64,000 nucleotides of DNA from an uncultured delta proteobacterium. Lineage in GTDB: Bacteria > Desulfobacterota > Desulfomonilia > Desulfomonilales > Desulfomonilaceae. The stretch covers positions 512,001 through 576,000 of the forward strand of contig CAWBKB010000001.1 of assembly GCA_963789265.1 (NCBI GenBank), in the 5' to 3' direction. The position numbers and the translations under genes are program-made. Numbering within the stretch: position 1 is the stretch's first letter; each line of letters begins with the position of its first letter. Below the pieces are notes generated by a model, which saw nothing but the letters and a program-made list of their open reading frames with translations, made no database searches and was not told where the DNA came from. Below are positions 1 through 64,000 of the stretch, piece after piece.

Positions 1-1335
1 GAGGTGGCTCTAGGGTACGACAACGATCTCGCCCTTCTCGAAGCGAGTCGCTGCCTACATTGCAAGAAACCGTACTGTATGACCGGGTGCCCGGTGGAAG
101 TGGACATTCCCGATTTTGTTGAGATGGTGAAGGCCGGTGACTATGTCGGCGCGTCCTGGAAGGTTAAGGAAAAGAACAGCCTGCCTCGAATCGCGGGCCG
201 TGTTTGTCCGCAGGAGTCGCAGTGTGAATCAAAATGCGTTCTCAACAAGAGGGGCAAAGGCGAACCATGCGCTATCGGGAGGCTGGAGAGGTTTGTAGCG
301 GACTATGCTGCAGTCCATGGAGAGGGGAAGCTGCCGGAACTGCCAAAGCCTACCGGCCTGAAGGTGGGGGTGGTAGGTTCGGGCCCGGCGGGCCTTACCT
401 TGGCCGGCGCCCTGATAAAAAAAGGGATTGCCGTGACCGTCTTTGAAGCGCTACACGAACTCGGAGGCGTGCTTGTCTACGGCATCCCGGAGTTCCGGCT
501 CCCTAAGGCCATTGTCCGGTCTGAGGTCGACGAGCTTAGAAAGCTCGGAGTCGAATTCAAGACCAACTGGATTATCGGTCGTATTGAGACTGTGGACGAC
601 CTGCTGGAGAAGCGCAAGTACGATAGTGTTTTCATCGGCTCCGGCGCGGGCGCGCCCCTATTTCTCAAGATAGCGGGCGAAAACCTTAATGGCGTTTACT
701 CGGCCAATGAATTCCTGACCAGGGCAAATCTTATGAAAGCCTATCTCTTCCCTCAAGCGGATACGCCGGTTGCGAAGGGGAGAAGGGTCGTGGTATTCGG
801 CGGTGGGAACGTGGCTATGGACTCGGCTCGAACAGCTCTGCGACTTGGAGCAGACGAGGTGAACATTGTCTATCGAAGGACGATGGAGGAACTCCCTGCC
901 AGGGCTGAAGAAGTGCACCACGCCGTGGAAGAGGGGGTCAAATTCAAGCTTTTGACTTCACCGGTGAAAATAGTCGGAAACGAGACCGGATGGGCCGTGG
1001 GTGTGACCTGCCAGAAGATGCAGCTTGGCGAGGCTGATGCTTCAGGGAGAAGGCGGCCCGTTCCTATCGAAGGAGATTATTTCGATATCGAATGCGACAC
1101 GATAATCGTGGCCATAGGTAACGCTGCAAACCCACTCGTTCCGAGCACTACCAAGAACTTGGAAACCAACAAGTGGGGCAACATAGTAGCAGACCTGGAT
1201 ACAGGCAAGACCTCGAAGGATCGAGTCTGGGCCGGAGGTGACATCGTTACCGGGGCTGCCACAGTGATATTGGCTATGGGAGCTGGGCGCAAGGCTGCCC
1301 TTTCGATGATGAATTCATTCGGGATTAGCGCCTGA
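1..1335 (+). CDS. NADPH-dependent glutamate synthase small-subunit-like flavoprotein (GltD/SudA/NfnB family), 5' end outside window
   Basis: EASRCLHC..CMTGCPV and GRVCPQESQCE Fe-S motifs, VGSGPAG and GGGNVAMD dinucleotide motifs, C-terminal GGDIVTGAATVILAM. Confidence 0.9.
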   Translation, partial: EVALGYDNDLALLEASRCLHCKKPYCMTGCPVEVDIPDFVEMVKAGDYVGASWKVKEKNSLPRIAGRVCPQESQCESKCVLNKRGKGEPCAIGRLERFVADYAAVHGEGKLPELPKPTGLKVGVVGSGPAGLTLAGALIKKGIAVTVFEALHELGGVLVYGIPEFRLPKAIVRSEVDELRKLGVEFKTNWIIGRIETVDDLLEKRKYDSVFIGSGAGAPLFLKIAGENLNGVYSANEFLTRANLMKAYLFPQADTPVAKGRRVVVFGGGNVAMDSARTALRLGADEVNIVYRRTMEELPARAEEVHHAVEEGVKFKLLTSPVKIVGNETGWAVGVTCQKMQLGEADASGRRRPVPIEGDYFDIECDTIIVAIGNAANPLVPSTTKNLETNKWGNIVADLDTGKTSKDRVWAGGDIVTGAATVILAMGAGRKAALSMMNSFGISA

Positions 1336-1403
1336 TCGCCGTCCAGGTGAAGTGAAAAAGACTAATACGGATTCGCTTTCACGCGAGTGACATCGTGTTT
1401 TGG

Positions 1404-1429
1404 GTAGGGGCAGGTTTGAAACCTGCCCT
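1404..1429. repeat. GTAG-type REP palindrome; related copies near 18343, 39256 and 59819
   Basis: GTAGGGGCAGGTTTGAAACCTGCCCT hairpin; near-identical copies elsewhere in the window. Confidence 0.75.
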
Positions 1430-1853
1430 TTGTATGTTTACCGAAGGTATCGTCATTCCTTCGTACAACGCGATCCGGTCCTGTGGGGCGGACTTTCTAG
1501 TCCGCCATTTGGACGCTGGATCGGAGTTCCATATACGTAAACCTAATGCAATTTTGCAGCTTTTGAGGACCATGTGGCATCAAAGTCCTCCTGTACAAAT
1601 GGGGTGAACCTCGCGTGCTGCGGGGTAAGTTAGCGCCCACGGCATTGGATTGCGGCGTTACGGTCACCTTTCCCCAGATCGGACAAGAATTTTTATCAAC
1701 TGCTCTAACGTTCCGTTCCGACTTTCTCCCTGCATGCCTTGAGAAAACGGTGCTGAGGCTTTACAATTATTTCAGGCAATCTCGTGGAATTCCCGCTTGC
1801 GGGTGCCCAGGCAACTATCAATATTCGGGGCTACCTCTAGTCTAAAGGGACTG

Positions 1854-2195
1854 ATGCGTTCTCGAGCATTAATATTTATCTTTGCGGCAATCCTTGCCGG
1901 TCTGGCACAATCTACGGCTGCAGCCCCCATTCAGAAAATTCAAGGGGTCATCGTCGAGCTGGAGGAAGGTTACCTGTGGTTGAAGCCTGACGGGAAGCAA
2001 ACGCCCCGCAAATTCATGCTCCGCTGGAAAGCGCGGTTCGATCCTCCGAAGCTTCCACTGAAAGGTGACCGGGCTCTGATTCTTTACAAAGATAAGGAAG
2101 CAGGATCCGTGATCTACGGAGTGGAATATCTAAAGACCGCTCCAGAGCCGTCTCATTCTTCCCAAGGCCCGGCTAAGGGCAAGAGAAAGCAATAA
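1854..2195 (+). CDS. Secreted hypothetical protein
   Basis: ATG at 1854 followed by a signal-peptide-like MRSRALIFIFAAILAGLAQSTAA. Confidence 0.6.
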   Translation: MRSRALIFIFAAILAGLAQSTAAAPIQKIQGVIVELEEGYLWLKPDGKQTPRKFMLRWKARFDPPKLPLKGDRALILYKDKEAGSVIYGVEYLKTAPEPSHSSQGPAKGKRKQ

Positions 2196-2276
2196 GCGCT
2201 TCACAGCATAGGCGTTGAAATAAGTTCTAAACTCTCTTCGTCCCGGCGGGACGGCATGATAGTAGCCCGGCACTAA

Positions 2277-3954
2277 AGAAACTGTCTCAAAAGTCGATTT
2301 TGGGCTCGCGATTCTCAACCGATTCTACTAATGAGATGTGAAAAGAGAATCGGAGAGGGAAAGGATTATGCCGCAAATCAGAGCCGACTACAAGCAGGTG
2401 TTTCTGCTTCCGCCCGCTATAGATGACTGGATAGGGCCTGATCATCCAGCGCGCTTCATAGGAGACTTTGTGGATTCCTTGGATTTGGAGGTGCTGGGTT
2501 TTCGAGTTCCGAATGGCGAAACGGGCCGTCCTCCCTATAGTACCGATCTTTTGTTGAAGGCATGGCTCTACGGCTATTTCAGCAGAATCAGGTCATCGCG
2601 CAAGCTTGAGAAGGCATGCATGGAGAACATGGGATTGATTTGGCTGACGGGTATGAATGCAGCGGATCATAATACCCTGTGGCGATTCTGGAGGGACAAC
2701 AAGAAGGTTTTCAAGGGAATATTCAAACAATCGGTTCAAGTGGCAGTCAAAGCCGAGTTGATAGGTATGGCGGTTCATGCATTGGATGGAACCAAGATCC
2801 CTGTCGGATCATCTCGGGAGAAGTTCAAGAACCAAGATCAGTTGGAGCGGATGCTTGAGAATTTGGACAAGTGCGTTGCCGACGTCATGACGGAGACAGA
2901 GAGGTGCGAGCAAGAGGAGGGCGGCGAATGGCGTCTTCCCGAAGCCCTTCAGGACGAGTTGAAACGCAAGGAGCGGATACAGAAGGCCTTGCAGGAATTG
3001 GATAAGACTGACAAGAAGGTCGTCCATCCCTGCGAGCCGGATGCCCGGTACATGAAGAACCGGCGGTCTACTGAGCCCTCTTACAATGCTCAAGCGGTGG
3101 CAGACCAACAAAGCGGCATGATTGTGGCTGAGGAAGTGGTCGACGAAGGCAATGACAATGGGCAGCTTGTTCCCATGCTGGATCGAGTTCAGGAAAATTT
3201 GGGCGCAACCGCAGAGGAAACCGTGGCGGACGCAGGATACTTCGCATCGGCTCAAATCGCGTTGGCCGAAGAGAAGGAGTACGAGGTCTTGGTCGCCAAG
3301 TCGTCGGGAGAGTCCGCTGCGGAAAAAGGCGCTCAATGGGACCCTTATCACGCTTCCCAGTTCGTCTACGACCAAGAGCGAGACGTCTGTATTTGTCCGC
3401 AAGGCGCATCGCTGAACTTTCTTCAGAAGAAAGTCACAGGAAAAAACGGAAACGAGATCCGGCGGTATCGATGCCGGGACTACTTGACGTGTCCTGAACG
3501 GTGGAAGTGCAGCAAGAGCAAGAATGGCCGTCTCATAGACATTAACATCTATCGTGACGCAGTTGAGCGCCACCGCAAGAAACGGGAGGTCCCGGAAAGC
3601 AAGACGCTACTCCGAGCCCGCAAGGTGATCATTGAGCCGGTCTTTGCATGGATAAAGAGCCACTTGGACTTTAGACGGTGGACCGTGTCCGGATTATCCA
3701 ATGCGAGGGCTCAATGGTCTTTGATGTGCGCCACCTTGAATCTCAAGAAGCTCTACAGCCATTGGCTGACGGGGCGTCTGGTGCTAACCGCGGCCTAAGA
3801 CATCAGGACGGAGAGTGACTCATGGCTGCCTGAGGCATACTCATAGCCGGCCCCGGCTCGTCGGAGACAAGGGAGGCCAAGGTGCGAGATTAACCGCACC
3901 CTACCACCCCGAGAGTCGTCATCGTGCCACTACAACCGTTTTGAGACACTCTCT
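2277..3954 (+). mobile_element. IS1182-family insertion sequence
   Basis: Terminal inverted repeats AGAAACTGTCTCAAAA (2277-2292) and TTTTGAGACACTCTCT (3939-3954), 14/16 match, flanking a transposase. Confidence 0.88.
2368..3798 (+). CDS. IS1182-family DDE transposase
   Basis: GRPPY..LLLK..LYGY...RSSRKLE N-terminus, DGTKI, ADAGY, CP-G zinc motif, IEPVFAWIK C-terminus. Confidence 0.92.
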   Translation: MPQIRADYKQVFLLPPAIDDWIGPDHPARFIGDFVDSLDLEVLGFRVPNGETGRPPYSTDLLLKAWLYGYFSRIRSSRKLEKACMENMGLIWLTGMNAADHNTLWRFWRDNKKVFKGIFKQSVQVAVKAELIGMAVHALDGTKIPVGSSREKFKNQDQLERMLENLDKCVADVMTETERCEQEEGGEWRLPEALQDELKRKERIQKALQELDKTDKKVVHPCEPDARYMKNRRSTEPSYNAQAVADQQSGMIVAEEVVDEGNDNGQLVPMLDRVQENLGATAEETVADAGYFASAQIALAEEKEYEVLVAKSSGESAAEKGAQWDPYHASQFVYDQERDVCICPQGASLNFLQKKVTGKNGNEIRRYRCRDYLTCPERWKCSKSKNGRLIDINIYRDAVERHRKKREVPESKTLLRARKVIIEPVFAWIKSHLDFRRWTVSGLSNARAQWSLMCATLNLKKLYSHWLTGRLVLTAA

Positions 3955-4001
3955 TCAGCCCCGGGCTAGACCAATGCCAAAGATCTTAAAGCCGACACAT
4001 T

Positions 4002-4889
4002 TCACCCAGTGTCGGAGATTAACCGATTGTCTGCCAGAAAACCGAGGATTGTCCGCGCAGTATCGTCAGGGCGCTCCATGGGGACAAAATGGCTGGTTTC
4101 CTCAAAACGCTTGAGAACCGCGTGGGGAGCCTTGCGTTTGAATTTTCTTGCGGCAGAAGATACGAAGACGTCCGATTTCGATCCGTAGAGGAGCAGGGTG
4201 GGCACTCGCAAACTGGGAATAGACCGCCAGATGCCGGCAGGGCACACAGCAAAACTACGGGCTTCCCAGGCCGGCTCACAGCATAGCGCAATCGTTCCGG
4301 TCTCCGTCTCTTCGGTACAGTGTCCGACATATCCCTCAAGGAACCCGTCTTTCCAGGCAGAGAATGAGGGTTTGTTCCGATAAACATTCAGAATAGTCTG
4401 ACGGTCGGGCCAAACACCTTGTCTGTGGGCTGCGCCGTACACTATCGGGATGAGTCCGGTAAGTCCGGTCGCTTGAGTCAAGGCCAAAAGCATAGACAAG
4501 GAGGTCGAGAGGATAGTCGGGTCAATAAGAATCAAGGCACGGACCAGATCCGGACGTTTAATAGCGAGCATCATGCTGCTGACAGCGCCTCGGGAATGCC
4601 CCATAGCGATCACGGGTTCGTTCAGATGCTCGAAAAAGCGTTCCAGGTCCTTTGCAAAAGCGTCCCAACTTTTCAGTTTCCAGGGATCCGCGGGAGCCGT
4701 GGTTTTGCCATGCCCCCGGTCGTCCATACCCACGACTCGCAGATGCGGCGCCAGCCTTTCTGCCAAAGGTGCGTACATTCCCGCACAGAAGCCGGTAGCA
4801 TGAGATATATGCGCCAGTGGTCCTGAACCACCCCAATTTACGTAGTGGAATGCGCCGTCCGACGCCATGAAGGTGTTTTCTTGTTGCAT
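4002..4889 (-). CDS. Alpha/beta fold hydrolase
   Basis: HATGF, DDRGHG, GHSRG nucleophile elbow, SHFVPME. Confidence 0.88.
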   Translation of the reverse strand: MQQENTFMASDGAFHYVNWGGSGPLAHISHATGFCAGMYAPLAERLAPHLRVVGMDDRGHGKTTAPADPWKLKSWDAFAKDLERFFEHLNEPVIAMGHSRGAVSSMMLAIKRPDLVRALILIDPTILSTSLSMLLALTQATGLTGLIPIVYGAAHRQGVWPDRQTILNVYRNKPSFSAWKDGFLEGYVGHCTEETETGTIALCCEPAWEARSFAVCPAGIWRSIPSLRVPTLLLYGSKSDVFVSSAARKFKRKAPHAVLKRFEETSHFVPMERPDDTARTILGFLADNRLISDTG

Positions 4890-5041
4890 TTCTCACTTAC
4901 AACCCAACGGACATGACGTGTCCGAGGATAGGCCGACCCGCAGCAACTCCGGTGCGGACGATAAGCCAATCAATTAATAGCGTGTGCGCGATGGCAGTAG
5001 CCGTGGCTACAATCCTCGCCACAAACCGCCTAAGTACTCTA

Positions 5042-5187
5042 TTTCCTAAATACGGTAATGTTAAGAACCGGGACCGGAAGAAGATTGCTTCGCTGCGCTC
5101 GCAATGACAGGTAGTGGAATGTCATTGCGAGGAGTGAAACGACGAAGCAATCTCCATCGTGAAAATCCGCGACCGTACTTACGAAAA
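5042..5187. repeat. ~145 bp palindromic MITE-like repeat, second copy at 37311-37460
   Basis: GTTAAGAACCGGG..AGATTGCTTCGCTGCGCTCGCAATGAC..GTCATTGCGAGGAGTGAAACGACGAAGCAATCTC..TACGAAAA is nearly identical at both sites. Confidence 0.85.
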
Positions 5188-5394
5188 GCAGTACGAAGTA
5201 TTACATAATTCCTTTCTTCATCCCTAATGATATGTGCTCGTTGATGTGGCTGCGGCTTTGCAGACCGCCAAACTCGTGTTTGATCTTCGCGGCGGCATGG
5301 CATATGGTATAAATTCCACAATACGCCCTGTATAGCAGTCTCTTTTCAACGACTCTCAAGGCAGGATCTCGGAAAAGTCTGGAGGAATCGAAGG

Positions 5395-6930
5395 ATGAAC
5401 CTTGCGAGGAAGCTGTCCGATGTGGCGAGGCAACATGGCGACAAGCCGGCGATAATCTTCGAGAACACCGTCTACACATATAGCGACGTGGAAAAGCAGG
5501 TTGAGCGATACGCGGCGATGATGGCGCGGCTGGACGTGAAGCTTGGCGATAGAGTGGCCTTCCAGTTACCGAAACAAATGGAATTCATTTTCTTGGAACT
5601 CGCGGTTCTGTCCGTTGGCGCAATAGTGATCCCGCTCAATCCTGATTACAAGGCTCAGGAGATCGAGTATTATTTAACGGATTCCGGCAGCTCACTCTAT
5701 TTCACTGACTATGAGCGCTTCTCTCGGGTCCATGCGGAACTTGAGAAGCTCGATAATCTACAAACCGTTCTGGTGGACCATCCTGAAGAGGCCAAGGTTC
5801 TCTTTTTGTCGCGAGAACTTGAAGCCGCTGCGCCCGATTATGTGAGGCCGTATCCGACCGGGGGGGACGATGTTGCGGTGATCTGCTACACATCAGGTAC
5901 CACGGGAAGATCCAAAGGCGCGATGATCACCCACAGGAATTTGATTTCAAACATGACGGCCTTGCATGAAGTCTGGGAATGGAGCGACAAGGACGCGCTT
6001 CTTCATGTGCTCCCTCTGTTTCATGTGCATGGTCTCTTTGTGGCACTGCATGGGGGCCTGAACGCAGGCGCGACGGTGATCATGCACGAAAAGTTCGATC
6101 CCGGCCGAACATGGGAAACCATAGAGCAAAAGAAATGCACAATGTTTATGGGGGTCCCCACGATCTACCAGCGGCTGTTGAATCATTGGGAGCGCATAGA
6201 CAGAAAACCGAATTTAAAGAGCATGAGGGTGTTCATCTCGGGATCGGCTCCTCTGTTGGAAACCCAGTTCAATCGTTTTGAAAAAGAAACCGGGTTCAGA
6301 ATTCTCGAACGCTATGGCATGACCGAGACCGGAATGATCGCATCAAACCCCTTCGACGCAAGCCGTCGAAAGCCCGGCAGCGTGGGATATCCGCTCCCCT
6401 GCTTGGAGATCAGGATTGTTTCTCCGAGCGGTGATGATGTACGATCGAGTGAGGTCGGGGAAGTGTGGATACGTGGTGAAAGCGTATTCAAAGGGTACCG
6501 AGGAATGCCGGAGAAGACTCGGGAATCTTTTCAGGACGGATGGTTCAAGAGCGGTGACCTCGGCTACCAGGATCTGGAAGACAAAGCGAGGTTATATCTC
6601 GTGGGGCGAGTCAAGGAGCTTATCATTACCGGTGGCTATAATGTTTACCCCAAAGAAATCGAAGATGTTCTTGCGAGCCACACAGCGATAAGAGAGGCAG
6701 CGGTTATAGGTTTGCCGGACAATGACCTCGGAGAGAAGGTCGCGGCGATAGTGGTTATCGAGGACGGCAGTTCACAGCCGTCGCCGGATCAGATCATCAG
6801 CCATTGCAAACACTGTCTGGCCGGCTACAAGTGTCCCAAAGCCGTCTTCTTTGTGGATGGGTTGCCGCGAAACGCTATGGGCAAGATCCAGAAGAACGAA
6901 CTGTGTAATCGGTTCCGGAGCGAGGCATGA
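5395..6930 (+). CDS. Acyl-CoA synthetase (malonyl-CoA synthetase/MatB-like AMP-binding enzyme)
   Basis: YTSGTTGRSKG, ERYGMTET, GWFKSGDLG, PRNAMGKIQK. Confidence 0.9.
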   Translation: MNLARKLSDVARQHGDKPAIIFENTVYTYSDVEKQVERYAAMMARLDVKLGDRVAFQLPKQMEFIFLELAVLSVGAIVIPLNPDYKAQEIEYYLTDSGSSLYFTDYERFSRVHAELEKLDNLQTVLVDHPEEAKVLFLSRELEAAAPDYVRPYPTGGDDVAVICYTSGTTGRSKGAMITHRNLISNMTALHEVWEWSDKDALLHVLPLFHVHGLFVALHGGLNAGATVIMHEKFDPGRTWETIEQKKCTMFMGVPTIYQRLLNHWERIDRKPNLKSMRVFISGSAPLLETQFNRFEKETGFRILERYGMTETGMIASNPFDASRRKPGSVGYPLPCLEIRIVSPSGDDVRSSEVGEVWIRGESVFKGYRGMPEKTRESFQDGWFKSGDLGYQDLEDKARLYLVGRVKELIITGGYNVYPKEIEDVLASHTAIREAAVIGLPDNDLGEKVAAIVVIEDGSSQPSPDQIISHCKHCLAGYKCPKAVFFVDGLPRNAMGKIQKNELCNRFRSEA

Positions 6931-6967
6931 CGCGATATCTCAGAACAAACAAGATTTCGGAGGCAAA

Positions 6968-7687
6968 GTGAAACAAGAAGAAAGGTATTTCACAGTATCG
7001 GATCAAGTATTCGAGAGATTCCCCGGGTATGTCCGAGGAGTTGTAATAGGCTACGGGCTTACGAACGGAGAATCTTCACCGGAACTCATCTCGTTGCTTC
7101 GCTCGGCCGAGGATTCCGTTCGCAAAGAGCTGAATCTGGAAACATTGATTGAACATCCCAGAATCGCGGCCTGGAGAGAGGCTTACCGATCCTTCGGCGC
7201 CAAGCCGAGCAAGTTTCGGCCGTCAATTGAAGCCATGGTTCGACGTCTTCTGAGAAACGAACAGCTTACGTCGACAAACGCACTGGTTGATATTGGAAAT
7301 GCTGTATCTTTGCGTCATTTGGTTCCCGCCGGTGGGCACGCTATTGATGTGCTCGTGAACGACATGGAGCTGAGGTTGGCCACAGGGGATGAACTCTTTA
7401 CGCCGTTAGATTCGGAGAAGGTTGAGAACCCTTTGGCAGGAGAGGTGGTTTTCGTGGACGGTAAGACAGTTTTGACAAGACGCTGGACGTGGCGTCAGGG
7501 CAGACACACGTTGGTCCAGCATGGCACGACCGCGGTTGAGTTTAACGTTGACGGTTTGCCGCCGGTCTCGGTTACCGAAGTTGAGGACGCCTGCCGAGAG
7601 ACCGCTGAATTGATAGAAAGATTTTGCGGAGGCAGCACACGTTTCGAAATTGTGACCAGGGCAAATCCCAAGATAAGGCTATCGTGA
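6968..7687 (+). CDS. B3/B4 (PheRS beta editing-like) domain protein
   Basis: WREAYRSFGAKPSKFRPSIEA..RR, LVDIGNAVSL, TRRWTWRQ; GTG start after GGAGG. Confidence 0.85.
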   Translation: MKQEERYFTVSDQVFERFPGYVRGVVIGYGLTNGESSPELISLLRSAEDSVRKELNLETLIEHPRIAAWREAYRSFGAKPSKFRPSIEAMVRRLLRNEQLTSTNALVDIGNAVSLRHLVPAGGHAIDVLVNDMELRLATGDELFTPLDSEKVENPLAGEVVFVDGKTVLTRRWTWRQGRHTLVQHGTTAVEFNVDGLPPVSVTEVEDACRETAELIERFCGGSTRFEIVTRANPKIRLS

Positions 7688-7727
7688 TTCGTGCTGCAAT
7701 TTTTCCTCACCGGTCTCCCGGAATAAA

Positions 7728-7938
7728 AGAGACTGACGCAAAATCAAGTATGAGGTCAAAATCATAGCACGATCAGGCTTGGTGTGTATTTCGTTGCCCT
7801 CACCCCAGCCCTCTCCCCGAGGGAGAGGGAGTCGTGGTGAAGCTGCTATTTGAGTCCCCTCGCCCTTTGGGAGAGGGCTAGGGTGAGGGGATTTCGTGAC
7901 ACGATTACTTGGATCAAAATGGTTTTGAGACAGTTTCT
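7728..7938. mobile_element. Non-autonomous MITE with IS1182-like ends
   Basis: AGAGACTGACGCAAAA ... TTTTGAGACAGTTTCT ends; internal CCCTCACCCCAGCCCTCTCCC/GGGAGAGGGCTAGGGTGAGGG palindrome; no ORF. Confidence 0.65.
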
Positions 7939-8069
7939 GTAGGCCCGGTCTTCTGGATCCTTCTCCATCGCTTCGTTGCCCTTTTCTTCGGTCCTTTTCT
8001 ATGGTATTATCATTGCATTACCCATGCCATTTAACAACCTCGGATTCCATCCTGCAATCGAGGGCACCC

Positions 8070-11000
8070 ATGAAACACGACGAGACCGGTCCGTGGCCGG
8101 CTAACGATGCGCCGAATCATTCCGATTTGCCGAATGGAGAGCTGGAAAGCCTGAAAAGTCGACTCCACTGGGCCCAGGAGAGCCAAGAAATGGCCGTGAA
8201 AATCCTGACCTTACTCAACGGCCAACTTGTGGGTCCGGACGTGATCCGGCGCGTCCTTGGAATGATGAAAGAATTCACCGGATTCGAGGCTGTCGGCATT
8301 CGCTTGCGCGATGGTGAAGATTTTCCCTACTTTGCAACCCAAGGTTTTCCCGATCATTTTGTCGAATGTGAAAGTTATCTGTGCGAACGCACTGCTGCCG
8401 GCGAAATCGTGCGGGATTCGTCTGGAAACCCGATCCTGGAATGCATGTGCGGAAATATAATACGCGGGCGAACGGACCCTTCGCTGCCTTTTTTCACCCA
8501 AGGTGGTAGTTTTTGGACGAACAGCACAACGGACCTTCTCGCCACGACATCTGAAGAAGAGCGTCAGGGTCGTACCCGAAATCGGTGCAACGGGGAGGGC
8601 TACGAATCGGTCGCCCTCATACCCCTGCGTTCAGAGCGCGAAATCATTGGCCTTCTGCAACTCAACGATTCTCGGAAAAATTGCTTCACACCCGACACGA
8701 TAAGTTTTTTTGAAGCGATAGGAGCCAGTATCGGTATTGTTCTTAAGCGCATGAGTGTGGAACAGGAACGGGATCGCTTGTTCAACTTGTCCATTGATAT
8801 GTTGTGCGTCGCCGGGTTTGACGGTCGCTTTAAACAGGTCAACCCCGCGGTCACGGAGATCCTCGGATGGACATCACAAGAGTTCTTGAGCAAGCCGTGG
8901 ACCGAGTTGGTGCATCCGGATGACCATGAAAAGACTAGAGCGGCAGGCAGGCGGCTGCTTTCCGGCGTCCCGTTGTACTCCTACGAAAATCGATATCTGC
9001 ACAAGGACGGCACGTATCGGTGGATTTCGTGGAACTGCTTTCCGATACCCGATGAAAGAACGACCTTTGCGGTAGCTCGCGATGTCACCGAGCCCAAGCG
9101 GTCCGAAGATGCACTGCGGAGAGCTAAGAATGAGCTTAAGTCCAGGGTGAAGAAGCGAACCGTACAACTGATGGCTACCATAGATCGCCTGCAAAAAGAA
9201 GTGACTGCACGCGAGCAGGCACAGGACGCACTGCGGCAGAGCGGAGAACGCTATCGAGCTCTCGTGGAAAATGTCCATGTGGGTATCTCGTTGATAGATT
9301 CGGATCACAATATAGTTGTATCGAATTCCGTCATTGGGAAATGGTTTAAGAAACCCGTCTCCGAGTTCAGCGGCAAGAAATGCTTCCGGGAATTTGAAAG
9401 ACGTGATGCTGTTTGCCCGCATTGTCCGGGAGTGCGAGCCATGGCCACCGGGCTGGCCGCGGAGGTGGAAACAGAGGGCGTGCTGGTCGATGGCACCCGC
9501 ATCGTTGCACGCGTACGAGCTTTTCCAATGTTCAGCCCGGATAATGTGCCCATCGGATTTACAGAGATTGTCGAGGACGTCAGGGAGCGCAAGCGATTGG
9601 AAGAGGCACTCCTGGAGAGCGAGCAACGCTACAGAAACCTCGTGGAGGAATCGCGAGACGGGATTTATTGGGCCGCTTGGGATGGCGCGCTGATTGAGGC
9701 TAATCAAGGGTTTCTGGAAGTGTTCGGCCTTACAACGGACGAGTCCAAGATTTGGAGTCTTATCCAGGCGTATCGTGATCCAGTCGACCGCATACGGTTC
9801 AAACAGACCATCGAAAGAAACGGATCTGTAGCGGACTATGAACTCAAGCTTAAGAAGAAGGATGGCACCGCGATCGATTGCATGCTCAGCGCAACGTTGC
9901 GTTTGGACGAAGAAGGCAAAAGTATCGGATACCAGGGTATCATCCGTGACATGACAGAACGCAAAAGACTCGAGCAGCAACTCCTGCGGGCACAAAAAAT
10001 GGAAGCCATCGGCACTCTCGCCGGAGGCATTGCTCACGATTTCAACAACCTTTTAACAGTGATACTCGGGTACTGTGAACTGATAATATCTGAGAAGAAC
10101 GAAGGGGATCGGGATTACGAAGACCTGAATAAGGTTATGCAGGCCGGTCGAACCGCGGCCGATATGGTTCAGCAAATTCTGGCTTTTAGTCGTAAGGCCG
10201 AAACCAAGGTCTGGCCAATTAACATCAATAAGCAGATTCCGCAGCTCAGGAAGATGCTTTCCAGACTGATTCCCAGGACCATAAAAGTCAGAATAAATCT
10301 GGCTCCCGAACTTCCCACGGTCAATGCCGACTCCGCCCAGATTGACCAGGTTCTGATGAATCTTGCAGTAAATGCGAGGGATGCGATGCCCGATGGCGGC
10401 AGACTGACAATCGAAACCAGGGCGGTAGTGTTGGACGAGGAGTATTGCAGCTCCCATATTGAAGCTTCCCAAGGGCTGCACGTGCTTCTTAATGTAAGTG
10501 ATACGGGGCTCGGAATTGATAAGGGGCTATTGGATCGGATATTCGAACCATTTTATACAACGAAAGAACCGGGTGAGGGGACCGGATTGGGCCTCGCTAT
10601 GGTTTACGGCATAGTCAAAGCCCACGGCGGGCATGTCACTGTCTACAGTGAGCCCGGCACGGGGACTGTCTTTAACATATACCTGCCGGCGCACCAGTTT
10701 GAGGTGGAACAGGATATTGCGACGTCCGGCGAATTTGCGGCATTAGGGTCCGGAACAATACTTTTGGCCGACGACGAGGATTCTGTGAGGTCCCTTGGGC
10801 AAAGAATCCTGGAAAAGTCCGGATACCACGTTCTTTCCGCAAAGAACGGGCGGGAAGCTGTTGCAATTTACCAACAGGAGAAAGACGAGATCTCGTTGGT
10901 TATCCTTGACCTTATCATGCCTGAAATGGACGGCAAACAGTGTCTGGAGGAAATTCTCAAAATAGACCCGGATGCGAAGGTGTTGTTGGCCAGCGGATAT

Positions 11001-11117
11001 TCTCCGGACGGGGAGACGAATCTCGCATTAGAGAGTAGAGCAAAGGGTTTTGTCCGAAAACCCTATAGCGTAAGGCACCTCCTTGAAGCGGTAAGAGACG
11101 TTTTGAAGAAGAAGTGA
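8070..11117 (+). CDS. Hybrid sensor histidine kinase (GAF, 3 PAS, HisKA, HATPase, REC)
   Basis: GGIAHDFNNLL H-box, NLAVNARDAM, GTGLGL, C-terminal receiver ILDLIMPEMDG. Confidence 0.93.
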   Translation: MKHDETGPWPANDAPNHSDLPNGELESLKSRLHWAQESQEMAVKILTLLNGQLVGPDVIRRVLGMMKEFTGFEAVGIRLRDGEDFPYFATQGFPDHFVECESYLCERTAAGEIVRDSSGNPILECMCGNIIRGRTDPSLPFFTQGGSFWTNSTTDLLATTSEEERQGRTRNRCNGEGYESVALIPLRSEREIIGLLQLNDSRKNCFTPDTISFFEAIGASIGIVLKRMSVEQERDRLFNLSIDMLCVAGFDGRFKQVNPAVTEILGWTSQEFLSKPWTELVHPDDHEKTRAAGRRLLSGVPLYSYENRYLHKDGTYRWISWNCFPIPDERTTFAVARDVTEPKRSEDALRRAKNELKSRVKKRTVQLMATIDRLQKEVTAREQAQDALRQSGERYRALVENVHVGISLIDSDHNIVVSNSVIGKWFKKPVSEFSGKKCFREFERRDAVCPHCPGVRAMATGLAAEVETEGVLVDGTRIVARVRAFPMFSPDNVPIGFTEIVEDVRERKRLEEALLESEQRYRNLVEESRDGIYWAAWDGALIEANQGFLEVFGLTTDESKIWSLIQAYRDPVDRIRFKQTIERNGSVADYELKLKKKDGTAIDCMLSATLRLDEEGKSIGYQGIIRDMTERKRLEQQLLRAQKMEAIGTLAGGIAHDFNNLLTVILGYCELIISEKNEGDRDYEDLNKVMQAGRTAADMVQQILAFSRKAETKVWPININKQIPQLRKMLSRLIPRTIKVRINLAPELPTVNADSAQIDQVLMNLAVNARDAMPDGGRLTIETRAVVLDEEYCSSHIEASQGLHVLLNVSDTGLGIDKGLLDRIFEPFYTTKEPGEGTGLGLAMVYGIVKAHGGHVTVYSEPGTGTVFNIYLPAHQFEVEQDIATSGEFAALGSGTILLADDEDSVRSLGQRILEKSGYHVLSAKNGREAVAIYQQEKDEISLVILDLIMPEMDGKQCLEEILKIDPDAKVLLASGYSPDGETNLALESRAKGFVRKPYSVRHLLEAVRDVLKKK

Positions 11118-11407
11118 AGGCTCCACCGCCTGAAGGCGGTGGCGTCGGCGGTACTTTCTTGCACCGGATGAATCAGGTGGTCGCGGCCGCCAAAGGACCG
11201 GAGTCGATATCGGCGTAGGATGCTGGTGAGCCCGCGCTCTGCGCGGGAGAACCGCATCAATCTGGAAAAAACACGAACGATGCGGTTCGCAGCGCTCACC
11301 AGCATCCTACCGGCATCTTTGCATCTGGTGCCGCGCATATACACTGGGTACGCACTGAAGTCTTCGCCTAAAGGCGAGGGTTTTTCTCGCATTCCCCGAG
11401 GGGGACA
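11114..11407 (-). mobile_element. Non-autonomous IS200/IS605-like element containing a nested GTAG REP doublet
   Basis: Minus strand starts after TTAT with a CCCTCGCCTTTAGGCGAAG hairpin and ends GCCACCGCCTTCAGGCGGTGGAGCCTTCAC; internal GTAGGATGCTGGTGAGC/GCTCACCAGCATCCTAC inverted repeat. Confidence 0.55.
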
Positions 11408-11660
11408 ATAATACAGCGAAGCGTATCCTTTCAGTTATCCGGGGTCATTGATCTGTTCCGACCGGTGTCATTGCGAGTCCTGCGTTCCGCGGGACGAAGC
11501 AATCTCTTCCTTTAACCCCCCTCAAATTGCCAGTGGGACGGGCATCCTGCCCGTCATCCATAATAGACAGGCAGGATGCCCGTCCCACTATTTGCTCCTC
11601 CCAATCCCAATCCCGTTCGCAAGTGAATGGTTAGTGCAAAGCCTCGATTTTGGACCACTT

Positions 11661-12152
11661 TCACCTGGTCTGTCTCTTTTTTTTCTTTGTCTCGATTTCT
11701 TCGCGGATCGAGGCCGGGTCACCGAAATAAATGCAGTGAGCCAGGCATACATTGTCCGCGCAGGCAGGAATAAGTCCCTGATCGACACGATGATGGCAGA
11801 GGTTGCACTTCAGCGCCTTTTGGCTGTTGTCGTCGAAGCCTATGGCATTGTACGGGCAGGCGTCAACGCAGCTTTGGCATCCCGTGCATGCGGCCTCGTC
11901 GAGTACCACGATTCCGTCTTCCCTCTTCGTGATCGCTCCCTCAGGGCAGGCATCGGCGCAGGGCGGATCGTCGCAGTGGCGGCAAACATTGACCCGATAC
12001 ATGTAATCAGTCATGCCGTCACCCAACGAAGGGCCTTCTTCAGTAGCCAGCAGGAACTTGGCCTTGAATTCAAATTCCTGGCTGCAGGCGGCCTCGCACG
12101 TCCGACAGCCCCAACATGCCTCGTCATCTATAATCAGCCCGTATTTGCTCAC
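11661..12152 (-). CDS. 4Fe-4S dicluster subunit (DmsB-like)
   Basis: CWGCRTCEAAC, CRHCDDPPCADACP, CTGCQSCVDACPY, KCNLC; overlaps the stop of the Mo enzyme gene. Confidence 0.9.
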   Translation of the reverse strand: MSKYGLIIDDEACWGCRTCEAACSQEFEFKAKFLLATEEGPSLGDGMTDYMYRVNVCRHCDDPPCADACPEGAITKREDGIVVLDEAACTGCQSCVDACPYNAIGFDDNSQKALKCNLCHHRVDQGLIPACADNVCLAHCIYFGDPASIREEIETKKKKRQTR

Positions 12153-14314
12153 TTGTCTGACCTCCCTTCAGGCGACTCCGGATAAATCTTGCAGAGAAAT
12201 GTTCTGATGGCGGTTCCGCCCATCGCAGGATCGCAGTTCTCGTAACTGTTGTCTGTTAGCATGTTTATGTTGGACTCCTGCCATGAACGTTGAAGATCTT
12301 TGTACTCCGGAAACCACCAACCGTGCTGCGCGAAGATGACTCGGGGGTCCATCCCGGCGAACAACTTGGCACGCTGTCGGATCTTGCCCTTTGGGGATTC
12401 AATAGTGACCCAGTCTCCGTCCTTTATGCCTTCTTTCTGCGCAGTTTCCGGGTGAATCTCAACAGTCGGGTCCTTGTGAAGCTCTCGAAGTACCGGAATT
12501 TGACGACCTTCGGAACAGAAAAATCCTGGTATTCGCCGCCCGGACACCATTATGTAGGGATATTCCTCGTAAAGTTCGGGAGCGCTGTACGGGCTGCCGG
12601 GCGCTTCATGATACTGGGGCACCGGATCGTATCCCATTTTATCCAAAACAGTGGAGTAAAGCTCCAGCTTCCTCGTCGGCGTGGAAAAACCCTCAGTTCG
12701 GTACTTTCGGTGTTTCACTTCTCCACGGATGTAATCCATTTCCTTGAACTGCTTCCACGTTATGCCCATAGGTTCGAGTATGTAATCAAGACCTTGTTCG
12801 AAATCGGGCCACCAGTATTCTCCAATTCCGACCCGGTTTGCCAGATCGTTGAGCATGTCATGATCGGATCGGCACTCTCCTACCTGGATGGCCTTACGCC
12901 TCGGCACAATGTATCCGTGACGTTTCCAGAAGTCCGCGATGTAATCCATTTCGAGCCACGTGGCTGCCGGGAGGACGATGTCCGCCAGAGCCGCGGTCGG
13001 GGTTATGAAGAAGTCGGAGACCGCCATGAAATCAACTGCTTTAAGTGCCTTATACACTTCCGCTGAATCAGCCCTGGTCAAGATTGGATTAGTGCTCAGG
13101 AGGAACAGCATCTTTACCGGATAAGGCTTTTCCTGAAGGATCGAGTCCCAAATCTTTTTGGGATTGAGTATTGCAAAGCGAGACCCTAACCTGAATTGGT
13201 CACCTCCGAGACGCTTTGTGAAATCTTCCCTGGCAAGCATCCCATGAGCACCGAATGATCCCACATTCCTTACATTGGGAGTCTGGAACAACATCTGCCC
13301 GCCAGGGACGTCCAGGTTGCCCGTGATAGCCATCAATGCAATCAGGCTGCGATCGTTATTCGTGAGATTGGCTTGAATCTCTACGCCGACCCCCCACTGG
13401 ATAGCCGCGGGCTTGGTCGTGGCAAACAAACGGGCCGCTTCTGCAATCTTTTCCTTGGGGACCCATGTGATCTGCTCTACCCGGTCCAGGGGCCATTCCT
13501 TGGTTCGCTGCACAAATTGCTCCCACCCGTGCGCGTAATTCTCGACAAATTCTTTGTCATAGAGCCCTTCCTCTATGATTACGTTGCACATTCCCAACGC
13601 CAAAGCGGCATCGGTGGTGGGCCTCAAACGAAGCCAAATGTTGGCTCGGGCAGCAATTCTGGTAAGCCTCGGGTCTATGGCGATCAGCTTGGCGCCTTCA
13701 TCCAGAGCCACTGAGAAGGGCTCGCCCTTGTATGAGTCGGGATTGCTGAAGACCAGATTGTTCCCCCACACCATGATGCATCTGGGCTTGTTTTCATAGT
13801 CCACGATCGGGTTGGAGCCGCACGTACTGATGGTTGTGGCAAGTCTTGGGCCGTAGCAGAAGTGGCCCGCTGTCAGCACATTTGGGCTGCCAAGCGTGTT
13901 GGCGAACCGATAGATAACGGCCTCATTGTCTCTGCCCGTGCCATAACCCATTACAATGGATTCAGCACCGTGACTTTCTTTGTAACGAAGTATTCTCTCA
14001 GCGATTGTGTTCAGAGCCTCATCCCATGAGATGCGCTCCCAGTTGCCGCCTCCCTTTGGCCCTATTCGCTTCACGGGGTAGGTCAGACGATCCGGATGAT
14101 GCGCCAATTGAATCGAGCCGATCCCCTTTGCGCACAACGTGCCGTGGTTTATGGGGCAATCCGGGTCACCGGCTATTTTCTTGGCCTTGCCGTCTTTGAC
14201 GTAAACCAGCACCCCACAGCCACCGTGACACATTCTGCAAGCACTTTTGACGACCGAGTCGTAGCCGTAGACCTCCATCTCACGAGCAACGTTCGAATAC
14301 TTAAATTCTGCCAC
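12149..14314 (-). CDS. Cytoplasmic molybdopterin (Mo/W-bisPGD) oxidoreductase, acetylene hydratase-like subfamily
   Basis: CRMCHGGC..CAKG Fe-S motif, WERISWDEA, GSPN..FC, ADIVLPAATWLE, C-terminal cofactor-binding domain; no Tat signal. Confidence 0.88.
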   Translation of the reverse strand: MAEFKYSNVAREMEVYGYDSVVKSACRMCHGGCGVLVYVKDGKAKKIAGDPDCPINHGTLCAKGIGSIQLAHHPDRLTYPVKRIGPKGGGNWERISWDEALNTIAERILRYKESHGAESIVMGYGTGRDNEAVIYRFANTLGSPNVLTAGHFCYGPRLATTISTCGSNPIVDYENKPRCIMVWGNNLVFSNPDSYKGEPFSVALDEGAKLIAIDPRLTRIAARANIWLRLRPTTDAALALGMCNVIIEEGLYDKEFVENYAHGWEQFVQRTKEWPLDRVEQITWVPKEKIAEAARLFATTKPAAIQWGVGVEIQANLTNNDRSLIALMAITGNLDVPGGQMLFQTPNVRNVGSFGAHGMLAREDFTKRLGGDQFRLGSRFAILNPKKIWDSILQEKPYPVKMLFLLSTNPILTRADSAEVYKALKAVDFMAVSDFFITPTAALADIVLPAATWLEMDYIADFWKRHGYIVPRRKAIQVGECRSDHDMLNDLANRVGIGEYWWPDFEQGLDYILEPMGITWKQFKEMDYIRGEVKHRKYRTEGFSTPTRKLELYSTVLDKMGYDPVPQYHEAPGSPYSAPELYEEYPYIMVSGRRIPGFFCSEGRQIPVLRELHKDPTVEIHPETAQKEGIKDGDWVTIESPKGKIRQRAKLFAGMDPRVIFAQHGWWFPEYKDLQRSWQESNINMLTDNSYENCDPAMGGTAIRTFLCKIYPESPEGRSDK

Positions 14315-14316
14315 GT

Positions 14317-15183
14317 TTAATCCTCCTGTTGTGCAGCCGGCTCCTGCGACGTCCGGAACATTGACGTATTTGCGTGTCCCGCGCCTACGTGCGGGGCGCC
14401 TCCAATCAATTCGGAAAATCTCTTTGCCGCGGCCGCGATATCGGCGCCGAATTCCTTCGCGAAATCCTGCGGAAAAGTTCCTACAATCGCCATCGATCCC
14501 ATGAGCCGTCCCCCGGGACCGAACACCGGCGAAGCCACCGCATTAATGCCGATTTTCATTTCGCCCAGATCCAAAGCAAACCCGGTTCTTCGGCATTGGT
14601 CCAATTCCTGCTCAAGGCGATGCAGATCAAACCTGGAGGGACCGCCGTGGAAATAGGGCTTCGAACTGCCAAGGACCTTTTTTCGTTCGGTATCGGGCAG
14701 GAAGGCTACTATCGCCTTTCCATGAGCGCCCCAAGCAATGGGGAATCTGTGCCCGAGTCTGATGGTCAATCCGATTTCCTGCGTACCTTCGTCTCTGGCG
14801 ACAACGAACACGTGATTTTCTGAGACCACCCCCAAGAAAGCAGTGCTGTTCGTTTTGCATGAAAGCTCTTGAAGAAAAGGGGCCGCAACCTCTCGTATGT
14901 CGAGACCGGTCAAGACTCTGTTGGCCAAGAAAAGCAGACCGAGTCCCAGAGAATAAGTCTTGTCATTGGGGGATTTTTGGACAAATGCGAACTGTTGCAA
15001 GGTGTTCAGGATAGAATATCCCTTGCTCTTGTGAATGCCCACTTCGTTGCAAATCTCGGTCAAACTCATCTTTGCAACGGGGGCTTGAGCGAGCGCGAGC
15101 AAAATGCGTGAAGCCTGCTCCACCGCAGGGACAACCGAGGAATATTGGGGTTTGGCTGGAGCAGACTCTCTCTTCGATGCCAT
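14317..15183 (-). CDS. IclR family transcriptional regulator
   Basis: VPAVEQASRIL..HTH, GAHGKAIVAF, GINAVASPVF. Confidence 0.92.
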   Translation of the reverse strand: MASKRESAPAKPQYSSVVPAVEQASRILLALAQAPVAKMSLTEICNEVGIHKSKGYSILNTLQQFAFVQKSPNDKTYSLGLGLLFLANRVLTGLDIREVAAPFLQELSCKTNSTAFLGVVSENHVFVVARDEGTQEIGLTIRLGHRFPIAWGAHGKAIVAFLPDTERKKVLGSSKPYFHGGPSRFDLHRLEQELDQCRRTGFALDLGEMKIGINAVASPVFGPGGRLMGSMAIVGTFPQDFAKEFGADIAAAAKRFSELIGGAPHVGAGHANTSMFRTSQEPAAQQED

Positions 15184-15198
15184 TCGGAATCCGTTAAG

Positions 15199-15259
15199 GT
15201 TCGTTGTACAGAATACGATTCTTTATAGAGAACCTAGCAGACGCACTTGCGCTTGTCAA
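15199..15259 (-). promoter_or_regulatory. Sigma70-type promoter with a tandem palindromic operator (candidate IclR autoregulatory site)
   Basis: Minus strand TTGACA(15259-15254)-N17-TAGGTT(15236-15231); GTTCGTTGTACAGAAT-acg-ATTCTTTATAGAGAAC inverted repeat at 15199-15233. Confidence 0.6.
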
Positions 15260-15428
15260 CACAATCCCTGACCCATAATCCCCCAACAAATGAGATGGTG
15301 AATTATGGTTTTATGATCATATCGCAGACCGTACCGTCATGGGTTACCTCTGGCAGTTCTTGAACCGATGTGTGGAATGGAGCGGGAACTATTAGCAGTT
15401 CCCGAAAGTACTCGCGGATTGACATAAT

Positions 15429-15528
15429 GGGTGCCACTGCTGGCTTGACCAGCAGTGCTTCTTATGGCGATTTTCACAAGTTTGCTCTGAAGGGAGTCGC
15501 ACTGCTGGTCGAGCCAGCAGTGGCACCC
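15429..15528. repeat. REP-like doublet, 30 bp inverted repeats
   Basis: 15429-15458 and 15499-15528 match at 29/30 as reverse complements; each arm is itself palindromic. Confidence 0.8.
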
Positions 15529-15539
15529 GCGGTGGTATT

Positions 15540-15878
15540 ATGGACGACATCCTCATCCTTGCCCCGGCACAATGGAAACTCAAGAAGACCATACGGGTGT
15601 TGAACCAGACATTCAATGAGCTGAAGTTGGAAAAACACCCCGACAAAACCGCTATGGGGCGAATCGAGAAGGGATTCGATTTCCTCGGGTATCACTTCAG
15701 TCCGCAAGGACTGTCTCTCGCACAGAAGACCATCGACAACTTCGTCGAAAAAGCTCTCCGGCTTTATGAGCAAGAGCCGCCCCATCGAAGGATGAAGCGG
15801 CTCGGAGAGTACAGCCATAGGTGGGTTGGCTTGCAGCGTTGGTTTAGGCGTTCTCACCTTATGATGTTATGGGAATGA
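15540..15878 (+). pseudogene. C-terminal fragment of a reverse transcriptase
   Basis: MDDILIL (xMDD active-site remnant), LEKHPDKT, GFDFLGYHF; N-terminal RT domains absent. Confidence 0.8.
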
Positions 15879-17229
15879 GACCGAGACACCTCCCCCCGGC
15901 CCGAATGTTAGTGGGGGTGGGACAAAACCGTTGACCAGGAAGATGCCGTTACTAATATGTGCTCTCGCCTCCAGAAACAAGCGGGCCGGTTATACAGCCG
16001 CTGCGGGCGCTGATGTCGGTGAGCACTTCCAGACGGAAGTTCGGCTCAGTGGCTCCTGATGATATTAGGACGGAATCAAGGAAGCCTCCGGAGAGGAGAT
16101 TGCACCAACAAAATGTTGCAGTCGATGTCGTTACGGGCGGGATCGGATCTGTTAGCGGAGGGTTAGGATATAAATGCTCAAACGCGATTGTCGGGGCGAT
16201 GAGAACGCTTCCCTTAAGGTTAGGGCATACTGCAGGATTCGTACGTGCGAGCACAACCGCTTCCGGCTGATGCCAATACCGCTTGACCTTCAACCCCAAC
16301 AACCTTCTCAAGTCTCGGGGGCTCCTGAACACCGGCTCAGGCATGGTGAATGGGCTCTCGAAACTCAGCAGATTCTCCAACTGGAAGCCTACGTTCACGA
16401 ATCCGCCCACCGTATTGTAATAGCCGTCGATCCGGTCGTGCCCGTATTCGTATCTCAAAGTAAAGACGCCGTCTCTCGTAGTGAGGTCCGCGCCGCCCCG
16501 CCAGCCGTACACCGCGGTCCCGATATCAAACTGGTACCCGATGAGCTTGAGCCGCAAATCCAGAGACCGATTGAACAATGCATGTGAATAGCCGGCCTCA
16601 ACGTCAAAGCTATTCCCCTTGTTCCTGAAGGCATTGATGAGGACATCTCTATTGAAGAGGTTCCCGTACCAGTTGAAGTTCAGGTCAATGGCATCGTCTC
16701 CGGCAACGTTCGCTGCCATTTCCAGCCCGACTCCTCCGGATGAATACCACGTGTTGAACAGACGGGAAGAATCGTAGAAGCCGTTCACTCCCAGAAAGGT
16801 GTTCGTGCCCAGCATCGTGCGGTAACCGCCGCCGAAAGACAAATCGACCCTATTGTTCGTTCCCCCGGAAGATCTCTTCCAGAAATTCCAGCCTTCCGCA
16901 TGAGCCTCTCCGAACAGCACGGAATCACGGCTCACGCTAAAAGGGAGAACATAATCCGCAGTGAATCGCCCGGTACTCACCCTGTTGCCGAAATAGTCCA
17001 GGAAACCGAGTTCCAGGTTAGGGATTTTGGGGAGAAAAGGCGCAAGCATGCCACTGGACAGGGGTATGGCATCGCTCTCCCGAGAACATCCGCAATCGTT
17101 CGATGGATTGCTCTGACCGGGAAGTTCCGGGAGACCTTGTGCGTCCACAAAGGTGGAGAGAGTGCAGGCGAAAAGAAATAGGAAAGGCAGGACGAGCAGA
17201 ATCCACGCGGAAGGACGCGATTCCTCCAT
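15867..17229 (-). CDS. Inverse autotransporter (intimin/invasin-like) beta-barrel protein; ORF stops at 15952, possibly extending to 15867 via a frameshift
   Basis: Signal peptide; SFGGGYR, FLGVNGFYD, GVGLE, NFNWY strands; alternative frame gives ..TFGPGGGVSVSFP*. Confidence 0.7.
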
Positions 17230-17711
17230 GACATACCTCCTTTACCTCAAAGCCCTTGAAGCACAAGACTCGGCAGCACATCCCCAAACGTCAATCAGGG
17301 GGAGTCTCAAGAGCCAATAATGCAGAAATCACAAGAAATTCAGTGGAATACTACCTGAAAGCTGCGGCAGGAGTCAAGAGAATTCAGGGGTTCGGCCGGA
17401 AGTATGCACTTACGAGGGGGCGAGAGCTTGCGAAGCATGTCATTGCGAGGGCGACAGCCCGTGGCAACTTCACAAACACCGCCACTGGAGAGTGCTTTCC
17501 CGCGGGACGCGGGATTGCACTCCTCGCAATGACAGTTTCTCGCGAATGTCCGTTCCCCCGCGTGAGTGAATGCTTACACTTCGGACTGAAGACTGCTCAC
17601 AATTCGTGAGGAGGCATGTCACACGGAGAGTTCAGAACCGTATAAAATGGTTATCCCCGATAGCTGTGACATCCCGAATCTTGTGTCCCGCCGAACGTTT
17701 ACCGACAACGA

Positions 17712-18080
17712 TCATAGAGCCGATCTCACAGCCACTTGGAATATCTTTTTGTGATAGCTCACGGTGGCCCGTATTCTTAATTCTTTCGGATGGGCGTTTT
17801 GCCACCGCACTATCCTGGCATACTGGGCCCTGGCTCTTGACAGCAGCATCTCAAATCGGCCGGAGAAACGAGGCTTGGGCCGAATTTTTTCAGTAGGCCG
17901 TATCTGCTTTTTCCTCTGTTGCTCCAATTCTTGTGCAGCTTCCTTCAATGCCTGATCGAAGATAACCGCCTCCAGAGACTCCTCAGAGGCCAAGGCCGCG
18001 GCTTGAGAGACGCTTGCACCGTACAGGAATAGGCACAACACAATTAGCCACCTTGCAATTATGTGCTTCGAGGATCCCAT
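17712..18080 (-). CDS. Secreted hypothetical protein
   Basis: Signal peptide WLIVLCLFLYGASVSQA; acidic then basic helical body. Confidence 0.55.
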   Translation of the reverse strand: MGSSKHIIARWLIVLCLFLYGASVSQAAALASEESLEAVIFDQALKEAAQELEQQRKKQIRPTEKIRPKPRFSGRFEMLLSRARAQYARIVRWQNAHPKELRIRATVSYHKKIFQVAVRSAL

Positions 18081-18162
18081 AACCCCACTCCCACTCACTA
18101 ATTATGCTCTCTAAGATTCGTGAAAGTCAAAAAAGATTCAGAGTATTTTCGAGAGGTAATGA

Positions 18163-18562
18163 TTCACCGCGGAGATCGCAGAGACCGCGGAGAATTCAGT
18201 TCTGCTGCGAGTCTATCTGCCGGAACACTGCAAGTACTCGTTTGAGGCAATGAGGGAAATTAGGGCCTGACTTTACTCGTGCGCGCCTCACGTTGCCCAA
18301 ACTAATTCCCATTCGCGTTCAAGAAGGTGACACGGTATTTCCGGTAGGGGCGGGTTTCAAACCCGCCCTTACAGGTCGTCACGCCCGTGTACGCGGGAAT
18401 CTGTAGGGCCGCCCTACCCCCGTCCGGATCGGCGTCCGGGGTGACGAATGGGATCAAGATACTGACCCCGCTTGGCTCTATTTCGGAGTACCACTCGTTT
18501 GAAGGGGCATTGGTATATGCTACCCTTTTCTTCTCCGCGGTCTCCGCGTTCTCTGCGGTGAA
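18163..18562. repeat. Composite repeat bounded by 32 bp inverted repeats; related pairs at 26248-26427 and ~29996-30177
   Basis: TTCACCGCGGAGATCGCAGAGACCGCGGAGAA versus the reverse complement of 18531-18562 (29/32); nested GTAG REP. Confidence 0.75.
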
Positions 18563-18598
18563 CTATTGCCTTGGATAATTACGGGCAGGCTTTATTAT

Positions 18599-20674
18599 TC
18601 ACAAACGCCGCTCGACAAGGATGACGGAAATCTCTCCCTCTCCGTACTGTTCCAGGTAGCGGCGATCCACTCCCACACAATGATCTATGTAGCAGCATCG
18701 GGCTTTAAGACATGCTTTCGGCGTCTCATTGTGCCCCATGTTGTCGGCATTGCTCACCATGTCATCGGCTTCTCGCCTCTTGATGCGCACTTCGTTCCGG
18801 CAGTTCCCAATATGTGGCAGGTGAGGAGCAATACAATAAGGCACGTTGTCAAGAATTGTCAGCGGATATTCCTGCGAGTTTATAGTGGACAATTTTTCTT
18901 TTAGAGAAGAGAGTCGGCACATGCGGCCTCTGTTGACATAAGCATTTCCATCCCATTCGGGCAGACACAGGCAATGGGCAGTAGTGCCGGCGAATCCCAG
19001 AATTTTATCCATGAGCCATTCTATCTCAGGCAGATTAAGTTCGTTAAGGCATGTGTTGACGCTAAGCCGTTCGGGTGAAACGTCATTTATCAGGCTGACA
19101 GCTCTGTACGCTTCCACAAAGCTGCCTTTCCGCCTGACGATTCGGTCGTGTGTTTCTCCGACCCCGTGCAGGGAAACCCAGAAATTCTTCATTCCCGCAT
19201 TTGTAAGTGAGAAAACCAGCTCTTCGGTTATTCCGAACCCATTGGTAAACATGAACAAGTTGTCGATTCCGTGTTCTTTTGCGAAACGAACGTAGTTCAC
19301 AAGCGAGGGGTTCAGAGTGGGTTCACCCGCGCCTGTAAAGAAAAGGGTCTTGATCCCTGCGCGGCTGGACTCCTCAATGAAATCGAATACTTCTTGATCC
19401 AAGTTAGGCGGGTTCTTACTCCTATCGTATGCCGGTGCGCAAAAGATGCAGTTGTTGGTGCACTCGAAACTTGAAAATACTACCGCCCCGGGTTCAGGCC
19501 ATCCCCAGACCAATGATCGCGATTTATCTGCACGGGTCGCGGTCCAGCCCTGCCATTTTTTCGGGTTGGTGAGAACCCGGTCTTCAACGAACGCGAATAC
19601 CTTTTTGTAAGTTTCACAGTACGGATCGGGGTGATCAGGGCTGCCTTCAGCGCTCATTGCTCTTACCGGACAGCCGCCATTGCAAAGTGGCAAATATTTG
19701 CAATCAAGGCATTCTGAGTTGCCGATCAAATTGGCCGTCCGCTCGGCGAGTTTCATTCTCATCGGCGATGTCAACAGCATGCCGAGATCATCGGATTCGA
19801 GAAGATTGCCAAAATTCCGGTCAGGATAGGAGCCCATCCACGCATCGCATTGACTCACTTCACCGCCGGGCCCGACGCAGAAAAAGCCATTTACGCAGTT
19901 TGGGCAGAAGAAGCACGGAATCTTTGCCGCAGCATCCCCCAATGTTATCCGTTCTACGATTCCCTCGTAAGGATCCAAGCGAACTCCGTCATCCCCGGAG
20001 AAGTAAACATCAAGCAGACCGACTAAGAAATCGCCCAGCATCGATGGGTCCAGGAACAATTGATCCGCCAGATGGGAAGCCGGTCCCGAGGCGAAGGGGG
20101 TATTCAATTGAATGCTCTTTAAGCCCAATTCATCTACGTAATACCGGTAAAAGTCCGAAGGGGACACTGAGAGAGTCTGTTTGTTGGGGACCGATATCAC
20201 GGACGCAGACAGGCCTCTGGAGCGAGCAATTCTGTACCTGTCAGCCCAGTGCTCATTATATGAATCGCCCGACAGGCCGCGGAATCTCCGGTGTACATTG
20301 GGATAATCCAGGGACGACCCGACGGTTCCGTCAAAAAGTTCCCATATCACCGGGTCCCAAACGGGATCGTAATCCATGAGGTTGGTCTGCAAATAAAGTT
20401 TAATTTTCAGATTGTGATTTGACATGAACGATCTTATCATACGGCCCGCTGTCAGACACCACTCGGGAGATAGAACCGTAATTTCTCCACCTTGCCAGTA
20501 CACGTCGACACTCTTAACTCCGGAGCGCGAAAGATACGAAGATATGCGGCTGAAAACAGTTTCCAAGTCTTCGAGGGACATGCTTTCCCGAGTTCTTGGT
20601 TCGAAACAGTACGCACAATTACAATTGCAATGGAAAGTAGGCACAAATATTATACTTACTTGAGGGCCGAACAT
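18599..20674 (-). CDS. Protein with two radical SAM domains (rSAM-SPASM fused to a second rSAM with a Cys-rich tail)
   Basis: CNCNCAYC and WQGGE; SPASM C..C..GEVSQC, CLDCKYLPLCNGGC..PYC; second CTNNCIFC and GAGEPTL; CLKARCCYIDHCVG tail. Confidence 0.88.
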   Translation of the reverse strand: MFGPQVSIIFVPTFHCNCNCAYCFEPRTRESMSLEDLETVFSRISSYLSRSGVKSVDVYWQGGEITVLSPEWCLTAGRMIRSFMSNHNLKIKLYLQTNLMDYDPVWDPVIWELFDGTVGSSLDYPNVHRRFRGLSGDSYNEHWADRYRIARSRGLSASVISVPNKQTLSVSPSDFYRYYVDELGLKSIQLNTPFASGPASHLADQLFLDPSMLGDFLVGLLDVYFSGDDGVRLDPYEGIVERITLGDAAAKIPCFFCPNCVNGFFCVGPGGEVSQCDAWMGSYPDRNFGNLLESDDLGMLLTSPMRMKLAERTANLIGNSECLDCKYLPLCNGGCPVRAMSAEGSPDHPDPYCETYKKVFAFVEDRVLTNPKKWQGWTATRADKSRSLVWGWPEPGAVVFSSFECTNNCIFCAPAYDRSKNPPNLDQEVFDFIEESSRAGIKTLFFTGAGEPTLNPSLVNYVRFAKEHGIDNLFMFTNGFGITEELVFSLTNAGMKNFWVSLHGVGETHDRIVRRKGSFVEAYRAVSLINDVSPERLSVNTCLNELNLPEIEWLMDKILGFAGTTAHCLCLPEWDGNAYVNRGRMCRLSSLKEKLSTINSQEYPLTILDNVPYCIAPHLPHIGNCRNEVRIKRREADDMVSNADNMGHNETPKACLKARCCYIDHCVGVDRRYLEQYGEGEISVILVERRL

Positions 20675-20677
20675 AAT

Positions 20678-21520
20678 CTACTCCGCGACCTCTTCCGCTT
20701 TAGCAAGGTCATCGGCGATTTCCTTCGCGTTCACTTTGATCGCATTAAAAACTTCGAGAAAAGGTCCGCAGTCGAAGTCAGTGTCAACAAAACGAAGGTA
20801 GCCTTCACATAAATCGAACCTCTCGCAAGAAACGCATTTGGAACCGGACAAGACAAGGTCCTTTTTGCGGTTTATCAATTGCTTGTAAAGATCGGATTCT
20901 TCATCAATTTGCAGACCACCGGAAACCTCACCCAAGAACTTCCCGGCGCGGGCAAGTCTGGCAGAAGCCGTAACTCTTCCCAATTCGTCGACATAGAGGA
21001 ATTCCGACGGAGATTCAGGATAAAGTTTCGGGAGCGCCAACACGTTTCCTCTCAAACAGGCGCTGATCATGGAATGGAAAAAATCAACCGGAACCTGCAC
21101 ATGAGTGTCGTGCAAATAATAATTCAGTACGGACAACAGTTCACTTGTATCTGACAGCTCTTCAAGGTCCATCGTGACAGGGACCATAGCCGAGGCCGCG
21201 ATCTTCACACCTTGCAGGAGCCCTTTGTCCACATTAATAAGAGCTTCGAGTGAGAACCGATCGACGAGCCAGGTATTTGTGTAGAGCTGAGGAGCGCACT
21301 TTGGATGCAATTTGAGCCGAATCGGAAGCTGCAGCGGAAGAGCCGACAAACTATGCAGGTTCTCACTCGGATATTCCAACTCCACTCCCTTTACTCGATC
21401 GCCCAGCGTTTTATATGTGTTCACGATATCTCCGCAATTCCCTGAACGCAGGACGATATCATGAGAGTCGACTTCAGCAGCCAATCTCGGAGGAATACTT
21501 ATCAATGCTGAATTATGCAT
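20678..21520 (-). CDS. SPASM-like domain protein lacking a radical SAM CxxxCxxC motif
   Basis: ATG at 21520 overlaps the upstream stop (ATGCATAA) after GAGG; FLYVDELGRV..FLGEV, CVSCERFDLCEG..DC. Confidence 0.75.
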   Translation of the reverse strand: MHNSALISIPPRLAAEVDSHDIVLRSGNCGDIVNTYKTLGDRVKGVELEYPSENLHSLSALPLQLPIRLKLHPKCAPQLYTNTWLVDRFSLEALINVDKGLLQGVKIAASAMVPVTMDLEELSDTSELLSVLNYYLHDTHVQVPVDFFHSMISACLRGNVLALPKLYPESPSEFLYVDELGRVTASARLARAGKFLGEVSGGLQIDEESDLYKQLINRKKDLVLSGSKCVSCERFDLCEGYLRFVDTDFDCGPFLEVFNAIKVNAKEIADDLAKAEEVAE

Positions 21521-22601
21521 CAACTGCCTCGAAAAATTCCTTGTACCCTTCACACCAGATAGTCTTTCGCAGCCGCCCGGAAGCTGCCGCGCAGCCCCCG
21601 GCGCAATATTTCCACCAATTACAGGAACCGCACTCGTTTTGCGTGATCAACTTTCTCCTTTGGGAACGCCAAAACGCGTCGGGGTGAGATAGTAACTTGT
21701 CAAGCGGCTCAGAGGTTATGTTGCCGATTTTACCGGACGCGATGTCGAGGAGTCTCACGCACGGATAAACGTCACCTTCCGGCGAGATAGCCAAAGTAGG
21801 CTCGCAACAGTTCAGAGACTCAGAGTACGTCCGAGTGGAATCAGAGTCAACTGACGAAATTTCTTCCCAATTTACGAACGGTTCGACGGGCAACGAACTA
21901 TCGTCCCCTTTCCATGCGCGGTGAACTTCTCTGAGAAAAAGCCCCCAGGATCGCGGGTCCAGACGGGCACCTTCGAACGTATTCGCGGGCTCTTCAAGAG
22001 GTATAAGAGTTAGGCTATCCACTCCCAGGTTCTTGAAATAGTAATAGATTTCCTTGCCACGGTCTATTGATCGACCGTGCACAACATACACCATTCCAAC
22101 GTGAAATCCGCGACTTCTGACAATCTCGAAGCCCTCATACCAACGTTTCAGATAAGAGTCCCCGTTCTTGAGCCTCCTATAGTCCTGGAACGGATCAAGA
22201 GAAGTCCCGATCCCGCCTCCATTCAGAAGCTCGGCCAGAGTGTCTGCAAGCCCTTCTGTTGCCAACGTCAAATTGGACTGCATTATGTGCATCGGGCTGT
22301 TCTTGAGGATCGTTCGGTTTAGCTCCAAGACCTTCTTGTAAAAGGGCTCGCCCATCAGCATGGGTTCTCCCCCATGCCATAGGATTGTCATGTGACAGCC
22401 CGGATTTCCTTCCATGTAATTCGCGAGATTTCGGAACGTGCATTCAACGAGGGCGGGATCGGCGATTTTCGGCCTTTCTGCGACATTGCAGTAAGCGCAC
22501 TTCCCGTTGCATTGGAGAGTCGGTTTGATAACAACTTCAATGCACTTGGGCGCTTCACAGTTATTTTCAGAGGTATATGCCATAGTCAGTGGAGCCGCCA
22601 A
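21513..22601 (-). CDS. Radical SAM/SPASM peptide maturase (anSME-like); alternative start ATG 22583
   Basis: KPTLQCNGKCAYC, WHGGEPML, QSNLT, CCEPTLAISPEGDVYPC, CGSCNWWKYCAGGC..WC. Confidence 0.9.
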   Translation of the reverse strand: MAAPLTMAYTSENNCEAPKCIEVVIKPTLQCNGKCAYCNVAERPKIADPALVECTFRNLANYMEGNPGCHMTILWHGGEPMLMGEPFYKKVLELNRTILKNSPMHIMQSNLTLATEGLADTLAELLNGGGIGTSLDPFQDYRRLKNGDSYLKRWYEGFEIVRSRGFHVGMVYVVHGRSIDRGKEIYYYFKNLGVDSLTLIPLEEPANTFEGARLDPRSWGLFLREVHRAWKGDDSSLPVEPFVNWEEISSVDSDSTRTYSESLNCCEPTLAISPEGDVYPCVRLLDIASGKIGNITSEPLDKLLSHPDAFWRSQRRKLITQNECGSCNWWKYCAGGCAAASGRLRKTIWCEGYKEFFEAVDA

Positions 22602-22759
22602 TTTGACGCTATTTCCTCAACGGGGCCGGCGGCGGAGATGATCGGCATGAGGTCGGTGCAGTACAATCCTTATAGACTGAACCCTGCCCTGGTTACCTGG
22701 GCACAGGGCAAACAAGAAAGGGATGGACCGGCCCGAGGGCCACTAGCGCAATTTCCGCT

Positions 22760-22791
22760 CCTCTCCTGATTCGCGGGCAAATCAGGAGAGG
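22760..22791 (-). other. Perfect 12 bp stem-loop between the precursor and first maturase gene
   Basis: CCTCTCCTGATT-8nt-AATCAGGAGAGG with no U-tract on the minus strand. Confidence 0.7.
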
Positions 22792-22833
22792 AAGCATGCT
22801 GTCGCTGGTCGTGAGCCTGCAACCCCCACCAGA

Positions 22834-23187
22834 CTACCAATTACCCCACACACGGCGGTGCCGCCGCCGCCAGGGCCTGTTGCCCCACACACGGCAGCCG
22901 CCGTTACCCCACACGCGGCATCCATACCACCGCCTACCGCCGTTACCCCACACTCGGCAGCGCAAGAACTGAGATTCCATGGACTCGTCGTTTGTCCCCT
23001 CCTGGTCTGGGAGACCTTCGCGGGTCGCACCCGGTTCCAACGATTCCCTCGGTCCTTCGTCGGAGCCGGATGCTTCGGAAATCCCCAGGACAGCAGTGGC
23101 CACCACTATCGACGACCATTTGCCGAGACTCGTGAGAAATGATCTCCTGCTTAGAGTCTCGTCGTCTTTCTTGTTCTTGTCGTCCAT
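22834..23187 (-). CDS. Putative RiPP precursor (117 aa) with twin-arginine signal and four RVWGN repeats
   Basis: GGAGGA RBS before ATG 23187; SRRSFL plus hydrophobic stretch; acidic linker; core CRVWGNGGRRWYGCRVWGNGGCRVWGNRPWRRRHRRVWGNW; directly upstream of rSAM genes. Confidence 0.85.
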   Translation of the reverse strand: MDDKNKKDDETLSRRSFLTSLGKWSSIVVATAVLGISEASGSDEGPRESLEPGATREGLPDQEGTNDESMESQFLRCRVWGNGGRRWYGCRVWGNGGCRVWGNRPWRRRHRRVWGNW

Positions 23188-23348
23188 TTTATCTCCTCCA
23201 AACGAAACCAAAACAATCGGTTAATCTGAATGAATTTTCCTGTGCGCACATCGGCCGGTCCTGGAAACACCCGGCCCACTCAATCACTAATTCTCCAACC
23301 CAAGAGCAACTTCGTGCAAGGCCGTTCACCCTTAAAAGAAGCCCCTGG

Positions 23349-23834
23349 CTATTTCCCCGGTGGAGGCGGTTGCTCGGGGAACGAGAAATGGGACTGAATC
23401 AGGAGCCATTTGCCGTCCTTCTTCTCAAGCACTCCCGACCATAGACCCATTTGCTGAAACTTGTCTTCCCCGGTATCGACGTCGAACAACACCTCGGTGG
23501 CAAACCACCCCACGTCATCCTTAGACCCGACCGACGTCCATTTGTACTGTCCCTTTACCGATTTTACTTCCTTTAGACTGCCCTCATAAGCCGCTCTGAC
23601 CTGGTCCGTGCCTACGTAGCGCCCTTTTTCGTCGGCTTCAAAGAAAACCACGTTAGCTTCTGGCGCAATCATCTTCATTATTGCGTTCACGTCCTTCTTC
23701 GAATAGGCCGCTTGAAATTGAGCGAGGAAGTTTTTGATCTCTTGGTCGGTCTTGGAATCTGCCGTTGCGACTGTCGTCGCCCCGATTGTAATTGCCGTCG
23801 CGATACTCAGCACCAGTAGAATTGCACTTCGCAT
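23349..23834 (-). CDS. Secreted SnoaL-like/NTF2-fold protein
   Basis: Signal peptide; AAYSKKDVNAI, WSGVLEKKDGKWLLIQSHFSFP. Confidence 0.85.
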   Translation of the reverse strand: MRSAILLVLSIATAITIGATTVATADSKTDQEIKNFLAQFQAAYSKKDVNAIMKMIAPEANVVFFEADEKGRYVGTDQVRAAYEGSLKEVKSVKGQYKWTSVGSKDDVGWFATEVLFDVDTGEDKFQQMGLWSGVLEKKDGKWLLIQSHFSFPEQPPPPGK

Positions 23835-24208
23835 AATTGCCTGCCCCTTAATTTCGTGAAACGCAGCGAAAAACTTCTATCATTATGCAGAACAACCATA
23901 CTAGTTCTTTTGTAGATTGCCGGGAAGGTATCTGTCAAGAAGAATCAGTCCGTGAGTGTGACGGGAGCCGGCAGGAGCAGCTCATGGCAGGACGTGTCCT
24001 CTCCCGACAATTTCGAGTTCCGCGCGGGGCCGGACTACTATCGAACGTCCCTCCGGGAGGCTTGGTATGTAAGCCCCATGGAGGCGATTGAAAAATGGCC
24101 GGTGCCTCAGCGCCGGCTGACACCCTTGAATCCTTCGGCACGTGGCCGCATCTAATTTAAATGCAATGACAAATTGAGCTTTAAGAGATTTGATCTGGAG
24201 AATGAAGC

Positions 24209-24856
24209 ATGGAAATTAATCGAAAACTGAGCATATTATTGGTCCTGGTGGCCGTATCATTCGCCGTGACCACAGTATCGGTTTTGCCTGCGTGGGCGGC
24301 CACCGGCAAGTCCAAACAGGCCTCTGTAAAGGCCAAGAAACGGCATTTGTCCTACAGGGCGAGGCGGATAAAAAAAGTCAACGGCTCCTATATTCCGCAA
24401 GCGCAGCCGCGAACCGTTGCGAGTGCTCCTGCCACGGTCTGTTATGGAAGTTGGCAGCAATCCTTGTATGGGCCGGTCTATACATCATGGTGCCAAGCAG
24501 CAACCGCTTCCAGTCAAGGCTCCGGACAGGCTGAAGGCTGGGCCGCACCGGCACGATCGTCCGGGAGACAAAGCGGGGCAGCACCCCCGGCCGGTGGATA
24601 CGCTCCCCCACCCCAGCAGGTAAATGTCATTAGCCCGCCAGCAAGCGTCTGTTACAGCGGTTGCGTTCCTTATTGGACCGGTCAGGTTTACTCATCGTGG
24701 TGTCAGCCGGCCACCGCCTACAACGCTAACTCCGAACAAACAACTAACTGGGCAGTCCCGGCTCAAACGTACAGAACTCAGAGCTATGCGGCCCCTCAGG
24801 CCGGTCAACCCGGTACTGTCTGCAATGTTGGCAGTTGGCTGCCTTGTTGGTGGTAG
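24209..24856 (+). CDS. Secreted Cys/Trp-containing repeat protein
   Basis: GGAGA RBS, signal peptide ..LPAWA, basic segment, two ~60-70 aa repeats plus a partial third. Confidence 0.7.
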   Translation: MEINRKLSILLVLVAVSFAVTTVSVLPAWAATGKSKQASVKAKKRHLSYRARRIKKVNGSYIPQAQPRTVASAPATVCYGSWQQSLYGPVYTSWCQAATASSQGSGQAEGWAAPARSSGRQSGAAPPAGGYAPPPQQVNVISPPASVCYSGCVPYWTGQVYSSWCQPATAYNANSEQTTNWAVPAQTYRTQSYAAPQAGQPGTVCNVGSWLPCWW

Positions 24857-25160
24857 ACATTGCGGTCAGGTCTTGATTCTTGACCTCGTCTTTTCGCGCT
24901 GCACTGACTTGCTCACTGTTGAGTAGAGGAGTTGAACCTGCGCGGCGACCTCCGTGAGGCAAAATGCAAGACTTGTCCCCAGCCGAAACTCGTTGGTCTA
25001 GATCGTGGAGGCCACGAAGTCCGGAAGCTGATCGACGCGCTTTGACCAGGGTTTTACAGTCTGTAGGGACCGCGAAAGGTTGATTGGGAAGAATATGACA
25101 TGTCGTTGATATGAACGATTTCCCTGGATTATAGAAGAAGCGGGAACTTCTTATGCCCAA

Positions 25161-25373
25161 TCAGTTCCCCTCTTTCTTGTCTTCCTTGTCTTTGCTTACA
25201 AGAGCGACAACAGCCCCAACCGCTACAGCTGCAACTGTTAAAGGTACAGCTACCGTTGCAGCAGCAGCAGCCACAGCAGACCCCGCAGCCGCTAAGCCCG
25301 CCGTAGCGGCACCTGAAACAATAGCCCATCCTCCCATATGACGTGCGAAGCGTCCCAGCCCCTTGAGTCCCAT
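25161..25373 (-). CDS. Small Ala/Gly-rich hydrophobic protein (70 aa)
   Basis: GGAGGGG RBS before ATG 25373; long Ala/Val stretch and charged tail. Confidence 0.6.
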   Translation of the reverse strand: MGLKGLGRFARHMGGWAIVSGAATAGLAAAGSAVAAAAATVAVPLTVAAVAVGAVVALVSKDKEDKKEGN

Positions 25374-25648
25374 GGTTTCCCCCTCCAATGAAACTTTGTG
25401 GTCAAATAAGCCCTATTATTCAATTATACTATTTGCCTCCGTGCCATGTCATTATGTTTCTTCTCTACCAAAACTATACGATTTCTTCTGAAAACTGAGC
25501 AGTGCATGGGGTCAGACCTTGTTTCTTGACATCTTCTTTTCGCGCCGCCCAACCTACTCCCCGTGGGGCAACGGAGTCCAAGCTGCGCGGCAATCTTTCT
25601 GCTGCAACAAGCAATCTGACCCCATCTGTTTAGGTGTGGTTGCCGCTT

Positions 25649-26116
25649 CTAGTCGATTTGTTCCACCAAATAGTTTTGGATTCCCATTTGTGAGATCTGG
25701 TCCTGTTGAGCTTCAAGCCAGTCGATATGGCCTTCCTCTTCTTGCAGAATGTGCTCGAGCAATTCCTTTGTACCGCCGTCTGCGAGCTCGGCCGAAAGCT
25801 TGATCCCGTCGTTGTATGACTGAATGGCATCATATTCGGACTGCCAATCGTTCTTGTGCTGTGTTTCAACTTCTGCACCGATATGTATTTCTTTTAGTTT
25901 ACTGACAACAGGGCGTCCTTCAAGAAAAAGGATGCGTGCGATCAGCTTTTCCGCGTGTTTCATCTCGTCGATTGCACGTTTTTCGTCTGCCTTGTGGAGG
26001 CGTTCGTATTGCCAATTGTCACACATCTCAGCATGAACCATGTACTGATTGATTGCCGTCAATTCGTCCGCGAGTAGATCGTTGAGCTTTTCGATAATTC
26101 TTTCATTCCCTTTCAT
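25649..26116 (-). CDS. bfr: Bacterioferritin
   Basis: MKG..LNDLLADELTAINQY, IDEMKHAE, EEEGHIDWLE, GIQNYL. Confidence 0.96.
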   Translation of the reverse strand: MKGNERIIEKLNDLLADELTAINQYMVHAEMCDNWQYERLHKADEKRAIDEMKHAEKLIARILFLEGRPVVSKLKEIHIGAEVETQHKNDWQSEYDAIQSYNDGIKLSAELADGGTKELLEHILQEEEGHIDWLEAQQDQISQMGIQNYLVEQID

Positions 26117-26722
26117 TTCGGCCCCTTTCTGTAATTTTAGTTGGGCTTGCTCCCCCGAAAATTGAGTTTTTCGCCCCGATCTCAGGCTACCTCACCGTAG
26201 TGCCGCCAGTCAATGATCTTTGGCTATTGCCCTTGAGATAGTATTTCAACGCGGAGAATGCGGAGAACGCGGAGAATTCTCCTTTTTGCGGACGCCTGCC
26301 GATCCGGCACGGCGCATTCCGGTCTGTCTCAGTGACGGCAAGACCGAGCCGACTGAATCCGCCGGTTACTCATATAAAGCTCGAACGAGTTGGCTTTCGT
26401 CTCTGCGTTCTCCGCTCCCTCAGCGGTAGATCCTGATCGGCCGCTGAACGGATGCGTTCCGTCCGAAACTTTTGTGGGAACATCTCCGGCATTCGGGTTT
26501 CTTACATTGCTAAATGCACGGACCCGTTGATTGATACGATGGTGAAAAAAGAAAGGGCGTTCCGAACCAATACACTTGGGAATGTCCGATATCGCGACAC
26601 TCACTTGAACGTGCACCGGCATCAAAGTGGATCCACGGCTCCGGAATAAATTACGCCGCGGAGGAAAGACTATGAGAGGAACAGGAGAATTGATAATGCA
26701 GCCGCAAAGGGGAAGCTCTGAT

Positions 26723-26992
26723 ATGTCTACTTTTCGAAGGTCCAGCGCAGACTATGAACAGAGATTGAGCCAGTGGGGATGCCCGAATTGTGATTTCTTC
26801 GAGCAAAGGATTTTCAGAAGGCGCCGGTCTTCGCGTGAAAGCGACGCTTACGCGATTTGTCGGTGTTCCGGGGAGCCGGTCGACCTAATTTGGGAAGCTA
26901 CCGTGTGCCCTAAGAGCGCCGATTCCGAAAGAAGTGGACATCGTAGCCGATTCAGCCGCGTCCGACGGCGAGACCGCAGAGACGCAGCCTGA
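26723..26992 (+). CDS. Small Cys-containing hypothetical protein (start uncertain)
   Basis: CPNC..CRC..C pattern; several candidate ATGs with purine-rich upstream sequence. Confidence 0.35.
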   Translation: MSTFRRSSADYEQRLSQWGCPNCDFFEQRIFRRRRSSRESDAYAICRCSGEPVDLIWEATVCPKSADSERSGHRSRFSRVRRRDRRDAA

Positions 26993-27037
26993 CACGCGAC
27001 GGTGAGGCTTGGAGCCTGCACAAGGAGGCTGAACCCC

Positions 27038-27280
27038 CTATAAGGAGCCCGGCTCGGTCCATCGGAACACGACTAGTCCTTCTTTGTCTCTAAAGGACCC
27101 GATTATGATGAGGATCAGGTCGATAAGTGCCCAGATCGTAAATCCTCCGAAAGTTACAAGCATCAAAATTCCGGTTCCGATTTTACCTACGTAGAATCTG
27201 TGAACCCCAAATACTCCGAAGAGCAGGCACAGTATCATGGCCACGAGCCTGGACTTGGGCGAAATGACTGAGTTATCCAT
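27038..27280 (-). CDS. TM2 domain membrane protein
   Basis: KSRLVAMILCLLFGVFGVHRFYVGKIGTGIL..WALIDLILI. Confidence 0.92.
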   Translation of the reverse strand: MDNSVISPKSRLVAMILCLLFGVFGVHRFYVGKIGTGILMLVTFGGFTIWALIDLILIIIGSFRDKEGLVVFRWTEPGSL

Positions 27281-27353
27281 GTTTCCGACCTCTTTTCTTT
27301 GACTATTCCCCATATGGGCAACTCTTAACCTATAAAGCGTTCACGGGGTCTTA

Positions 27354-27498
27354 GGCTTGGCGGTCAGGGACACCAGCCTGAGGAGCATAGGCTTCAGTGG
27401 AGCGGTCCCGCGCTGAACGTGGGATTGTCCGCCATCTGAGGGACACCAGCCCCACCGGGATCATAGCACAGGTCCCGCGCGATACGGCATGGCGGTCA
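27354..27498. repeat. Tandem duplicated structured element
   Basis: AGGGACACCAGCC..CATAG..GGTCCCGCGC at 27366-27413 and 27439-27480; GGCWTGGCGGTCA at both flanks. Confidence 0.6.
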
Positions 27499-27690
27499 CT
27501 CACTATGTACGCTTCTCAATTCCGAAGATCAGTTGTTGATAACCTTCTCTCAAGAGCCAATCTAACGATTATTTAATCCTCTGTTAATGTAAATCCAACC
27601 GGACAACCATAAACTGCATCGGACCACTTTGCGCGTCAAAAGCCGAGACGACAAGATAAAGTGGCGTTGTTGAGGCAATGCGGAGGAACA

Positions 27691-29955
27691 ATGTGCGGTC
27701 TAAGGCGACCCTTCGGGCTAGAGTTTGCAACCCCTATGAAAGTTCTGACCCTGGCATTGGTATTGGGTCTAGCCATACTGCCGGTGCTGGGCTCCATTGT
27801 ATGGAGCATGTATGATTCTATGTCAAGAATGGGGACCGAAGAACTCCATCTTCAACGGCTTGCCGGAACGATCGCCCACCTTAATGAAGCCCTCACCATG
27901 TATGCAAGACTGGCAGCCGCCACCGGAGATCCAAAATGGGAGAAGCATTATCGGGCTGTGGAACCCGAACTCGACGATGCCATTGTGCAAGTGGCCATGC
28001 GTGCACGCCGGCAGTATGAGAAGACTTACGTTGCCCAGACAAAGCTCGCATATACAAAATTGATAGAAATGGAATCCGTGGCCTTGGCCCTTGTCCGCCG
28101 AGGCCGGCACCAAGAAGCTTCAGAACTCCTTTTTAGCCCGCAATATGACCGGCAGAAAGCACTGTATTCTCAAGGGATCAAGAAGATGACCGAAGCGGTC
28201 CGCAAACGGATTGCAAAAGAAATTGCATCGTTCCGTAAACGCATCTGGCTGATGGGTTTGCTGGGAGCCGCCCTTCTTATAGGTCTCCTTGCAGCTTGGC
28301 TGGGCGCTTACCTGGTTGTTAACAGGCACCTTGCATCGCGCAGACAATCCGAAGACGCATTAGCCGCAGAGAAGGAGCGTCTCGCCGTCACATTACGTTC
28401 GATCGGCGAAGGAGTGATTACCACAGATACCGCAGGGCGAGTTACCTTAATGAATCGTGTGGCGGAAGAACTCACCGGTTGGCATCAGGAGGCGGCTACA
28501 GGCAAAGCATTAGATGAGGTATTCGTGACGCTGGACCCCAAGACAGGAGAGCGGATCCAAAATCCTGTGAAAGACGTCCTCAAACAAGGCTCAGCCTGCG
28601 AACTCCCCAACGAGGCCCGCCTGACTTCCAAAGACGGCGTCGAACGGACGGTAGCCTGTAGTGGGGCGCCTATACGGGATAAACAGAGCGCGGTCGTTGG
28701 TGTCGTTATTGTTTTTAGGGACACCACCGAACAGCAATACATGCTCAAAGAAGCATTGAAGGCAGAAAAGCTGGAATCCGTTGGGATATTGGCCGGCGGA
28801 ATAGCCCACGACTTCAACAACATTTTGACCGCGGTTCTGGGCAATCTTTCTCTAGCCAAAGAGCAGGTAGATCCGCGGAGCGAGGTGTTTCAGAGATTGT
28901 CTCATGCCGAAAAGGCCTCCATGAAGGCCAAGGGCCTCACCCACCAACTCCTGGCCTTTTCCAAAGGGGGGGCTCCGATCAAGAAGGCCGCTTCTATTCG
29001 TGAACTCCTGATGGAGTGGTCGAGTTTCGCGTTGAAGGGTTCAAACGTGACATGTGAGTTCAGCATTCAAGACGATCTTTGGCACACGAAAATAGACGAG
29101 GGCCAGGTCGGCCAAGTCATTCACAATCTTGTCATCAACGCCGATCAGGCAATGCCCGACGGAGGAACCATCCGGATATCGGCTGAAAACATCATGTTGA
29201 GTCCTGGCGAGAGCCTTCCGCTCAATCCGGGACAATATATAAAAATATCTGTCGCAGACCAAGGTGTTGGAGTGGAGCCGGAGCATCTACAGAAGATATT
29301 TGATCCTTATTTCACAACGAAGCGGGAGGGGAGCGGCCTCGGCCTCGCCACCTCTTATGCCATAATAAAGGGACATGAAGGCCATATTACAGTAGATTCA
29401 AGCCCGGGTCTCGGTACGACGTTCAGCATATTCCTGCCCGCATCCGAAAGTCATACATTGGCGAGAGTCGAATGCGCCGGTTCTTTTCAAAAAGGCCAAG
29501 GAAAAGTGCTCGTTATGGACGACGAACAGGTAATTCGACAGCTCACAAGTGAGATGCTTACTAACCTGGGGTACCAGGTCTGCATCGCAAAGGACGGCTC
29601 TGAGGCCCTGAGCGTCTTCGAGCGCTTCAAGAAACGTGGCGATCCGTTTGACGCGGTAATCATGGACTTGACCATTCGTGGGGGCATGGGAGGCAAAGAA
29701 GCAATAACGAAATTGCTTGACCTGGATCCTGAAGTCAAAGCGATAGTTTCCAGCGGTTACTCCAATGATCCCATCATGTCGGACTTCAGAAGATACGGCT
29801 TTGCTGGAGTGCTTGCCAAACCGTATACCGCCACTGAGATGAGCAGAGTGCTGTATACGCTCATAAGCGAGAAGAATAGCAGGCATCGTGGCAGCCCGGA
29901 TGGGTCCGTGAGCGGGACCTATAGGAGCCTATCGGTAATGGCAAAGAAGATGTGA
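27691..29955 (+). CDS. Membrane-bound hybrid sensor kinase (periplasmic domain, PAS, HisKA, HATPase, REC)
   Basis: Two TM helices, GGIAHDFNNIL, GSGLGL, IMDLTIRGGMGG; GGAGGA RBS. Confidence 0.92.
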   Translation: MCGLRRPFGLEFATPMKVLTLALVLGLAILPVLGSIVWSMYDSMSRMGTEELHLQRLAGTIAHLNEALTMYARLAAATGDPKWEKHYRAVEPELDDAIVQVAMRARRQYEKTYVAQTKLAYTKLIEMESVALALVRRGRHQEASELLFSPQYDRQKALYSQGIKKMTEAVRKRIAKEIASFRKRIWLMGLLGAALLIGLLAAWLGAYLVVNRHLASRRQSEDALAAEKERLAVTLRSIGEGVITTDTAGRVTLMNRVAEELTGWHQEAATGKALDEVFVTLDPKTGERIQNPVKDVLKQGSACELPNEARLTSKDGVERTVACSGAPIRDKQSAVVGVVIVFRDTTEQQYMLKEALKAEKLESVGILAGGIAHDFNNILTAVLGNLSLAKEQVDPRSEVFQRLSHAEKASMKAKGLTHQLLAFSKGGAPIKKAASIRELLMEWSSFALKGSNVTCEFSIQDDLWHTKIDEGQVGQVIHNLVINADQAMPDGGTIRISAENIMLSPGESLPLNPGQYIKISVADQGVGVEPEHLQKIFDPYFTTKREGSGLGLATSYAIIKGHEGHITVDSSPGLGTTFSIFLPASESHTLARVECAGSFQKGQGKVLVMDDEQVIRQLTSEMLTNLGYQVCIAKDGSEALSVFERFKKRGDPFDAVIMDLTIRGGMGGKEAITKLLDLDPEVKAIVSSGYSNDPIMSDFRRYGFAGVLAKPYTATEMSRVLYTLISEKNSRHRGSPDGSVSGTYRSLSVMAKKM

Positions 29956-30308
29956 CATGCACCACGCCGACGCGAATACCATTAGAGGAAGACTTACCAA
30001 AGAGTGCGCCGAGAACACGGAGAAAAAAGATAGTTTATCCAGCGTCATGTGAGACAGCGGCGCGTATGTTCACGTTGGAATTGGCTCCACAGTCACATAC
30101 TGGAATTTGCTTTGCTCCATCGGCCGTGCCTGCACCGAAAACAGACTTGTCAGCGATCTCTGTGTTCTTCGTGGTGGATTGTTGCCATTTAGGTGATTGC
30201 TGTACACGCGGTCTGAGAGGATTTGTCGGCTTTCATAGGCATTCACGTTCAGACTTATAAGAAAATCCCCTCTATAGCCGTTGCCAAGAGTAATGACCTG
30301 TTCACCAC

Positions 30309-30394
30309 CCGTCACCCCGGCGAAGGCCGGGGTCCAGTCCCGCGAGGAACGCGGGATTGAAAAGACTGGATTCCGGCCTCCGCCGGAATGACGG
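30309..30394. repeat. CGTC-type REP doublet; related copy at ~46441-46499
   Basis: CCGTCACCCCGGCGAAGGCCGGGGTCCAGTC ... GACTGGATTCCGGCCTCCGCCGGAATGACGG. Confidence 0.7.
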
Positions 30395-30619
30395 TGTCAG
30401 GCTACTTCTAATCGGACAAAACTTTTGGCAATGGGTATAAGCTCCTTCCTTGATAAAGATAGTGATAGGGGGATTTCAGATACGAATTAGCGTTAGCCGC
30501 TTCCGCAGTGATGGAAAAACCTTGATCAAGGAGCCCAAGGCCACTAAGATGAGACTGTAGCCGCAAATTATGGGGGATTTTGTGTAATTTAACTACCACA
30601 CATCCTGAGGAGGACAATC

Positions 30620-31201
30620 ATGGGAGCCAAGAAGATTTTGATGCTCGTCGGGGATTACGTCGAGGATTACGAGGTCATGGTGCCGTTTCAGGCCTTACTA
30701 ATGGTGGGGCATACGGTTCACGCAGTTTGCCCTGACAAAAAAGCCGGCGATGCCGTGCGAACCGCAATTCACGATTTTGAAGGGGACCAGACTTACAGCG
30801 AGAAGCGAGGTCACAATTTCGCCTTGAATGCGACTTTCTCGGAAATAAAGGCCGAGGATTACGATGCCCTGGTGATTCCGGGCGGTCGAGCCCCGGAATA
30901 CATCAGATTGAACGAAGCGGTGCTCGAGGCAGTTCGCCATTTTGCCGAGAAAAACAAACCTATAGCTGCCATCTGCCACGGCGCCCAGGTTCTGGCCGCG
31001 GCCGGCGCGGTAGGGGGTAAATCTTGCTCGGCCTATCCGGCGGTAGGTCCCGACGTAAATAGCGCGGGCGGGAAATGGGTTAATATTCCAATGGATAAGG
31101 CATACGTGGATGGAAACCTCGTGAGTGCGCCTGCCTGGCCGGCACACCCGGATTGGCTGGCCAAGTTTCTCCAGGTGCTTGGGACGAAGATTGAGCCGTA
31201 G
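30620..31201 (+). CDS. DJ-1/PfpI family protein
   Basis: [23 protein letters not shown]. Confidence 0.94.
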
Positions 31202-31339
31202 CAGAGGTCAGCGGACCGCCCGGCAATCAAGCCCGCGGGTCTGTGGGGGATCACCGTCCCGCGAGCCGTGGGACCGCCCTGGGCGAAGGCCATCCGCCCC
31301 TACATACCGTCAATTGGCCAACTTGACGGACCGGTCATC

Positions 31340-31528
31340 CGAAGGTGTCTCAAAACACGAAATCCTCCCACCCTATCCCTCGCCCTTTGGGAGAGGGGAG
31401 ACTCTGATAGCTGCTTTGGTACAGCTCCTTCTCCCTATGGGAGAGGGTTGGGGGGAGGGCAAGAACTTACGAATCAGGCCCAAGCGTGGCACGATTTTAG
31501 TCATCAAAATAGTTTTGAGACGGTTTCT
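31340..31528. mobile_element. Non-autonomous MITE with IS1182-like ends
   Basis: GAAGGTGTCTCAAAA ... TTTTGAGACGGTTTCT; internal CCCTCGCCCTTTGGGAGAGGG also present in the 7728-7938 element. Confidence 0.65.
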
Positions 31529-31664
31529 GTTCGGCTGTCTTCACCTGTAAACCATTATCTTGCCGTCTATCCGACCTTGGGGGCACCGCAGCCGGCGCCC
31601 CCTAAGAAAAGCAGTTTTCTGGTTAGTTAGTTTTTTTGTCGTGTCTTACGCACAAACCAGGCTA

Positions 31665-32774
31665 TTACTTGTGTGTCGACTGATCGGTTTGTTTCCAGAT
31701 CGGGTCCCCACCTTTTGCCATTATCCGTTTTGCCCAATCCGATTCGATCAGATTGTATACGTTGACGGGGATCGGCACGTAATGGAGTTCAGAGGCCATT
31801 GGAGTCCCGTGCTTATAGCACCAGTCGAAATACTTCAACATGGCTAAAGCTTTCGCCTTGTCCGGCTGTTCCTTGTACAGGAGAATGTATGACGCACCGG
31901 TGATAGGCCAGCTCTTTTCACCAGGCTGATCGGTAAGCACCATGTAAAATCCCGGGGCATTCTTCCAATCCGCGCTAGCGGCCGCAGCCTGGAACGCCTC
32001 AATAGTTGGGGCGACGAATTTGCCCGACTGGTTCTGGAGTTGAACCCACTTTAAATTTTTCTTCAACGCCCACGCATATTCAACATAGCCGATGGTCCCG
32101 TCAGTTTTCTTGACCAGCGCCGAGACTCCCTGGTTTCCTTTACCACCTATGCCTGTAGGCCAAGAAACGGACTTGTCGTTGCCGACCTTATCCCGCCATT
32201 CGTCGGATACTTTGCTCAGATAATTGGTGAAAATCCAGGTGGTCCCGGAGCCGTCAGCCCTGTGCACCACAGTGATTTCCTGGTCGGGCAATTTCATATC
32301 CTGGTTCACCGCCATGATCTTCTTGTCATTCCATTTTTTGATTTTGTCGAGGTAGATGTCAGCCAACAATTCCGGAGTAAGCTTCAGTTTTCCTTTTCCG
32401 ATGCCTTGAATGTGGACTATCGGCACCACTCCACCCATTATCATGGGGAACTGCATAAGACCGTGGCTGTCGAGCTCCTCGGCTTTTAGGGGCTTGTCGG
32501 ATGCCCCGAAGTCAACGGTCTTCGCCTTGATCTGGGCTATTCCGCCGCCCGATCCGATTGCCTGATAACTCAGCTTTAAGCCCGTATTCTGATTATACTT
32601 TGTGGCCCATTTCGCATAAACGGGATAGGGGAAAGTGGCCCCGGCACCGCTTAGACTCTCAACGTCCGGAGAAGCGCTTGCAATAAATCCCGGCTGCAAA
32701 ATCAGCAGCACCCCGATAAGAAGCGCGAGCTTAAAGACCAAGGTTGAATTGCGTCGTCTGGCCCGTCCCTCCAT
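31665..32774 (-). CDS. pstS: Phosphate ABC transporter substrate-binding protein
   Basis: GAGATFPYP, YQAIGSGGG, DFGASD, HRADGSGTT, WPITGASY. Confidence 0.96.
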   Translation of the reverse strand: MEGRARRRNSTLVFKLALLIGVLLILQPGFIASASPDVESLSGAGATFPYPVYAKWATKYNQNTGLKLSYQAIGSGGGIAQIKAKTVDFGASDKPLKAEELDSHGLMQFPMIMGGVVPIVHIQGIGKGKLKLTPELLADIYLDKIKKWNDKKIMAVNQDMKLPDQEITVVHRADGSGTTWIFTNYLSKVSDEWRDKVGNDKSVSWPTGIGGKGNQGVSALVKKTDGTIGYVEYAWALKKNLKWVQLQNQSGKFVAPTIEAFQAAAASADWKNAPGFYMVLTDQPGEKSWPITGASYILLYKEQPDKAKALAMLKYFDWCYKHGTPMASELHYVPIPVNVYNLIESDWAKRIMAKGGDPIWKQTDQSTHK

Positions 32775-32922
32775 TTTGTCCTCCTTTGTAATTGGATCTA
32801 CATGGCAGCCTCTCTAACAGAGGCTTACTGTCAGTGCTTGGATGCCCGATAGCCTCCACAGAAATGTACACTTGGGAGACCGCCAGGGCACCCAGACCCC
32901 GATGTTATTAGAAACAAGCCAA

Positions 32923-32950
32923 GTTAAGAGAGCACTAGTGAAGTGTTAAA
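32923..32950 (-). promoter_or_regulatory. Candidate Pho-box-like direct repeats upstream of pstS
   Basis: Minus strand TTTAAC-N5-ACTAGT-N5-CTTAAC, 11 bp period. Confidence 0.45.
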
Positions 32951-33080
32951 AGTTGAATAGAGGCAAAGGCCGGATTTTATGCCGCCCTTTTGCTAAATCT
33001 TGCATGCCTCCGCGCATTTTCGGTCCTTATTCGCGTGGTTTCGGCCGAAAAATGGCTAAAAGTGCCCCAAATAAGTGCTT

Positions 33081-33120
33081 CTTAACAAACATTTATAGCA
33101 GTGCTAACGACTGGCTCACA
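33081..33120 (+). promoter_or_regulatory. Candidate Pho-box-like array (4 units, 11 bp period)
   Basis: CTTAACA-aaca-TTTATAG-cagt-GCTAACG-actg-GCTCACA. Confidence 0.55.
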
Positions 33121-33393
33121 TTTTCGGACCATTGTGTTTTAGCCCAAACATGAACATGTTGGCGCTTCAAAGCCGGGAGGGGGCCCCTCCCTTGAGGACT
33201 GGACGTCCGAACATGCCGCACGGGGAAAGATTTAATCAAAAACTTATGTGCCGATAATCTTCCCATAACGGATGCGGCCATATTAAAGGGGCGCCCTCAG
33301 CCAAGGGTCTGGGCAGATTCGATTGCATTGCAATGCATTTTGCTCGATCCGGCTTACAACGAGCCGGCCACGAGAATCGACAGGGAGGAAACA

Positions 33394-34086
33394 ATGCCGG
33401 AGTGTAGTCTCAGCACAGGGTTACTGGAGGACGTCTTTCAGTACGCCAAACCCCTCGGACATCACCAAAAGCCACAGAATTTGAATCTTGGATTCGGCTT
33501 CATCTATTACGGCCTCGCAAGGGCCCTCAGACCAAAACACACTCTAGTCATTGGTTCGGGGTTTGGCTTCAGTGTCGTGTGCTTGGCACTCGGCATAAAA
33601 GATAACGGGGTAGGGCGGCTAACTTTTGTGGATCCCTCTTATTCCTTGTTAAAAGATGGCCCTCTAAAAACCGTGGGAGGCCGAGGCACATGGAATTCTG
33701 AATCCAATGTTCAGGACCACTTCCGAAGGTTCGGGGTTGAGAACTTTGTAACCCATTACAGGATGAGAAGCGATCAATTGTTCCCATCTTATGACGAGCT
33801 CCGATTGCCGCCCATAGACCTGGGCTTCATTGACGGGAGCCATGCATACAAGGATGTGAAATACGATTTCATCACCATGCTCGGCCATTCTCACAAACGC
33901 ACCTACATCTTTCTCCACGATACAAACATCTACGTACGGGAGATGCTTCATCACTCGGGAGTGAAGCGCTGGCTGAAAATTGTGAAGAAAGAAGAGAAAG
34001 CTTTCGAGGTAATAAATTTTCCTTTTTCTTCGGGAGTCGCACTGGTCCGAGTGCTGGAGCCAAGTGTCTGGAAACAATTGCCTTGA
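33394..34086 (+). CDS. Class I SAM-dependent methyltransferase (Methyltransf_24-like)
   Basis: LVIGSGFGFS, DLGFIDGSHAY, FLHDT; GGAGG RBS. Confidence 0.85.
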   Translation: MPECSLSTGLLEDVFQYAKPLGHHQKPQNLNLGFGFIYYGLARALRPKHTLVIGSGFGFSVVCLALGIKDNGVGRLTFVDPSYSLLKDGPLKTVGGRGTWNSESNVQDHFRRFGVENFVTHYRMRSDQLFPSYDELRLPPIDLGFIDGSHAYKDVKYDFITMLGHSHKRTYIFLHDTNIYVREMLHHSGVKRWLKIVKKEEKAFEVINFPFSSGVALVRVLEPSVWKQLP

Positions 34087-34763
34087 TTTTGGGGATTCTA
34101 ATCCTCTCACTTGTTGCGGCATTCGTTTTTTGGCGCTACGTCTGGTTCTTCCGCAACCCGCCCAGGACGAGTCCCCAAGGCGAAAACATCGTCAGCCCGG
34201 CCGACGGAACAGTGGTCTACGTGAAGACTGTAAGCCCCGACGAAGAAGTACTGGTAATCAAGCAAGGCATTTCAGCCCGCATCAGGGATATAGTACGAGA
34301 GGACATGGACGCACCGAAGTCATTGATCGGGATCTTCATGAGCCCGTTCAACGTGCATTATAACCGGGCGCCGATATCGGGGAGAGTGGAAAAAGTAGTT
34401 CATTACCCACCAAAGACTGAAAATTTGCACATGGGACCCATGCACTTTCGAACACTACTTAATCGGTTGCCTCTTTACGAAAACAGCCTCCACATTGTGG
34501 AGAACGAAAGAACCGTGACGAGATTCAAAGGGCCGTATAAAGGGGCTGAAGTTTCCTGTTACGTGGTGCAGATAGCGGCCAAGAATGTTCACGGCATCGA
34601 CAGCTACATACCGGAAGGCGGAGATGTGGCCAAAGGGCAAATATTTGGCATGATCCGCATCGGATCTCAGGTAGATTTGGTTGTTCCCCAGCTTTCCGGC
34701 ATGCAAACCAAGGTGCGTCCGGGGGATAGAGTTCGAGCAGGAGAAACTGTCCTCGTCGAGTAA
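34083..34763 (+). CDS. psd: Phosphatidylserine decarboxylase family proenzyme
   Basis: FFRNP.R, SPADG, IFMSPFNVHYNRAP, GMIRIGSQVD autocleavage motif. Confidence 0.85.
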   Translation: MILGILILSLVAAFVFWRYVWFFRNPPRTSPQGENIVSPADGTVVYVKTVSPDEEVLVIKQGISARIRDIVREDMDAPKSLIGIFMSPFNVHYNRAPISGRVEKVVHYPPKTENLHMGPMHFRTLLNRLPLYENSLHIVENERTVTRFKGPYKGAEVSCYVVQIAAKNVHGIDSYIPEGGDVAKGQIFGMIRIGSQVDLVVPQLSGMQTKVRPGDRVRAGETVLVE

Positions 34764-34808
34764 CCAACTTGTTCAGACCGGAATCATCGGTTAGGGAGGT
34801 ATGACCGC

Positions 34809-37305
34809 ATGAAAATCGATATGCATGTCCACTCGATGTTTTCAAAACGGCCTTCCGAGTGGATCCTTAAGAAGCTTGGCTGCCCGGAAAGTTTTACCGA
34901 TCCGGTGCATCTTTATAACGTAGCAAAAACGAGGGGAATGTCTCTTGTCACAATTACCGATCACAATACCGTCGAAGGGTGTCTGGAGATTGCCCATCTC
35001 CCGAACACGTTCATGAGCGAGGAAGTCACCACATATTTTCCTGAAGACGGCTGTAAACTTCACGTACTCGTCTACAACATTGATGAGAAGAAACATGAAG
35101 ATATTCAAAGAGTTCGTGAAAACGTATTCGATCTGACAACCTACCTCGGAGAGAGTAGAATAGTTCATTCCCTTGCTCATCCGCTGTTTTCGATAAATCA
35201 TAAACTTACCATCGATCACTTCGAAAAATGCTTGCTGCTCTTCAAGAATTTTGAATTGAACGGGGCCCGAAATGAGGAACAAAACAGGTGCCTCCAACTC
35301 GTGCTCTCCATACTGACTCCGGAAAAAATAGAAGAAACTAGCCTGCAAGCACAATCTTTCACCCTCTTTCCAATTCCCTTGGGTAAAGAGCTTGACCGGA
35401 GGATCGGACGACCACAGCTCACTGACCATTGCCCGCAAGTATACTGAAGTGGAAGGAATGATAGGTGTAAGTGAGTTTCTGCAAAAAGTCGAGCAGAAGG
35501 AGGCCAGAGTCACGGGTCCGGAATCAACGCCGAAAACTTTGGCGCACAACGTGTACAGCGTAGCCTATCAGTTTTATGAGAACAAATTTGATTTGAAGCG
35601 ATTCGTTAACAGCGACGTAATTTTTAAATTTCTGGATCGGTTCCTCCAGGTGGGGCAGGATCGTAGACCGGGTATACTCGCAAAACTTGATTTCTACTGG
35701 AACCACGGAAAGAGCCGCAGGGCGTCCGCCAAAGGAAGCGGAAATGTAATGAACTTGCTACGGCGAGAGACTCACCGATTGATTTGGGACGATCCGCAAC
35801 TCTCGGAAATTTTCAAAAATGGCTACCGTGATAGTGAAACCCTCGACGAAAAATGGTTCCTTTTTGTAAACAAAGTTTCGGTCAAAGTCCTTGAGCACTT
35901 TGCCGACCACGTGATGGAAAGCCTCGCGGGGGCTCACTTTCTGAATCTTTTTAACGCATTGGGTTCCGCGGGGGCATTGTATTCCTTATTGGCCCCGTAT
36001 TTTGTCTCATTCTCCATCTTCTCGGAGGATAGGCAGTTCGGTGGAGCGGTGCTACAACGGTTTCTCGAAGAAAGGCCAAACCACTTGAAGCACGCCCCCA
36101 AGACTAAAGTAGCTCACTTTACCGACACGTTTTACGAAGTCAACGGGGTTGCCGGCACGTTGAAAAGGCAGATAAGGGCCGCCATGCAAGCGGGCAAAGA
36201 TTACACGGTAATAACTTGCGATCCTGGCAGTCACTCAAGCCTTGAGGGGGCCACGAACTTCAAGCCGATCGGCGTCTATGAGACGCCCGTTTATCCTGAA
36301 CAGAAACTTTTCTATCCGCCTTTTCTCGAAATGCTCGACTACTGCTATACCAAAGCCTTCACCCACATCCATTGTGCTACACCCGGTCCCCTTGGACTCG
36401 TAGGATTGGCGATAGCCCGCATATTGAAACTTCCCGTCGTGGGGACCTACCACACGGCGCTACCTCAATATTCCCACTATCTTACGGAAGACGCTTCCGT
36501 AAGTGAGCTCGTGTGGAAATACGTTATATGGTACTACGATCAAATGGATCGCGTCTTTGTGCCATCCAAGAGTACCGCTGCCGAACTCGCGGCGAAAGGC
36601 ATATCCCCGCAAAAAATTATCATTACACCCAGAGGAGTAGACAGCATCCGATTTGACCCGGCCAAGCGCAATGGCTATTTGGACAAGCATTCCTCGAGCG
36701 AGAAAGCGTTGAAGCTCTTGTATGTCGGTCGAGTTTCAAGAGAAAAGAACTTGGAGATCCTCGTCAGGGTTTTCAAATCGCTTGTCCAGTCAGATGAAAA
36801 CGTGAATCTGTTCGTTGTGGGAGACGGCCCATATCGTGAAGATATGCAAAAGGCATTGCAGGGAACCCCAAGCATCTTCATGGGATATGTGCAGGGGGAA
36901 GCGCTTGCGTCGATTTATGCTTCCTGCGATCTGTTCGTATTTCCCAGTACTACCGACACCTTTGGAAATGTGGTTCTGGAAGCTCAGGCATCCGGCGTGC
37001 CGGTTATAGTCACTGACAGTGGCGGGCCCCAGGAGAATATGCTTCCGGGAGTAACTGGGCTCGTGGTTCGCCGAAATGAAGAAAAATCCCTGCTGGAAGG
37101 AATCCGGACTATGCTGTCAGACACGTCGCGGTTGAAGGACATGGGGAAGGCAGCACGCACGTATGCGGAGAGTCGCTCATTCGACATCGCGTTTAACGAA
37201 GCATGGGAGCTCTACACTGAAGCCGCGGACGGTTGCAGCCCTGGTTGTAAAGTTCCCTCGATCTGGACATTCCCAATGCACGGAATAGAACTCCAATCAG
37301 CCTAG
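34809..37305 (+). CDS. PHP-domain / GT4 glycosyltransferase fusion, split by a +1 frameshift near 35334
   Basis: IDMHVHS, TITDHN, AHP, GGSDDH (PHP motifs on both sides of the shift); TDTFYEVNGV, YVGRVSREKN, DTFGNVVLEAQASG. Confidence 0.85.
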
Positions 37306-37310
37306 TACTC

Positions 37311-37460
37311 TTTTTCGCAAATATGATCATGTTAAGAACCGGGTCCGGAAGAAGATTGCTTCGCTGCGCTCGCAATGACACGTAGTGGGAATGTCATTGC
37401 GAGGAGTGAAACGACGAAGCAATCTCTACCGGGAAAATCCGCGACCGGTACTTACGAAAA
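37311..37460. repeat. Second copy of the 5042-5187 MITE-like repeat
   Basis: Near-identical sequence to 5042-5187. Confidence 0.85.
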
Positions 37461-37778
37461 CCGGTAATTACTCCAGCGTTTATGAGCTTCCTCCTCTCGG
37501 CAAGTTCGGTTGTATCTCAAAAATCCCGGAGTAGCGCCGTGCTAACCAACTCGGCGCTCTCCTGACGGAAGATGCGTCCAGGATTTCGAATTTCTTTGTT
37601 TCTGCAGGTGAGAGACTTCCTGACTGCAACGGTACTGTTCACATCGCTTGTTTTCGCATCCTGATTGCTTCGTCGGGAGGTCCAATCGGGACCATGTGAC
37701 GTCCCCCCATCAGCATGAAAACGTTGAGCGGCACTGAACCGATCCTCTGTGGCACGATCTACCGCACCGCCGCGACGG

Positions 37779-38250
37779 CTAAACCGACCCGGCGGATTCC
37801 CTGAGGAATTCCTCCGGATCTTCCGGGCTCAGCAGGTACTTTCGCGGTCCGGGTCTCCACAATGACCAGGTTTTTCTGATCTGAGGTGGTGAGGTAGGCT
37901 CGGAAGGTCCCCAAAGTACGGTTCCAGAATATACCGGTAGCGGCAAACAGACCTCCGTTACCCCAAAGCCTGATACTTCTGTCCGGCGACTTCTCTACCG
38001 GACCGACGCGTTCCACAGGCCCAAACCGTTTGGACCCGAGGCGGAACAGAATTGTGAGACCGCTCCGAGAAACTTCGTACACCACAGGAGCCCGAAGATA
38101 GCAGCCCAGCGTGACGGCCGCGATCAAGACGGCGGGTATGAGAGCCCAATGATTCACGAAAGACGCCACGACCAAACCGGCATCCAGAATAGGTACGGCA
38201 GCCGAAATGATTTTGATCAACCGAGACATAGGGGCAATTGGATATATCAC
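37779..38250 (-). CDS. Bacterial PH-domain (bPH_5-like) membrane protein; probable frameshift near 37840
   Basis: Two TM helices, IRLWGNGGLFAATGIF; alternative frame restores LLSPEDPEEFL; GTG after GGAGG. Confidence 0.7.
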
Positions 38251-38629
38251 TGGACGTCCTCCTTCGGTGCTTATGGCTGTACCCTCCCAAATCTGAGAGT
38301 TATACTTTCTTGACAATAAGTCTTGCCGCCTCCTTCGCGCGTGATATAATACATTAGATATTTTACGGATATTTGAACAGAGTTCGATTGTCCATAGTTA
38401 TCTCGTTCAGGAACCCGCCAAGCTTCTCTCAGGATCTTGCAAAGACCCCGCATCGGAGGTGGGACAAAGTGACCCCGGCCCTCACTAGATCGGACATCAT
38501 GCAGCGGCACGTCGGAGCAGTTCGGCGATCTGACTATATCTTACCGGATGCGAGTCTGAGCCGCGAAGCGGTCGTTATTCGACTGCCATCAGTTCAGGAT
38601 TCGACTGCTTCATACAGGGGGGGCGGGCA

Positions 38630-39016
38630 ATGAAGAAGATTCTGATCGTGGATGACCTTCAAGAAGTCAGGCAACTTCTGACTACAACTTTATCCAGGAC
38701 TAAGTACCAAATATTGACAGCCGAAAACGGGTTGCTGGCCGTCGAGACAGCACGAATACAACAGCCTGACCTGATAATAATGGACGTTGTTATGCCGGGG
38801 CCGATCAGCGGGCTCGAAGCCACTCGTATCTTGAAGGGAGATCCTCAGACCAAATTTTGTCCCATAATCATTTTGACAGGCAAAGATCTCTCTGAAGAAT
38901 TACTGAAGATTCCTCACCCTGGAGCGGATAAGTACATCACCAAGCCTTTCAGCCCATTAAAATTGATTGACGAGGTCGAGAGCTTTTTGGGGGGGATCGG
39001 AGAGCCTCCGGTTTAG
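38630..39016 (+). CDS. Single-domain response regulator
   Basis: ILIVDD, IIMDVVMPG, YITKPF. Confidence 0.92.
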   Translation: MKKILIVDDLQEVRQLLTTTLSRTKYQILTAENGLLAVETARIQQPDLIIMDVVMPGPISGLEATRILKGDPQTKFCPIIILTGKDLSEELLKIPHPGADKYITKPFSPLKLIDEVESFLGGIGEPPV

Positions 39017-39330
39017 CAATTCCCGATCCAGGTGCCACAGATCGAGGTGCCGGGTTTGGTTCTTCGAGCATTGGGGCTGGGCAGGACCGGTCGGACCTGT
39101 CGGGACTTCAACAAGTGCCGTAGTTCTTGTCCAATTGGCGAGATCGAAACAATCATCCCGGACTACCATCCCGAGATGGTAAGGGTGACCGGCGGTCGCC
39201 CAGGGCGAATGCCATTCGCCCCTACGGTTCCCCGCTGACACAGGTGAACATACCAAGGGCGGGTTTCAAACGCGCCCCTACACGAAACACCGTGTCACTT
39301 GCTTGAAAGCGAAATGATATCAGCCGCGAC

Positions 39331-40380
39331 CTACCGGTCGAGCGATTTGCCTGTTGCATCGACAATCAACAGTAACTTCTCGTCTGTAACTCTGACAGCG
39401 GTCAAACCTACTGTTTCCAAGTGTCCGTCGCCGTATTCTACTTCAAAGGTACTGGTGGTCGAGACTCTATCACCAGGCACGACCGCTGTATCAACCCACT
39501 CCGACAGACGATGAAAAGAAGGCTTGGGGCCGGGTTGGTTCCCATCAACGGTGCATTCCGGGCCGTTAGTAAGCTCCATACCCTCACAGCCAAACAGTTC
39601 GTTAAATTTAGGATTGATGGGTTTCACTGCCCCATCACTCCCGATAAATGCCAAACCGTAAGGCATCCCGTCCCACAAAGAATCAAATTCTTGCTTTTGC
39701 CGGCTTAGGCATTCCCGGGTAGTCAGGTGTTCAGCCAGCTCGAGACTTAGCTGCTCCTGCAGTTTGCGCATTTCCACGGTAAGTTCATCCATGCACTTTC
39801 CGAGTTTATAGTTTTCCTGCCGGTACCTTTGGTCATTTCTCTGGCTTAGAGCTAACTGCTTCTTTTCCGAGGTAAGATCCTCTATTGTCAGCAGCACATA
39901 CCTCTCCAAACCGATCCTCACCGATCTCAGGTGGAGGCGAGCCCAGATTTTCCTGTTCTCTATCACCAGGATTGCCTCCGCAACCCGAGGCTTCCTTGTC
40001 TCGAATGCACTGTGTATTAGGGCTTGAATCTTCTCGGTTAACGCTTGCGCTCTGGCAACGTCGTTAGGAAGAGGCACGAGGTCAGCGAAGGGAAGTCCTC
40101 TTATTTGCCTGTATCCTGCACTGATCCTTGCGCAGGACTCATTTGCAAAGCCCACCTGAAAAAATCGATCTATTAGCAGTGCAGGAATCGGAAGAGCATC
40201 CAACAACCTACCGAGGGTAGACGAGCTAATGGCACCCAAGTCAAATGTTCCCGAAGAATAAACATCCCGAGTAAACAAATCGCTCAGGTCTATGGTTTGG
40301 GTCCCCTCTCCCTGCGAAGGCCCCAAAGGTTCATCTTTCTCTCCGAACAGGTCGAAACTTGGCAGTGTACGATCATCCAT
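39331..40380 (-). CDS. PAS domain protein without output domain
   Basis: LDALPIPALLID PAS, coiled coil, second degenerate PAS; 9 bp after gvpJ. Confidence 0.8.
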   Translation of the reverse strand: MDDRTLPSFDLFGEKDEPLGPSQGEGTQTIDLSDLFTRDVYSSGTFDLGAISSSTLGRLLDALPIPALLIDRFFQVGFANESCARISAGYRQIRGLPFADLVPLPNDVARAQALTEKIQALIHSAFETRKPRVAEAILVIENRKIWARLHLRSVRIGLERYVLLTIEDLTSEKKQLALSQRNDQRYRQENYKLGKCMDELTVEMRKLQEQLSLELAEHLTTRECLSRQKQEFDSLWDGMPYGLAFIGSDGAVKPINPKFNELFGCEGMELTNGPECTVDGNQPGPKPSFHRLSEWVDTAVVPGDRVSTTSTFEVEYGDGHLETVGLTAVRVTDEKLLLIVDATGKSLDR

Positions 40381-40389
40381 GATTCGCCT

Positions 40390-40638
40390 CTATCCCGCTG
40401 ACGCTTCAAGGCTGGGCTTCTGGAAAGCAGGGTTGTTTACCCACCAATCCATGCCCATCTCCTTGGCCTTGTCCACAGAGCAGATTACAAGCCGAATTTG
40501 GATTGTAAGCAGCTCGACGTCAACCAATTTGATCTTGATGTCACCGGCGATGACTATGCCCTTGTCCAGGACACGTTCGAGCAGGTCAGCAAGATTGGTG
40601 CTTTGAATCGAATGTCGAGCAGAGCTTTGAATTGCCAT
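40390..40638 (-). CDS. gvpJ: Gas vesicle protein, GvpA/J family
   Basis: LADLLERVLDKGIVIAGDI..VELLTIQIRLVICSVDKA..GMDWW. Confidence 0.88.
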   Translation of the reverse strand: MAIQSSARHSIQSTNLADLLERVLDKGIVIAGDIKIKLVDVELLTIQIRLVICSVDKAKEMGMDWWVNNPAFQKPSLEASAG

Positions 40639-40649
40639 TTTACTACTCC

Positions 40650-41024
40650 TTACAGGAGCTTCCCGAGCGGTCCCAGGTCAAGATTCAGGTCTTCTTCGTT
40701 TAGACCGAACTCGCCGCGGAGTCTCTCGATTTCCTGTGCCTGCAACATTAACGTTGTTCCGAGTCGTTCAATTTCCCAATCAGTAAGGGTTCCACCCTCC
40801 ATTCGTCGAATCGCCTGGCGCTCCAGGAGTTCGTGAAGCAGCTTCACGAGCGTCAGGACAAGTTGTCCCAAGCCATTCTTCACACTGTCTTGATCCAGAT
40901 TCAGGTGTGACTTTTTTCCGTCACTTTCGGCATCCGTTGACCAGCGTGCTTGCATTACTCTGGAAAAGTCTCCGAACGAGTCGGACTCGACCTTAAGAGC
41001 CTGTGAAGAACTCATAATTTTCAC
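40650..41024 (-). CDS. gvpK: Gas vesicle protein K
   Basis: GLGQLVLTLVKLLHELLERQAIRRMEGG..DLNLDLGPLGKLL. Confidence 0.93.
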   Translation of the reverse strand: MKIMSSSQALKVESDSFGDFSRVMQARWSTDAESDGKKSHLNLDQDSVKNGLGQLVLTLVKLLHELLERQAIRRMEGGTLTDWEIERLGTTLMLQAQEIERLRGEFGLNEEDLNLDLGPLGKLL

Positions 41025-41136
41025 TCCACGATCGGAGCTCTCCAGCCAACGCCCGGCCTCGGGCCGGCTGACAAAAGAGCCGATACTAGAAAGACCATCG
41101 TGCTGAGTGCAGCAATCACAGTTACCTGCGTCGCCC

Positions 41137-41349
41137 CTAAATGTTGCCCATCCGGGGGAAGGGTAGCCGATCCGTTCCTCGGATAGTATCTACCGAAGCC
41201 AAGATCACTTGCAGGCCGAGGTAGATCAGATCGACGTTAGCGACTGAAATCGTCACCTCTCCGGAGATTACAGCTCCCTTATTTAATACGCGGTCCAGAG
41301 CTTCGCAGAGGGATACGTGTTCTGCTTCTTCCATTGGGAGATTATTCAT
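41137..41349 (-). CDS. Gas vesicle protein, GvpA family (GvpS/M-like)
   Basis: SLCEALDRVLNKGAVISGEVTISVANVDLIYLGL. Confidence 0.88.
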   Translation of the reverse strand: MNNLPMEEAEHVSLCEALDRVLNKGAVISGEVTISVANVDLIYLGLQVILASVDTIRGTDRLPFPRMGNI

Positions 41350-41593
41350 CGTCATCAATGATAGCACCCTGTTCCTGGATGGCATCCAATCGATCGAGAA
41401 GGTCGGATTCCAGTCGATCGAACTCAGTCTCCGAGATTTTCCCGGTTTCAAGCATTGCATAGAGCTGCTGCAGTTGTCCGGTTAGGGCGTCCGACTCCTC
41501 ACGGAGTTCCTGTTCAGCCGCATTGCAAATTTCATTGAAAATCCACAGAAACCCCTTAACAGGAAACAACAAGACATCATCCGCAATAAGCAT
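41342..41593 (-). CDS. gvpG: Gas vesicle protein G
   Basis: LLFPVKGFLWIF..LETGKISETEFDRLESDLLDRL. Confidence 0.9.
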   Translation of the reverse strand: MLIADDVLLFPVKGFLWIFNEICNAAEQELREESDALTGQLQQLYAMLETGKISETEFDRLESDLLDRLDAIQEQGAIIDDDE

Positions 41594-41617
41594 CTTAGTT
41601 CTCCAGCCGTGCCGGGA

Positions 41618-42385
41618 TTAAACGTCGATCTCAAGTTCGACAAAGTTATGGGGAGCCCAAGGTCCGTTGAAATCAAAGGCGAAGTTGTCATCGAAGTGGC
41701 CGGCAGCTTCGAACACTCCGGCCTCAAATTCATTCAGGAGGTTTCGCCCTACAAGACAGGATAGATTCATGATTTCTCTTTCATCTCGACACTTGCCGCT
41801 CTTGATTTCAAAGCAGCGAGTTCGAAGGATCTGCTCCACATTCTCCGTGAGTCGCTCTCTGTCGAGATTCAGAGCTTGTTCGAACATGTGACCGATTTCT
41901 ATCTTATCTTCCTGCGTCGGCGCATGGTTGGCTCGAAACAAGTCATCACGAGCCTGTTTCAGTTCGCCGTGTGTGTTAATCATGAATTCGAAGATGTTAG
42001 GGACATCCCATGCGACTTTTACTCCCATTTCTACTCTGCCTGAGACTCGTTTGAGTTGCTTCCGGATGGCTGCAGAGTTTCGCGAGAGAATTGCACGGAC
42101 AGCTTTGGGCCCGTTTGAGATTATTCCGAAAGACACGGGAAGCAGATCGCCGTCCGCCATCAGCTTTTTCAACACACCCTGATGCGCGGCGAAATGTCGG
42201 CGCTCAGGGCGGATTTTGTGATTCGGGAGGTCGCTCACAACGGCGGCTACCTCTCCATCGGCAATGGTGTAGACCGTGCCCCCATTGATGCCGAGAGAGC
42301 CGAAAGTCCTTTGCCGGGAGCCGGGAATCACCGCGTAAAGGTACCTACCTTTCAGGCCCGGCATTTTTAGTGTCGTTTTTTCCAT
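41618..42385 (-). CDS. GvpL/GvpF family gas vesicle protein
   Basis: YLYAVI, LLPVSFG, GPWAPHNFV. Confidence 0.92.
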   Translation of the reverse strand: MEKTTLKMPGLKGRYLYAVIPGSRQRTFGSLGINGGTVYTIADGEVAAVVSDLPNHKIRPERRHFAAHQGVLKKLMADGDLLPVSFGIISNGPKAVRAILSRNSAAIRKQLKRVSGRVEMGVKVAWDVPNIFEFMINTHGELKQARDDLFRANHAPTQEDKIEIGHMFEQALNLDRERLTENVEQILRTRCFEIKSGKCRDEREIMNLSCLVGRNLLNEFEAGVFEAAGHFDDNFAFDFNGPWAPHNFVELEIDV

Positions 42386-42469
42386 CTCTGCACCTCGTCT
42401 GTGCGAAGACTAGTGTCGGCAACTTTGATGTTTGTCATGCCTGAACCGCTGAGTCCTATGTGAAACGGT

Positions 42470-42676
42470 TCAGTGAACGGCCTCGTGGTTCGGCTCAGTC
42501 TTCGGCATTGCATTCCGGTGCGGCGTGCCCGTAAAGTTCACGGACTTGATCTTGCCGTCGCAGGTCTTTACGTGAAGCAAGGCGCCGCAGACGTAGCACT
42601 TGACCAAGCCTTCGAAATCGTCATAGGCATCGTCAAGCATCATGTTATGGCCACAAGAAACGCAATTGATTTTCAT
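42470..42676 (-). CDS. Small zinc-ribbon protein in the gvp cluster
   Basis: CVSCG..KCYVCG; GAGGG RBS. Confidence 0.7.
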   Translation of the reverse strand: MKINCVSCGHNMMLDDAYDDFEGLVKCYVCGALLHVKTCDGKIKSVNFTGTPHRNAMPKTEPNHEAVH

Positions 42677-43093
42677 AGCTTTTTCCCTCGAATTCCTTAG
42701 ATTGTCGGATTTATTCCAAATTAGTCGGATCCGCTCCATTGTGGAGTCCCGGTAGCCGCTCTGTGGGGATCCCCTGAATGAGATTCATCTGATCCAAAAC
42801 TCTGCCTAGCGGCCTTTTATCGCCCGCAACATCCGGTAGTTCCGAATCGGGAGAGTTCTCTCGACCCACCAGAGAGCCAAAGCACGCGCTCATTGCTGAA
42901 CATTCGCCTGGCTTCCCCCATCTGCATGCGACCTCTATCCAGACTATGCATGGGAGTTCCGGTTGCGTGACGGCAGGATCGGAAACCTTTTATGTTTCGA
43001 TTCGTCCTTATCTGATTGGAGCCTTTTATTGGGAACATCGAATTTCTCCTGCCTTTTCCGGGACACACCCCGGGTCTGAGTCATTTGCACGGT

Positions 43094-43414
43094 TCAATAC
43101 TTGAGTTTAAAACCACTTTTCCCTGGAGATGCCTTGTCCTTGACATTCGTCGCCTTGGGCAGAGCATCTTGTTTCCGCTCCCCAAGCTTTCTCAGAAGCA
43201 CGTCTTTTTCTGCCTCTATCTCCTTGAGTCTGTTTTCTAAAATTGAAACCCTGCTGAGTGCGCTGAGTCTCTCCTTTTGCCTTCTGGCTTTCTCCATCTC
43301 CAGGCAACTGATGCTCATATATGCCTTGTAGGGAATTCCGACACGGTCGACTCGTCCGGAGTTGGTACGAATATCTCTCAACCCTCTCGAGTTTCCTGTG
43401 GTTCGGATAGTCAT
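43094..43414 (-). CDS. Basic coiled-coil protein coupled to gvpN
   Basis: ATGA overlap with the gvpN stop; LEMEKARR..LENRLKEIEAEK. Confidence 0.75.
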   Translation of the reverse strand: MTIRTTGNSRGLRDIRTNSGRVDRVGIPYKAYMSISCLEMEKARRQKERLSALSRVSILENRLKEIEAEKDVLLRKLGERKQDALPKATNVKDKASPGKSGFKLKY

Positions 43415-44427
43415 AGCTCACCCACCTTGTCTAGCGAACCTACCTGCGCATGTTTTCTGCTTCCTCTTCGCCTTGTACACACCTTTTGAACCACTTCGTC
43501 TACTTTCTGGGACATGAGGGATTGCCCGCCCCGAGTCACCTTTGCAGTGTCAGTATTCAAAATGTCCTTGCAGAGCGACCGGAAGACATTGTCATTTTGT
43601 TCGGCGTGCGCTTCTGCATGAGCAAGCACTCTCGCAATAGCTATGGCAGCCCGAATAGTCGGCCGGTGATTGTTAACTCCCAGCAGACGTAATTCTCGTA
43701 TGATATCTACAATGATTCCGGCTTCTCTTCTTGAAATCCCTGACTTTGACACGGTGATTTCAATTTCAGTCTCGCGATCGTAGTGGTCGACATTGATGGT
43801 AATTATACGATCCATGAGCGCATCCTGAGTCTTATGTACCCCGGCGTACTCTTCCGGATTCGAGGTGAAAATGGCCCTAAACGATGGATGTACCTCGAGA
43901 TAACCTTCGCCCGTTCTACGCAAACTCGGGAGGTTAAGAATCTTTTCTTCCAGGATGCTCAAGAGCACGTTATTAGCTTCGGGTCTGGAGCGGGTAAACT
44001 CGTCATAAATGAGGGTGTACCCATCGCGGCAGGCAGTGGTGAGACGGTTGTCTACCCACAAACTCCGCATTTCTTCCTCTGTTTTGACCACCGAATGAAT
44101 GAAGTTGTCGATAAGTTTTGATTTTTTGTAACCGGCATCCCTGCCAACGAGGTCGGAACTACCGAATTCGTCATCTCCATGCACCAGGATGACCGGTCTA
44201 CCCCGTTTCGCCGCGGCATGAAAAGCTAAAGTGGTCTTGCCCGTCCCTGCTGGGCCTGCGAAATGAACTGAGTACCCCACCCCCAGATAGGACATGGCAC
44301 GATCGGTCAGCACTTCCACGTGCGGGGTACACACGAACCGGTCACTCGGCTCGGGCACGATGCTGTCGTCATCTGTAGGAATGACTTCCCTGGCAATGGA
44401 TGCTATCTTCGAGTCTGCGCCACTCAT
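43411..44427 (-). CDS. gvpN: Gas vesicle AAA ATPase
   Basis: GPAGTGKT, DNFIHSVVK, WVDNRLT, YDEFTRSRPEANN, NPEEYAGVHKTQDAL. Confidence 0.96.
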   Translation of the reverse strand: MSGADSKIASIAREVIPTDDDSIVPEPSDRFVCTPHVEVLTDRAMSYLGVGYSVHFAGPAGTGKTTLAFHAAAKRGRPVILVHGDDEFGSSDLVGRDAGYKKSKLIDNFIHSVVKTEEEMRSLWVDNRLTTACRDGYTLIYDEFTRSRPEANNVLLSILEEKILNLPSLRRTGEGYLEVHPSFRAIFTSNPEEYAGVHKTQDALMDRIITINVDHYDRETEIEITVSKSGISRREAGIIVDIIRELRLLGVNNHRPTIRAAIAIARVLAHAEAHAEQNDNVFRSLCKDILNTDTAKVTRGGQSLMSQKVDEVVQKVCTRRRGSRKHAQVGSLDKVGEL

Positions 44428-44535
44428 ATTTTTTCGCTCCCTTTTGTGATCGTGCCGCCGCCCGTCGGCAGGGCAGGCTCCAAAAATGTTTGCGGCGTTG
44501 ACCGGAACAGCATCTTTGCCAACGCCGATTTGCGT

Positions 44536-44886
44536 TTAATCTTTGGTAACGAACCCTCGCCCGCGGCACTTTAAACAGGCCATAGCTGGTGCCGAGGCAT
44601 CATCCCCCGAGCCCTTGCATTCCGGACACACTTTCGTCGGCTCCGGGGGAAGTGGAACAAAACCCGTCCCCATACAAACAGTGCAGGTCAAAGTTTTAAC
44701 CGCCCCGGTTCCGTTACAGTGGGCGCAACGGGTGTAGGGCGTGCGCAACCACACAACGCCCCTACCCCCGCAGACGCAGCACGTTGAAATCCACGACATG
44801 ATTCCGAAAGGGTCCGTCCCCGTGCCGCCACAGAAAGAGCAAGTTACCTTCGCCATTCCCGTTCGATTTGCCGTTAGCTCAGGCAT
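44536..44886 (-). CDS. DnaJ-type zinc-finger repeat protein
   Basis: Six CxxCxGxG repeats; no J domain. Confidence 0.85.
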   Translation of the reverse strand: MPELTANRTGMAKVTCSFCGGTGTDPFGIMSWISTCCVCGGRGVVWLRTPYTRCAHCNGTGAVKTLTCTVCMGTGFVPLPPEPTKVCPECKGSGDDASAPAMACLKCRGRGFVTKD

Positions 44887-44919
44887 CTTCTTCCCTTGGA
44901 TTCACTGATGAATCCGGTG

Positions 44920-45665
44920 TTATCTTTTGTCCTTCTTTTTGCCCATGACTGAGGGGAGACTATGTTTTTCCTTCTCAGCCTCTTCCCTTGCCTTAAGTTC
45001 AGCTTCGGCTTTCGCTCTTTGCTGGGCGAGTTGTGCTTCTTTCGCCTGTCTTTCGTTCTGCACCTTGGCTCGTCGAGCAGCAGGAGAAAGCGTTGCCCAG
45101 GCTCTTCTAGCCCCAATCAAGTCAGCCGCAAATTCCTGCCTGATGGCACCTACCGAGGATTTCATGTTCGAGACAAACATCTCTCTATGAGCTTTTTCGT
45201 TCTTCGCGGATGTTGACCGACTCAGGCGGAACCCCGCCAGAAGACCGGAAACATCGTTTGCCATGGCCGCTACGAAATCTGCGTTTTCCTTTTTGTTCTC
45301 CTGGCCATCTCTTCGTGGGCTTTGTCAAATCCGGTTAAAGTCCGGCGCACATCGGTGGTCATACCGGCAACAAACTTGGCTCGATCTTGTCTAGTGTTAG
45401 CAGCCATATCCGCGTGCGCTTTTTGAAAGCCGGCCTGCAATCCGGAAACGTTGGAGACCAGGTTTGAGACAAACTTTTTTTGAAGTGCTCTCGTTTGTGC
45501 CGCCATCTTTGCATGAGATTTGCGGAATCCTGATCGCATAGACGCGACTTCCGCCTTCATTTCCCCGGTCTGCTTGGCCACGTCCGTCATGAAAGCTTGA
45601 CGAGCACCTTGCAAGGCCGTTATCTCTCCGCAAAGTCGGGCGATGTCTTGAGTCAGAGTACCCAT
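44920..45665 (-). CDS. GvpC-like 33-aa repeat protein, split by a frameshift near 45290
   Basis: Repeats such as FVSNLVSNVSGLQAGFQKAHADMAANTRQDRAK; located between gvpA and gvpN; adding one A joins both ORFs. Confidence 0.7.
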
Positions 45666-45816
45666 TACTCCTCCTTTGTTTGTTTTACACCCCATTGTCT
45701 CCAATGAGGCGCCAAGGGACCTCGCTAATCGGTAGTCGCTGTTGGAATTTCCCCGGGACAGGTTTAGAGGGGGCGTGGCCCCCCCGGACCTGTGGGAAAT
45801 CCCGGCGGCGCAACTA

Positions 45817-46035
45817 TCATGCCGGCGCAGCAGCACTTGCCGTGAGTCCGATCGCTTCGGCGTATTTCAGGTAAGTCTCCACTGACGCGATGACTACCCT
45901 GGCTTCGATGGAAAGCAGTTCGATCCCGACGAGAGACACTTTGGCCCAAGCATCGATCACGATACCTTTGTCCAAAATCCTGTCCACAACCTCAGCAAGA
46001 CTCGAAGAGTCCGTCGACTTGGCTATCTTGGCCAT
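45817..46035 (-). CDS. gvpA: Major gas vesicle structural protein
   Basis: [63 protein letters not shown]. Confidence 0.97.
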
Positions 46036-46110
46036 TTTAATCCTCCATTTTTGGAATTCTGAATTTGCCATCGCTGGCTTGTTTTGGTAGGCATGCCTGA
46101 TTGCGGTAGT

Positions 46111-46126
46111 TGCGAGATTCGTGCCA
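46111..46126 (-). promoter_or_regulatory. Candidate sigma54 (-24/-12) promoter of gvpA
   Basis: Minus strand TGGCAC-GAATC-TCGCA, ~75 bp upstream of the gvpA ATG. Confidence 0.65.
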
Positions 46127-46597
46127 AGTTTGGCGCGTAGTTCCGTTGAAATCACGTCGGTTGTTATACATCATCAGAAGGCGCTGAAAACAGGAGAGAA
46201 TACCATTTCGCCTCCTCACGAAGAATACGATGGCGCTCCGCCTCCATGGTGTGAATCAATTGAACTGGTGGGACAGGCTTCCAGCCTGTCTATTGGAAAT
46301 GACTGGCAACCCCGCGTCCCGCGCGGGGCGTCGTCACCAAATCATTTTCTTTTTTGGTGACCACTTGTGATACCAATGCGCGGTCAAACGAGTGACAATC
46401 CTGGAGAGGATATGGTGGGGCAGGCTTCCTGCCTGCCATACGTCACCCCGGACTCCGATCCGGGGTCCAGTCTGGATGCCCGCGTACGCGGGCATGACGA
46501 CATGTAAGGGCGGGTTTGACAGGAGAGATCGGGGTGTGGTGCTATAGAATGATTTCCATATTTAGGGAATCGGCTCCTCATCAAACCTTCACTCCAC

Positions 46598-46978
46598 CTA
46601 TAATGAACGTGCAAATTCAATGGATCTAAATATGTCCGCGTGAAGGAAGGGTTTCGGGAGAAAATCGCAAATTAGTCCGTCTGCCAGCGCCTTCTGAACC
46701 GTCGGGTCGTCCCTATAACAAAAACCGGAAACCATAACTACGCGGATGGAAGGATCGGCGCTCTTGAGACGGCGCGCAAGTTCAAGCCCTTCCATGTCAT
46801 GTAATTTAAGGTCCACAAAGGCCACACGGAATTCATGGTTTTCCATCAGTTCGATGGCCTGGCGTCCACTCAAGGCTTTTTTCAGGCAATAGCCCCCTTG
46901 ACTCAAGAGATGTTCCAGGAGCCAACACATGTCCGGTTCATCATCGACTATCAGAAACAGTTCTTCCGCGTCATTCAT
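46598..46978 (-). CDS. Single-domain response regulator
   Basis: LIVDDE, FVDLKL, LPKPF; ATGA overlap with the kinase. Confidence 0.9.
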   Translation of the reverse strand: MNDAEELFLIVDDEPDMCWLLEHLLSQGGYCLKKALSGRQAIELMENHEFRVAFVDLKLHDMEGLELARRLKSADPSIRVVMVSGFCYRDDPTVQKALADGLICDFLPKPFLHADIFRSIEFARSL

Positions 46979-48468
46979 AATGTCTCGCTCCTTACAATTG
47001 GCAACCTCACGGAAAAGGTGGAGCCTTTTCCCACAGCGCTATCCACTTGCAAAGATCCGCAATGCTGCTTCAGAATTGAGTAACATATTGAAAGACCAAG
47101 CCCCGTCCCTTTCCCGACCGGGGCGAGCGTATAAAACGGATCAAATATATTTTCAATGTCCTCCCTTGGGATGCCGCAACCAGTGTCCATTATATTTACC
47201 ATCAACTCTTCTTCAGAGCTTACAGCCGTGATTTTCAAAGTGCCGCCGTCAGGCATTGCATTCATCGCGTTGAGGAAAAGGTTTAGAAATACTTGCTGGA
47301 GCAGGCTTTGGTTCCCTCGAACTATCGCCTGTTGGATACCTATATCCGCGCATACTCTTATTTTTTGTATTTTTGCCTGGTTATCTACAAGTTTGAGAGT
47401 GTCCTGCAGGATGCTGACTATGTCTACCAGGGTCATGTCGGTAGCCGCCGACGGCCGTGCGAATCTGAGCAGGTTTTCGATGATCACAGAGGCTTTTTGT
47501 ATGTTGGCAAGAATCCGCTCGACACATTCTCTGTGAAATTCCGATTTGAACTGACATTCGCTCAAGAACTGCGCAGCGGAGTAACAAATTGCGAGAGGAT
47601 TCCGCACTTCATGGGCAATTCCACCGGCCATAACGCCTAGAGCAGCCAGCTTTTGGGACTGTCGGAGTTGCCGCTCCAATTTTCTGTGTTCGCTCAGGTC
47701 TCTCCCCACTGCTACCATGCCAACCAAGCGTCCGGTTTCATCCTTCATTGGAGACAAGACCCAACTTATGGGGATCCGGCGGCCTCCACCGGTAACCATA
47801 TCCCATTCACCGGTCTGGGAATTTGTTCCAGATCTGAATCTCTTGAATATATCTTTTAGTTCTTGACGATGCTCATCCGCGCATGAGTCGAAGAAGAGAG
47901 TTTCTTGGACTTCCTCGAGTGTGTAGCCTGACAGGCGTTCCGCAGCGGTGTTCCACGTCAGGATTCGCCCAAGCGAGTCGGTTGAGAGAACGAGGTCGGT
48001 GGCGCTTTCGACCACACTTGCTAGATGGCGTTCCCCTCTCCGTACTTCTTCGCTTAAACGAACCTGCTCGGTGACATCTTCCATTAACAGGATAGCGTTT
48101 TCCACGTGACCCCTCCAGGAGAACGGGAGAATGCTATAGTAATAAATCGTCATGGGGATGCCGGGAGCCCTGTATACCAACCGTTCTCCTCGGGTTGCTC
48201 TCCCGTTATCGAACGCTTGTCGGACACGGCTGGAGATGTCCATGTACTCTATAATGGCCGCGGGCAATAGGTCCCCCAGTTTGCGGCCAATGGTCTCGTC
48301 CTTATTCTTTCGGCTTCGTTGGAGAAAATTTCGATTTGCAGAGACAATACGCATGTCTCGATCGATCAAGAGCACCGAAGAGTGGATCGTCTCCAAAAGC
48401 ATCTGGTAAAGCTTTTCGTGACGATCCTTTGAACATTCCTCTGAAGCGTCAAGGACTTTAGTGGTCAT
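46975..48468 (-). CDS. Cytoplasmic PAS-PAS histidine kinase (NtrB-like)
   Basis: GGIAHEVRNPL, NAMNAM, GTGLGL; ATG 48468 after GGGAG. Confidence 0.92.
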   Translation of the reverse strand: MTTKVLDASEECSKDRHEKLYQMLLETIHSSVLLIDRDMRIVSANRNFLQRSRKNKDETIGRKLGDLLPAAIIEYMDISSRVRQAFDNGRATRGERLVYRAPGIPMTIYYYSILPFSWRGHVENAILLMEDVTEQVRLSEEVRRGERHLASVVESATDLVLSTDSLGRILTWNTAAERLSGYTLEEVQETLFFDSCADEHRQELKDIFKRFRSGTNSQTGEWDMVTGGGRRIPISWVLSPMKDETGRLVGMVAVGRDLSEHRKLERQLRQSQKLAALGVMAGGIAHEVRNPLAICYSAAQFLSECQFKSEFHRECVERILANIQKASVIIENLLRFARPSAATDMTLVDIVSILQDTLKLVDNQAKIQKIRVCADIGIQQAIVRGNQSLLQQVFLNLFLNAMNAMPDGGTLKITAVSSEEELMVNIMDTGCGIPREDIENIFDPFYTLAPVGKGTGLGLSICYSILKQHCGSLQVDSAVGKGSTFSVRLPIVRSETL

Positions 48469-48502
48469 GGCATCACTCCCACGAAATTGTAGGCAGACTT
48501 TT

Positions 48503-48709
48503 AGAAAGTGTCTCAAACCTATTTTGATGCCCAGAGTCGTGACACGTTTGCAACCCGGCGCTAAAGCACCGGTCTACTTTCAGTCGCCCCAATGGGGCTC
48601 AAATGCAAGCGTCCCGGAGGGACCGGTGATAGTAGCCCGGTAATTCATTGCCGGGAAAAGGGCATCGTACTACGAATTTCGCTCATGCCTCGATTTTGAG
48701 ACATTTTCT
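48503..48709. mobile_element. Non-autonomous MITE with IS1182-like ends carrying REP palindromes
   Basis: AGAAAGTGTCTCAAA ... TTTTGAGACATTTTCT. Confidence 0.7.
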
Positions 48710-48764
48710 TTAGTCCGCTACGCACCAGGTTAGGTATGTACAGATTTCTATCTTCGGTCTGAGA

Positions 48765-49505
48765 TCAGTAATCTTCAGGCAGGACGAAGTTGTATGGAGG
48801 CCAAGGACCACTAAGCAATAGTCTTGAGGTTTCTCGTGACTTCAACCCGGCAAAAACTTCCCGAAATGCTTCCACCGACTGTCTCGGGACTAAGAAATAA
48901 AGTGACAAGAAGACGGTCTTGGAGTCCTTTTCAAAAGGGGCTGCTTTGGTTGATTCAGCCTTGAAGCCCACAAACAGACCCTCAAATGGGGAACGATAGC
49001 GACCGATCATTTCTTGATTATGTTCACTAGAGAGTGTTTCCGCGTCAAGATAAGCCTTCCGGCCGGCCAAGTACGCCGCCCCTTCTCCTCGACCCTCCGG
49101 TTGAGAAGAAGCAAAAGCTTCATTTGCGGCCTTCGGCTCAAGGCTCATGTTATCAAAGATTGCTCTAATTCCAATTTCCACGCAACCGGCCAATTTTGTA
49201 AGCAGAATTTTGTAGCGTTCACTCTGTGTTTGCAAGAAGCGCTTGATCTCCGCCTCTTCGCGGACAACCATCCCGAAGCGGAGCGGAATTACTCCGAACT
49301 GATTATGAAATGATTCGATTACCTTGTGGTAAGCAAGAATTGTGGCAACGTCTTTGGACATTTCTCCGTTAGGAATTGTCGAAACCACGGCTCCGAGAGC
49401 ATTCCCCTCAACTACGTATGGGAAACTCCCGCCGATACCGGCTGGCGCCGGATTTGCGCGCGAGGCGTTTTCCTTGGAAAATATGCAATACACTAGGTAC
49501 TTCAT
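48765..49505 (-). CDS. GvpL/GvpF family gas vesicle protein
   Basis: MKYLVYCIF, VIPLRFG, SGPWPPYNFV. Confidence 0.9.
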   Translation of the reverse strand: MKYLVYCIFSKENASRANPAPAGIGGSFPYVVEGNALGAVVSTIPNGEMSKDVATILAYHKVIESFHNQFGVIPLRFGMVVREEAEIKRFLQTQSERYKILLTKLAGCVEIGIRAIFDNMSLEPKAANEAFASSQPEGRGEGAAYLAGRKAYLDAETLSSEHNQEMIGRYRSPFEGLFVGFKAESTKAAPFEKDSKTVFLSLYFLVPRQSVEAFREVFAGLKSRETSRLLLSGPWPPYNFVLPEDY

Positions 49506-50315
49506 TTCTCCGAGTCCGCAAGTAGAGGGGGGGTGAAGCTGTAAGGGGGCCAGGGACCGGAACACTCGAAGAAGAGACCCCTGATATTGCAGCGAGCATT
49601 GGTTTGCTCTACCCGGTTGAGAAAATCCGGCACGAAAGAAACGATCCACGAGAAAAGCCCAATTGAGTACCGTCTGCTTGTCGCCTTCCCCCGAGCCCAG
49701 GCCGACAATTTTGCGTTGCCGGCAACCAGTCGAACAGGAGATTAGTTCATCCGACACGGCCTTGCACGCTTCTCTCACCCAGCCGGCAAGTTCTTTTTCT
49801 GCTTCCGCGTGTATCTGGCGCTCCTTGAAATACCGCATCCCCGGGTTCAAAGAAGAAAGGGTATCGGAGACCTCGCAAATCTTGTCAGCGACCATTGCCT
49901 TCAATGCCTCGGCCTTGGAGAGGCATGCCTTGACAGCCCATTCCTCGCCGTTAGCAACGCTGTCCAAAAACCCTCTAATTGTTGCAAGGTTGCTATTTAC
50001 AACGCGTTCAAGGGCTTCCATCGAGGAAAAAAGACTTCCGAACCTGGCGGGGAGCACCGGCGAGTGTGACATCACTTCTTCGATGACTTGCTCGTGGCGA
50101 ACCGCTCGGGGCCCCACCCATGCCAAGTCTTGCAGCTTCGCTTCTGCGGAAGAACCGGAAAACTCGTGCGCCGGCACTTCGCAGACTACGGCCGTAACAT
50201 TGGAGATGTCTTTGGCTTCCAGCATTTCGGTGCCGTTTATCCCCGTTCCCTCGATCGGAGGGACGAGTCCGCCACGGGCTAAGCAAAAAAGATAGAGGGC
50301 GCTTGTCATACTCAT
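49502..50315 (-). CDS. GvpL/GvpF family gas vesicle protein; frameshift near 49640 falsely fuses it to the next gene
   Basis: LYLFCL, PVLPARFGSLF, LNWAFLV; alternative frame gives SGPWPPYSF and an ATGA overlap at 49502-49505. Confidence 0.88.
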
Positions 50316-52468
50316 TCCCCACCCAGTTCGGCCAAAGCCTCTTGAATGTCAGATTGTCTGATCAAAAGGGTTATCTCTCTATCCGGATCATGCTTGAGAC
50401 TGTTTACTGCGCGCCTGACAGCCGACAAGGCCGCTCGGTTGCACGCAGCCGCAATTTCAGCTCCACTAAATCCTTCGGTGCGTGTTGCAAGCTCTGCCGG
50501 GTCAATGCCGCTTTCGAGAGGTTTGTTTCGGAGATGGACTCGGAAGATTTCCTCGCGATCCTTCTCGTTGGGCATCGTCATCTCGATTACTTCGTCGAAC
50601 CTGCCGGGTCTTAAGACCGCCGGGTCCAGCATGTCCAAGCGATTAGTAGCCCCCAGCACCAGCACGCCTGCAAGCTCTTCTACCCCGTCGAATTCCGCCA
50701 GGAACTGACTCAGCACTCTTTCCGCGACATGTGAATCGCTTGATACACCGCTTCTAACGGGCACCAGAGCGTCGATTTCATCGAAAAAAATGATGCACGG
50801 AGAAGCTTGCCTTGCCTTACGGAACACCTCTCGCACTGCCTGCTCGGACTCACCTACATACATTGAGAGGAGAGCGGGACCTTTCACGGATATGAAATTG
50901 ACCTTGCTTTCGTTGGCGATTGCCTTGGCTAGAAGAGTTTTGCCGCAACCAGGGGGACCTCCCAGCAAGATCCCCTTGGGCGCCTTTGTGCCCGCCTGTT
51001 CGAAAATGTGCGGGTACTGCAACGGCCATTCCACAGCTTCCGTAAGCCTGGTCTTCAAGTCAGCGTGCCCGCCGACGTCCTCCCAGCGAACATCCGGAAT
51101 CTCGACAAATACCTCTCTTATCGCAGACGGTTCGACTTCGGACAGAGCACTGACGAAATCGTTCATGTGAACTTCAAGCTTCGCAAGCTCCTCATAAGGA
51201 ATGCTGGCTGCCGCAAAATCAATGTCCGGCATGATGCGACGCAGACACAGCATGGCCGCTTCACGGCACAAGGCTTCCAAGTCAGCCCCCACAAAACCGT
51301 GCGTTATTTCCGCTAAGTGATTCATGTCTACGTCGGCCGCTAGTGGCATGCCTCGGCTGTGGATCTCCAAAATCTCCAGGCGACCGTACCGATCCGGTAT
51401 GGGAATGGCGATCTCCCTGTCGAACCTTCCCGGTCGCCGTAGGGCCGGGTCGAGAGCATTAGGAATATTTGTGGCGGCAATCACGATCACGTTCTGACGT
51501 CTGGTCAAGCCGTCCATCAGCGCCAGTAGTTGTGCTACAACCCTCTTCTCGACATCTCCGACCACCTTCTCTCTTCTCGGGGCTATGGCGTCAATCTCGT
51601 CGAGGAAGACAATGCTCGGCCCTTTTTGAGTTGCATCTGCAAAAATCTTTCTCAAATGAGCTTCGCTCTCCCCATAGAACTTGTGCACAACTTCAGGCCC
51701 GCTGACTGAAAAGAAGTTCGCCTCCGTTTCATTTGCAATGGAGCGGGCAATAAGCGTTTTGCCACATCCTGGAGGCCCATGAAGCAGAACCCCTTTTGGA
51801 GCATCAATACCAAGGCGCTCGAAAACTTCCGGATAGCGCAGAGGCAGCTCGATCATCTCTCGTATGCGGTGCAACTGATGTTTAAGGCCACCGATGTCTT
51901 CGTACGAAAGCGCCCCGGGTTTACCGCCATTTTCGGTACTTCCAATGACGAGCTGCGTGGTGGGAACAATTAGCACTGAATCCTTGGGTATGGTGCTCGC
52001 AACCTTGAAATCGGCAGACCGACTGCCAAAGAGCGTGGCTCGTATCAAGTCGCCTCCCACGACAGGCAAGCCGTCCAGTAGACCGCCGATGTACTTAAGG
52101 TCACGTTCTGACGGCGTGACGTTGGTGGGGGCCAGGACCACACGTTCAGCCGGGCGGCAGGAGATCTTCCGAACGACGACATTTTCGTCCAAGCCTGCTT
52201 TGGCATTCTGTCTGGACAATCCATCCAGTTGTATCCTGGATTGTCCCCTCAACTCCCTGTAAGCGGGCATGGCTTTGCAGACGGTCGTGCGTTTTCCCAC
52301 GATCTCTACGATGTCACCTATCGAAGCACTCAACTTTTCCAGGTCTTCCGGGCCCATGCGAGCGTAGGCTCGGCCCACGTCCTTGCCAAGCGCCTCGGTC
52401 ACCTTCAGTTTTATTGCGGATAGATCTTTCTTTGGCATTTGTATTTCACCGGCATCTAATAGAGGCAC
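50312..52468 (-). CDS. CDC48/VCP-family AAA ATPase
   Basis: N-domain, two AAA modules (GPPGCGKT twice), [11 protein letters not shown]. Confidence 0.94.
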
Positions 52469-52962
52469 TTGATCTCAAGTATTCCATTGTTGCATGAAAC
52501 GACCATGTTTTCTCTGGCCACTACTCTGGGCAACAAAACTTCCTTTTGGTATGTCTTGTCCCCTCTTTTAGCGGATATTGACAGCACATCATCTTTCAGA
52601 TCGAGTTTCAGATCCCCATCGCTTATCCCCGGCATTTCAACGATTATGAGGGCATGGTCCTCCTCTTCAAAGATGTCCACCAGAGGCTCACGGATTTCTT
52701 GAACCACGGTTCTTCCTGACTCGGCGTCTTTCTTGATATTTCCAAACGGCTCCACTTCCAATTTGTCGTCGCCCAAACCTACTTTCACGTTGAAGCCGTA
52801 TACTCCCTTGAATTGCTTTCCCAGCCCGGGGATCTCTCCTGTCCCGGACATTTTCTTACCAGTCTCGGCAAGCTCATCAAGTTTTTCGATCAAATCAGTC
52901 AGCCCGCTCAAAAAGCCTCCAAGCCCTCCGCCGCCACCTGTACCTTTATTTTTTTTGGCCAT
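52456..52962 (-). CDS. Hsp20/alpha-crystallin family protein (GvpH-like)
   Basis: GVYGFNVKVG, REPLVDIFEE, EMPGI, NNGILEI. Confidence 0.9.
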   Translation of the reverse strand: MAKKNKGTGGGGGLGGFLSGLTDLIEKLDELAETGKKMSGTGEIPGLGKQFKGVYGFNVKVGLGDDKLEVEPFGNIKKDAESGRTVVQEIREPLVDIFEEEDHALIIVEMPGISDGDLKLDLKDDVLSISAKRGDKTYQKEVLLPRVVARENMVVSCNNGILEIKCLY

Positions 52963-54376
52963 CCTGCTCCTCCGGATAGAACTTGATCCCGTACTGTTTC
53001 ACCTTGGAATGCATGGTTTTGTAATCTACTTGCAATAACCGGGCCGCTTCCGCTTTGTTGCCCCTGGTTTTTCTGATTGCCCACCCCAGCACACGACGCT
53101 CCAAATCGACTGAGGTTCTCCGGATGATCTCCTTGAGCGGGAGACCCTCCCAATCCGAATCCTCGGCGGATGAGGTTTCCGACGGACCAATGGGCTTCAG
53201 ACCATCAAGGACAAGATGCTCAGGCTGAATCAGGTTTTCCGCCTGAAGCACGGCCCGTCTTACCGCAGCTCGCAACTGCCGAACGTTCCCGGGCCATCGG
53301 TGGTCTAACAAGATCTGCAAAGCAGAATCCGAAAAACCTTTGATCTTTTTGTTGAGTTCCGTGTTCGTGGCTCTGACGAATCTGTTGGACAGGTGCAGAA
53401 TATCTTCTTTGCGTTCTCGCAATGATGGAATGAGGACGGTGAATTCGCTCAAACGATACAGCAGGTCTCTACTAAACTTGCCCTGCGATACCGCGGTGTT
53501 CAAATCCTGATTAGTGGCGACCAACAGACGGACATCCACCGTCACCGGCTCTCGACCTCCAACGCGAAAGAAAGTCCGCTCCTGAATGGCCCGAAGCAGC
53601 TTGGTCTGGCAACTGAGGGGCATGTTGGCAATTTCGTCCAGAAATAAAGTGCCTTCTTGGGCCATTTCAAACTTTCCGGGTCGGCGCGAGTTTGCTCCTG
53701 TGAAAGCGCCCTTTTCATGGCCGAACAGTTCACTCTCGAACAGAGTTTCCGGGATGGCCCCGCAATCAAGCGGGACGAGTGCCGTTGCATGTCTGTTGCT
53801 TGCCGTATGAATTGCACGTGCGACCAGTTCCTTACCGGTGCCGGTTTCACCCTGAATTACGACTGTAAAATTGGAGGCTGCGACGAGTCTTACGTCCGAG
53901 ATAATCTTTCGCACGGCATCGCTGGGTCCCATGATTTCTTCCAAACGAAGCATCGTGGACTGTCCTGTGCCGATGCCTGATGCGGATTTCTTCGGCTTGG
54001 CTTTTCTGTTCAAGATCGCTCTTCGAATCTTATCGATGAGTTCATGGTTGTTGAGCGGCTTGGCCAGATAATCGACGGCCCCCTCTCTCATTGCTTGCAC
54101 AGCACCATGTAGGCCGCCGTACGCTGTAATCATGAGCACCGGAAGATCGGGATCGATTTTCTTGGCTCTCCTCAATACTTCCATGCCGTCCAGCCCCGGC
54201 ATTTTCACGTCCAGGAGCAATGCGTCGGGCATACCCACTCTGACCATTTCAAGGGCTGTTTCACCGTCGTGAGCCACCAGTGGTGCGAACCCTTCTTTCC
54301 TGATGACGTGGAATAGGATCTCGGAAAAGTCTTTTTCATCATCAACAATGAGAATACGTGCCTCGCTTGTTGACAT
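52946..54376 (-). CDS. Sigma54-dependent response regulator (NtrC family)
   Basis: REC, GETGTGKE, ESELFGHEKGAFTGA, WPGNVRQL, HTH. Confidence 0.96.
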   Translation of the reverse strand: MSTSEARILIVDDEKDFSEILFHVIRKEGFAPLVAHDGETALEMVRVGMPDALLLDVKMPGLDGMEVLRRAKKIDPDLPVLMITAYGGLHGAVQAMREGAVDYLAKPLNNHELIDKIRRAILNRKAKPKKSASGIGTGQSTMLRLEEIMGPSDAVRKIISDVRLVAASNFTVVIQGETGTGKELVARAIHTASNRHATALVPLDCGAIPETLFESELFGHEKGAFTGANSRRPGKFEMAQEGTLFLDEIANMPLSCQTKLLRAIQERTFFRVGGREPVTVDVRLLVATNQDLNTAVSQGKFSRDLLYRLSEFTVLIPSLRERKEDILHLSNRFVRATNTELNKKIKGFSDSALQILLDHRWPGNVRQLRAAVRRAVLQAENLIQPEHLVLDGLKPIGPSETSSAEDSDWEGLPLKEIIRRTSVDLERRVLGWAIRKTRGNKAEAARLLQVDYKTMHSKVKQYGIKFYPEEQDGQKK

Positions 54377-54434
54377 TTACTCCCTCTCTAATCTGACCGA
54401 CGAGACGCGCTCGGAATCGGTCATCGGTGAGGAT

Positions 54435-55068
54435 TTAGTTGGTCCGGCTCTGGTGCCTGACAGGTGTATGTATCGGATAAACCAGTTGAATATCCTTATC
54501 TAACCACGGCTCCAGCGAGTGCAGCATGCCAAGGAAGACTATGCCCACTTCTTCCGGCCCCAGTGTCGCGTTGATACGTTTGGCGATAAAGTTGTCACGT
54601 TTTCTGAGGATCGACGCGCCCACGGAATTTTTCGGTCGAAGGGTTCGAGTCGATTCCGCTCTCAGCATTCTCTTCACGTGATCGTACTCCTCCAAAAGAA
54701 GTTCATGGGATTCGGTCCCCGTGAGCGTTGCCCCTCCGTTGACGAGGCGGAGAAGTAAAGCGTGATTACGGCTGCCTGACTTGGCAAGTTCAGCAACTAT
54801 TTCAGACTCTCTCCCGCAAACCGGCAACCCATCTTGATAGATCCGAACACGATTCAAAGGGAGAGACAACTCGTCGATAACTTTTTCGATCTCTGTCCAA
54901 TACTTGTCGATCAGAGTGATCTTCCGATTCAATCCGAATCGACCGAGTTTCTTTAGCGACTCTCTTCTCACCTGGTCCTTGAGCGCGCCCATGTCGGCCT
55001 GGGTGTGTACCTATAGGAATAGATATCAGCGTTCGCGTGGAAGACTTGGGTTTGACGGATTCGTTCAT
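54435..55068 (-). CDS. Conserved-looking hypothetical protein, +1 frameshift near 55010
   Basis: Removing one base gives TLISIPIVHTQADMG..; IYQDGLPVCG, RDNFIAKRI, FLGMLH. Confidence 0.7.
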
Positions 55069-56128
55069 TCTTATGTCCCGACTGTCTATCTCCAGAACTA
55101 TGGAATTGCCTCCATAGCATCTATGCCACAATTATGTATTTTGTTCCATATAAGCCTACCCAACGCGGTGGCAAAAGGAATTTCCGGTATTGATACCCAC
55201 ATGAAATGAACGTAGCGAGCTGTCTTATCCTTACGAATTCGGAAATACTGTCAATCGCGAACACGGTTCTCGCCGTAATCCCTCAGTTACGGGCGGCAAA
55301 TGATTGTCATTGCGAGTCCTGCGCCCCGCAGAAAAGCAATCTCATTGACGGGACCGTGCCGCGCGGAATGCGGGATTGCCGGTCATTCGTTATCGCGGAC
55401 CTCAACTGGGGCGAGTAGGGGCGGACCCATGTGTCTGCCCCTACAGTGGATTCCCGCGCGACGCGGGATTTCACTCCTCGAGATGACAGGGACCCGATAT
55501 TTCCCCGCGTGACTAAATGGTGGCGTTCTCGACAGCAGCCGTGGCCGACCAATGGCACGACTTTGGACGGAGGGATCATGTGTATGCTCTGTTTCCGGAT
55601 CTTGGCAAAAGTAAAGCCCCGGTTAAGCCTAAACTGGGGGGGAGACGAGGAGTCCGGGGCTTTTCGCAAAAGTTTTTTCGAAGAAATATGTCTGACCAAT
55701 CGATTACTAGCTGCGATTTGCGGATGATCCACCTTGCCTGATGCGTCCTTTGTGTGTAACAGGCTGATAAATGCCGCTAATTGGTCGGCCTGCTTAGGCA
55801 AACCCATCTTGGGCCTCAAACAGTATGAAGCGTCCCGCAAATCCGGGATGCTTCGCCCGATTCCTTTGCAAAGGGGGCCGCAGAGCCTGGGGGCAGAATC
55901 TGCGGCCAACAAAACTGGGAATGAACCCGACAAAGAGATGGCTATGCCGAACATTGTTGCATGGACCATGCCACAATTGCACCATTCGGCTGACGATTCA
56001 CGTCCTGACAAATGATTTGCTCGCCGACGATTGGGCTCCTATAATGAGATGATATCCACAGGAATCAATTTGCTGTTCAACTCACGCCGAGTGGAACCCT
56101 GACAGCACGAAACGAAAGACATTGATCC

Positions 56129-57373
56129 ATGAGTGATGTTAAGGCATTATCCGTTCAAGACCAAAAGCTGGCGGACAAAGCCCTGTCCACGGAACAACTG
56201 CTGAGCTACGCTCGAGACCTCGCAGAAGTGTTTCAGGCCGAACGAGCGAGGCGTGAAGCCCTGGAAGATGCCAACAAGAAGCTGGAAACCGAGATCTCCG
56301 AGCGTGAGAAAGCTCAAGAGCAACTAGCTGAAAGTGAAGAGCGATATCGAACCTTGTTCGAGGAATCTCGGGATGCAATTTATATCGCGGATGGCGAAGG
56401 CAGATTTATAGACGTGAACCCGTCTTTCCTGGAACTTTTTGCCTGCACCAGGGCGGACGTCGTGGGCGGTGCTCCCGCGAAGTTCGTCGATCCTGCAATG
56501 TGGCAAGAATTTCAGAAAGAGGTGGAGGTAAACGGCTCTGTCAAGGATCACGCTGTGCGATGGCACAAAAAAGACGGCACGATTATGGAGTGCCTTATAA
56601 CAGCTACCCTTCTGCGGGCGGAGGATGGAAGTATTTCAAGGCGCCAAGGAATTATCCGTGATGTCACCGAGCTGAAGCTTTCTCAAGAGGTCTTGCAGCA
56701 TGCCAAAAAGATGGATGCCCTGAGCAATTTAGCCGGCGGCATAGCGCATGAGATTCGAAATCCTTTGGCCATATCTTCTTCGGCTGCCCAGCTTTTGATG
56801 GATGATGATGTTCCCGAGGCTCTTCGAAAAAACTGCGCACGAAAGATTGTGCTGGGGATACAACGAGCATCGGTAATTATAGAGAACTTATTGACTTTGG
56901 CCAAAACCTCTTCGGAATTCGAAATGACGGCCTTAAACCTTGTTCCGTTGGTACGGGAATTGGAGAGGTCGATTTTAAACCATGCAAGAGATCAGGGTGT
57001 TGAACTCGTCTTCGCATACCACCCCGAAGCCTTGCTGGTGAACGGTAACCCCTTGTTACTAAAACAGGCACTTATGAATCTTTTCATGAATGCGTTCGCG
57101 GCCATGAAAGATATCGGAGGAACACTGACCACGAGTGTGGGAAGAAATGGTGAGCATGCCTCGATAACTGTTTCGGACACGGGCCACGGCATATTGCACG
57201 AGCATCTGGACAAGGTGTTCGATCCTTTCTTCACGAAATCGTCGTGGGGAAAGGGGGCCGGACTGGGGCTATCCACAAGTTATTCCATTGTGAAGCAACA
57301 CTCCGGCCATATTCGAGTTTCCAGCACACCGGGCAAAGGGTCTACCTTTACGGTGAGCTTGCCCTTGGGGTGA
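56129..57373 (+). CDS. PAS histidine kinase
   Basis: QLLSYARDL coiled coil, PAS, GGIAHEIRNPL, GAGLGL. Confidence 0.92.
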   Translation: MSDVKALSVQDQKLADKALSTEQLLSYARDLAEVFQAERARREALEDANKKLETEISEREKAQEQLAESEERYRTLFEESRDAIYIADGEGRFIDVNPSFLELFACTRADVVGGAPAKFVDPAMWQEFQKEVEVNGSVKDHAVRWHKKDGTIMECLITATLLRAEDGSISRRQGIIRDVTELKLSQEVLQHAKKMDALSNLAGGIAHEIRNPLAISSSAAQLLMDDDVPEALRKNCARKIVLGIQRASVIIENLLTLAKTSSEFEMTALNLVPLVRELERSILNHARDQGVELVFAYHPEALLVNGNPLLLKQALMNLFMNAFAAMKDIGGTLTTSVGRNGEHASITVSDTGHGILHEHLDKVFDPFFTKSSWGKGAGLGLSTSYSIVKQHSGHIRVSSTPGKGSTFTVSLPLG

Positions 57374-57516
57374 TCTCTTCATCGTGGCAACGATCGTTGA
57401 TGAAACCTGTGAAGTCGCCGGTTTACAGTAGGGTGGGCATCTTGCCCGCCATCAAGAATCGACGAGTGAGAGGCCCATCCTACTGGGAGCGGGTGATCTC
57501 TTCATCGTGGCAACGA
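57368..57516. repeat. 26 bp direct repeat flanking a REP hairpin
   Basis: GGGTGATCTCTTCATCGTGGCAACGA at 57368-57393 and 57491-57516. Confidence 0.8.
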
Positions 57517-57574
57517 CTTTGCTGACGAACCCCTTCGAGTCGTCAAAGCCTATTAGTAAGAGTGCGAATAGAGA

Positions 57575-59728
57575 GTGATCATGCGTGACGAAGATCTGAC
57601 GAGCTTTCGGCCGATGCCGGCAAGAAATGTCGATCCGGAGGGATGGACGGGCACCGAGACTATCGACCTTGACTCCCTTTTCACAAAGCACCTCACCTCT
57701 TCAGGGAGTTTCGATATTAGAGGAGGGATTTGGGCGACCACATTCGGTAAGGTTCTGCAAGCATTACCAATTCCCGCCTTGCTCATTGATGAATCCTATC
57801 GCGTCGTGGTTTCCAATCAGGCGTGTCTAAAAATCAGCCCCGGTTATGAGAAGATTCATGGCGAGCCTTTTGCCGCCCTCTTTGTCAATAATTCCGGTCC
57901 CCTTAAAGCTATATCGGTTGTTGAAGCGGTATTTGCTTCAAGAAAGCCGCGGGTTCTCGAATCTTACTTGGAGATTGAAGGAAACAGGATATGGGGCCGC
58001 GTAACTTTTCGGGCGATCAGGATAGCCGAGACGCGATTGATCTTGGCTCTTATCGAAGATTTGAGCCTCGAAAAAAAGCGCCGGCTTGAAGATAAGAAGC
58101 ACAAGGAAGAACTTGAGAAACTGGTCAAAGAGCGAACCTCCAAATTGGAGCGCGTAGCCGAACAATTGCGCTTGGAAATTATCGAGCGAAAGCAAGCGGA
58201 GGAGCGATTACGAAGAAGCAAAGAAACCATCGAGGCGCTTTTGAACGCCACGTCGGACATGGCATTTCTCTTAGGGGCTGACGGCACCTTTCTGGCTGCA
58301 AACGAACAGGTTGCCAAATGGTTTCGAACAGATGGTTCCGATCTTCTTGGTAAATCACTATTCGACCTGGCTCCGGCCGGCCTCGCCGGGGTTGAGAAAG
58401 CTCAATTTCACCAGGTAATTTTCTCCGGCAAGCCGCTCCGATTTCAAGCGGGGCAATTTGGAAAATTCTATGACAACAATTTCTATCCTGTCCTGGATTT
58501 TCTAGGGGCCGTCACCGCTGTGGCCGTATATATCAGAGACATTTCCGTGGAAAAAAAGACGAACGAGCTACTGATGCACTCCGCTCGAATCAAGGCTGTT
58601 GGAGATATGGCAAGCGGCGTGGCACACAATTTTAACAATCTGCTGCAGATTATGATGAATGCCGCGTATGAAGTCTTGGCGGACCTGGAATCAAACGAAA
58701 TTCCGGAAGCTCAATCTAAAATCAAAAGAATAATCAGAAGCGCCGCGGCCGGTGCAGACACGGTGAGGCGCCTCCAGGATTTCGCGCACGCGCGAACCGA
58801 CGATGCAGCGGTTAGCGGCAAGGTATTTGACCTCTCATCTACGGTGGAACAAACTATAGAAATCCTTAAGCCTTATTGGAAAACCAATCCTGAGAAACGT
58901 GGCACAAGAATTTTCTTGCAGCGGAATCTGAGCAAGGACTGCCTTGTAAGAGGCAAGGAAAACGAAATGTTCGAGGTCGTGGTAAACCTCGTCAAGAATG
59001 CAGTCGAAGCTTTGCCCAGGGGCGGAGAAATCCAAATCTCAACACACGTGGACAAAGATTATGTTCATCTGAGCGTTGAGGACAACGGCACCGGAATCGC
59101 TGAGGGAAATCTGGATAGAATATTTGAACCGTTTTGGAGCACCAAGGGCGTAGATGGCATGGGAATGGGCCTTGCCAGCAGTTACGGCATCGTTAGACGG
59201 CATGAGGGTGAAATATTTGCAGAAAGGACCCCGGACCAGCGTACCGTGTTCACAGTCAGGCTTCCCTTAGATAAGAGAGAGACCGAAGGGAAACCCCGGC
59301 CTCAAGAGCAACGTGGGCAGATCGTCTGCCGTATTCTCATAATAGACGACTCCGAGGATAGCGTGTGGGCGCTTCGAAACGGGCTAACGCGAGAAGGACA
59401 GCAAGTCTTGGCGTCCTTGTCCGGGCATCAAGGTATTGAAATCTTTAAGAATGAAAAGGTAGATGTCGTTATTTGCGATCTCGGTATGCCGGGGCTGAAC
59501 GGGTGGGACGTAGCAAAGGCTGTGAAGGAAATCTGTTTGGAAAGGGGTATCCCGAAACCACCCTTCATTCTTCTCACAGGTTGGGCCGGTTTGCTTCAGG
59601 AGAAGGCGAAATTATTGGAATGCGGCGTCGATTGCGTAGTAGAGAAGCCTTTTCTCGCCCAAAACCTTTTAGAAATTGTGAGAAATCTTTTGGGAGAGAA
59701 GGGCCAAGCTGAAGCTAACCCGAAATGA
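57575..59728 (+). CDS. Hybrid histidine kinase (2 PAS, HisKA, HATPase, REC)
   Basis: GVAHNFNNLL, GMGMGL, ICDLGMPG. Confidence 0.92.
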   Translation: MIMRDEDLTSFRPMPARNVDPEGWTGTETIDLDSLFTKHLTSSGSFDIRGGIWATTFGKVLQALPIPALLIDESYRVVVSNQACLKISPGYEKIHGEPFAALFVNNSGPLKAISVVEAVFASRKPRVLESYLEIEGNRIWGRVTFRAIRIAETRLILALIEDLSLEKKRRLEDKKHKEELEKLVKERTSKLERVAEQLRLEIIERKQAEERLRRSKETIEALLNATSDMAFLLGADGTFLAANEQVAKWFRTDGSDLLGKSLFDLAPAGLAGVEKAQFHQVIFSGKPLRFQAGQFGKFYDNNFYPVLDFLGAVTAVAVYIRDISVEKKTNELLMHSARIKAVGDMASGVAHNFNNLLQIMMNAAYEVLADLESNEIPEAQSKIKRIIRSAAAGADTVRRLQDFAHARTDDAAVSGKVFDLSSTVEQTIEILKPYWKTNPEKRGTRIFLQRNLSKDCLVRGKENEMFEVVVNLVKNAVEALPRGGEIQISTHVDKDYVHLSVEDNGTGIAEGNLDRIFEPFWSTKGVDGMGMGLASSYGIVRRHEGEIFAERTPDQRTVFTVRLPLDKRETEGKPRPQEQRGQIVCRILIIDDSEDSVWALRNGLTREGQQVLASLSGHQGIEIFKNEKVDVVICDLGMPGLNGWDVAKAVKEICLERGIPKPPFILLTGWAGLLQEKAKLLECGVDCVVEKPFLAQNLLEIVRNLLGEKGQAEANPK

Positions 59729-60294
59729 GCGAATTATATTGATGTAGGCTTTCGAAGCGCTCAATCTGCTGCCATCGCGTCACGATTTAGACCCGTTCCG
59801 CACATTAGGGACAATTTCTTGAAACCCGCCCCTACGCGAAACACGGTATCACCTGCATGAAAGCGAATAGGTCTCGTACCGAAAGCGCGCAACCACCTTC
59901 GAATTGATTCCAAGCTCGGAAATGACTGGTACAAATCGTGCATGTTCCCACGAGAGGCCCTCCGAGTTCTGTCTGCACATTTGTTGGGAACGCGTAAGCA
60001 GAAGCCAGCGTCTGTTCAAAGTCATAGGGCGAACAGCCGAGTCAGGGCGGGCACTTCAAATGACGTGGGGAGGGAGGCTGAACGGTGCCGTCAGCAATCA
60101 GAGGGGGCAATGATGGCTGAAGACGGCTAGACTTCATGCAGGCCGCGAATTTCAAAGGACGTTGTGCGCTTGGTGGGGTGAGCCGGCCCCGTGCTGCTCA
60201 AGTATGCCGACTGTTTCCGCTTGTTTTCGCTGCGAGACGTTAACGTGTTCGGCCCCTAGCTGCCGAAGGTTTTCCTCTCTCGAGAGAAAGTGCC

Positions 60295-62539
60295 ATGCGT
60301 GACGAAGTCAGGACCAGGGATCAACTCGTTGCTGAATTGAATGAGCTTCACCGAAAAGTCGGGGAACTTGAATCCCCGTTGAGCCAAGCCAATGAGTATT
60401 CTCCACGCAAGGAACCGGGACTTACGACGCTCGGGAACGAGATCGAACAGAGAACAGGACTTGAAGAAGAGCTTGGCGAAACCGACAGGCCCTACCGCAA
60501 CCTGGTGGAAGCCTCTAAAGACGTGATCTGGACCGTAAGTCTGGATATGCGATACACGTACGTTAGCCCTTCCGTCACCGATGTCCTCGGTTATACAGTC
60601 GAAGAAATCATGGCCACGAGCCCTCTGGACGGCCTGACGCCGAAATCGCGAGAGCGTGTCGTCAAAGCTCTTCGGGAAGAACTGGCGTTGGAGGCTTCCG
60701 GTCCCAGAGAAAAATATGCTTCTCGCACGGAAGAGATAGAGCGGTATCACAAGGATGGGTCCACCCGTTGGGAAGAGATTACTACGACGTTCCTCCGGGA
60801 CAGCCACGGCAGGCCGACCGGAATTCTCGGGATATCGCACGATCTTACGCGCCGCAAGCGAATGGAAGATGAATTGCGCGAAGAGCGGGACAAACTTGAA
60901 CAACGGGTGGAAGCACGTACCGAGTGAACTACTGCGGGCAAATGCTCGGCTCCGGGAGGAGGTCCGTGACAGAAGGCGTGCAAAACATGCCCTTAGAGAC
61001 AGTCAACAGCGACTGGAACTTGCGTTGAAAGGGGCTGACCTTGGCTTGTGGGACTGGAATCTTAAGAGTGGTCGCGTGATCTGGGACGAAAGAGCCCCCG
61101 AAATCCTGGGATACACGAGGGAAGGGGGAGAAACCGGCTTCACTTTTTGGAAATGCCTGGTCCACCCGGAGGATTGGCCGAGAGTCTCCAAGGATTTCAA
61201 CGACCATATCGAGGGTCGAATACCACTTTTAGAATCAGAATTTAGGCTTCGGGCAAAGTCCGGGGAATGGAAATGGATTTTGAGTCGGGGAAAAATCGTG
61301 AGGCGCGATGTGGACAACAAACCGTTGCACATGGCTGGAACGTATCTTGACATTACCAAACGCAAATCCGCGGAGCAAGAGAGAGAAAATCTGAGATTTC
61401 AGCTCGTCCAATCTCAAAAGATGGAGGCGATCGGGACTTTGGCTGCCGGCATTGCTCATGACTTCAATAACCTGCTTCAGGTCACATTGGGATATTCGGA
61501 ATTGTTGCTTCAAGGAAAACAGCCGGACGACCCCGAATATGCGGATCTCCGAGAAATATTTCGTGCAGCAAGCAATGGGGCCGGGTTGGCCCAGAAGATG
61601 CTCACGTTCAGCCGCAAAGTGGAGCCTAAGCCCGTTCCCGTAAATCTGAATAGACAAATTGCCCAGGTGGAGAACCTTCTGCGCCGCACCGTCCCCAAGA
61701 TGATAAATATACAGATCGATTTGTCAGCCGACCTTGCCGATATAAATGCGGACCCGGCTCAAATCGAACAGGTGCTGCTAAATTTGGCAATCAACGCCAG
61801 AGATGCCATTTCAGACAACGGTCAGCTCACTCTTGAAACGGGAAACGTCACGCTCGATGAGGAATATCGTGCAGTTCACATTGGCGTGAAACCAGGTGAA
61901 TACGTCCGGTTGGCCGTTTCCGACACAGGACACGGAATGGATGAAGCGACCATTGAACACATCTTTGAACCGTTCTACACGACCAAGGAACCGGGGCGAG
62001 GAACCGGGCTAGGACTTGCGATAGTCCATGGAATTGTGAAGCAGCATGGGGGGCATATCAATTGTTACAGCGAAGTCGGTCGTGGGACCACTTTCGAGGC
62101 CTATTTTCCGGCGATTGAGACTCAACGCGAGCCCAACATCGAGACAACCGAACTCGTACCCGCTTTAGGAACGGAAACGGTTCTCTTCGTTGACGATGAA
62201 GATTTCGTGCGAGATCTGGGAGAGCGGATTCTCAGAAAATGCGGCTACAAAGTGTTTTGTGCGGCAAACGGAAAAGAGGCGCTGGATCTATTCAAGAGGG
62301 AGATGACACATATTTCGCTTGTTATTCTGGATCTGGTCATGCCGGACATGGGAGGCAAAGAGTGCCTCAAAGAGCTTATGAAGATCGACCCACAACTCAA
62401 GGTTCTCATTGCCAGCGGCCTTTCTTCTGACACTTCTACGGAGGAATGCCTTGAAATGGGGGCACGAGGCTTTGTCAGCAAACCCTTTAGGATGAATGAA
62501 CTGGTCCAACAAGTTCGCAGGGTGCTCGATTCGGACTGA
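60295..62539 (+). CDS. Hybrid histidine kinase (2 PAS, HisKA, HATPase, REC), split by a +1 frameshift near 60922
   Basis: ..EQRVEART joins SELLRANARL..; GIAHDFNNLL, ILDLVMPDMGG. Confidence 0.88.
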
Positions 62540-62624
62540 CGAATCGGCATCCAGCCCAATAGCCGGGCTCGGCTCACATTTCGACCCAAGGACGTGTTCC
62601 GCAAACGATTACCTGCTAAGAGCG

Positions 62625-64000
62625 TTATACAGGTCCTAGCATTGTTATGAATTCTTGCTCCAGATCGACGTAATGTTCCAAAGCTATGCATGAACGTATA
62701 AATAAAAACAATCGCCTCTTATCAAGTTGCATGAACGCTTTGAAGAGCATGCGCCAAAATTTGATTCTCGTGTTTCGGACGAATCCCCACTGAAACAACG
62801 TGAAAGTGAGTATCTTTATTTCTCCCCATTGCAGCATTGACGCACGAGATCGGACGGGAACCGGGCGCATGGCAAGAAAATGGTTGAAGGCCCTGTCCAG
62901 GAATGTCGAATGCTCATAGAGCGTTGCCATAGCATTGAGGAATTCCCTCTGAATATCTTCCGCGGACCTGGTCGGCACGAAGTTCATTTTGAGATTGTTG
63001 CATTGCAGAAGATCATCCTTTTCCTCGTAAAGGAGACGATCCTCCTCTTTGAGTCTCTTCCACAAAGCCGTCCCGGGATATGCGTAAAGCTGAGCAACTT
63101 CAACCAACGGTATATTATTTCGTGTCACAAATTCAATAAGGCTCTTGTCTCTGCCAGGCTTTTCACCATCCATTCCGATTATAGTCCCAGCCAATATTTG
63201 CAGCCCGGCCTCATTTATTCGCTTGCATGCTTCGTCCAGATCTGCTGTCACATTCTGAAGTTTTCGGGCGATTCTCAGAGCTTCCTTGTCCGTGGATTCT
63301 ATTCCAATGTATACGGTAGTGAATCCGGCACGGACCATCAGATCCATCAATTCCGGTGAGTTGGCAAGGTTGATGGACGCATGAGTAAAGAATTCGAAAG
63401 GTCTGCGATGATTATCCATCCATTCGATCATGCCCTCCAGAACATTCTTTGCCTTACCTGGGTTTCCGATAAAATTGTCGTCTACAATGTAAATTTCTCT
63501 ACGCCAGCCGAGGTCATACAACATCTGCAATTCGTCCACGATTTGGGACGGATCCTTTGTTCTGACCTTTCTCCCAAAAATCAAGGTCGCATCGCAGAAT
63601 TCACACTGAAATGGACACCCTCTGGAAAACTGAATCGCCATGTCCACGTAGGCTTGCATTTCAAGAAGATCGAATCTCGGAATAGGTGACCTGGTAAGAT
63701 CAGCTCGGCGTTTATCTTCGATAACTACTCCAAACTCCCTTTTTTCGAGCTTTTCCAAGAGAATTGGGACTGTGACCTCTCCTTCTCCGACGACCACGAA
63801 ATCCGCGGAGACTTTCAAAAATTCGTCCGGATAATGGAATGCAGCCGGACCTCCCACGGCAACTATCTTCCCTCTTTTCTTGCTCTCGCAGATGACGTCG
63901 ATGAGTCTGCCAAACTGGGGCAGAGTCCCTGTCGTAAAGACTGCTTCACACCAACTCCAGTCTGACTCGGTAATGTCTTGAAACGTTAAATCAATGAGCT
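62625..64000 (-). CDS. B12-binding radical SAM protein (DUF4070-type), 5' end outside window
   Basis: Frame open to the window edge; VAVGGP, SRGCPFQCEFC, VDDNFIGN, GIES. Confidence 0.9.
   Translation of the reverse strand, partial: LIDLTFQDITESDWSWCEAVFTTGTLPQFGRLIDVICESKKRGKIVAVGGPAAFHYPDEFLKVSADFVVVGEGEVTVPILLEKLEKREFGVVIEDKRRADLTRSPIPRFDLLEMQAYVDMAIQFSRGCPFQCEFCDATLIFGRKVRTKDPSQIVDELQMLYDLGWRREIYIVDDNFIGNPGKAKNVLEGMIEWMDNHRRPFEFFTHASINLANSPELMDLMVRAGFTTVYIGIESTDKEALRIARKLQNVTADLDEACKRINEAGLQILAGTIIGMDGEKPGRDKSLIEFVTRNNIPLVEVAQLYAYPGTALWKRLKEEDRLLYEEKDDLLQCNNLKMNFVPTRSAEDIQREFLNAMATLYEHSTFLDRAFNHFLAMRPVPVRSRASMLQWGEIKILTFTLFQWGFVRNTRIKFWRMLFKAFMQLDKRRLFLFIRSCIALEHYVDLEQEFITMLGPV

Follow-up and report, generated by a model that had tools for sequence, protein, structure and literature searches.

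The four genes A to D at positions 18599-23187 of the DNA stretch analysed here (64,000 nucleotides, called the window below) form, on a computational reading, a new variant within the radical SAM (rSAM) RiPP/triceptide systems. As judged by comparison with related sequences, the cluster is not a one-off but a single branch of a far larger family. The best overall explanation, which we hold to be rather probable, is that the four genes make up a self-contained cassette for maturing a small, secreted repeat protein, which would be cross-linked in the cytoplasm and then exported by the Tat pathway. This explanation builds on gene content, folds, motifs, conservation, co-occurrence and domain fusions, from which we infer the chemical steps, the role of C, the export and the function of the product. 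All four genes are co-oriented on the minus strand in the ORF reading, with an overlap of 8 bp between B and C and a gap of 3 bp between C and D, which agrees with the coupling of the last three genes described in an initial annotation of this DNA. The features are as follows.

18599..20674, minus strand: D, rSAM/SPASM domain (DN) fused with a further rSAM domain (DC), 691 aa, starting 3 bp past the stop of C
18599..19534, minus strand: DC, rSAM, residues 381-691, with a C-terminal four-Cys auxiliary site (C614, C655, C660, C666)
19535..20674, minus strand: DN, rSAM/SPASM, residues 1-380, 25% identical to B
20678..21520, minus strand: C, predicted catalytically degenerate rSAM/SPASM-fold partner, 280 aa, no CX3CX2C, ATG overlapping the end of B
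21513..22601, minus strand: B, rSAM/SPASM enzyme ("B-type"), 362 aa, CX3CX2C and 7-Cys SPASM
22756..22796, minus strand: strong RNA hairpin just after the stop of A, no T-run, from a fold of 22745-22833
22834..23187, minus strand: gene A, precursor ORF of 117 aa plus stop, with Shine-Dalgarno sequence and ATG, conserved in 8/8 related loci
22837..22968, minus strand: Arg/Trp-rich core of A, residues 74-117, with three CRVWGN units and one RRVWGN unit
23071..23187, minus strand: Tat-type signal/leader of A, residues 1-39, with SRRSFL (residues 13-18), LGKWSSIVVATAVLGI and SEA↓S
23349..23834, minus strand: SnoaL_3/NTF2-like protein, 161 aa, probable accessory gene (Pfam SnoaL_3 62 bits, cut-off 22)

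Gene A starts with an ATG at 23187, with GGAGGAG 7 nt upstream, and stops at 22834-22836; its product matched no family in Pfam or NCBIfam at E<=0.01. The leader comprises, in this order, SRRSFLT, the hydrophobic stretch GKWSSIVVATAVLGI and SEA↓S, the inferred cleavage site. Residues S13, R14, R15, F17 and L18 as well as G22, K23, W24, S25, S26 and I27 are invariant in nine aligned precursors, in support of the Tat-type leader that had been proposed earlier. A combines an S/T-R-R-x-F-L-K-type motif, a moderately hydrophobic h-region and an AxA-type site, as in Tat substrates, and its export is predicted; TatC is encoded in the same genome (244.8 bits). An acidic spacer (residues 40-73) separates the leader from the core, which is encoded by four copies of a 23-nt DNA repeat (22835-22959). 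Two of the CRVWGN units (C90-N95 and C98-N103) are invariant in the nine aligned precursors. The core is strongly cationic with only 3 Cys and 1 His, and A contains neither HxS repeats nor a peptidoglycan-binding domain. Its four W-G-N units, next to B and DN with CX3CX2C and full SPASM Cys sets, correspond to the aromatic-X-X motif beside an rSAM/SPASM enzyme that marks the triceptide class.

The start of B is either a TTG at 22601 or, six codons further in, an ATG at 22583. B, which is present as a single copy in the genome, passes the Pfam cut-offs for Radical_SAM (41.1 bits) and SPASM (27.4 bits), and in the PDB its sequence is matched best by anSMEcpe (5e-19). The D protein has two separate Radical_SAM stretches with CX3CX2C motifs at C16/C20/C23 and C405/C409/C412. 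All ten SPASM Cys of DN are invariant among 18 full-length homologues, and the Cys of the auxiliary site of DC are conserved among D homologues. The initial annotation had likened the enzymes to the GrrM/OscB type, a placement that did not hold up: B and DN reach 58.6 and 51.7 bits against the GrrM/OscB model (TIGR04261, cut-off 310). Higher scores, likewise far below the cut-offs, were obtained with DynA (138.8 for B and 111.4 for DN, cut-off 450), TIGR04083 (137.5 and 115.6, cut-off 300) and anSME (135.4 for B, cut-off 349), and for the whole of D with DynA (117.6, cut-off 450) and anSME (104.9, cut-off 349.45). B and DN thus stay below the cut-off of every cyclophane-synthase model, with anSME scores about equal, and none of the genes A-D reaches any NCBIfam cut-off, that of GrrM/OscB included. 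The best NCBIfam match of DC is HxsC4 (77.7 bits, cut-off 500). In a Foldseek search with its AF2 model (pLDDT 94.4), the best match was SkfB (6efn, E 9.8e-12); viperins, BlsE and DesII came next.

Partner C matched no Pfam or NCBIfam family, and its 24 close homologues include none that is named or has a Pfam match. It had been annotated as a SPASM-only protein; structure modelling instead predicts a complete but degenerate rSAM/SPASM fold for C. With the AF2 model (pLDDT 72), the best 8 of 48,161 chains in VIA-align are all rSAM/SPASM-type enzymes (Z 9.9-12.7), headed by ChlB (Z 12.7, rmsd 3.9, 253 aligned) and anSMEcpe (Z 12.4, rmsd 4.4, 254 aligned). Hhalign relates C to the SPASM halves of B/DN (96%, E 4.9e-9) and pairs its invariant Cys, which are only C229, C232, C238 and C251, with the SPASM-motif residues C322/C325/C331/C353. 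The SPASM model itself (TIGR04085/PF13186) gives 12.9 bits for C (E 0.11, cut-off 27) with 4/7 motif Cys kept, and is weakly matched by 12 of 51 C-like members, by none at the cut-off. The four Cys are a putative single auxiliary Fe-S site, although they could bind zinc instead.

The synteny check gave the same order A-B-C-D in all eight related MAG loci that were fetched, with 50-88% identity for C; assembly frameshifts affect three of these eight loci, in one case (L004) gene A. In L007 and L008 the flanks differ, and the cassette itself is retained. The three CX3CX2C motifs are intact across the cassette and the auxiliary Cys are conserved. As stated in the initial annotation, the cluster has no gene for a peptidase, an ABC exporter or an RRE beside it among the scanned ORFs, nor was a mobile or defence-island context seen there. 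Its suspicion that the architecture is undescribed has likewise been upheld, as neither the curated family libraries nor the literature searched yielded a match. The fold of 22745-22833 after A has a free energy of -43.1 kcal/mol (z -4.36, matched by 0/200 shuffles). All 7 related loci examined likewise have a stable hairpin between A and B, with the sequence shared by L001 only; it may act in processing or attenuation and thereby set the ratio of precursor to enzyme. The SnoaL-like protein carries an N-terminal Sec-type signal, as judged by eye. In 11/37 surveyed loci, including four distant ones from both sub-types (L025, L027, L069, L070), the gene immediately upstream of the precursor is a homologue; L007 and L008 lack it.

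A profile search with C-like proteins retrieved 426 representatives at E<=1e-3, which suggests that this unnamed family extends beyond the 27 of 69 other Desulfomonilaceae genomes in which it was found, with up to three matches per genome. NCBIfam holds no family for any of the 17 stand-alone C-like proteins tested. Since fusion clusters combine DN-DC (19), C-DC or DC-C (9), DC-B (6) and rSAM/SPASM-C (3), all three module types are linked to each other. Enzyme-to-motif pairing was surveyed in 37 loci which, coming from related genomes of one bacterial class, are not independent, so that the pairings are correlations. In this set, CRVWG(N/H) repeats occur in 9/9 window-type loci. A Tat precursor is present in 12 of the 14 C+DN loci and is rich in aromatic-x-N/H repeats in nine of the twelve (5-16 WxN, WHH or YxN); the Gly-rich W-x-N repeat is the only conserved core feature of the precursors of these DN-type relatives, and these cores have a weak likeness to GrrA/OscA1, which speaks for a WxN logic akin to that of triceptides. 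Eight of the ten clear C+B loci have a precursor, and all eight consist of Cys/Arg repeats with no WxN and are extremely rich in Cys (6-22 Cys in 20-92 residues). Cores of mixed type occur at both B+C+DN loci. Exceptions are L064 (C fusion + DN), with eight precursors and no WxN in any of them, L066 (B+C+DN), with no WxN, and L068, with few. By comparison, then, the WxN-linked enzyme is DN and not B, while B-type enzymes pair with Cys/Arg repeats. Of the triceptide-related pathway suggested earlier, the WxN logic stands for the DN-type enzyme, and the part concerning B does not.

A second locus of the genome has C+DN only; its precursor contains six Cys-free WxN units, three CRVWGNGG units without B or DC in cis, and a long His/Lys-rich stretch. 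SRRxFL and an AxA-like site recur among the precursors listed (n=38), a conservation which is partly by construction because the search pattern required RR...KW[ST]. Precursors without this pattern could escape, and in five loci none was found; L076 and L077 have RRDAIKRISK. With its CRVWGN repeat and the B+C+DN-DC gene set, the window cluster looks like a hybrid of the C+DN and C+B types.

In the explanation that we prefer, A would carry a twin-arginine signal, probably with a second function as recognition leader, and a multi-subunit radical SAM machine would modify the C-terminal CRVWGN units in the cytoplasm. DN most likely forms a three-residue cyclophane from Trp to the Asn C-beta in each W-G-N, in the triceptide manner of OscB, which is described as joining C7 of Trp to C-beta of the Asn/Asp at position i+2 (PMC11002830). 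B most likely targets the Cys/Arg part, with a thioether or the oxidation of Cys to formylglycine as candidates, and the SkfB/HxsC-like DC would add a further step. C, an apparently inactive paralogue with one putative Fe-S site, may serve the enzymes as a common structural, substrate-holding or electron-relay subunit. The cross-linked product would then be exported by Tat and its signal cut, leaving a cationic, Trp/Arg-rich periplasmic protein of about 78 residues, which the secreted SnoaL-like neighbour may meet. The cluster would thus unite two widespread simpler units, a Tat-WxN precursor with C and DN and a Tat-Cys/Arg precursor with B and C. Tat cargo normally consists of folded proteins, which we count against this explanation, the product being small. 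Since a protease and an outer-membrane exporter are absent, "natural product" is possibly the wrong picture and a modified periplasmic protein may be the better one.

A more far-reaching, joint reading of these analyses is tentative and in our view doubtful. Here, the C-like pseudo-rSAM and the RRxFL...GKWS leader would define a large unrecognised superfamily of rSAM-cross-linked, periplasm-targeted proteins with the Tat signal as RiPP leader. C would be a leader-holding or proof-reading subunit that withholds the precursor from the translocase until it is modified, like the maturation chaperones of redox enzymes. The B-type reaction on Cys/Arg would be an undescribed one, and the window cluster would join two chemistries in one six-residue unit.

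Several other explanations have to be weighed. That the cluster is an ordinary GrrM/OscB (GRRM) triceptide member, with B as WxN cyclophane synthase and the other genes incidental, is very improbable. The WxN motif, the presence of TIGR04261 among the weaker matches of B and the weak matches of related WxN precursors to GrrA/OscA1 (TIGR04260; 10.6-20.7 bits, cut-off 31) fit this idea, but B and DN score far too low, the window precursor has no TIGR04260 match at E<=1, C and D are translationally coupled and accompany A and B in 8/8 loci, and B-type enzymes without DN stand beside Cys/Arg cores. We give even less credence to B and DN being anaerobic sulfatase-maturing or other maturases of a large enzyme encoded elsewhere, with the small ORF not as their substrate. 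Scores of 100-135 bits against the anSME cut-off (TIGR03942, 349.45), the lack of a sulfatase gene in the cassette and a small Tat ORF that is always directly upstream and whose motif changes along with the type of enzyme over the 37 loci argue against it, even if anSME is among the top three NCBIfam matches of both enzymes and the best PDB sequence match.

Two further proposals concern the role of the product. Periplasmic metal-binding or -buffering peptides like bufferins, with rSAM steps shaping or protecting Cys, His and Trp ligands, appear unlikely. The His/Lys-rich stretch at the second locus and the Cys-rich B-type partner precursors would suit such a role, as would known signal-peptide RiPPs described as chelating periplasmic copper (PMC11626156, PMC12452194). 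However, the Cys and His content of the window core is low, pure WxN/Gly cores lack evident ligands, neither a transporter nor a sensor for metals adjoins the cassette among the ORFs scanned in the window, and its enzymes are unrelated to the bufferin MNIO enzymes. An anti-phage role as in HXS, in which a matured basic repeat effector blocks the entry of phage DNA in the periplasm, would be compatible with the biosynthetic reading and is, to our mind, more unlikely still. It would share the logic of an enzyme pair plus partner described for HxsA-D (PMC13128918), and it is in line with HxsC4 as best family for DC, the cationic core and the several paralogous systems per genome. Yet all Hxs models are far below their cut-offs, the HxS repeats and the peptidoglycan-binding domain are missing, and the context is not that of a mobile or defence island. 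Moreover, PADLOC-DB 2.0 returned only generic, viperin-type (pVip) rSAM-core matches for B (19.2 bits) and D (52.2 bits); A, C and the SnoaL-like protein had no match.

If the preferred explanation is true, a Tat signal would act as leader without protease or ABC exporter, an export logic absent from the literature searched, and a non-catalytic rSAM-fold subunit would recur, fused in turn to each enzyme type, which points to obligate hetero-complexes. As B-type substrates consist essentially only of Cys, Arg and Gly, their chemistry would not be that of a cyclophane and is possibly new. The window cluster would be a natural case of two repeat chemistries merged in one unit, and the core motif would be predictable from the enzyme type, which would provide a rule for mining. 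Candidate roles of such periplasmic cross-linked repeat proteins are a phage barrier, metal buffering and envelope structure.

Among known systems, the pseudo-SAM/SPASM family TIGR04347 and the GeoRSP SPASM protein TIGR04304 resemble C in being rSAM-derived, with the SAM cluster lost and SPASM-type Cys kept, beside active rSAMs. C matches neither at E<=0.01, and both were missing among the 15 families listed for 51 C-like members scanned at E<=1. To our knowledge, the two families are defined by bioinformatics only. Among solved structures, SkfB comes closest to DC, at a low similarity (18% identity). SPASM enzymes are described as installing ranthionine links on Cys-rich proteins, CrpC being one case and QhpD, whose target is a periplasmic-enzyme subunit, another (PMC13692751). 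The three may be a model for the action of B and/or DC on Cys; unlike them, the window cluster has no RRE domain, TIGR04463 gives just 32.9 bits and for DC alone, and a thioether is a candidate here.

In HXS, the repeat effector HxsA is matured by HxsB (rSAM/SPASM), HxsC (rSAM) and their partner HxsD; it works in the periplasm, and an electrostatic binding to DNA has been proposed for it (PMC13128918). The window cluster shares with this system an rSAM/SPASM enzyme, a plain rSAM and a small non-catalytic partner for a basic repeat protein with a periplasmic end, and D resembles fused HxsB-like and HxsC-like modules, although scores for HxsB (46.4 for B and 57.1 for D, cut-off 370) and HxsC (35.1 for DC, cut-off 267.9) are low. 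It differs in its repeat, in C having an rSAM fold outside the TIGR03976 family and in an ordinary Tat signal, whereas the export of HxsA is reported as non-canonical (PMC13128918). DynA, DarE and DarW carry out Trp-based cyclophane chemistry on short motifs, and DynA is the best or second-best NCBIfam match of B and DN, with 111-139 bits for B, D and DN below the cut-off of 450 (NF041298). The cores of dynobactin/darobactin systems are short and free of repeats, their export is by dedicated exporters, and neither a Tat leader nor a C-like partner is known from them. The dynobactin A core is WNSNVHSYRF (PMC10125368). OscA/OscB (GrrA/GrrM, TIGR04260/TIGR04261) are alike in the anSME-like-branch rSAM/SPASM enzyme beside many Gly-rich W-x-N units. 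The known GRRM hosts are cyanobacteria, whereas the window cluster, which misses the OscA/OscB model cut-offs, occurs in Desulfomonilaceae and is set apart by its Tat-signal leader, the obligate pseudo-rSAM partner C, two further rSAM domains and the invariant Cys-Arg-Val in its repeat unit.

The open reading frames of the window include four closely packed genes, all on the minus strand. Every countable detail of the initial annotation of this cassette is right, since gene content, overlap, gap and motifs agree when they are read again from the sequence.

22834-23187 (-): A, precursor, a 117-aa open reading frame
21513-22601 (-): B, radical SAM (rSAM)/SPASM enzyme in which CX3CX2C and all SPASM cysteines are present; it exceeds the cut-offs of Pfam Radical_SAM and SPASM
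20678-21520 (-): C, partner protein, overlapping B by 8 bp
18599-20674 (-): D, double rSAM protein, starting 3 bp past C; CX3CX2C occurs twice, at residues 16-23 and 405-412, once in each of its rSAM cores (N- and C-terminal halves, DN and DC)

The ATG of A is preceded by a GGAGGAG box 7 nt upstream. The N-terminus of the precursor contains SRRSFL, then LGKWSSIVVATAVLGI and an SEA/S junction; its consensus, its h-region and a site resembling AxA mark it as a predicted twin-arginine signal. An acidic spacer (residues 40-73) follows, and then a basic, Trp-rich tail with three CRVWGN units and one RRVWGN unit; a repeat scan of A detected a 23-nt DNA repeat in 4 copies (22835-22959). Directly after the stop codon of A lies a strong hairpin (22756-22796, minus strand) with a perfect stem of 14-15 bp and no T-run; none of 200 shuffled sequences folded as well (z-score -4.36). 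The A-B spacers of the 7 related loci checked also form stable hairpins, which differ in sequence. A role in attenuation or transcript stabilization is possible. Rfam yielded no matches over positions 14000-28000 of the window, and the promoter/terminator scan found 2 terminators versus 7.4 expected from shuffles, i.e. no excess.

Close homologues of C are rare. Only 24 are present among 5.8 billion clustered proteins, none of them bearing a name; where a label is given, it points to a MAG of Desulfomonilaceae or Thermodesulfobacteriota. Conserved synteny, named in the initial annotation as a check on its proposal, was indeed found: a genome-contig search returned 8 related loci, with A-B-C-D in the same order and the B/C overlap at the same position in all of them. 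Three (L002, L004 and L006) contain frameshifts of the kind typical for long-read assemblies, and L007 has two precursor genes. In the most distant loci, L007 and L008 (C identity 50-51%), the flanks are unrelated to those of the window. Thus, the conserved unit is A-B-C-D. Nine aligned precursors share an invariant Tat motif, GKWSSI stretch and two CRVWGN units, and differ in the spacer. Full-length fusions resembling D fall into 19 clusters, each with an identity of at least 56%.

Three further open reading frames of the window lie outside the cassette. A reverse-transcriptase fragment at 15540-15878 (+) (RVT_1 26.3 bits, below its 29.6-bit threshold) and a 425-aa frame at 15952-17229 (-) without a Pfam family are likely an insertion remnant, because the closest relative, L001, lacks both in its syntenic region. 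The 215-aa frame at 24209-24856 (+), which has no Pfam family, is conserved in L001, L003, L004 and L006. A hydrophobic segment lies at its N-terminal end, and tblastn matches of the frame to itself at two offsets show a duplication within it.

No NCBIfam model was reached at or above its cut-off by any of the cassette proteins.

Best NCBIfam matches of the cassette enzymes (bits/cut-off)
B: DynA 138.8/450; TIGR04083 137.5/300; anSME 135.4/349; GrrM/OscB 58.6/310
DN: TIGR04083 115.6/300; DynA 111.4/450; GrrM/OscB 51.7/310
DC: HxsC4 77.7/500; no GrrM/OscB figure

By its model, neither B nor DN thus belongs to the GrrM/OscB type cited in the initial annotation, and ordinary membership of that family was rejected on these scores and the context. 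Sulfatase maturation was likewise rejected on scores and context. A cofactor subunit of the CTQ/QhpC kind was rejected as well, as no partner dehydrogenase is adjacent and the QhpD model reaches only 23.5-30 bits. The AF2 model of DC (pLDDT 94.4) has the thioether-forming RiPP maturase SkfB as its nearest solved structure (Foldseek, E 9.8e-12), followed by viperins, BlsE and DesII, and the C-terminus of DC has four conserved cysteines (C614, C655, C660 and C666). Kinship of DC with CrpC/TIGR04463 was dropped, because the 79.8 bits obtained for whole D fell to just 32.9 for DC alone.

C matches no family in the Pfam and NCBIfam libraries. In Foldseek its model (pLDDT 72) found no PDB match at E<=1e-3, the best being SuiB at 3.3e-3, and the fold became clear only by VIA-align. 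There, about 250 residues align with rSAM/SPASM enzymes (ChlB, Z 12.7; anSMEcpe, Z 12.4); TigE, CteB, PqqE, SkfB, BlsE and SuiB occupy ranks 3-8, and the top 8 of 48,161 chains are all of rSAM/SPASM type. A profile of 51 C-like proteins matched the SPASM half of 21 B and DN enzymes with 96% probability, and C229, C232, C238 and C251 align onto C322, C325, C331 and C353 of DN. Their counterparts in the anSME structure would be ligands of the second auxiliary cluster. Because of the fold alignment, the SPASM-half match and the Cys correspondence, C is, by model and sequence, assigned as an rSAM/SPASM paralogue that is complete yet catalytically inactive and has probably retained one putative Fe-S site. 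The non-catalytic partner of the initial annotation is hence kept, while its description as SPASM-only is not, given the alignment with whole enzymes. A prediction of the C-precursor complex (score 0.02, mark 0.32) gave no answer and is evidence neither way.

A C profile found 426 representatives at E<=1e-3, a number that fell to 227 at a threshold of E<=1e-10 and to just 6 with E<=1e-30; none of the 17 stand-alone C-like proteins scanned has an NCBIfam family. Of the 401 genomes sampled across the phylum, 11 carry C-like genes. At the class level the figure is 31 of 122, with 27 of 69 in the family, the source genome left aside, and all 6 other members of the genus. The three module types are fused in every combination: DN-DC (the window type), C-DC and DC-C (9), DC-B (6), rSAM/SPASM-C (3), and one each of C-methyltransferase and HemN-like-C. 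Since these fusions join all module types, there is good indirect evidence, at the sequence level, that C acts in complex with both enzyme types.

The relation between enzyme type and core repeat was analyzed in 37 loci, comprising the window, the 8 loci of the genome-contig search, L011 (a second locus of the window's own genome) and 7 and 20 loci from two further sets. All belong to one class of one phylum and are mutually related. They were classed with local profiles, and the precursor search pattern demanded RR...KW[ST].

Enzyme sets and precursor cores of the loci
B, C and DN-DC (window type): 9 loci, 9 precursors found; CRVWG(N/H) repeats
C + DN only: 14 loci, 12 precursors found; 9 with mainly aromatic-x-N/H repeats
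Clear C + B only: 10 loci, 8 precursors found; Cys/Arg repeats, no WxN in 8 of 8
B + C + DN: 2 loci (L059, L066), 2 precursors found; Trp and Cys/Arg mixed
C only, ABC transporter adjoining: 1 locus (L072), no precursor found

The nine aromatic-repeat precursors of the C + DN loci contain 5-16 WxN units, WHH and WxN in L060, or YxN in L077. Exceptions are a frameshifted precursor (L067), one with few such repeats (L068) and L064, where 8 tandem precursors have His/Asp-rich cores without WxN; the search pattern used did not detect a precursor in L022, at a contig end, or in L023. The C + B precursors carry (RGC/CRG)n, (PRCG)n, (RRC)n, (GGWRC)n or (RC)n, and the same pattern found none in L024 and L063. 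For a distant pair, L076 and L077, the B and DN profiles give the enzyme similar scores (108 and 111 bits); L077 was counted with C + DN, and L076, the 37th locus, was left outside all types.

In its own genome, the window cassette has a simpler counterpart, L011 (contig 7, 309000-327000; 7441-10119, minus strand), with a C-like gene and a DN-type rSAM/SPASM enzyme 57% identical to D 1-364 as its only enzyme; B and DC are absent, and transposase-like frames lie downstream, as judged by eye. Its 223-aa Tat precursor has a His/Lys-rich spacer, followed by (A/G)WxNxG six times, without Cys, and CRVWGNGG three times. In a tree of one C per locus, from which matches shorter than 180 residues had been dropped, the window-type C clade (9 rows) stands beside the C of L011 (SH-aLRT 97), and the B-partnered C proteins are found elsewhere. 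From the enzyme and core pattern of the 37 loci, the CRVWGN unit and the B + C + DN gene set look like two systems merged, residue by residue.

Some of these loci have features of their own. In L064 (G426 contig 14, 9931-13906, minus strand), the eight precursor genes have a common leader, NRR(E/Q)FFNGLGKWS, and His/Asp/Pro-rich cores, and lie upstream of a DN-type enzyme and a 1199-aa protein with a C-like domain. L076 (5044-5520) and L077 (4690-5124), from a sister family, encode precursors with a Tat-like leader, RRDAIKRISK, lacking KWS, and dense Y-x-N repeats, next to an extra 332-aa rSAM protein, a C-like gene and an rSAM/SPASM fusion of 702-737 aa; the two may represent a variant of this system that is based on Tyr. 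In L072 (6218-8604), a C-like gene without an adjoining rSAM gene is followed by ABC ATPase- and ABC-2 permease-like genes, as judged by eye. L024 (5932-11299) adds a 334-aa rSAM protein and, downstream, two family-9 glycosyltransferase-like genes to its B-type and C genes.

We propose that DN would form Trp-to-Asn C-beta cyclophanes on W-G-N, the chemistry reported for OscB on W-x-N/D (PMC11002830), and that B would act on the Cys/Arg part of the repeat. At other loci, B-type substrates consist essentially only of Cys, Arg, Gly, Pro or Asp, and a cyclophane is therefore excluded for the B-type enzymes there. Candidate reactions of B are a thioether, with QhpD and CrpC as precedents (PMC13692751), or an anSME-type Cys oxidation. 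DC may add one further step, and C would serve as a shared non-catalytic subunit. After modification, the product would be exported by Tat (TatC is encoded in the genome) and its signal removed. As no protease or exporter gene was found at the cassette, the end product would probably be a protein of about 78 residues and not a small diffusible peptide. In 11 of the 37 loci, 4 of them distant and of both types, the gene directly upstream of the precursor encodes a SnoaL_3-like secreted protein, likely a periplasmic accessory.

Regarding the role of the product, the His-rich and Cys-rich precursors of relatives suggest that it may buffer metals in the manner of bufferins, but the core in the window gives no such pointer. 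An anti-phage role may also be considered by analogy with HXS; none of the cassette proteins matches an Hxs or PADLOC model at its threshold.

Overall, the cassette probably belongs with the systems for rSAM-modified ribosomal peptides and triceptides. In the literature searched, we found no paper in which peptide maturation by radical SAM enzymes is combined with a native Tat leader or such a partner; published triceptide networks may contain the enzymes. What may turn out to be new in kind are the reaction of the B-type enzymes and the function of C. The nearest functional parallel is the recently described HXS anti-phage system, whose gene logic is alike, with a pair of rSAM enzymes, one small partner and a basic, repeat-bearing effector that acts in the periplasm (PMC13128918).

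Follow-up and report, generated by a model that had tools for sequence, protein, structure and literature searches.

A fused protein with two different radical SAM domains, probably a bifunctional maturase of a repeat peptide

The window, ie the whole 64,000-nucleotide stretch of DNA analysed here, contains a reading frame in which two radical SAM (rSAM) enzymes appear to be joined end to end. Are the two domains really one protein, and does that protein carry out two radical reactions?

One reading frame with two radical SAM domains

The initial annotation described two complete rSAM domains in one polypeptide: an N-terminal CxxxCxxC with a full SPASM, a second CxxxCxxC with a GEP motif, a different Cys tail in the second half, and a linker of ~35 aa between them. 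The translation bears this out, as there is a single 691-aa open reading frame (ORF) with both sets of motifs intact; the linker measures ~30 aa (residues ~369-397). No strand had been given in that annotation; the ORF lies on the minus strand.

18599..20674, minus strand: 691-aa fused protein with N-terminal rSAM/SPASM, linker and C-terminal HxsC-like rSAM (ORF, Pfam/NCBIfam matches, fused orthologues)
20606..20629, minus strand: first rSAM cluster motif, CNCNCAYC (C16, C20, C23), from the translation; invariant in 15/15 orthologues
19616..19915, minus strand: N-half region for the SPASM auxiliary clusters, C254-C353, from the translation; these Cys all invariant
19484..19570, minus strand: inter-domain linker, residues 369-397, with an A6 run and LVWGWPEPGA (sequence, locus comparison)
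19439..19462, minus strand: second rSAM cluster motif, CTNNCIFC (C405, C409, C412); invariant in orthologues and the wider C-half family
19310..19333, minus strand: GAGEPTLN, GGE-type motif for SAM binding in the second domain, residues 448-455 (translation, alignments)
18677..18835, minus strand: second-domain Cys tail (C614 ... C655, C660, C666); invariant in orthologues

Pfam Radical_SAM (PF04055) matches two stretches of the 691-aa protein at 85.4 bits (cut-off 29.5). Each domain has its own SAM-binding glycine motif, WQGGE at 60-64 and GAGEPTLN at 448-455. Both CxxxCxxC motifs, the GGE, the GEPT and the Cys of the SPASM and of the tail are invariant in all 15 aligned orthologues; in the tail this applies to C614, C655, C660 and C666, but not to C625 or to C661, the second C of the 'CC'. 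Judged from the sequence, both domains retain all the residues required for binding SAM and the cluster that cleaves it.

The A6 run at 19556-19561 provides the codons of K372-K373, so that a homopolymer sits inside the linker, and an indel there could have falsely merged two neighbouring genes. Deletion of one A would lead to a stop 25 codons on, and the frame is broken elsewhere in the operon of related MAGs (in the N-half in L012 and L018, in rSAM362 in L011). Against this, an uninterrupted ORF of 683-698 aa is found at eight of ten independent GTDB species loci. The eight have AAGAAA, AAGAAG, CAAAAA, AAGATT or CACCTC at the A6 site with the frame open, and the homopolymer is absent from seven of them. 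The annotation proposed a search for full-length fused homologues, and this yielded 14 full-length protein clusters from several sources, 56-82% identical and retaining both CxxxCxxC motifs, in a search that covered relatives of at least 380 aa. The linker is in part conserved (LVWGWPEPGA). It also lacks the means to start a second gene, as had been claimed: no in-frame ATG or GTG was found when it was scanned, and the sole in-frame alternative start, a TTG at L388, has no Shine-Dalgarno-like sequence ahead of it. A 151-nt soil-metagenome contig from another run covers 19497-19647 with zero differences, which is weak support because the source study may be the same; contigs from two soil-metagenome runs cover parts of the fused gene only. 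The artefact is thus already largely refuted, and we regard its chance as negligible. The fusion is real.

A copy of the gene is present in all seven genomes of the window's genus. Among 61 sampled genomes of the family, ten carry the match within open frames of 671-714 aa, and in one of these ten a TGA falls in the matched stretch. One further genome has a clearly interrupted copy.

Relatives of the two halves

The annotation held that the halves belong to different rSAM subfamilies, and the comparisons agree. The N-half (residues 1-368) is an anSME/DynA-like, also DarE-like, rSAM with the full SPASM motif. The SPASM pattern has seven Cys after the rSAM core, ie CX9-15GX4C, a gap, CX2CX5CX3C, a gap and C. 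All of it is present in the N-half as C260-x10-G-x4-C276, C322-x2-C325-x5-C331-x3-C335 and C353, every one of these Cys being invariant. The nearest named models are the Trp-cross-linking DynA, DarE and DarW, plus anSME. The DynA, TIGR04083 and anSME models align full-length over residues 8-368, and anSMEcpe (PDB 4k37) aligns over residues 4-368 with an E of 8e-13. The anSME model TIGR03942 scored 104.9 bits (E 4.7e-30) and missed its cut-off of 349.45. Pfam SPASM (PF13186) gave no match to the fused protein at E<=0.01, and TIGR04085 was absent from the best 25 of its 68 matches; both match the neighbouring rSAM362. The YhhB model NF041707 reached 55.4 bits with the whole fused protein (cut-off 445 missed), and GrrM/OscB TIGR04261, AmcB NF041718 and FxsB TIGR04269 were not among the best 25 of 68 matches. 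Thus no curated triceptide equivalog model was reached, counting YhhB and those best 25 of 68. As every NCBIfam match lies far below its curated cut-off, a functional family is not assignable by homology.

The C-half (residues ~398-691) is an HxsC/SkfB-like rSAM with a shorter, twitch/SPASM-like Cys tail. Its C405, C409 and C412 are invariant in the wider C-half family too, as are the G, E, P and T of GAGEPTLN in both alignments; in the tail, C614 and C660 are invariant in that family and C666 is conserved at >=90%. The C614/C655/C660/C666 tail presumably holds one auxiliary Fe-S cluster, and on structure comparison the C-half model aligns through it to anSME and ChlB. The top NCBIfam match is HxsC4 (NF038332) at 77.8 bits, with the cut-off of 500 missed; HxsC (TIGR03977) follows at 35.1 bits against 267.9. 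Both matches cover only the rSAM core of the models. Distant members of the C-half profile family cover HxsC4 end to end, and relatives score 248-279 bits with HxsC against the cut-off of 268.

The best solved relative of the C-half is SkfB, the twitch-type rSAM thioether synthase of sporulation killing factor. It is a RiPP maturase and, as presumed for the C-half, it has one auxiliary-cluster domain. The sequence profile match has an E of 6e-27 and covers the core only; with the C-half model, Foldseek gave an E of 2e-11 and a TM of 0.59, and VIA a Z of 20.2 with an rmsd of 2.9 over 238 residues. Identity is only 17-21%, however, and the pattern of the Cys tail differs. NifB, PFL-AE, viperin and BlsE lie within ~2 Z units of SkfB and are effectively tied with it, so no function for the C-half follows from this ranking.

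The operon, its precursor and the base cassette

The fusion is the last gene of a conserved four-gene operon in the order precursor, rSAM362, p291, fusion. Each of the four was found in 11/11 loci compared, and no further gene is conserved in all 11. The neighbours in the window are as follows.

20678..21553, minus strand: p291, pseudo-rSAM/SPASM accessory protein, 291 aa (no CxxxCxxC; predicted fold)
21513..22601, minus strand: rSAM362, separate rSAM/SPASM enzyme, DynA/anSME-like (Pfam Radical_SAM + SPASM)
22834..23187, minus strand: precursor, 117 aa from MDD, with twin-arginine-like leader, acidic spacer and repeats (frame conserved in 10/10 related loci)
23349..23834, minus strand: p161, SnoaL_3 (NTF2-like) protein encoded upstream of the precursor, its N-terminus resembling a signal peptide (Pfam)

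No Pfam or NCBIfam family matched p291. Its model has a pLDDT of 91, and the folds that match it best are those of ChlB, anSME and SuiB, of which ChlB (PDB entries 9gm3 and 9gmc) also aligns over the whole C-half model. By hhalign, p291 aligns to the SPASM region of the N-half; it has four invariant Cys near the C-terminus (C240, C243, C249, C262) and no CxxxCxxC. The separate enzyme, rSAM362, scored 135-139 bits with DynA, TIGR04083 and anSME of NCBIfam and missed every cut-off. SnoaL_3 matches p161 at 62 bits (Pfam cut-off 22); p161 is present in 7/11 fused-type loci, and a SnoaL-like protein in 44/70 loci of the base cassette. The conserved genes include neither a dedicated transporter nor a dedicated protease.

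The window precursor has three CRVWGN units and one RRVWGN, with W-G-N in every repeat, and precursors of the fused-type operon have 2-5 CRVWGN units. Tat signals have a motif of the type S/T-R-R-x-F-L-K, a hydrophobic region and an A-x-A cleavage site; the leader contains SRRSFL (SRRxFL), then a hydrophobic stretch, then EASG. At the thresholds used, the window precursor matched no signal model; one of three base-cassette precursors scanned reached 16.2 bits with TAT_signal (TIGR01409), just under its cut-off of 16.7. The resemblance to a twin-arginine signal could instead reflect an enzyme-recognition motif. In the open-access papers searched, none was found that combines a twin-arginine leader with RiPP, radical SAM and precursor peptide, nor anything relevant on a Tat signal or signal peptide with a SPASM RiPP. 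An alternative precursor frame at 22782..23030, with CGVTA-like repeats, was discarded, since of the two it is the 125-aa frame alone that the 10 related loci conserve.

A base cassette occurs across phyla and consists of a SnoaL-like protein, a W-x-N repeat precursor, a pseudo-rSAM and one N-half-like enzyme; p291 adjoins the stand-alone N-half-like enzyme in 65/70 of these other loci. Any C-half-like gene is present in only 4/70. The precursors are Gly-rich W-x-N repeats with an A-x-A site directly ahead of the first W-x-N. Of 41 recognised, 39 have >=3 W-x-N motifs and two have any core Cys. The second domain and the extra rSAM (rSAM362) appear to be additions to this cassette.

The same genome has a paralogous cluster on contig C7, where a precursor with three CRVWGNGG is accompanied only by p291 and a stand-alone N-half-like enzyme. 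The C-half is thus not obviously required in cis for CRVWGN-type units. In a quick tree this paralogue and all 15 fused sequences fall into one clade with 97% support, but the paralogue sits in a polytomy with P0017 and P0018; it may have lost the C-half or may predate the fusion. Among seven loci with stand-alone or differently fused C-half-like genes (L120-L126) none has p291 in its context or a clear common substrate feature, and one (L121) has a possible Trp-containing precursor.

Proposed action of the fused enzyme and comparison with known systems

Given that the motifs are intact and that both the fusion and the four-gene operon are conserved, the fused gene is likely to encode a bifunctional RiPP maturase, with two competent rSAM domains of different subfamilies working on one precursor. 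That it would carry out two reactions, as the initial annotation had implied, can reasonably be inferred, given that both sets of active-site motifs are intact and invariant. Both tethered domains would act on the same leader-bound precursor. The N-half, which seems orthologous to the single active enzyme of the widespread W-x-N repeat cassette, probably forms a three-residue Trp-to-Asn C-beta cyclophane in each W-G-N, by analogy with OscB. The HxsC-like domain and rSAM362 may have been added as the repeat changed from G-G-x-W-x-N to C-R-V-W-G-N, and would probably add further modifications on or near C-R-V. A Cys-derived thioether or other cross-link is our leading guess for these, held with low confidence, and the thioether is made less likely by the L080 cluster, which has a C-half-like domain and precursors with no Cys in their repeats. 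With an rSAM fold and no SAM cluster, p291 is probably a scaffold that holds the substrate; that it binds the leader is pure inference. Because no dedicated transporter or protease is conserved, the modified peptide probably leaves by the general Tat or Sec route, and it may then act in the periplasm beside the SnoaL-like protein.

Three other readings concern the halves and the role of the system. Since anSME is among the top matches (TIGR03942, PDB 4k37), the N-half could be an anaerobic sulfatase-maturase-type enzyme whose target is a folded protein rather than the adjacent peptide. We consider this highly implausible: its score is far under the cut-off, the repeat peptide adjoins in 11/11 fused-type loci and p291 in 65/70 base loci, and no sulfatase gene was noticed next to the fused gene. 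An inert second domain, a non-catalytic pseudo-enzyme or scaffold like p291 that would leave the protein with one radical reaction, has a precedent within the operon in p291 itself, an rSAM fold without a cluster, and the paralogous cluster on C7 works on similar repeats without any C-half. However, C405, C409, C412 and GEPT are invariant in orthologues and in the distant family, a pattern not expected of a dead domain, and p291 has, in contrast, lost its motif entirely. Such inertness is therefore improbable.

The system might also be an HXS-like maturation module rather than a small-molecule-like RiPP pathway, with two rSAM activities maturing a signal-bearing repeat effector that acts in the periplasm, eg as an anti-phage barrier. 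HxsC4 is the best NCBIfam match of the C-half, with others including HxsC behind it, and its relatives match HxsC4 end to end and score on either side of the HxsC cut-off; the substrate combines repeats with a signal-like leader, and its SnoaL-like neighbour is signal-bearing. There is a published parallel: in PMC13128918, an effector that bears a signal peptide and HxS repeats is matured by HxsB, HxsC and a small protein and then acts in the periplasm. That system (HxsB, an rSAM/SPASM enzyme; HxsC, a shorter rSAM; HxsD; HxsA) resembles the present one in that an rSAM of the SPASM type and an HxsC-like rSAM share a signal-bearing repeat substrate. The present system differs in that its two enzymes form one protein and its repeats are CRVWGN rather than HxS, and it lacks the peptidoglycan-binding domain and HxsD, whose model matched none of the operon proteins scanned. 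The family cut-offs are missed by far (35 bits for HxsC and 78 for HxsC4 with the window domain, against 268 and 500). PADLOC gave only weak, generic matches to a viperin-like core, and none of the neighbouring genes was recognised as a defence gene. We think this role unlikely, if less so than an inert domain; it concerns biological role and is compatible with the enzymology of a bifunctional maturase.

For the bifunctional maturase, the likely substrate chemistry is best compared with the triceptide synthases (OscB/GrrM, XncB, YhhB, ChlB), which resemble the N-half as rSAM/SPASM enzymes beside a precursor with aromatic-X-Asn (W-G-N) repeats. Such enzymes cross-link an aromatic residue to a C-beta within an aromatic-X-X motif of the precursor encoded with them. 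In PMC11002830, OscB joins Trp C7 to the C-beta of Asn or Asp on W-x-N/D motifs. The GrrA/OscA1 model gave a weak match (20.7 bits, cut-off 31) to one of three base-cassette precursors scanned. The present system differs in the twin-arginine-like signal leader of its precursor, the obligatory pseudo-rSAM partner and the second rSAM domain fused on. Proteins of the ChlB type, in which an rSAM is fused to an alpha-KG-HExxH domain, were reportedly described by Morishita et al. in Nat Chem 2024. These too join a cyclophane-type rSAM/SPASM enzyme to a second tailoring domain for the same peptide, but the partner there is an alpha-KG oxygenase and here a second rSAM domain. FbiC (F0 synthase) is, according to PMC11917521, a CofG-CofH fusion in which each rSAM domain makes its own 5'-deoxyadenosyl radical. 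It is a textbook example of a polypeptide that likewise unites two rSAM domains, which other lineages encode by separate genes; unlike the present fusion it makes a cofactor from small-molecule substrates, its rSAM subfamilies are unrelated to those here, and it has no SPASM or peptide substrate. FbiC, and reference titles on ChlB-type fusions, were all that the open-access papers searched gave for two, tandem, dual or fused rSAM domains in one protein.

The fused system is a variant of the triceptide-like and HxsB/HxsC-like systems. As a natural fusion of two different rSAM maturases, it offers a one-protein handle on the order of several radical reactions on a single peptide, and the chemistry on C-R-V-W-G-N could include ring types so far undescribed. 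The cassette is widespread in Thermodesulfobacteriota, Acidobacteriota, Verrucomicrobiota and other phyla, RiPP-like and uncurated; its precursors resemble export substrates, and the system nearest to it in function is an anti-phage one, described recently, that acts in the periplasm.

A wider idea, which we put forward as speculation and think more doubtful than the bifunctional maturase, is that HxsC-like rSAM domains are, as a rule, linked in series or attached to SPASM cyclophane synthases or to a pseudo-rSAM scaffold, forming tethered 'radical-SAM assembly lines'. Here three active domains and one dead one might place two or three orthogonal cross-links on each 6-8-residue CRVWGN unit, and the Tat-exported peptide might have a periplasmic role, either as a barrier like that of HXS or in binding a metal or ligand.

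Joint action of the components in the bifunctional maturase has support from other fusions of the C-half family. Domain architectures were taken from the best 150 of 3,982 C-half-profile matches at E<=1e-30. The C-half family occurs in tandem arrays with 2-4 CxxxCxxC motifs. It is fused in the reverse order, [C-half]-[rSAM362-like SPASM], in a 692-aa ORF of L080 and in P0025-P0028 and P0030, with an N-terminally truncated copy in P0029, and it is joined to the pseudo-rSAM as [p291]-[C-half] in P0021 and P0022 and as [C-half]-[p291] in P0031. By Rosetta-stone reasoning, these many alternative fusion orders indicate that four components that otherwise lack annotation work as one complex, namely the repeat peptide and its SPASM, HxsC-like and pseudo-rSAM proteins.

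A genuine fusion of two radical SAM domains

The analysis supports reading the gene at 18599..20674 as a genuine, conserved, bifunctional radical-SAM (rSAM) maturase within an uncharacterised RiPP-like operon. It is a single open frame of 691 amino acids on the minus strand, a refinement of the initial annotation, and two stretches of its product match Pfam Radical_SAM (85.4 bits, cut-off 29.5). The earlier claim of two rSAM domains in one polypeptide, with a full SPASM region after the first CxxxCxxC and a GEP motif after the second, is borne out by direct reading of the translation:

C16/C20/C23, minus strand: first SAM-cluster motif
C405/C409/C412, minus strand: second SAM-cluster motif
WQGGE (first domain) and GAGEPTLN (second domain), minus strand: SAM-binding motifs
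C260-x10-G-x4-C276; C322-x2-C-x5-C-x3-C335; C353, minus strand: canonical SPASM pattern of the N-half

The NCBIfam matches divide the fusion cleanly in two. The segment 8-368 aligns over the full length of models of rSAM/SPASM peptide or protein maturases (E-values: DynA, 6e-34; TIGR04083, 9e-33; anSME, 5e-30; DarE and DarW likewise match), and the segment ~399-558 matches the core regions of MoaA-, NirJ- and HxsC4-type enzymes, in agreement with the proposal that the halves derive from different rSAM subfamilies. Among the matches listed, every score is far below its curated cut-off. The cysteine tail of the second domain does differ from the SPASM pattern of the N-half, as described, though conservation among the tail cysteines is limited to C614, C655, C660 and C666.

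A run of six adenosines in the linker (19556-19561) had been flagged as a possible hidden indel, but the joining of the two domains is real and not an artefact. A word-index search returned 17 protein clusters with 56-82% identity and at least 92% query coverage, and one more, P0019, with 77% coverage; 14 of the homologous clusters span the full length and retain both CxxxCxxC motifs, and four are N-terminally truncated. In one-genome-per-species contigs the match extends through residue 672-688 in 10 of 80 confirmed loci, all from Desulfomonilaceae, Thermodesulfobacteriota or 'delta proteobacterium' MAGs. The frame is unbroken in eight of these (683-698 aa), and the other two are broken within the N-half rather than at the junction. 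At the site of the adenosine run the intact frames read AAGAAA, AAGAAG, AAGATT or CACCTC (7/8) or CAAAAA (1/8), and remain continuous. The linker contains no in-frame ATG or GTG, just one TTG that lacks a ribosome-binding site, in line with the initial failure to see an in-frame ATG with an RBS for the second domain. A 151-nt contig from a soil-metagenome run spans 19497-19647 with zero differences, which is weak support since that run may come from the window's own study.

Open frames of 671-714 aa with the match were found in 10 of 61 family genomes sampled, one with a TGA inside the match, and a further genome carries a clearly interrupted copy. All seven genomes of the window's genus have a copy of the gene; in a phylum sample of 401 genomes it was found in just the window's genome and one other.

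The operon and the parent W-x-N cassette

The fusion is preceded on the same strand by the following genes:

20678..21553, minus strand: p291, directly upstream, three bases from the ATG of the fusion
21513..22601, minus strand: rSAM362, a second rSAM/SPASM enzyme
22834..23211, minus strand: small open frame encoding the precursor, kept in related loci

The precursor frame is kept in 10/10 related loci; an overlapping alternative frame was ruled out because it is not conserved across them. The aligned precursors have an invariant leader (MDD..., SRRxFL, LGKWS and a hydrophobic stretch), then a variable acidic spacer, and end in two to five copies of C-R-V-W-G-N, with W-G-H and G-R-V-W-G-N as rare variants. 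One related species (L015, 5120..5852) has a tandem pair of precursor genes, one with W-G-H for W-G-N in three units. In an all-against-all comparison only the precursor, rSAM362, p291 and fusion families were present in 11/11 loci. A signal-bearing SnoaL_3 protein, p161 (62 bits), occurs in 7/11, and no protease or transporter is conserved across the 11. A 215-aa signal-bearing protein without a family match (24209..24856, plus strand), in which a unit with Cys, Trp and Tyr (VCYGSW...WCQ.ATA) occurs twice, is conserved beside the SnoaL-like gene in four other loci (L009, L011, L013 and L018). At ~15370..15880, between the downstream genes of the operon and an IclR-like regulator, short open frames resemble by eye a reverse-transcriptase fragment of group II intron or retron type.

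p291 matched no family in Pfam or NCBIfam. Its model (pLDDT 91) is most like ChlB (TM 0.58-0.61), anSME (0.63) and SuiB, and by hhalign the last third of the protein matches the SPASM part of the N-half (probability 68%, E 5e-5). It lacks CxxxCxxC, and C240, C243, C249 and C262 are invariant in 26 sequences. We read p291 as a radical-SAM/SPASM fold that has lost SAM chemistry and kept one cluster site; it may act as a scaffold or substrate holder.

The remaining 70 loci match the N-half only (31-41% identity) and represent a simpler base cassette, widely found in Thermodesulfobacteriota, Acidobacteriota, Verrucomicrobiota, Planctomycetota, Pseudomonadota and others. A p291 homologue lies immediately upstream in 65 of them, a SnoaL-like gene is present in 44, and any C-half-like gene in four. 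Where p291 is on the plus strand, 41 of 64 loci have an upstream frame with an RRxF[LIVM] leader; in 39 of these 41 precursors a Gly-rich core holds 3-17 W-x-N motifs, and just two have any core cysteine. In many, the first W-x-N is directly preceded by an A-x-A site, reminiscent of a cleavable signal peptide. The nearest NCBIfam models for the cassette enzymes are DynA, anSME, DarW and DarE; none reaches its cut-off, and the cassette is therefore uncurated.

The role of the N-half can reasonably be inferred: since its counterpart is the sole rSAM detected with the queries used in most base loci, and W and N are the sole conserved core residues, this type of enzyme would act on W-x-N. Published triceptide synthases act in precisely this way: OscB links Trp C7 to the C-beta of Asn or Asp (PMC11002830), and aromatic-X-X motifs are the defining feature of triceptides (PMC11002830, PMC11499958). 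In the window's clade the repeat has shifted from G-G-x-W-x-N to C-R-V-W-G-N, and from its genes the clade appears to have gained two further active rSAM modules, one encoded separately (rSAM362) and the other joined to the N-half as its C-terminal partner.

The second domain, its relatives and its chemistry

The top NCBIfam match of the isolated second domain is HxsC4, which aligns over its core only (E 8e-22, 77.8 bits, cut-off 500); HxsC gives 35 bits. A profile search of PDB sequences found SkfB (6e-27), BlsE and PqqE, covering the core alone. The AlphaFold model (pLDDT 85, from a 19-sequence alignment) is nearest SkfB (Foldseek E 2e-11, TM 0.59; VIA Z 20.2, rmsd 2.9, 238 residues), with NifB, PFL-AE, viperin and BlsE effectively tied, being within 2 Z units. 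anSME and ChlB cover the entire model, tail included (residues 13-311, Z 17-18), and in this model the tail therefore resembles an auxiliary-cluster domain of SPASM/twitch type in shortened form. CxxxCxxC, GEPT, C614 and C660 are invariant across the distant family, and C666 is at least 90% conserved.

At E<=1e-30, an exhaustive search with the C-half profile gave 3,982 representatives. Two or more CxxxCxxC motifs (up to four) are present in 131 of the 150 top-ranked, and 128 of the 150 consist of two to five C-half-type stretches, some partial, with no other domain; the others are seven C-half-SPASM proteins, one in which SPASM follows two C-half stretches, seven p291 fusions, one with the window's order and six single-domain proteins. 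These proportions are no census, because summed bits favour multi-copy proteins. Examples taken from these tandem proteins match HxsC4 end to end and score 248-279 bits with HxsC (cut-off 268); the second domain thus appears to belong, distantly, to an HxsC-like lineage that habitually makes multi-rSAM polypeptides. The tandem proteins P0143-P0288 are metagenomic, 585-1580 aa, with two to five HxsC-like stretches and up to four CxxxCxxC; no published description was found in the literature searched. Stand-alone forms were rare in the searches run (~7 near-full-length, 306-332 aa, 23-30% identity), closer short matches being fragments or on very short contigs.

FbiC (CofG and CofH) is a known case of two rSAM domains per chain (PMC11917521), ChlB is described as joining a triceptide synthase to a further tailoring domain, and in the HXS anti-phage system a SPASM rSAM and an HxsC rSAM act on a signal-peptide repeat effector working in the periplasm (PMC13128918). 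The fusion combines these themes, and the family tests applied here assigned it to none of these systems. The open-access literature searched yielded no account of a peptide maturase made of two fused rSAM enzymes, nor of rSAM peptides with a twin-arginine leader.

The window's own genome carries a paralogous three-gene cluster on another contig (L089, C7:308000-324000; 8441..11119, minus strand). Its precursor is 223 aa long, has a spacer rich in His, Lys and Glu, and combines G-x-W-x-N units with three CRVWGNGG units. The other two genes encode homologues of p291 (45% identity) and of the N-half (57%, stand-alone, 373 aa); C-half and rSAM362 are both absent. The best matches of the 373-aa enzyme are fused genes, and no closer stand-alone copy was found in the other genomes of the 61-genome family sample. 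In a quick tree it groups with all 15 fused sequences at 97% support, but as a polytomy, so that loss of the C-half and pre-fusion ancestry fit equally. In both cases, a maturase that has no second domain can occur together with CRVWGN units, unless it is served in trans by the window's enzymes. In another cluster (L080), C-half-like domains occur with Cys-free repeats, and a Cys-directed reaction for the second domain is accordingly a guess.

The second-domain family is also fused in other orders, a Rosetta-stone pattern. The reverse order, C-half-like then rSAM362-like SPASM, occurs in a 692-aa Fermentibacteria frame, P0025-P0028 and P0030 (P0029 is an N-terminally truncated copy). The family is joined to the pseudo-enzyme as p291 then C-half in P0021 and P0022 and as C-half then p291 in P0031, and is fused in tandem with itself. 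The Fermentibacteria MAG cluster (L080, 7698..14953) combines its 692-aa fusion with an N-half-like enzyme, a p291 homologue, a precursor with YSDWN repeats behind a leader that closes with a lipobox-like LKTGC, and a 657-aa rSAM with a possibly cobalamin-binding N-terminal extension. In a same-family genome (L121, G148 contig 72, 7077..10323) a stand-alone C-half-like rSAM (345 aa) adjoins an rSAM/SPASM enzyme of 531 aa; the 180-aa protein encoded upstream has a leader-like DRGTFLKALG segment and a Trp-containing C-terminus, and the locus may be another paired system.

Follow-up and report, generated by a model that had tools for sequence, protein, structure and literature searches.

A CRVWGN-repeat precursor with a twin-arginine leader and its radical-SAM operon in Desulfomonilaceae, most likely an undescribed cousin of the triceptide peptides

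Darobactin and dynobactin are BamA-targeting antibiotics among the radical-SAM (rSAM) cyclophane peptides. The enzyme anSME works in the cytoplasm on signal-peptide-bearing substrates, prior to their export. Triceptides carry aromatic-to-C-beta links on aromatic-X-X motifs (PMC11499958, excerpt); OscB crosslinks Trp, at C7, with Asn or Asp at C-beta, XncB crosslinks Trp, at C6, with Arg or Asn at C-beta (both PMC11002830, excerpt), and dynobactin carries a Trp-Asn carbon-carbon link (PMC10288494, excerpt). According to the excerpted text of the bufferin paper (PMC11626156), signal peptides are rare among bacterial RiPP precursors and macrocyclic peptides should be poor Sec substrates. The curated GrrA members that score 66-83 bits contain GG[W/F]xN repeats and have a C-terminal ...NW. 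Among the papers listed by our literature search there was neither a twin-arginine or Tat-signal precursor for a radical-SAM RiPP nor a paper on Desulfomonile with a radical-SAM RiPP.

The precursor gene described here lies on the minus strand of a 64-kb stretch of Desulfomonilaceae DNA (hereafter the window, meaning the whole stretch that was analysed), and its open reading frame, 22834-23187, is translated as MDDKNKKDDETLSRRSFLTSLGKWSSIVVATAVLGISEASGS...FLRCRVWGNGGRRWYGCRVWGNGGCRVWGNRPWRRRHRRVWGNW followed by a stop codon. The SRRSFL motif, acidic spacer, cationic core and four WGN motifs that a preliminary description had listed are all present, in the following layout (the slash in SEA/S marks the putative cleavage point):

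22834..23187, minus strand: precursor gene, 117 aa plus stop, with 50 homologous clusters and mostly synonymous codon differences in the core
23193..23199, minus strand: ribosome-binding site GGAGGAG, 5 nt before the ATG, read from the sequence
23065..23187, minus strand: twin-arginine signal-like leader, residues 1-41, with RR at 23143-23148, hydrophobic WSSIVVATAVLGI and then an SEA/S cleavage-like site
22969..23064, minus strand: acidic spacer, residues 42-73 (32 residues), net charge -8
22837..22968, minus strand: cationic core, residues 74-117 (44 residues), net charge +12, with four (C/R)RVWGN units
22760..22791, minus strand: 14-bp GC-rich hairpin without a U-tract, about 45 nt 3' of the precursor stop codon

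The ribosome-binding site is strong (GGAGGAG), and translation is assigned to the ATG and not to the upstream TTG reported in the list of open reading frames, which was ruled out because homologues also begin with MDD. Fifty homologous protein clusters of the precursor were found and aligned (alignment A1). R14 is invariant in this alignment, and at least 90% of the rows agree at R15, S16, F17 and L18, along the GKWS..VVA stretch and in three RVWG(N) units. When the codons were compared with those of nine orthologues as raw counts, which carry no dN/dS normalisation, synonymous differences outnumbered non-synonymous ones in the core in 9/9 comparisons, and in the spacer non-synonymous differences equalled or exceeded synonymous ones in 8/9. 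The precursor is a real, conserved and selected coding gene.

The hairpin downstream of the precursor has a fold energy of -50.9 kcal/mol over 107 nt (z = -3.4) and may attenuate read-through or stabilise the transcript; a consensus terminator scan called no terminator at this position. Of the other loci only L032, the closest relative, retains it, and there the sequence of the stem has changed; the remaining loci have different hairpins, and the element was therefore not counted as conserved. Part of the stretch is contained in two of the three sequencing runs listed, all from one soil-metagenome study with no RNA run among them.

Among 70 genomes of the order, 18 contain a precursor match, full-length in 12, and these include 6/6 genomes of the window's own genus. 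The A1 profile, run against 1.84 billion representatives, gave 15 matches at E <= 0.001, and those outside the family were paralogues of the type found on contig C7, one CRVWGH variant and chance matches to repeat proteins. The precursor family is so far known from Desulfomonilaceae genomes and metagenomes only. The contig C7 paralogue belongs to the same genome as the window: this locus (L004) holds a second precursor with three CRVWGN units and its own pair of pseudo-rSAM and enzyme-2 genes, without enzyme 1 in cis.

The codons of the four units in the window precursor start at 22959, 22920, 22896 and 22857. The claim of the preliminary description that the repeats carry Cys at -3 in three of four units and vary at synonymous positions was borne out by reading the codons: the last unit has Arg in place of Cys, and the RVWGN codons differ solely synonymously (Arg CGA/CGC/CGT/CGT, Gly GGT/GGT/GGC/GGT, Asn AAC/AAC/AAC/AAT). 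In the six-frame translation of the whole window RVWGN occurs four times, always inside the precursor gene, and W-x-N occurs 64 times in 127,996 residues, so that 0.022 would be expected per 44 aa where four are observed.

Unit statistics were collected on 47 of the 50 alignment rows, leaving out three frameshifted ones (P0011, P0032, P0036). These 47 members contain 146 xR[VI]WGx units, with Cys at -3 in 142 and with Asn (138) or His (8) at the last position. The number of Cys residues is odd in 31/47 members. Neighbouring units are separated by anything from 1 to 12 residues, the hexapeptide itself being fixed. The spacer is the least conserved region of the precursor, apart from its REG.PG and DES.E.Q motifs; its charge averages -6.6 across 47 related sequences, against +7.7 for the core (r = -0.45), and the idea that the acidic spacer may mask the core agrees with this balance.

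The gene had been proposed as a RiPP precursor adjoining rSAM genes, and it indeed heads a conserved operon with three rSAM domains, in the order precursor, rSAM/SPASM enzyme 1, pseudo-rSAM and enzyme 2, the last being an rSAM/SPASM protein fused to a third rSAM domain:

21513..22601, minus strand: enzyme 1, anSME-like rSAM/SPASM protein, 362 aa (Pfam Radical_SAM plus SPASM)
20678..21520, minus strand: pseudo-rSAM, 280 aa, an rSAM/SPASM fold without CxxxCxxC, starting with an ATG inside the enzyme 1 gene (8 nt shared)
18599..20674, minus strand: enzyme 2, fused, 691 aa, with two Radical_SAM stretches (Pfam); it starts 3 nt past the pseudo-rSAM stop
19535-20674, minus strand: N-half of enzyme 2 (about residues 1-380), anSME-like rSAM/SPASM, NCBIfam DynA 117.6 and anSME 104.9 bits
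18602-19528, minus strand: C-part of enzyme 2 (about residues 383-691), third rSAM domain, which has a CxxxCxxC motif of its own as well as other conserved Cys
23349..23834, minus strand: SnoaL/DUF4440-like secreted protein, 161 aa (Pfam SnoaL_3, E = 8.7e-17), with an N-terminal hydrophobic signal-like segment

The three enzyme genes are thus joined by an 8-nt overlap and a 3-nt gap. All four genes were found in identical order in 9/10 loci examined (the window, L032, L033, L034 and L037-L041), which belong to three Desulfomonilaceae genera, and the tenth (L036) is cut by a contig end after the third gene. They are also the sole genes common to the g26 loci and the g1/g11 loci, the flanks of which differ, and the clusters at the compared loci have no exporter or protease gene in common. 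The SnoaL/DUF4440-like gene is a recurrent accessory gene: it stands immediately 5' of the precursor at nine loci, five of one genus (the window, L032, L033, L034, L041) and four of other families (L053, L056, L067, L072), and was not found at the g11 and g26 loci.

Enzyme 1 scored best among NCBIfam models with DynA (138.8 bits), TIGR04083 (137.5) and anSME (135.4), all far below the cut-offs; its closest solved sequence is anSME 4k37 (E = 5e-19), and in the tree it forms a clade of its own of nine rows (SH-aLRT 99). Enzyme 2 matched anSME structures over residues 4-368 and SkfB and PqqE over residues 399-587. Its N-half falls into a clade of 17 rows that contains every W-x-N locus in the tree (SH-aLRT 97). 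The third rSAM domain gave TIGR04463 (79.8 bits) and HxsC4 (74.8 bits), and its AF2 model, built on an alignment of only seven rows, has a mean pLDDT of 44.5, too low for use.

The pseudo-rSAM matched no Pfam or NCBIfam family, and all listed source names of its homologues are 'hypothetical protein'. It has four invariant C-terminal Cys (C229, C232, C238 and C251), and its AF2 model (pLDDT 91.4) matches best, among PDB entries, the triceptide synthase ChlB (9gm3/9gmc, TM 0.58-0.62) and then anSME (0.56-0.58). A homologue (P0068) in the Protein Atlas gave only unnamed clusters, and its structural neighbours are rSAM/SPASM clusters. Judging from the missing CxxxCxxC motif, the pseudo-rSAM is a catalytically dead rSAM-fold protein. 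A complex prediction of this protein with leader residues 1-45 scored 0.02 against a mark of 0.32, a value that counts neither for nor against an interaction.

With regard to the triceptides, the core holds the aromatic-X-X motif (four W-G-N in the window precursor) and an anSME-like rSAM/SPASM maturase lies beside the precursor. The likeness to the curated GrrA/OscA1 system extends to the overall design, since in both a signal peptide is followed by a spacer and by an array of [W/F]-x-N at the C-terminus, often ending in ...NW, and both have an anSME-like rSAM/SPASM gene next to the precursor with no dedicated exporter seen in the core cluster. The differences are equally plain. In the window family the hexapeptide CRVWGN recurs as a fixed unit within an Arg-rich core, whereas the GrrA core is Gly-rich; the leader of the window family is a conserved RRxFL..LGKWS twin-arginine segment; the window cluster has three rSAM domains plus the dead rSAM paralogue, which was found in 0/75 canonical GrrA loci (A2 profile, ORFs of at least 150 aa, E <= 1e-3); and by record titles the GrrA hosts are Alphaproteobacteria, Verrucomicrobia and Acidobacteria, whereas the window family is from anaerobic Desulfobacterota. 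On the GrrA/OscA1 model TIGR04260 (cut-off 31 bits) the window protein scored 8.1 bits (E = 3.9) and 9/50 precursor family members matched at E <= 10 (best 3.1e-6), where the GrrA controls P0086, P0088 and P0089 scored 66-83 bits. On the GrrM/OscB model TIGR04261 (cut-off 310 bits) enzyme 1 reached 58.6 bits, the enzymes of the cousins 56-78 bits and the controls 405-422 bits, and the model was absent from the best 25 families of enzyme 2. These scores below the cut-offs place the precursor and its enzymes outside both families, and the enzymes could do other chemistry.

Of the NCBIfam models, DynA (NF041298) gives the two anSME-like enzymes their highest scores (138.8 and 117.6 bits), as it does for those of the cousins, but the window enzymes lie far under the DynA, DarE and DarW cut-offs of 450 to 650 bits, and the dynobactin and darobactin precursors are unrelated, the window core being a repeat array with a signal-like leader. 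For the window enzymes the anSME model scores nearly equal those of DynA; anSME oxidises Cys or Ser and makes no crosslinks. The closest solved sequence for both window enzymes is anSME (TIGR03942, PDB 4k36-4k39), although enzyme 1 and enzyme 2 stay, with 135.4 and 104.9 bits, below its cut-off of 349 bits. The sulfatase motif, C/S-x-P/A-x-R, is absent from the window core, which reads C-R-V-W-G. No PqqD-type domain, the mark used for sactipeptides and ranthipeptides, was found by Pfam at E <= 0.01 in the three enzyme-like proteins. Bufferins, which bind copper, resemble the window family in having a long precursor with a general-secretion signal peptide that replaces a dedicated exporter and protease, and in that Cys is modified in the cytoplasm before export, which for the window family is a proposal; they differ in their MNIO plus DUF2063 enzymes and Sec signal and in having no Trp-x-Asn repeats, the window family being rSAM-associated and twin-arginine (bufferin data from the excerpt of PMC11626156). 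Taken by its motifs and neighbours, the precursor family is most likely an undescribed cousin of the known triceptide peptides.

The RRxFL..LGKWS leader also heads precursors with unlike cores (WxN, WHK, GRGC, RCRC, YYN and His/Asp-rich), and its pairing with enzymes recurs with other cores in other families of the phylum. The five loci with W-x-N only and enough context (L046, L056, L067, L071, L072) have the pseudo-rSAM and an enzyme-2-like gene without an enzyme-1-like gene, and the four with a tree-grade enzyme fall into the clade of the window's enzyme-2 N-half. W at position i and N at i+2 are constant in all cores that adjoin this second-enzyme clade (WGN, WAN, WKN, WHN, WSN, WVN). An enzyme-1-like gene, with 32-35% identity, is present in 3/3 Cys-rich loci that have an enzyme nearby (L043, L044, L047), counts of enzymes and cores that are not independent because all compared loci are related. 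This pairing has its exceptions, L042 combining an enzyme-1-like gene with a core that has a single Cys, the paralogous L004 having its three CRVWGN units without an enzyme 1 in cis and the Cys-rich L044 carrying an enzyme-2-like gene as well, and the tree gives no resolved sister relation between enzyme 1 and the enzymes at Cys-rich loci. The leader of the GRGC-repeat precursor at L044 aligns to positions 7-40 of TIGR04117 ('Cys-Xaa-Xaa-Xaa repeat radical SAM target protein') with E = 8.5e-4, and the same model matches 12/50 CRVWGN members weakly (best E = 0.021). The likeness, which lies in the leader, suggests that TIGR04117 proteins have the same type of leader as the CRVWGN and GRGC precursors; the difference is that all scores are below the 50-bit cut-off, which was reached in none of 401 phylum genomes.

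Considering these observations together, we favour, with moderate confidence, the reading that the gene encodes the precursor of an uncharacterised rSAM-modified peptide that would receive Trp-Asn cyclophanes in the cytoplasm, would undergo an additional modification of Cys and would leave through Tat. Each Trp would be joined to C-beta of the Asn at i+2 by the N-half of enzyme 2, probably in concert with the dead paralogue, so that every WGN unit would hold one three-residue cyclophane of the kind made by OscB/GrrM, XncB and the dynobactin maturase. The Cys at -3 would be the target of enzyme 1, the third rSAM domain or both, and its modification, for which a thioether is the leading guess, would stay inside the same hexapeptide. 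The crosslinked peptide would then exit by means of the twin-arginine segment, signal peptidase would cleave after SEA, and the acidic spacer, to be removed at a later step, would until then balance the Arg/Trp-rich core. The Trp-Asn cyclophanes put forward in the preliminary description gain from the comparison (the constant W-x-N, the GrrA/OscA1 layout and the links reported for OscB, XncB and dynobactin), and the crosslink itself is suggested by analogy. As for the Cys residues, pairing in disulfides throughout was rejected, as the odd Cys counts make it impossible for 31/47 members, and an N-x-x-C thioether bridging successive units was rejected in view of the spacing of 1 to 12 residues. 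The odd counts, together with the relatives of enzyme 1 beside Cys-Arg-rich cores, favour an enzymatic modification of Cys, which would proceed unit by unit.

The Cys residues could alternatively escape rSAM crosslinking and act as metal- or cluster-binding thiols or form intermolecular disulfides after export, in which case enzyme 1 and the third domain would epimerise or otherwise alter Arg or Val, or would install another link on Trp. We regard this as possible but doubtful. Within the hexapeptide R and V vary no more than C, W and N do, the typical cargo of Tat is cofactor-bound, the GRGC and RCRC cousins resemble metal-binding peptides, and the CRVWGN cluster on contig C7 has no enzyme 1 adjoining it; yet the latter precursor could be served in trans by the enzyme 1 of the window cluster, enzyme-1-like genes accompany every Cys-rich core with an enzyme nearby, and in sequence the third rSAM domain comes closest to SkfB, a sactisynthase, and to the RiPP maturases of TIGR04463 (short model name rSAM_vs_C_rich). 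A far more remote reading, to which we give very little weight, makes the precursor an unmodified small secreted repetitive Arg/Trp-rich protein of the envelope and assigns another substrate to the rSAM neighbours. Its modification is so far a prediction, and 117 aa exceed the length of many RiPP precursors, but the four-gene order is kept in three genera despite differing flanks, the combination of leader and enzymes recurs with other cores elsewhere in the phylum, the same genome has a second precursor with its pseudo-rSAM and enzyme-2 pair, and the curated GrrA/GrrM system follows the same logic.

The part of the leader remains to be weighed. A Tat signal has the consensus S/T-R-R-x-F-L-K, then an uncharged h-region and finally a small-x-small cleavage site, and the window precursor follows this layout with S-R-R-S-F-L-T (Thr at the consensus Lys), the uncharged WSSIVVATAVLGIS and SEA/S. 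The RR pair is present in every member and cousin seen, and in the cousins an A-x-A-like site directly abuts the core (AVA/W, AEA/AAW, ASA/MSW). TatC is encoded in the genome (contig C4, 244.8 bits, over the cut-off), and NCBI names one homologue a twin-arginine signal protein. TIGR02811, the N-terminus of which is a Tat signal, matched 46/50 members at E <= 10 (best 4e-4), the window protein being below its cut-off; PF10518 gave 10.7 bits for the window protein against a cut-off of 22.7, with 26/50 members matching at E <= 10, and TIGR01409 matched 22/50 members at E <= 10, the window protein not among them. The c-region of the leader is acidic and not basic, which counts against Tat. The Tat signal claimed in the preliminary description is thus backed by the RR motif, the h-region, the A-x-A-like site, TatC and the lack of a conserved exporter or protease, and is left without support by the curated Tat models for the window protein; Tat export of the product is plausible on these grounds. 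The unusually conserved LGKWS extension suggests that the segment could be, in addition or instead, the recognition leader of the enzymes. Were RRxFL..LGKWS mainly or only a RiPP leader recognised by the rSAM enzymes or the dead paralogue, RR would be a recognition element and the product would be intracellular, Sec-exported or membrane-anchored. This stricter reading, which we think rather unlikely, draws on a conservation far above what a generic Tat signal requires, on the persistence of LGKWS and the I/V-rich stretch in cousins with unrelated cores and different enzyme sets, on the scores of the window protein under the curated cut-offs and on several curated GrrA members (e.g., P0088 and P0086) that have a Sec-type signal without RR. 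It has to contend with a segment that has every part of a cleavable signal (charged n-region, RR, about 14 uncharged residues, small-x-small site), with the small-x-small site abutting the core in the cousins, with the presence of TatC in the genome and with clusters in which neither a dedicated exporter nor a leader protease is conserved; moreover, roles in recognition and in Tat export are compatible with each other.

The reading we favour, cyclophane formation in the cytoplasm followed by exit through Tat, may also be carried further, to a Tat-routed RiPP class that would be the first of its kind. In it the twin-arginine signal would double as the leader, and the dead rSAM paralogue would hold this signal, in the manner of Tat proofreading chaperones, until up to three rSAM domains had installed two or three different crosslinks per CRVWGN, that is, the Trp-Asn cyclophane and a new Cys link; what an anaerobe would release into its periplasm is a cationic, multiply bicyclic peptide. 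We consider this full version improbable and offer it as speculation.

New crosslink chemistry has so far been found in novel repeat motifs and novel enzyme clades. To the triceptide theme the present family adds a fixed hexapeptide that contains Cys, two extra rSAM domains, a dead rSAM partner that looks obligate and a leader common to many cores. This shared leader provides a handle, on the precursor side, for genome mining of Desulfobacterota clusters that are missed by current curated models. If it is true that the twin-arginine segment drives export, anaerobic crosslinking in the cytoplasm would be coupled to the sole general pathway for folded cargo.

The precursor gene is a minus-strand ORF preceded by GGAGGAG 5 nt 5' of its ATG, as read from the sequence, and its product is MDDKNKKDDETL-SRRSFLTSLGKWSSIVVATAVLGISEA-SGSDEGPRESLEPGATREGLPDQEGTNDESMESQ-FLRCRVWGNGGRRWYGCRVWGNGGCRVWGNRPWRRRHRRVWGNW. 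Each element that the preliminary description had claimed is present: the N-terminus carries SRRSFL, an uncharged hydrophobic stretch and then SEA/S, the spacer is acidic (32 residues, net charge -8), and the cationic core (44 residues, net charge +12) holds four RVWGN units and ends in WGNW. Cys at -3 in three of the four units and synonymous differences among the repeats, in Arg, Gly and Asn codons, were likewise seen. RVWGN is confined to the precursor in the six-frame translation of the window, and W-x-N occurs four times in 44 residues, compared with 0.022 expected from the six-frame background. The features of the locus are as follows.

22834-23187, minus strand: precursor ORF of 117 codons, from translation
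22760-22791, minus strand: GC-rich hairpin of 14 bp without a U-tract, between precursor and enzyme 1
Minus strand, 362 aa: enzyme 1, an rSAM/SPASM protein
Minus strand, 280 aa: protein without a Pfam or NCBIfam family, the putative dead paralogue
Minus strand: enzyme 2N, the N-terminal half of a 691-aa fusion, with a second rSAM/SPASM domain
Minus strand: enzyme 2C, the C-terminal part of the fusion, with a third rSAM domain and its own CxxxCxxC
23349-23834, minus strand: secreted SnoaL/DUF4440-like gene, directly upstream of the precursor
24209-24856, plus strand: secreted-looking 215-aa protein, no family match

A word-indexed search of 5.8 billion proteins returned 50 clusters homologous to the precursor; the few that are named come from Desulfomonilaceae or Thermodesulfobacteriota MAGs, and one homologue bears the NCBI name twin-arginine signal protein. 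Conservation of the RR and WxN motifs had been set as a test of the gene, and both are kept in the alignment of these clusters, in which R14 is invariant and R15, S16, F17, L18, GKWS..VVA and three RVWG(N) units each reach a conservation of 90% or more. In the 47 rows used for unit statistics, three frameshifted rows being left out, members carry 1 to 6 units (commonest 3); Cys stands at -3 in 142 of 146 xR[VI]WGx units, the last position is Asn in 138 and His in 8, and CRVWGN[R/W] forms the C-terminal end in 37 of the 47 members. By raw counts, synonymous codon differences exceeded non-synonymous ones in the core in 9/9 orthologue comparisons, while in the spacer the non-synonymous equalled or exceeded the synonymous in 8/9. 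The precursor is thus a real gene under selection. Its family is small and narrowly distributed, since only 15 of 1.84 billion representatives matched its profile at E ≤ 0.001. P0099 (354 aa, about 14 repeats of ...NNMRVWGKR between dibasic sites) was rejected as an unrelated chance profile match; it looks like an animal neuropeptide precursor.

Profile matches to the precursor were found in 18 of the 70 genomes of the order, full length in 12, including all six genomes of the window's own genus. The core had been expected near rSAM genes in relatives, and the precursor and the three enzyme genes downstream of it on the same strand keep an identical order in 9 of 10 loci, the contig of the tenth running out beyond the third gene; two further, too short contigs are omitted from this count. 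The loci of genus g26 and those of g1 and g11 have only these four genes in common, and the conserved core of the cluster contains no exporter or protease. The hairpin, which is preserved in the closest relative only, may determine the proportion of precursor to enzyme transcripts. In nine loci, four of them from other families of the phylum, the gene directly upstream of the precursor is SnoaL-like; once the peptide is exported, the product of this gene may bind it or act on it in the periplasm.

The 215-aa protein is internally duplicated (VCYGSWQQSLYGPVYTSWCQ.ATA and VCYSGCVPYWTGQVYSSWCQPATA), carries CNVGSWLPCWW at its C-terminus and is kept beside the cluster in three same-genus relatives (L032, L034, L041). 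The flanks (11661-15183 and 25649-32774) are ordinary, encoding a molybdopterin oxidoreductase with a 4Fe-4S subunit, an IclR regulator, a ferritin-like protein, a PAS hybrid histidine kinase, DJ-1/PfpI and a PBP_like_2 solute-binding protein. Precursor copies are frameshifted in the database in P0011 (the window's own gene with a shifted N-terminus), P0032, P0036 and L034 8237-8674, and enzyme 2 is divided between reading frames in L033 and L034; these could be assembly errors or decaying copies.

The three enzyme genes overlap by 8 nt at their first junction and lie 3 nt apart at the second. For enzyme 1 and enzyme 2N the top NCBIfam models were DynA (138.8 and 117.6 bits), TIGR04083 and anSME, all far under their cut-offs, and the closest solved sequence is anSME; enzyme 2C is nearest to TIGR04463, HxsC4, SkfB and PqqE. 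The 280-aa protein lacks CxxxCxxC and has four invariant C-terminal Cys in the pattern C-x2-C-x5-C...C. Its AF2 model (pLDDT 91.4) best matched, in the PDB, the triceptide synthase ChlB with leader (TM 0.58-0.62) and anSME (TM 0.56-0.58). Because the motif is missing, and given these fold matches and Atlas structural neighbours that accord with the rSAM/SPASM fold, we interpret it as an rSAM/SPASM paralogue that has lost catalytic activity.

What defines a triceptide is a link from an aromatic carbon to a C-beta at an aromatic-X-X motif (PMC11499958). OscB joins Trp C7 to C-beta of Asn or Asp and XncB Trp C6 to C-beta of Arg or Asn (PMC11002830), and a Trp-Asn link is reported for the dynobactin maturase (PMC10288494). 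The curated triceptide precursor GrrA/OscA1 has the same architecture as the window precursor: signal peptide, spacer and GG[W/F]xN repeats, often with ...NW at the end. However, the window precursor scored 8.1 bits against a cut-off of 31 on the GrrA/OscA1 model (TIGR04260), where bona fide members reach 66-83 bits, and enzyme 1 scored 58.6 against 310 on the model of the maturase GrrM/OscB, where the enzymes beside bona fide precursors reach 405-422 bits; this model is absent from the best 25 families for enzyme 2. The putative dead paralogue was found in 0/75 canonical GrrA loci, 57 of which have an rSAM gene. By these scores the CRVWGN family fails as a member of the curated GrrA/GrrM families. 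Its architecture, and very probably its W-x-N chemistry, is of the known triceptide kind; the proposed Trp-Asn cyclophanes are well supported by comparison, though unproven. The assignment of the gene as a RiPP precursor is well supported. Among canonical GrrA precursors (P0089 and loci L084-L158), those of Reyranella start with MSKDRRSLRAL and so likewise have an RR pair in the signal n-region.

Thioether or disulfide links had been proposed for the Cys residues. The Cys count is odd in 31 of 47 members, and complete disulfide pairing is therefore ruled out; Cys crosslinking in the CRVWGN units is plausible. Because the hexapeptide is constant but successive units stand anywhere from 1 to 12 residues apart (47 rows), any Cys link should lie inside its own unit. 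The suggestion that the acidic spacer masks the cationic core fits the mean charges, which roughly cancel (spacer -6.6, core +7.7, sum +1.1, sd 1.9; r = -0.45, n = 47 related rows), but is unproven. Processing could take place at the conserved E[S/P]Q-WW junction that immediately precedes the core.

Tat export of the product is plausible. The RR pair is kept in every member and in every cousin seen (precursors with the same leader but other cores), the leader is built like a cleavable signal, in cousins the core directly follows a small-x-small site, TatC is present in the genome, and the cluster has no exporter. Against this, the window precursor stays under the cut-offs of curated Tat-signal models and the c-region of its signal is acidic. 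RiPP precursors with signal peptides are called rare, and macrocycles argued to be poor Sec substrates, in the bufferin paper (PMC11626156); a literature search, with the primary triceptide papers beyond its reach, found no Tat-signal RiPP precursor. Because the LGKWS extension is conserved beyond the needs of export, the signal segment may double as the leader for the enzymes.

This segment, RRxF[LF]..GLGKWSxxV/I, is common to precursors whose cores differ widely:

W[STGA]N units and three CRVWGN units, on contig C7 of the same genome
GG-W-[AKHSV]-N arrays
WHK repeats
GRGC repeats
RCRCRCRC
His/Asp-rich cores of seven tandem precursors

On C7 lies a second, paralogous cluster (L004 10441-13119, minus strand), whose precursor has the same RR leader, a His/Lys-rich rather than acidic spacer and six W[STGA]N units besides the three CRVWGN; an orthologue from elsewhere is P0098. 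A 290-aa pseudo-rSAM follows, then a stand-alone 373-aa rSAM/SPASM protein 57% identical to enzyme 2N, and the cluster is without enzyme 1 or the third rSAM domain. The seven tandem precursors (L035 3548-12865, genome G027, same genus) have the leader NRR[EQ]FFNGLGKWS and His/Asp/Pro-rich cores without W-x-N units, and adjoin an enzyme-2N-like rSAM and a 1199-aa fusion (HemN-like rSAM, pseudo-rSAM-like domain, methyltransferase). GRGC-repeat or WRC[GS]RCRCRCRC cores stand behind the same leader at L043 3826-4275, L044 8792-9202, L045 3558-3842, with no enzyme within 13 kb, and L047 9325-9594, whose enzyme-1-like gene is two overlapping ORFs. A looser Tat-like leader, SRREAMKRMAKG, heads long Tyr-rich YYNYGD or YYNYSD arrays (L074 6075-6497, L077 5787-6143) that adjoin several rSAM genes and a distant pseudo-rSAM-like gene; these may be Tyr-based counterparts of the W-x-N arrays.

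The putative dead paralogue is present in 16 of 401 sampled genomes of the phylum. Five W-x-N-only loci with enough context (L046, L056, L067, L071, L072) have it together with an enzyme-2N-like gene, and none has an enzyme-1-like gene. The four of these loci with a sufficiently complete enzyme were placed in a tree, where they fall into one clade with enzyme 2N (17 rows, SH-aLRT 97). The Cys-rich loci with an enzyme nearby (L043, L044, L047) have an enzyme-1-like gene in 3/3 (32-35% identity), and the tree gives no resolved placement of enzyme 1 relative to theirs. Exceptions to this pairing are L042, with an enzyme-1-like gene yet one Cys only, L044, which additionally has an enzyme-2N-like gene, and the C7 cluster, with CRVWGN units but no enzyme 1 in cis; as all loci compared are related, the pairing should be taken as a lead rather than as a statistic. 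The CRVWGN family is a variant on the triceptide/GrrA theme, distinguished by its repeat unit, its leader and its set of enzymes, and it looks as if a W-x-N module (putative dead paralogue and enzyme 2N) had been combined with enzyme 1 as a Cys module and with enzyme 2C, which is specific to the family.
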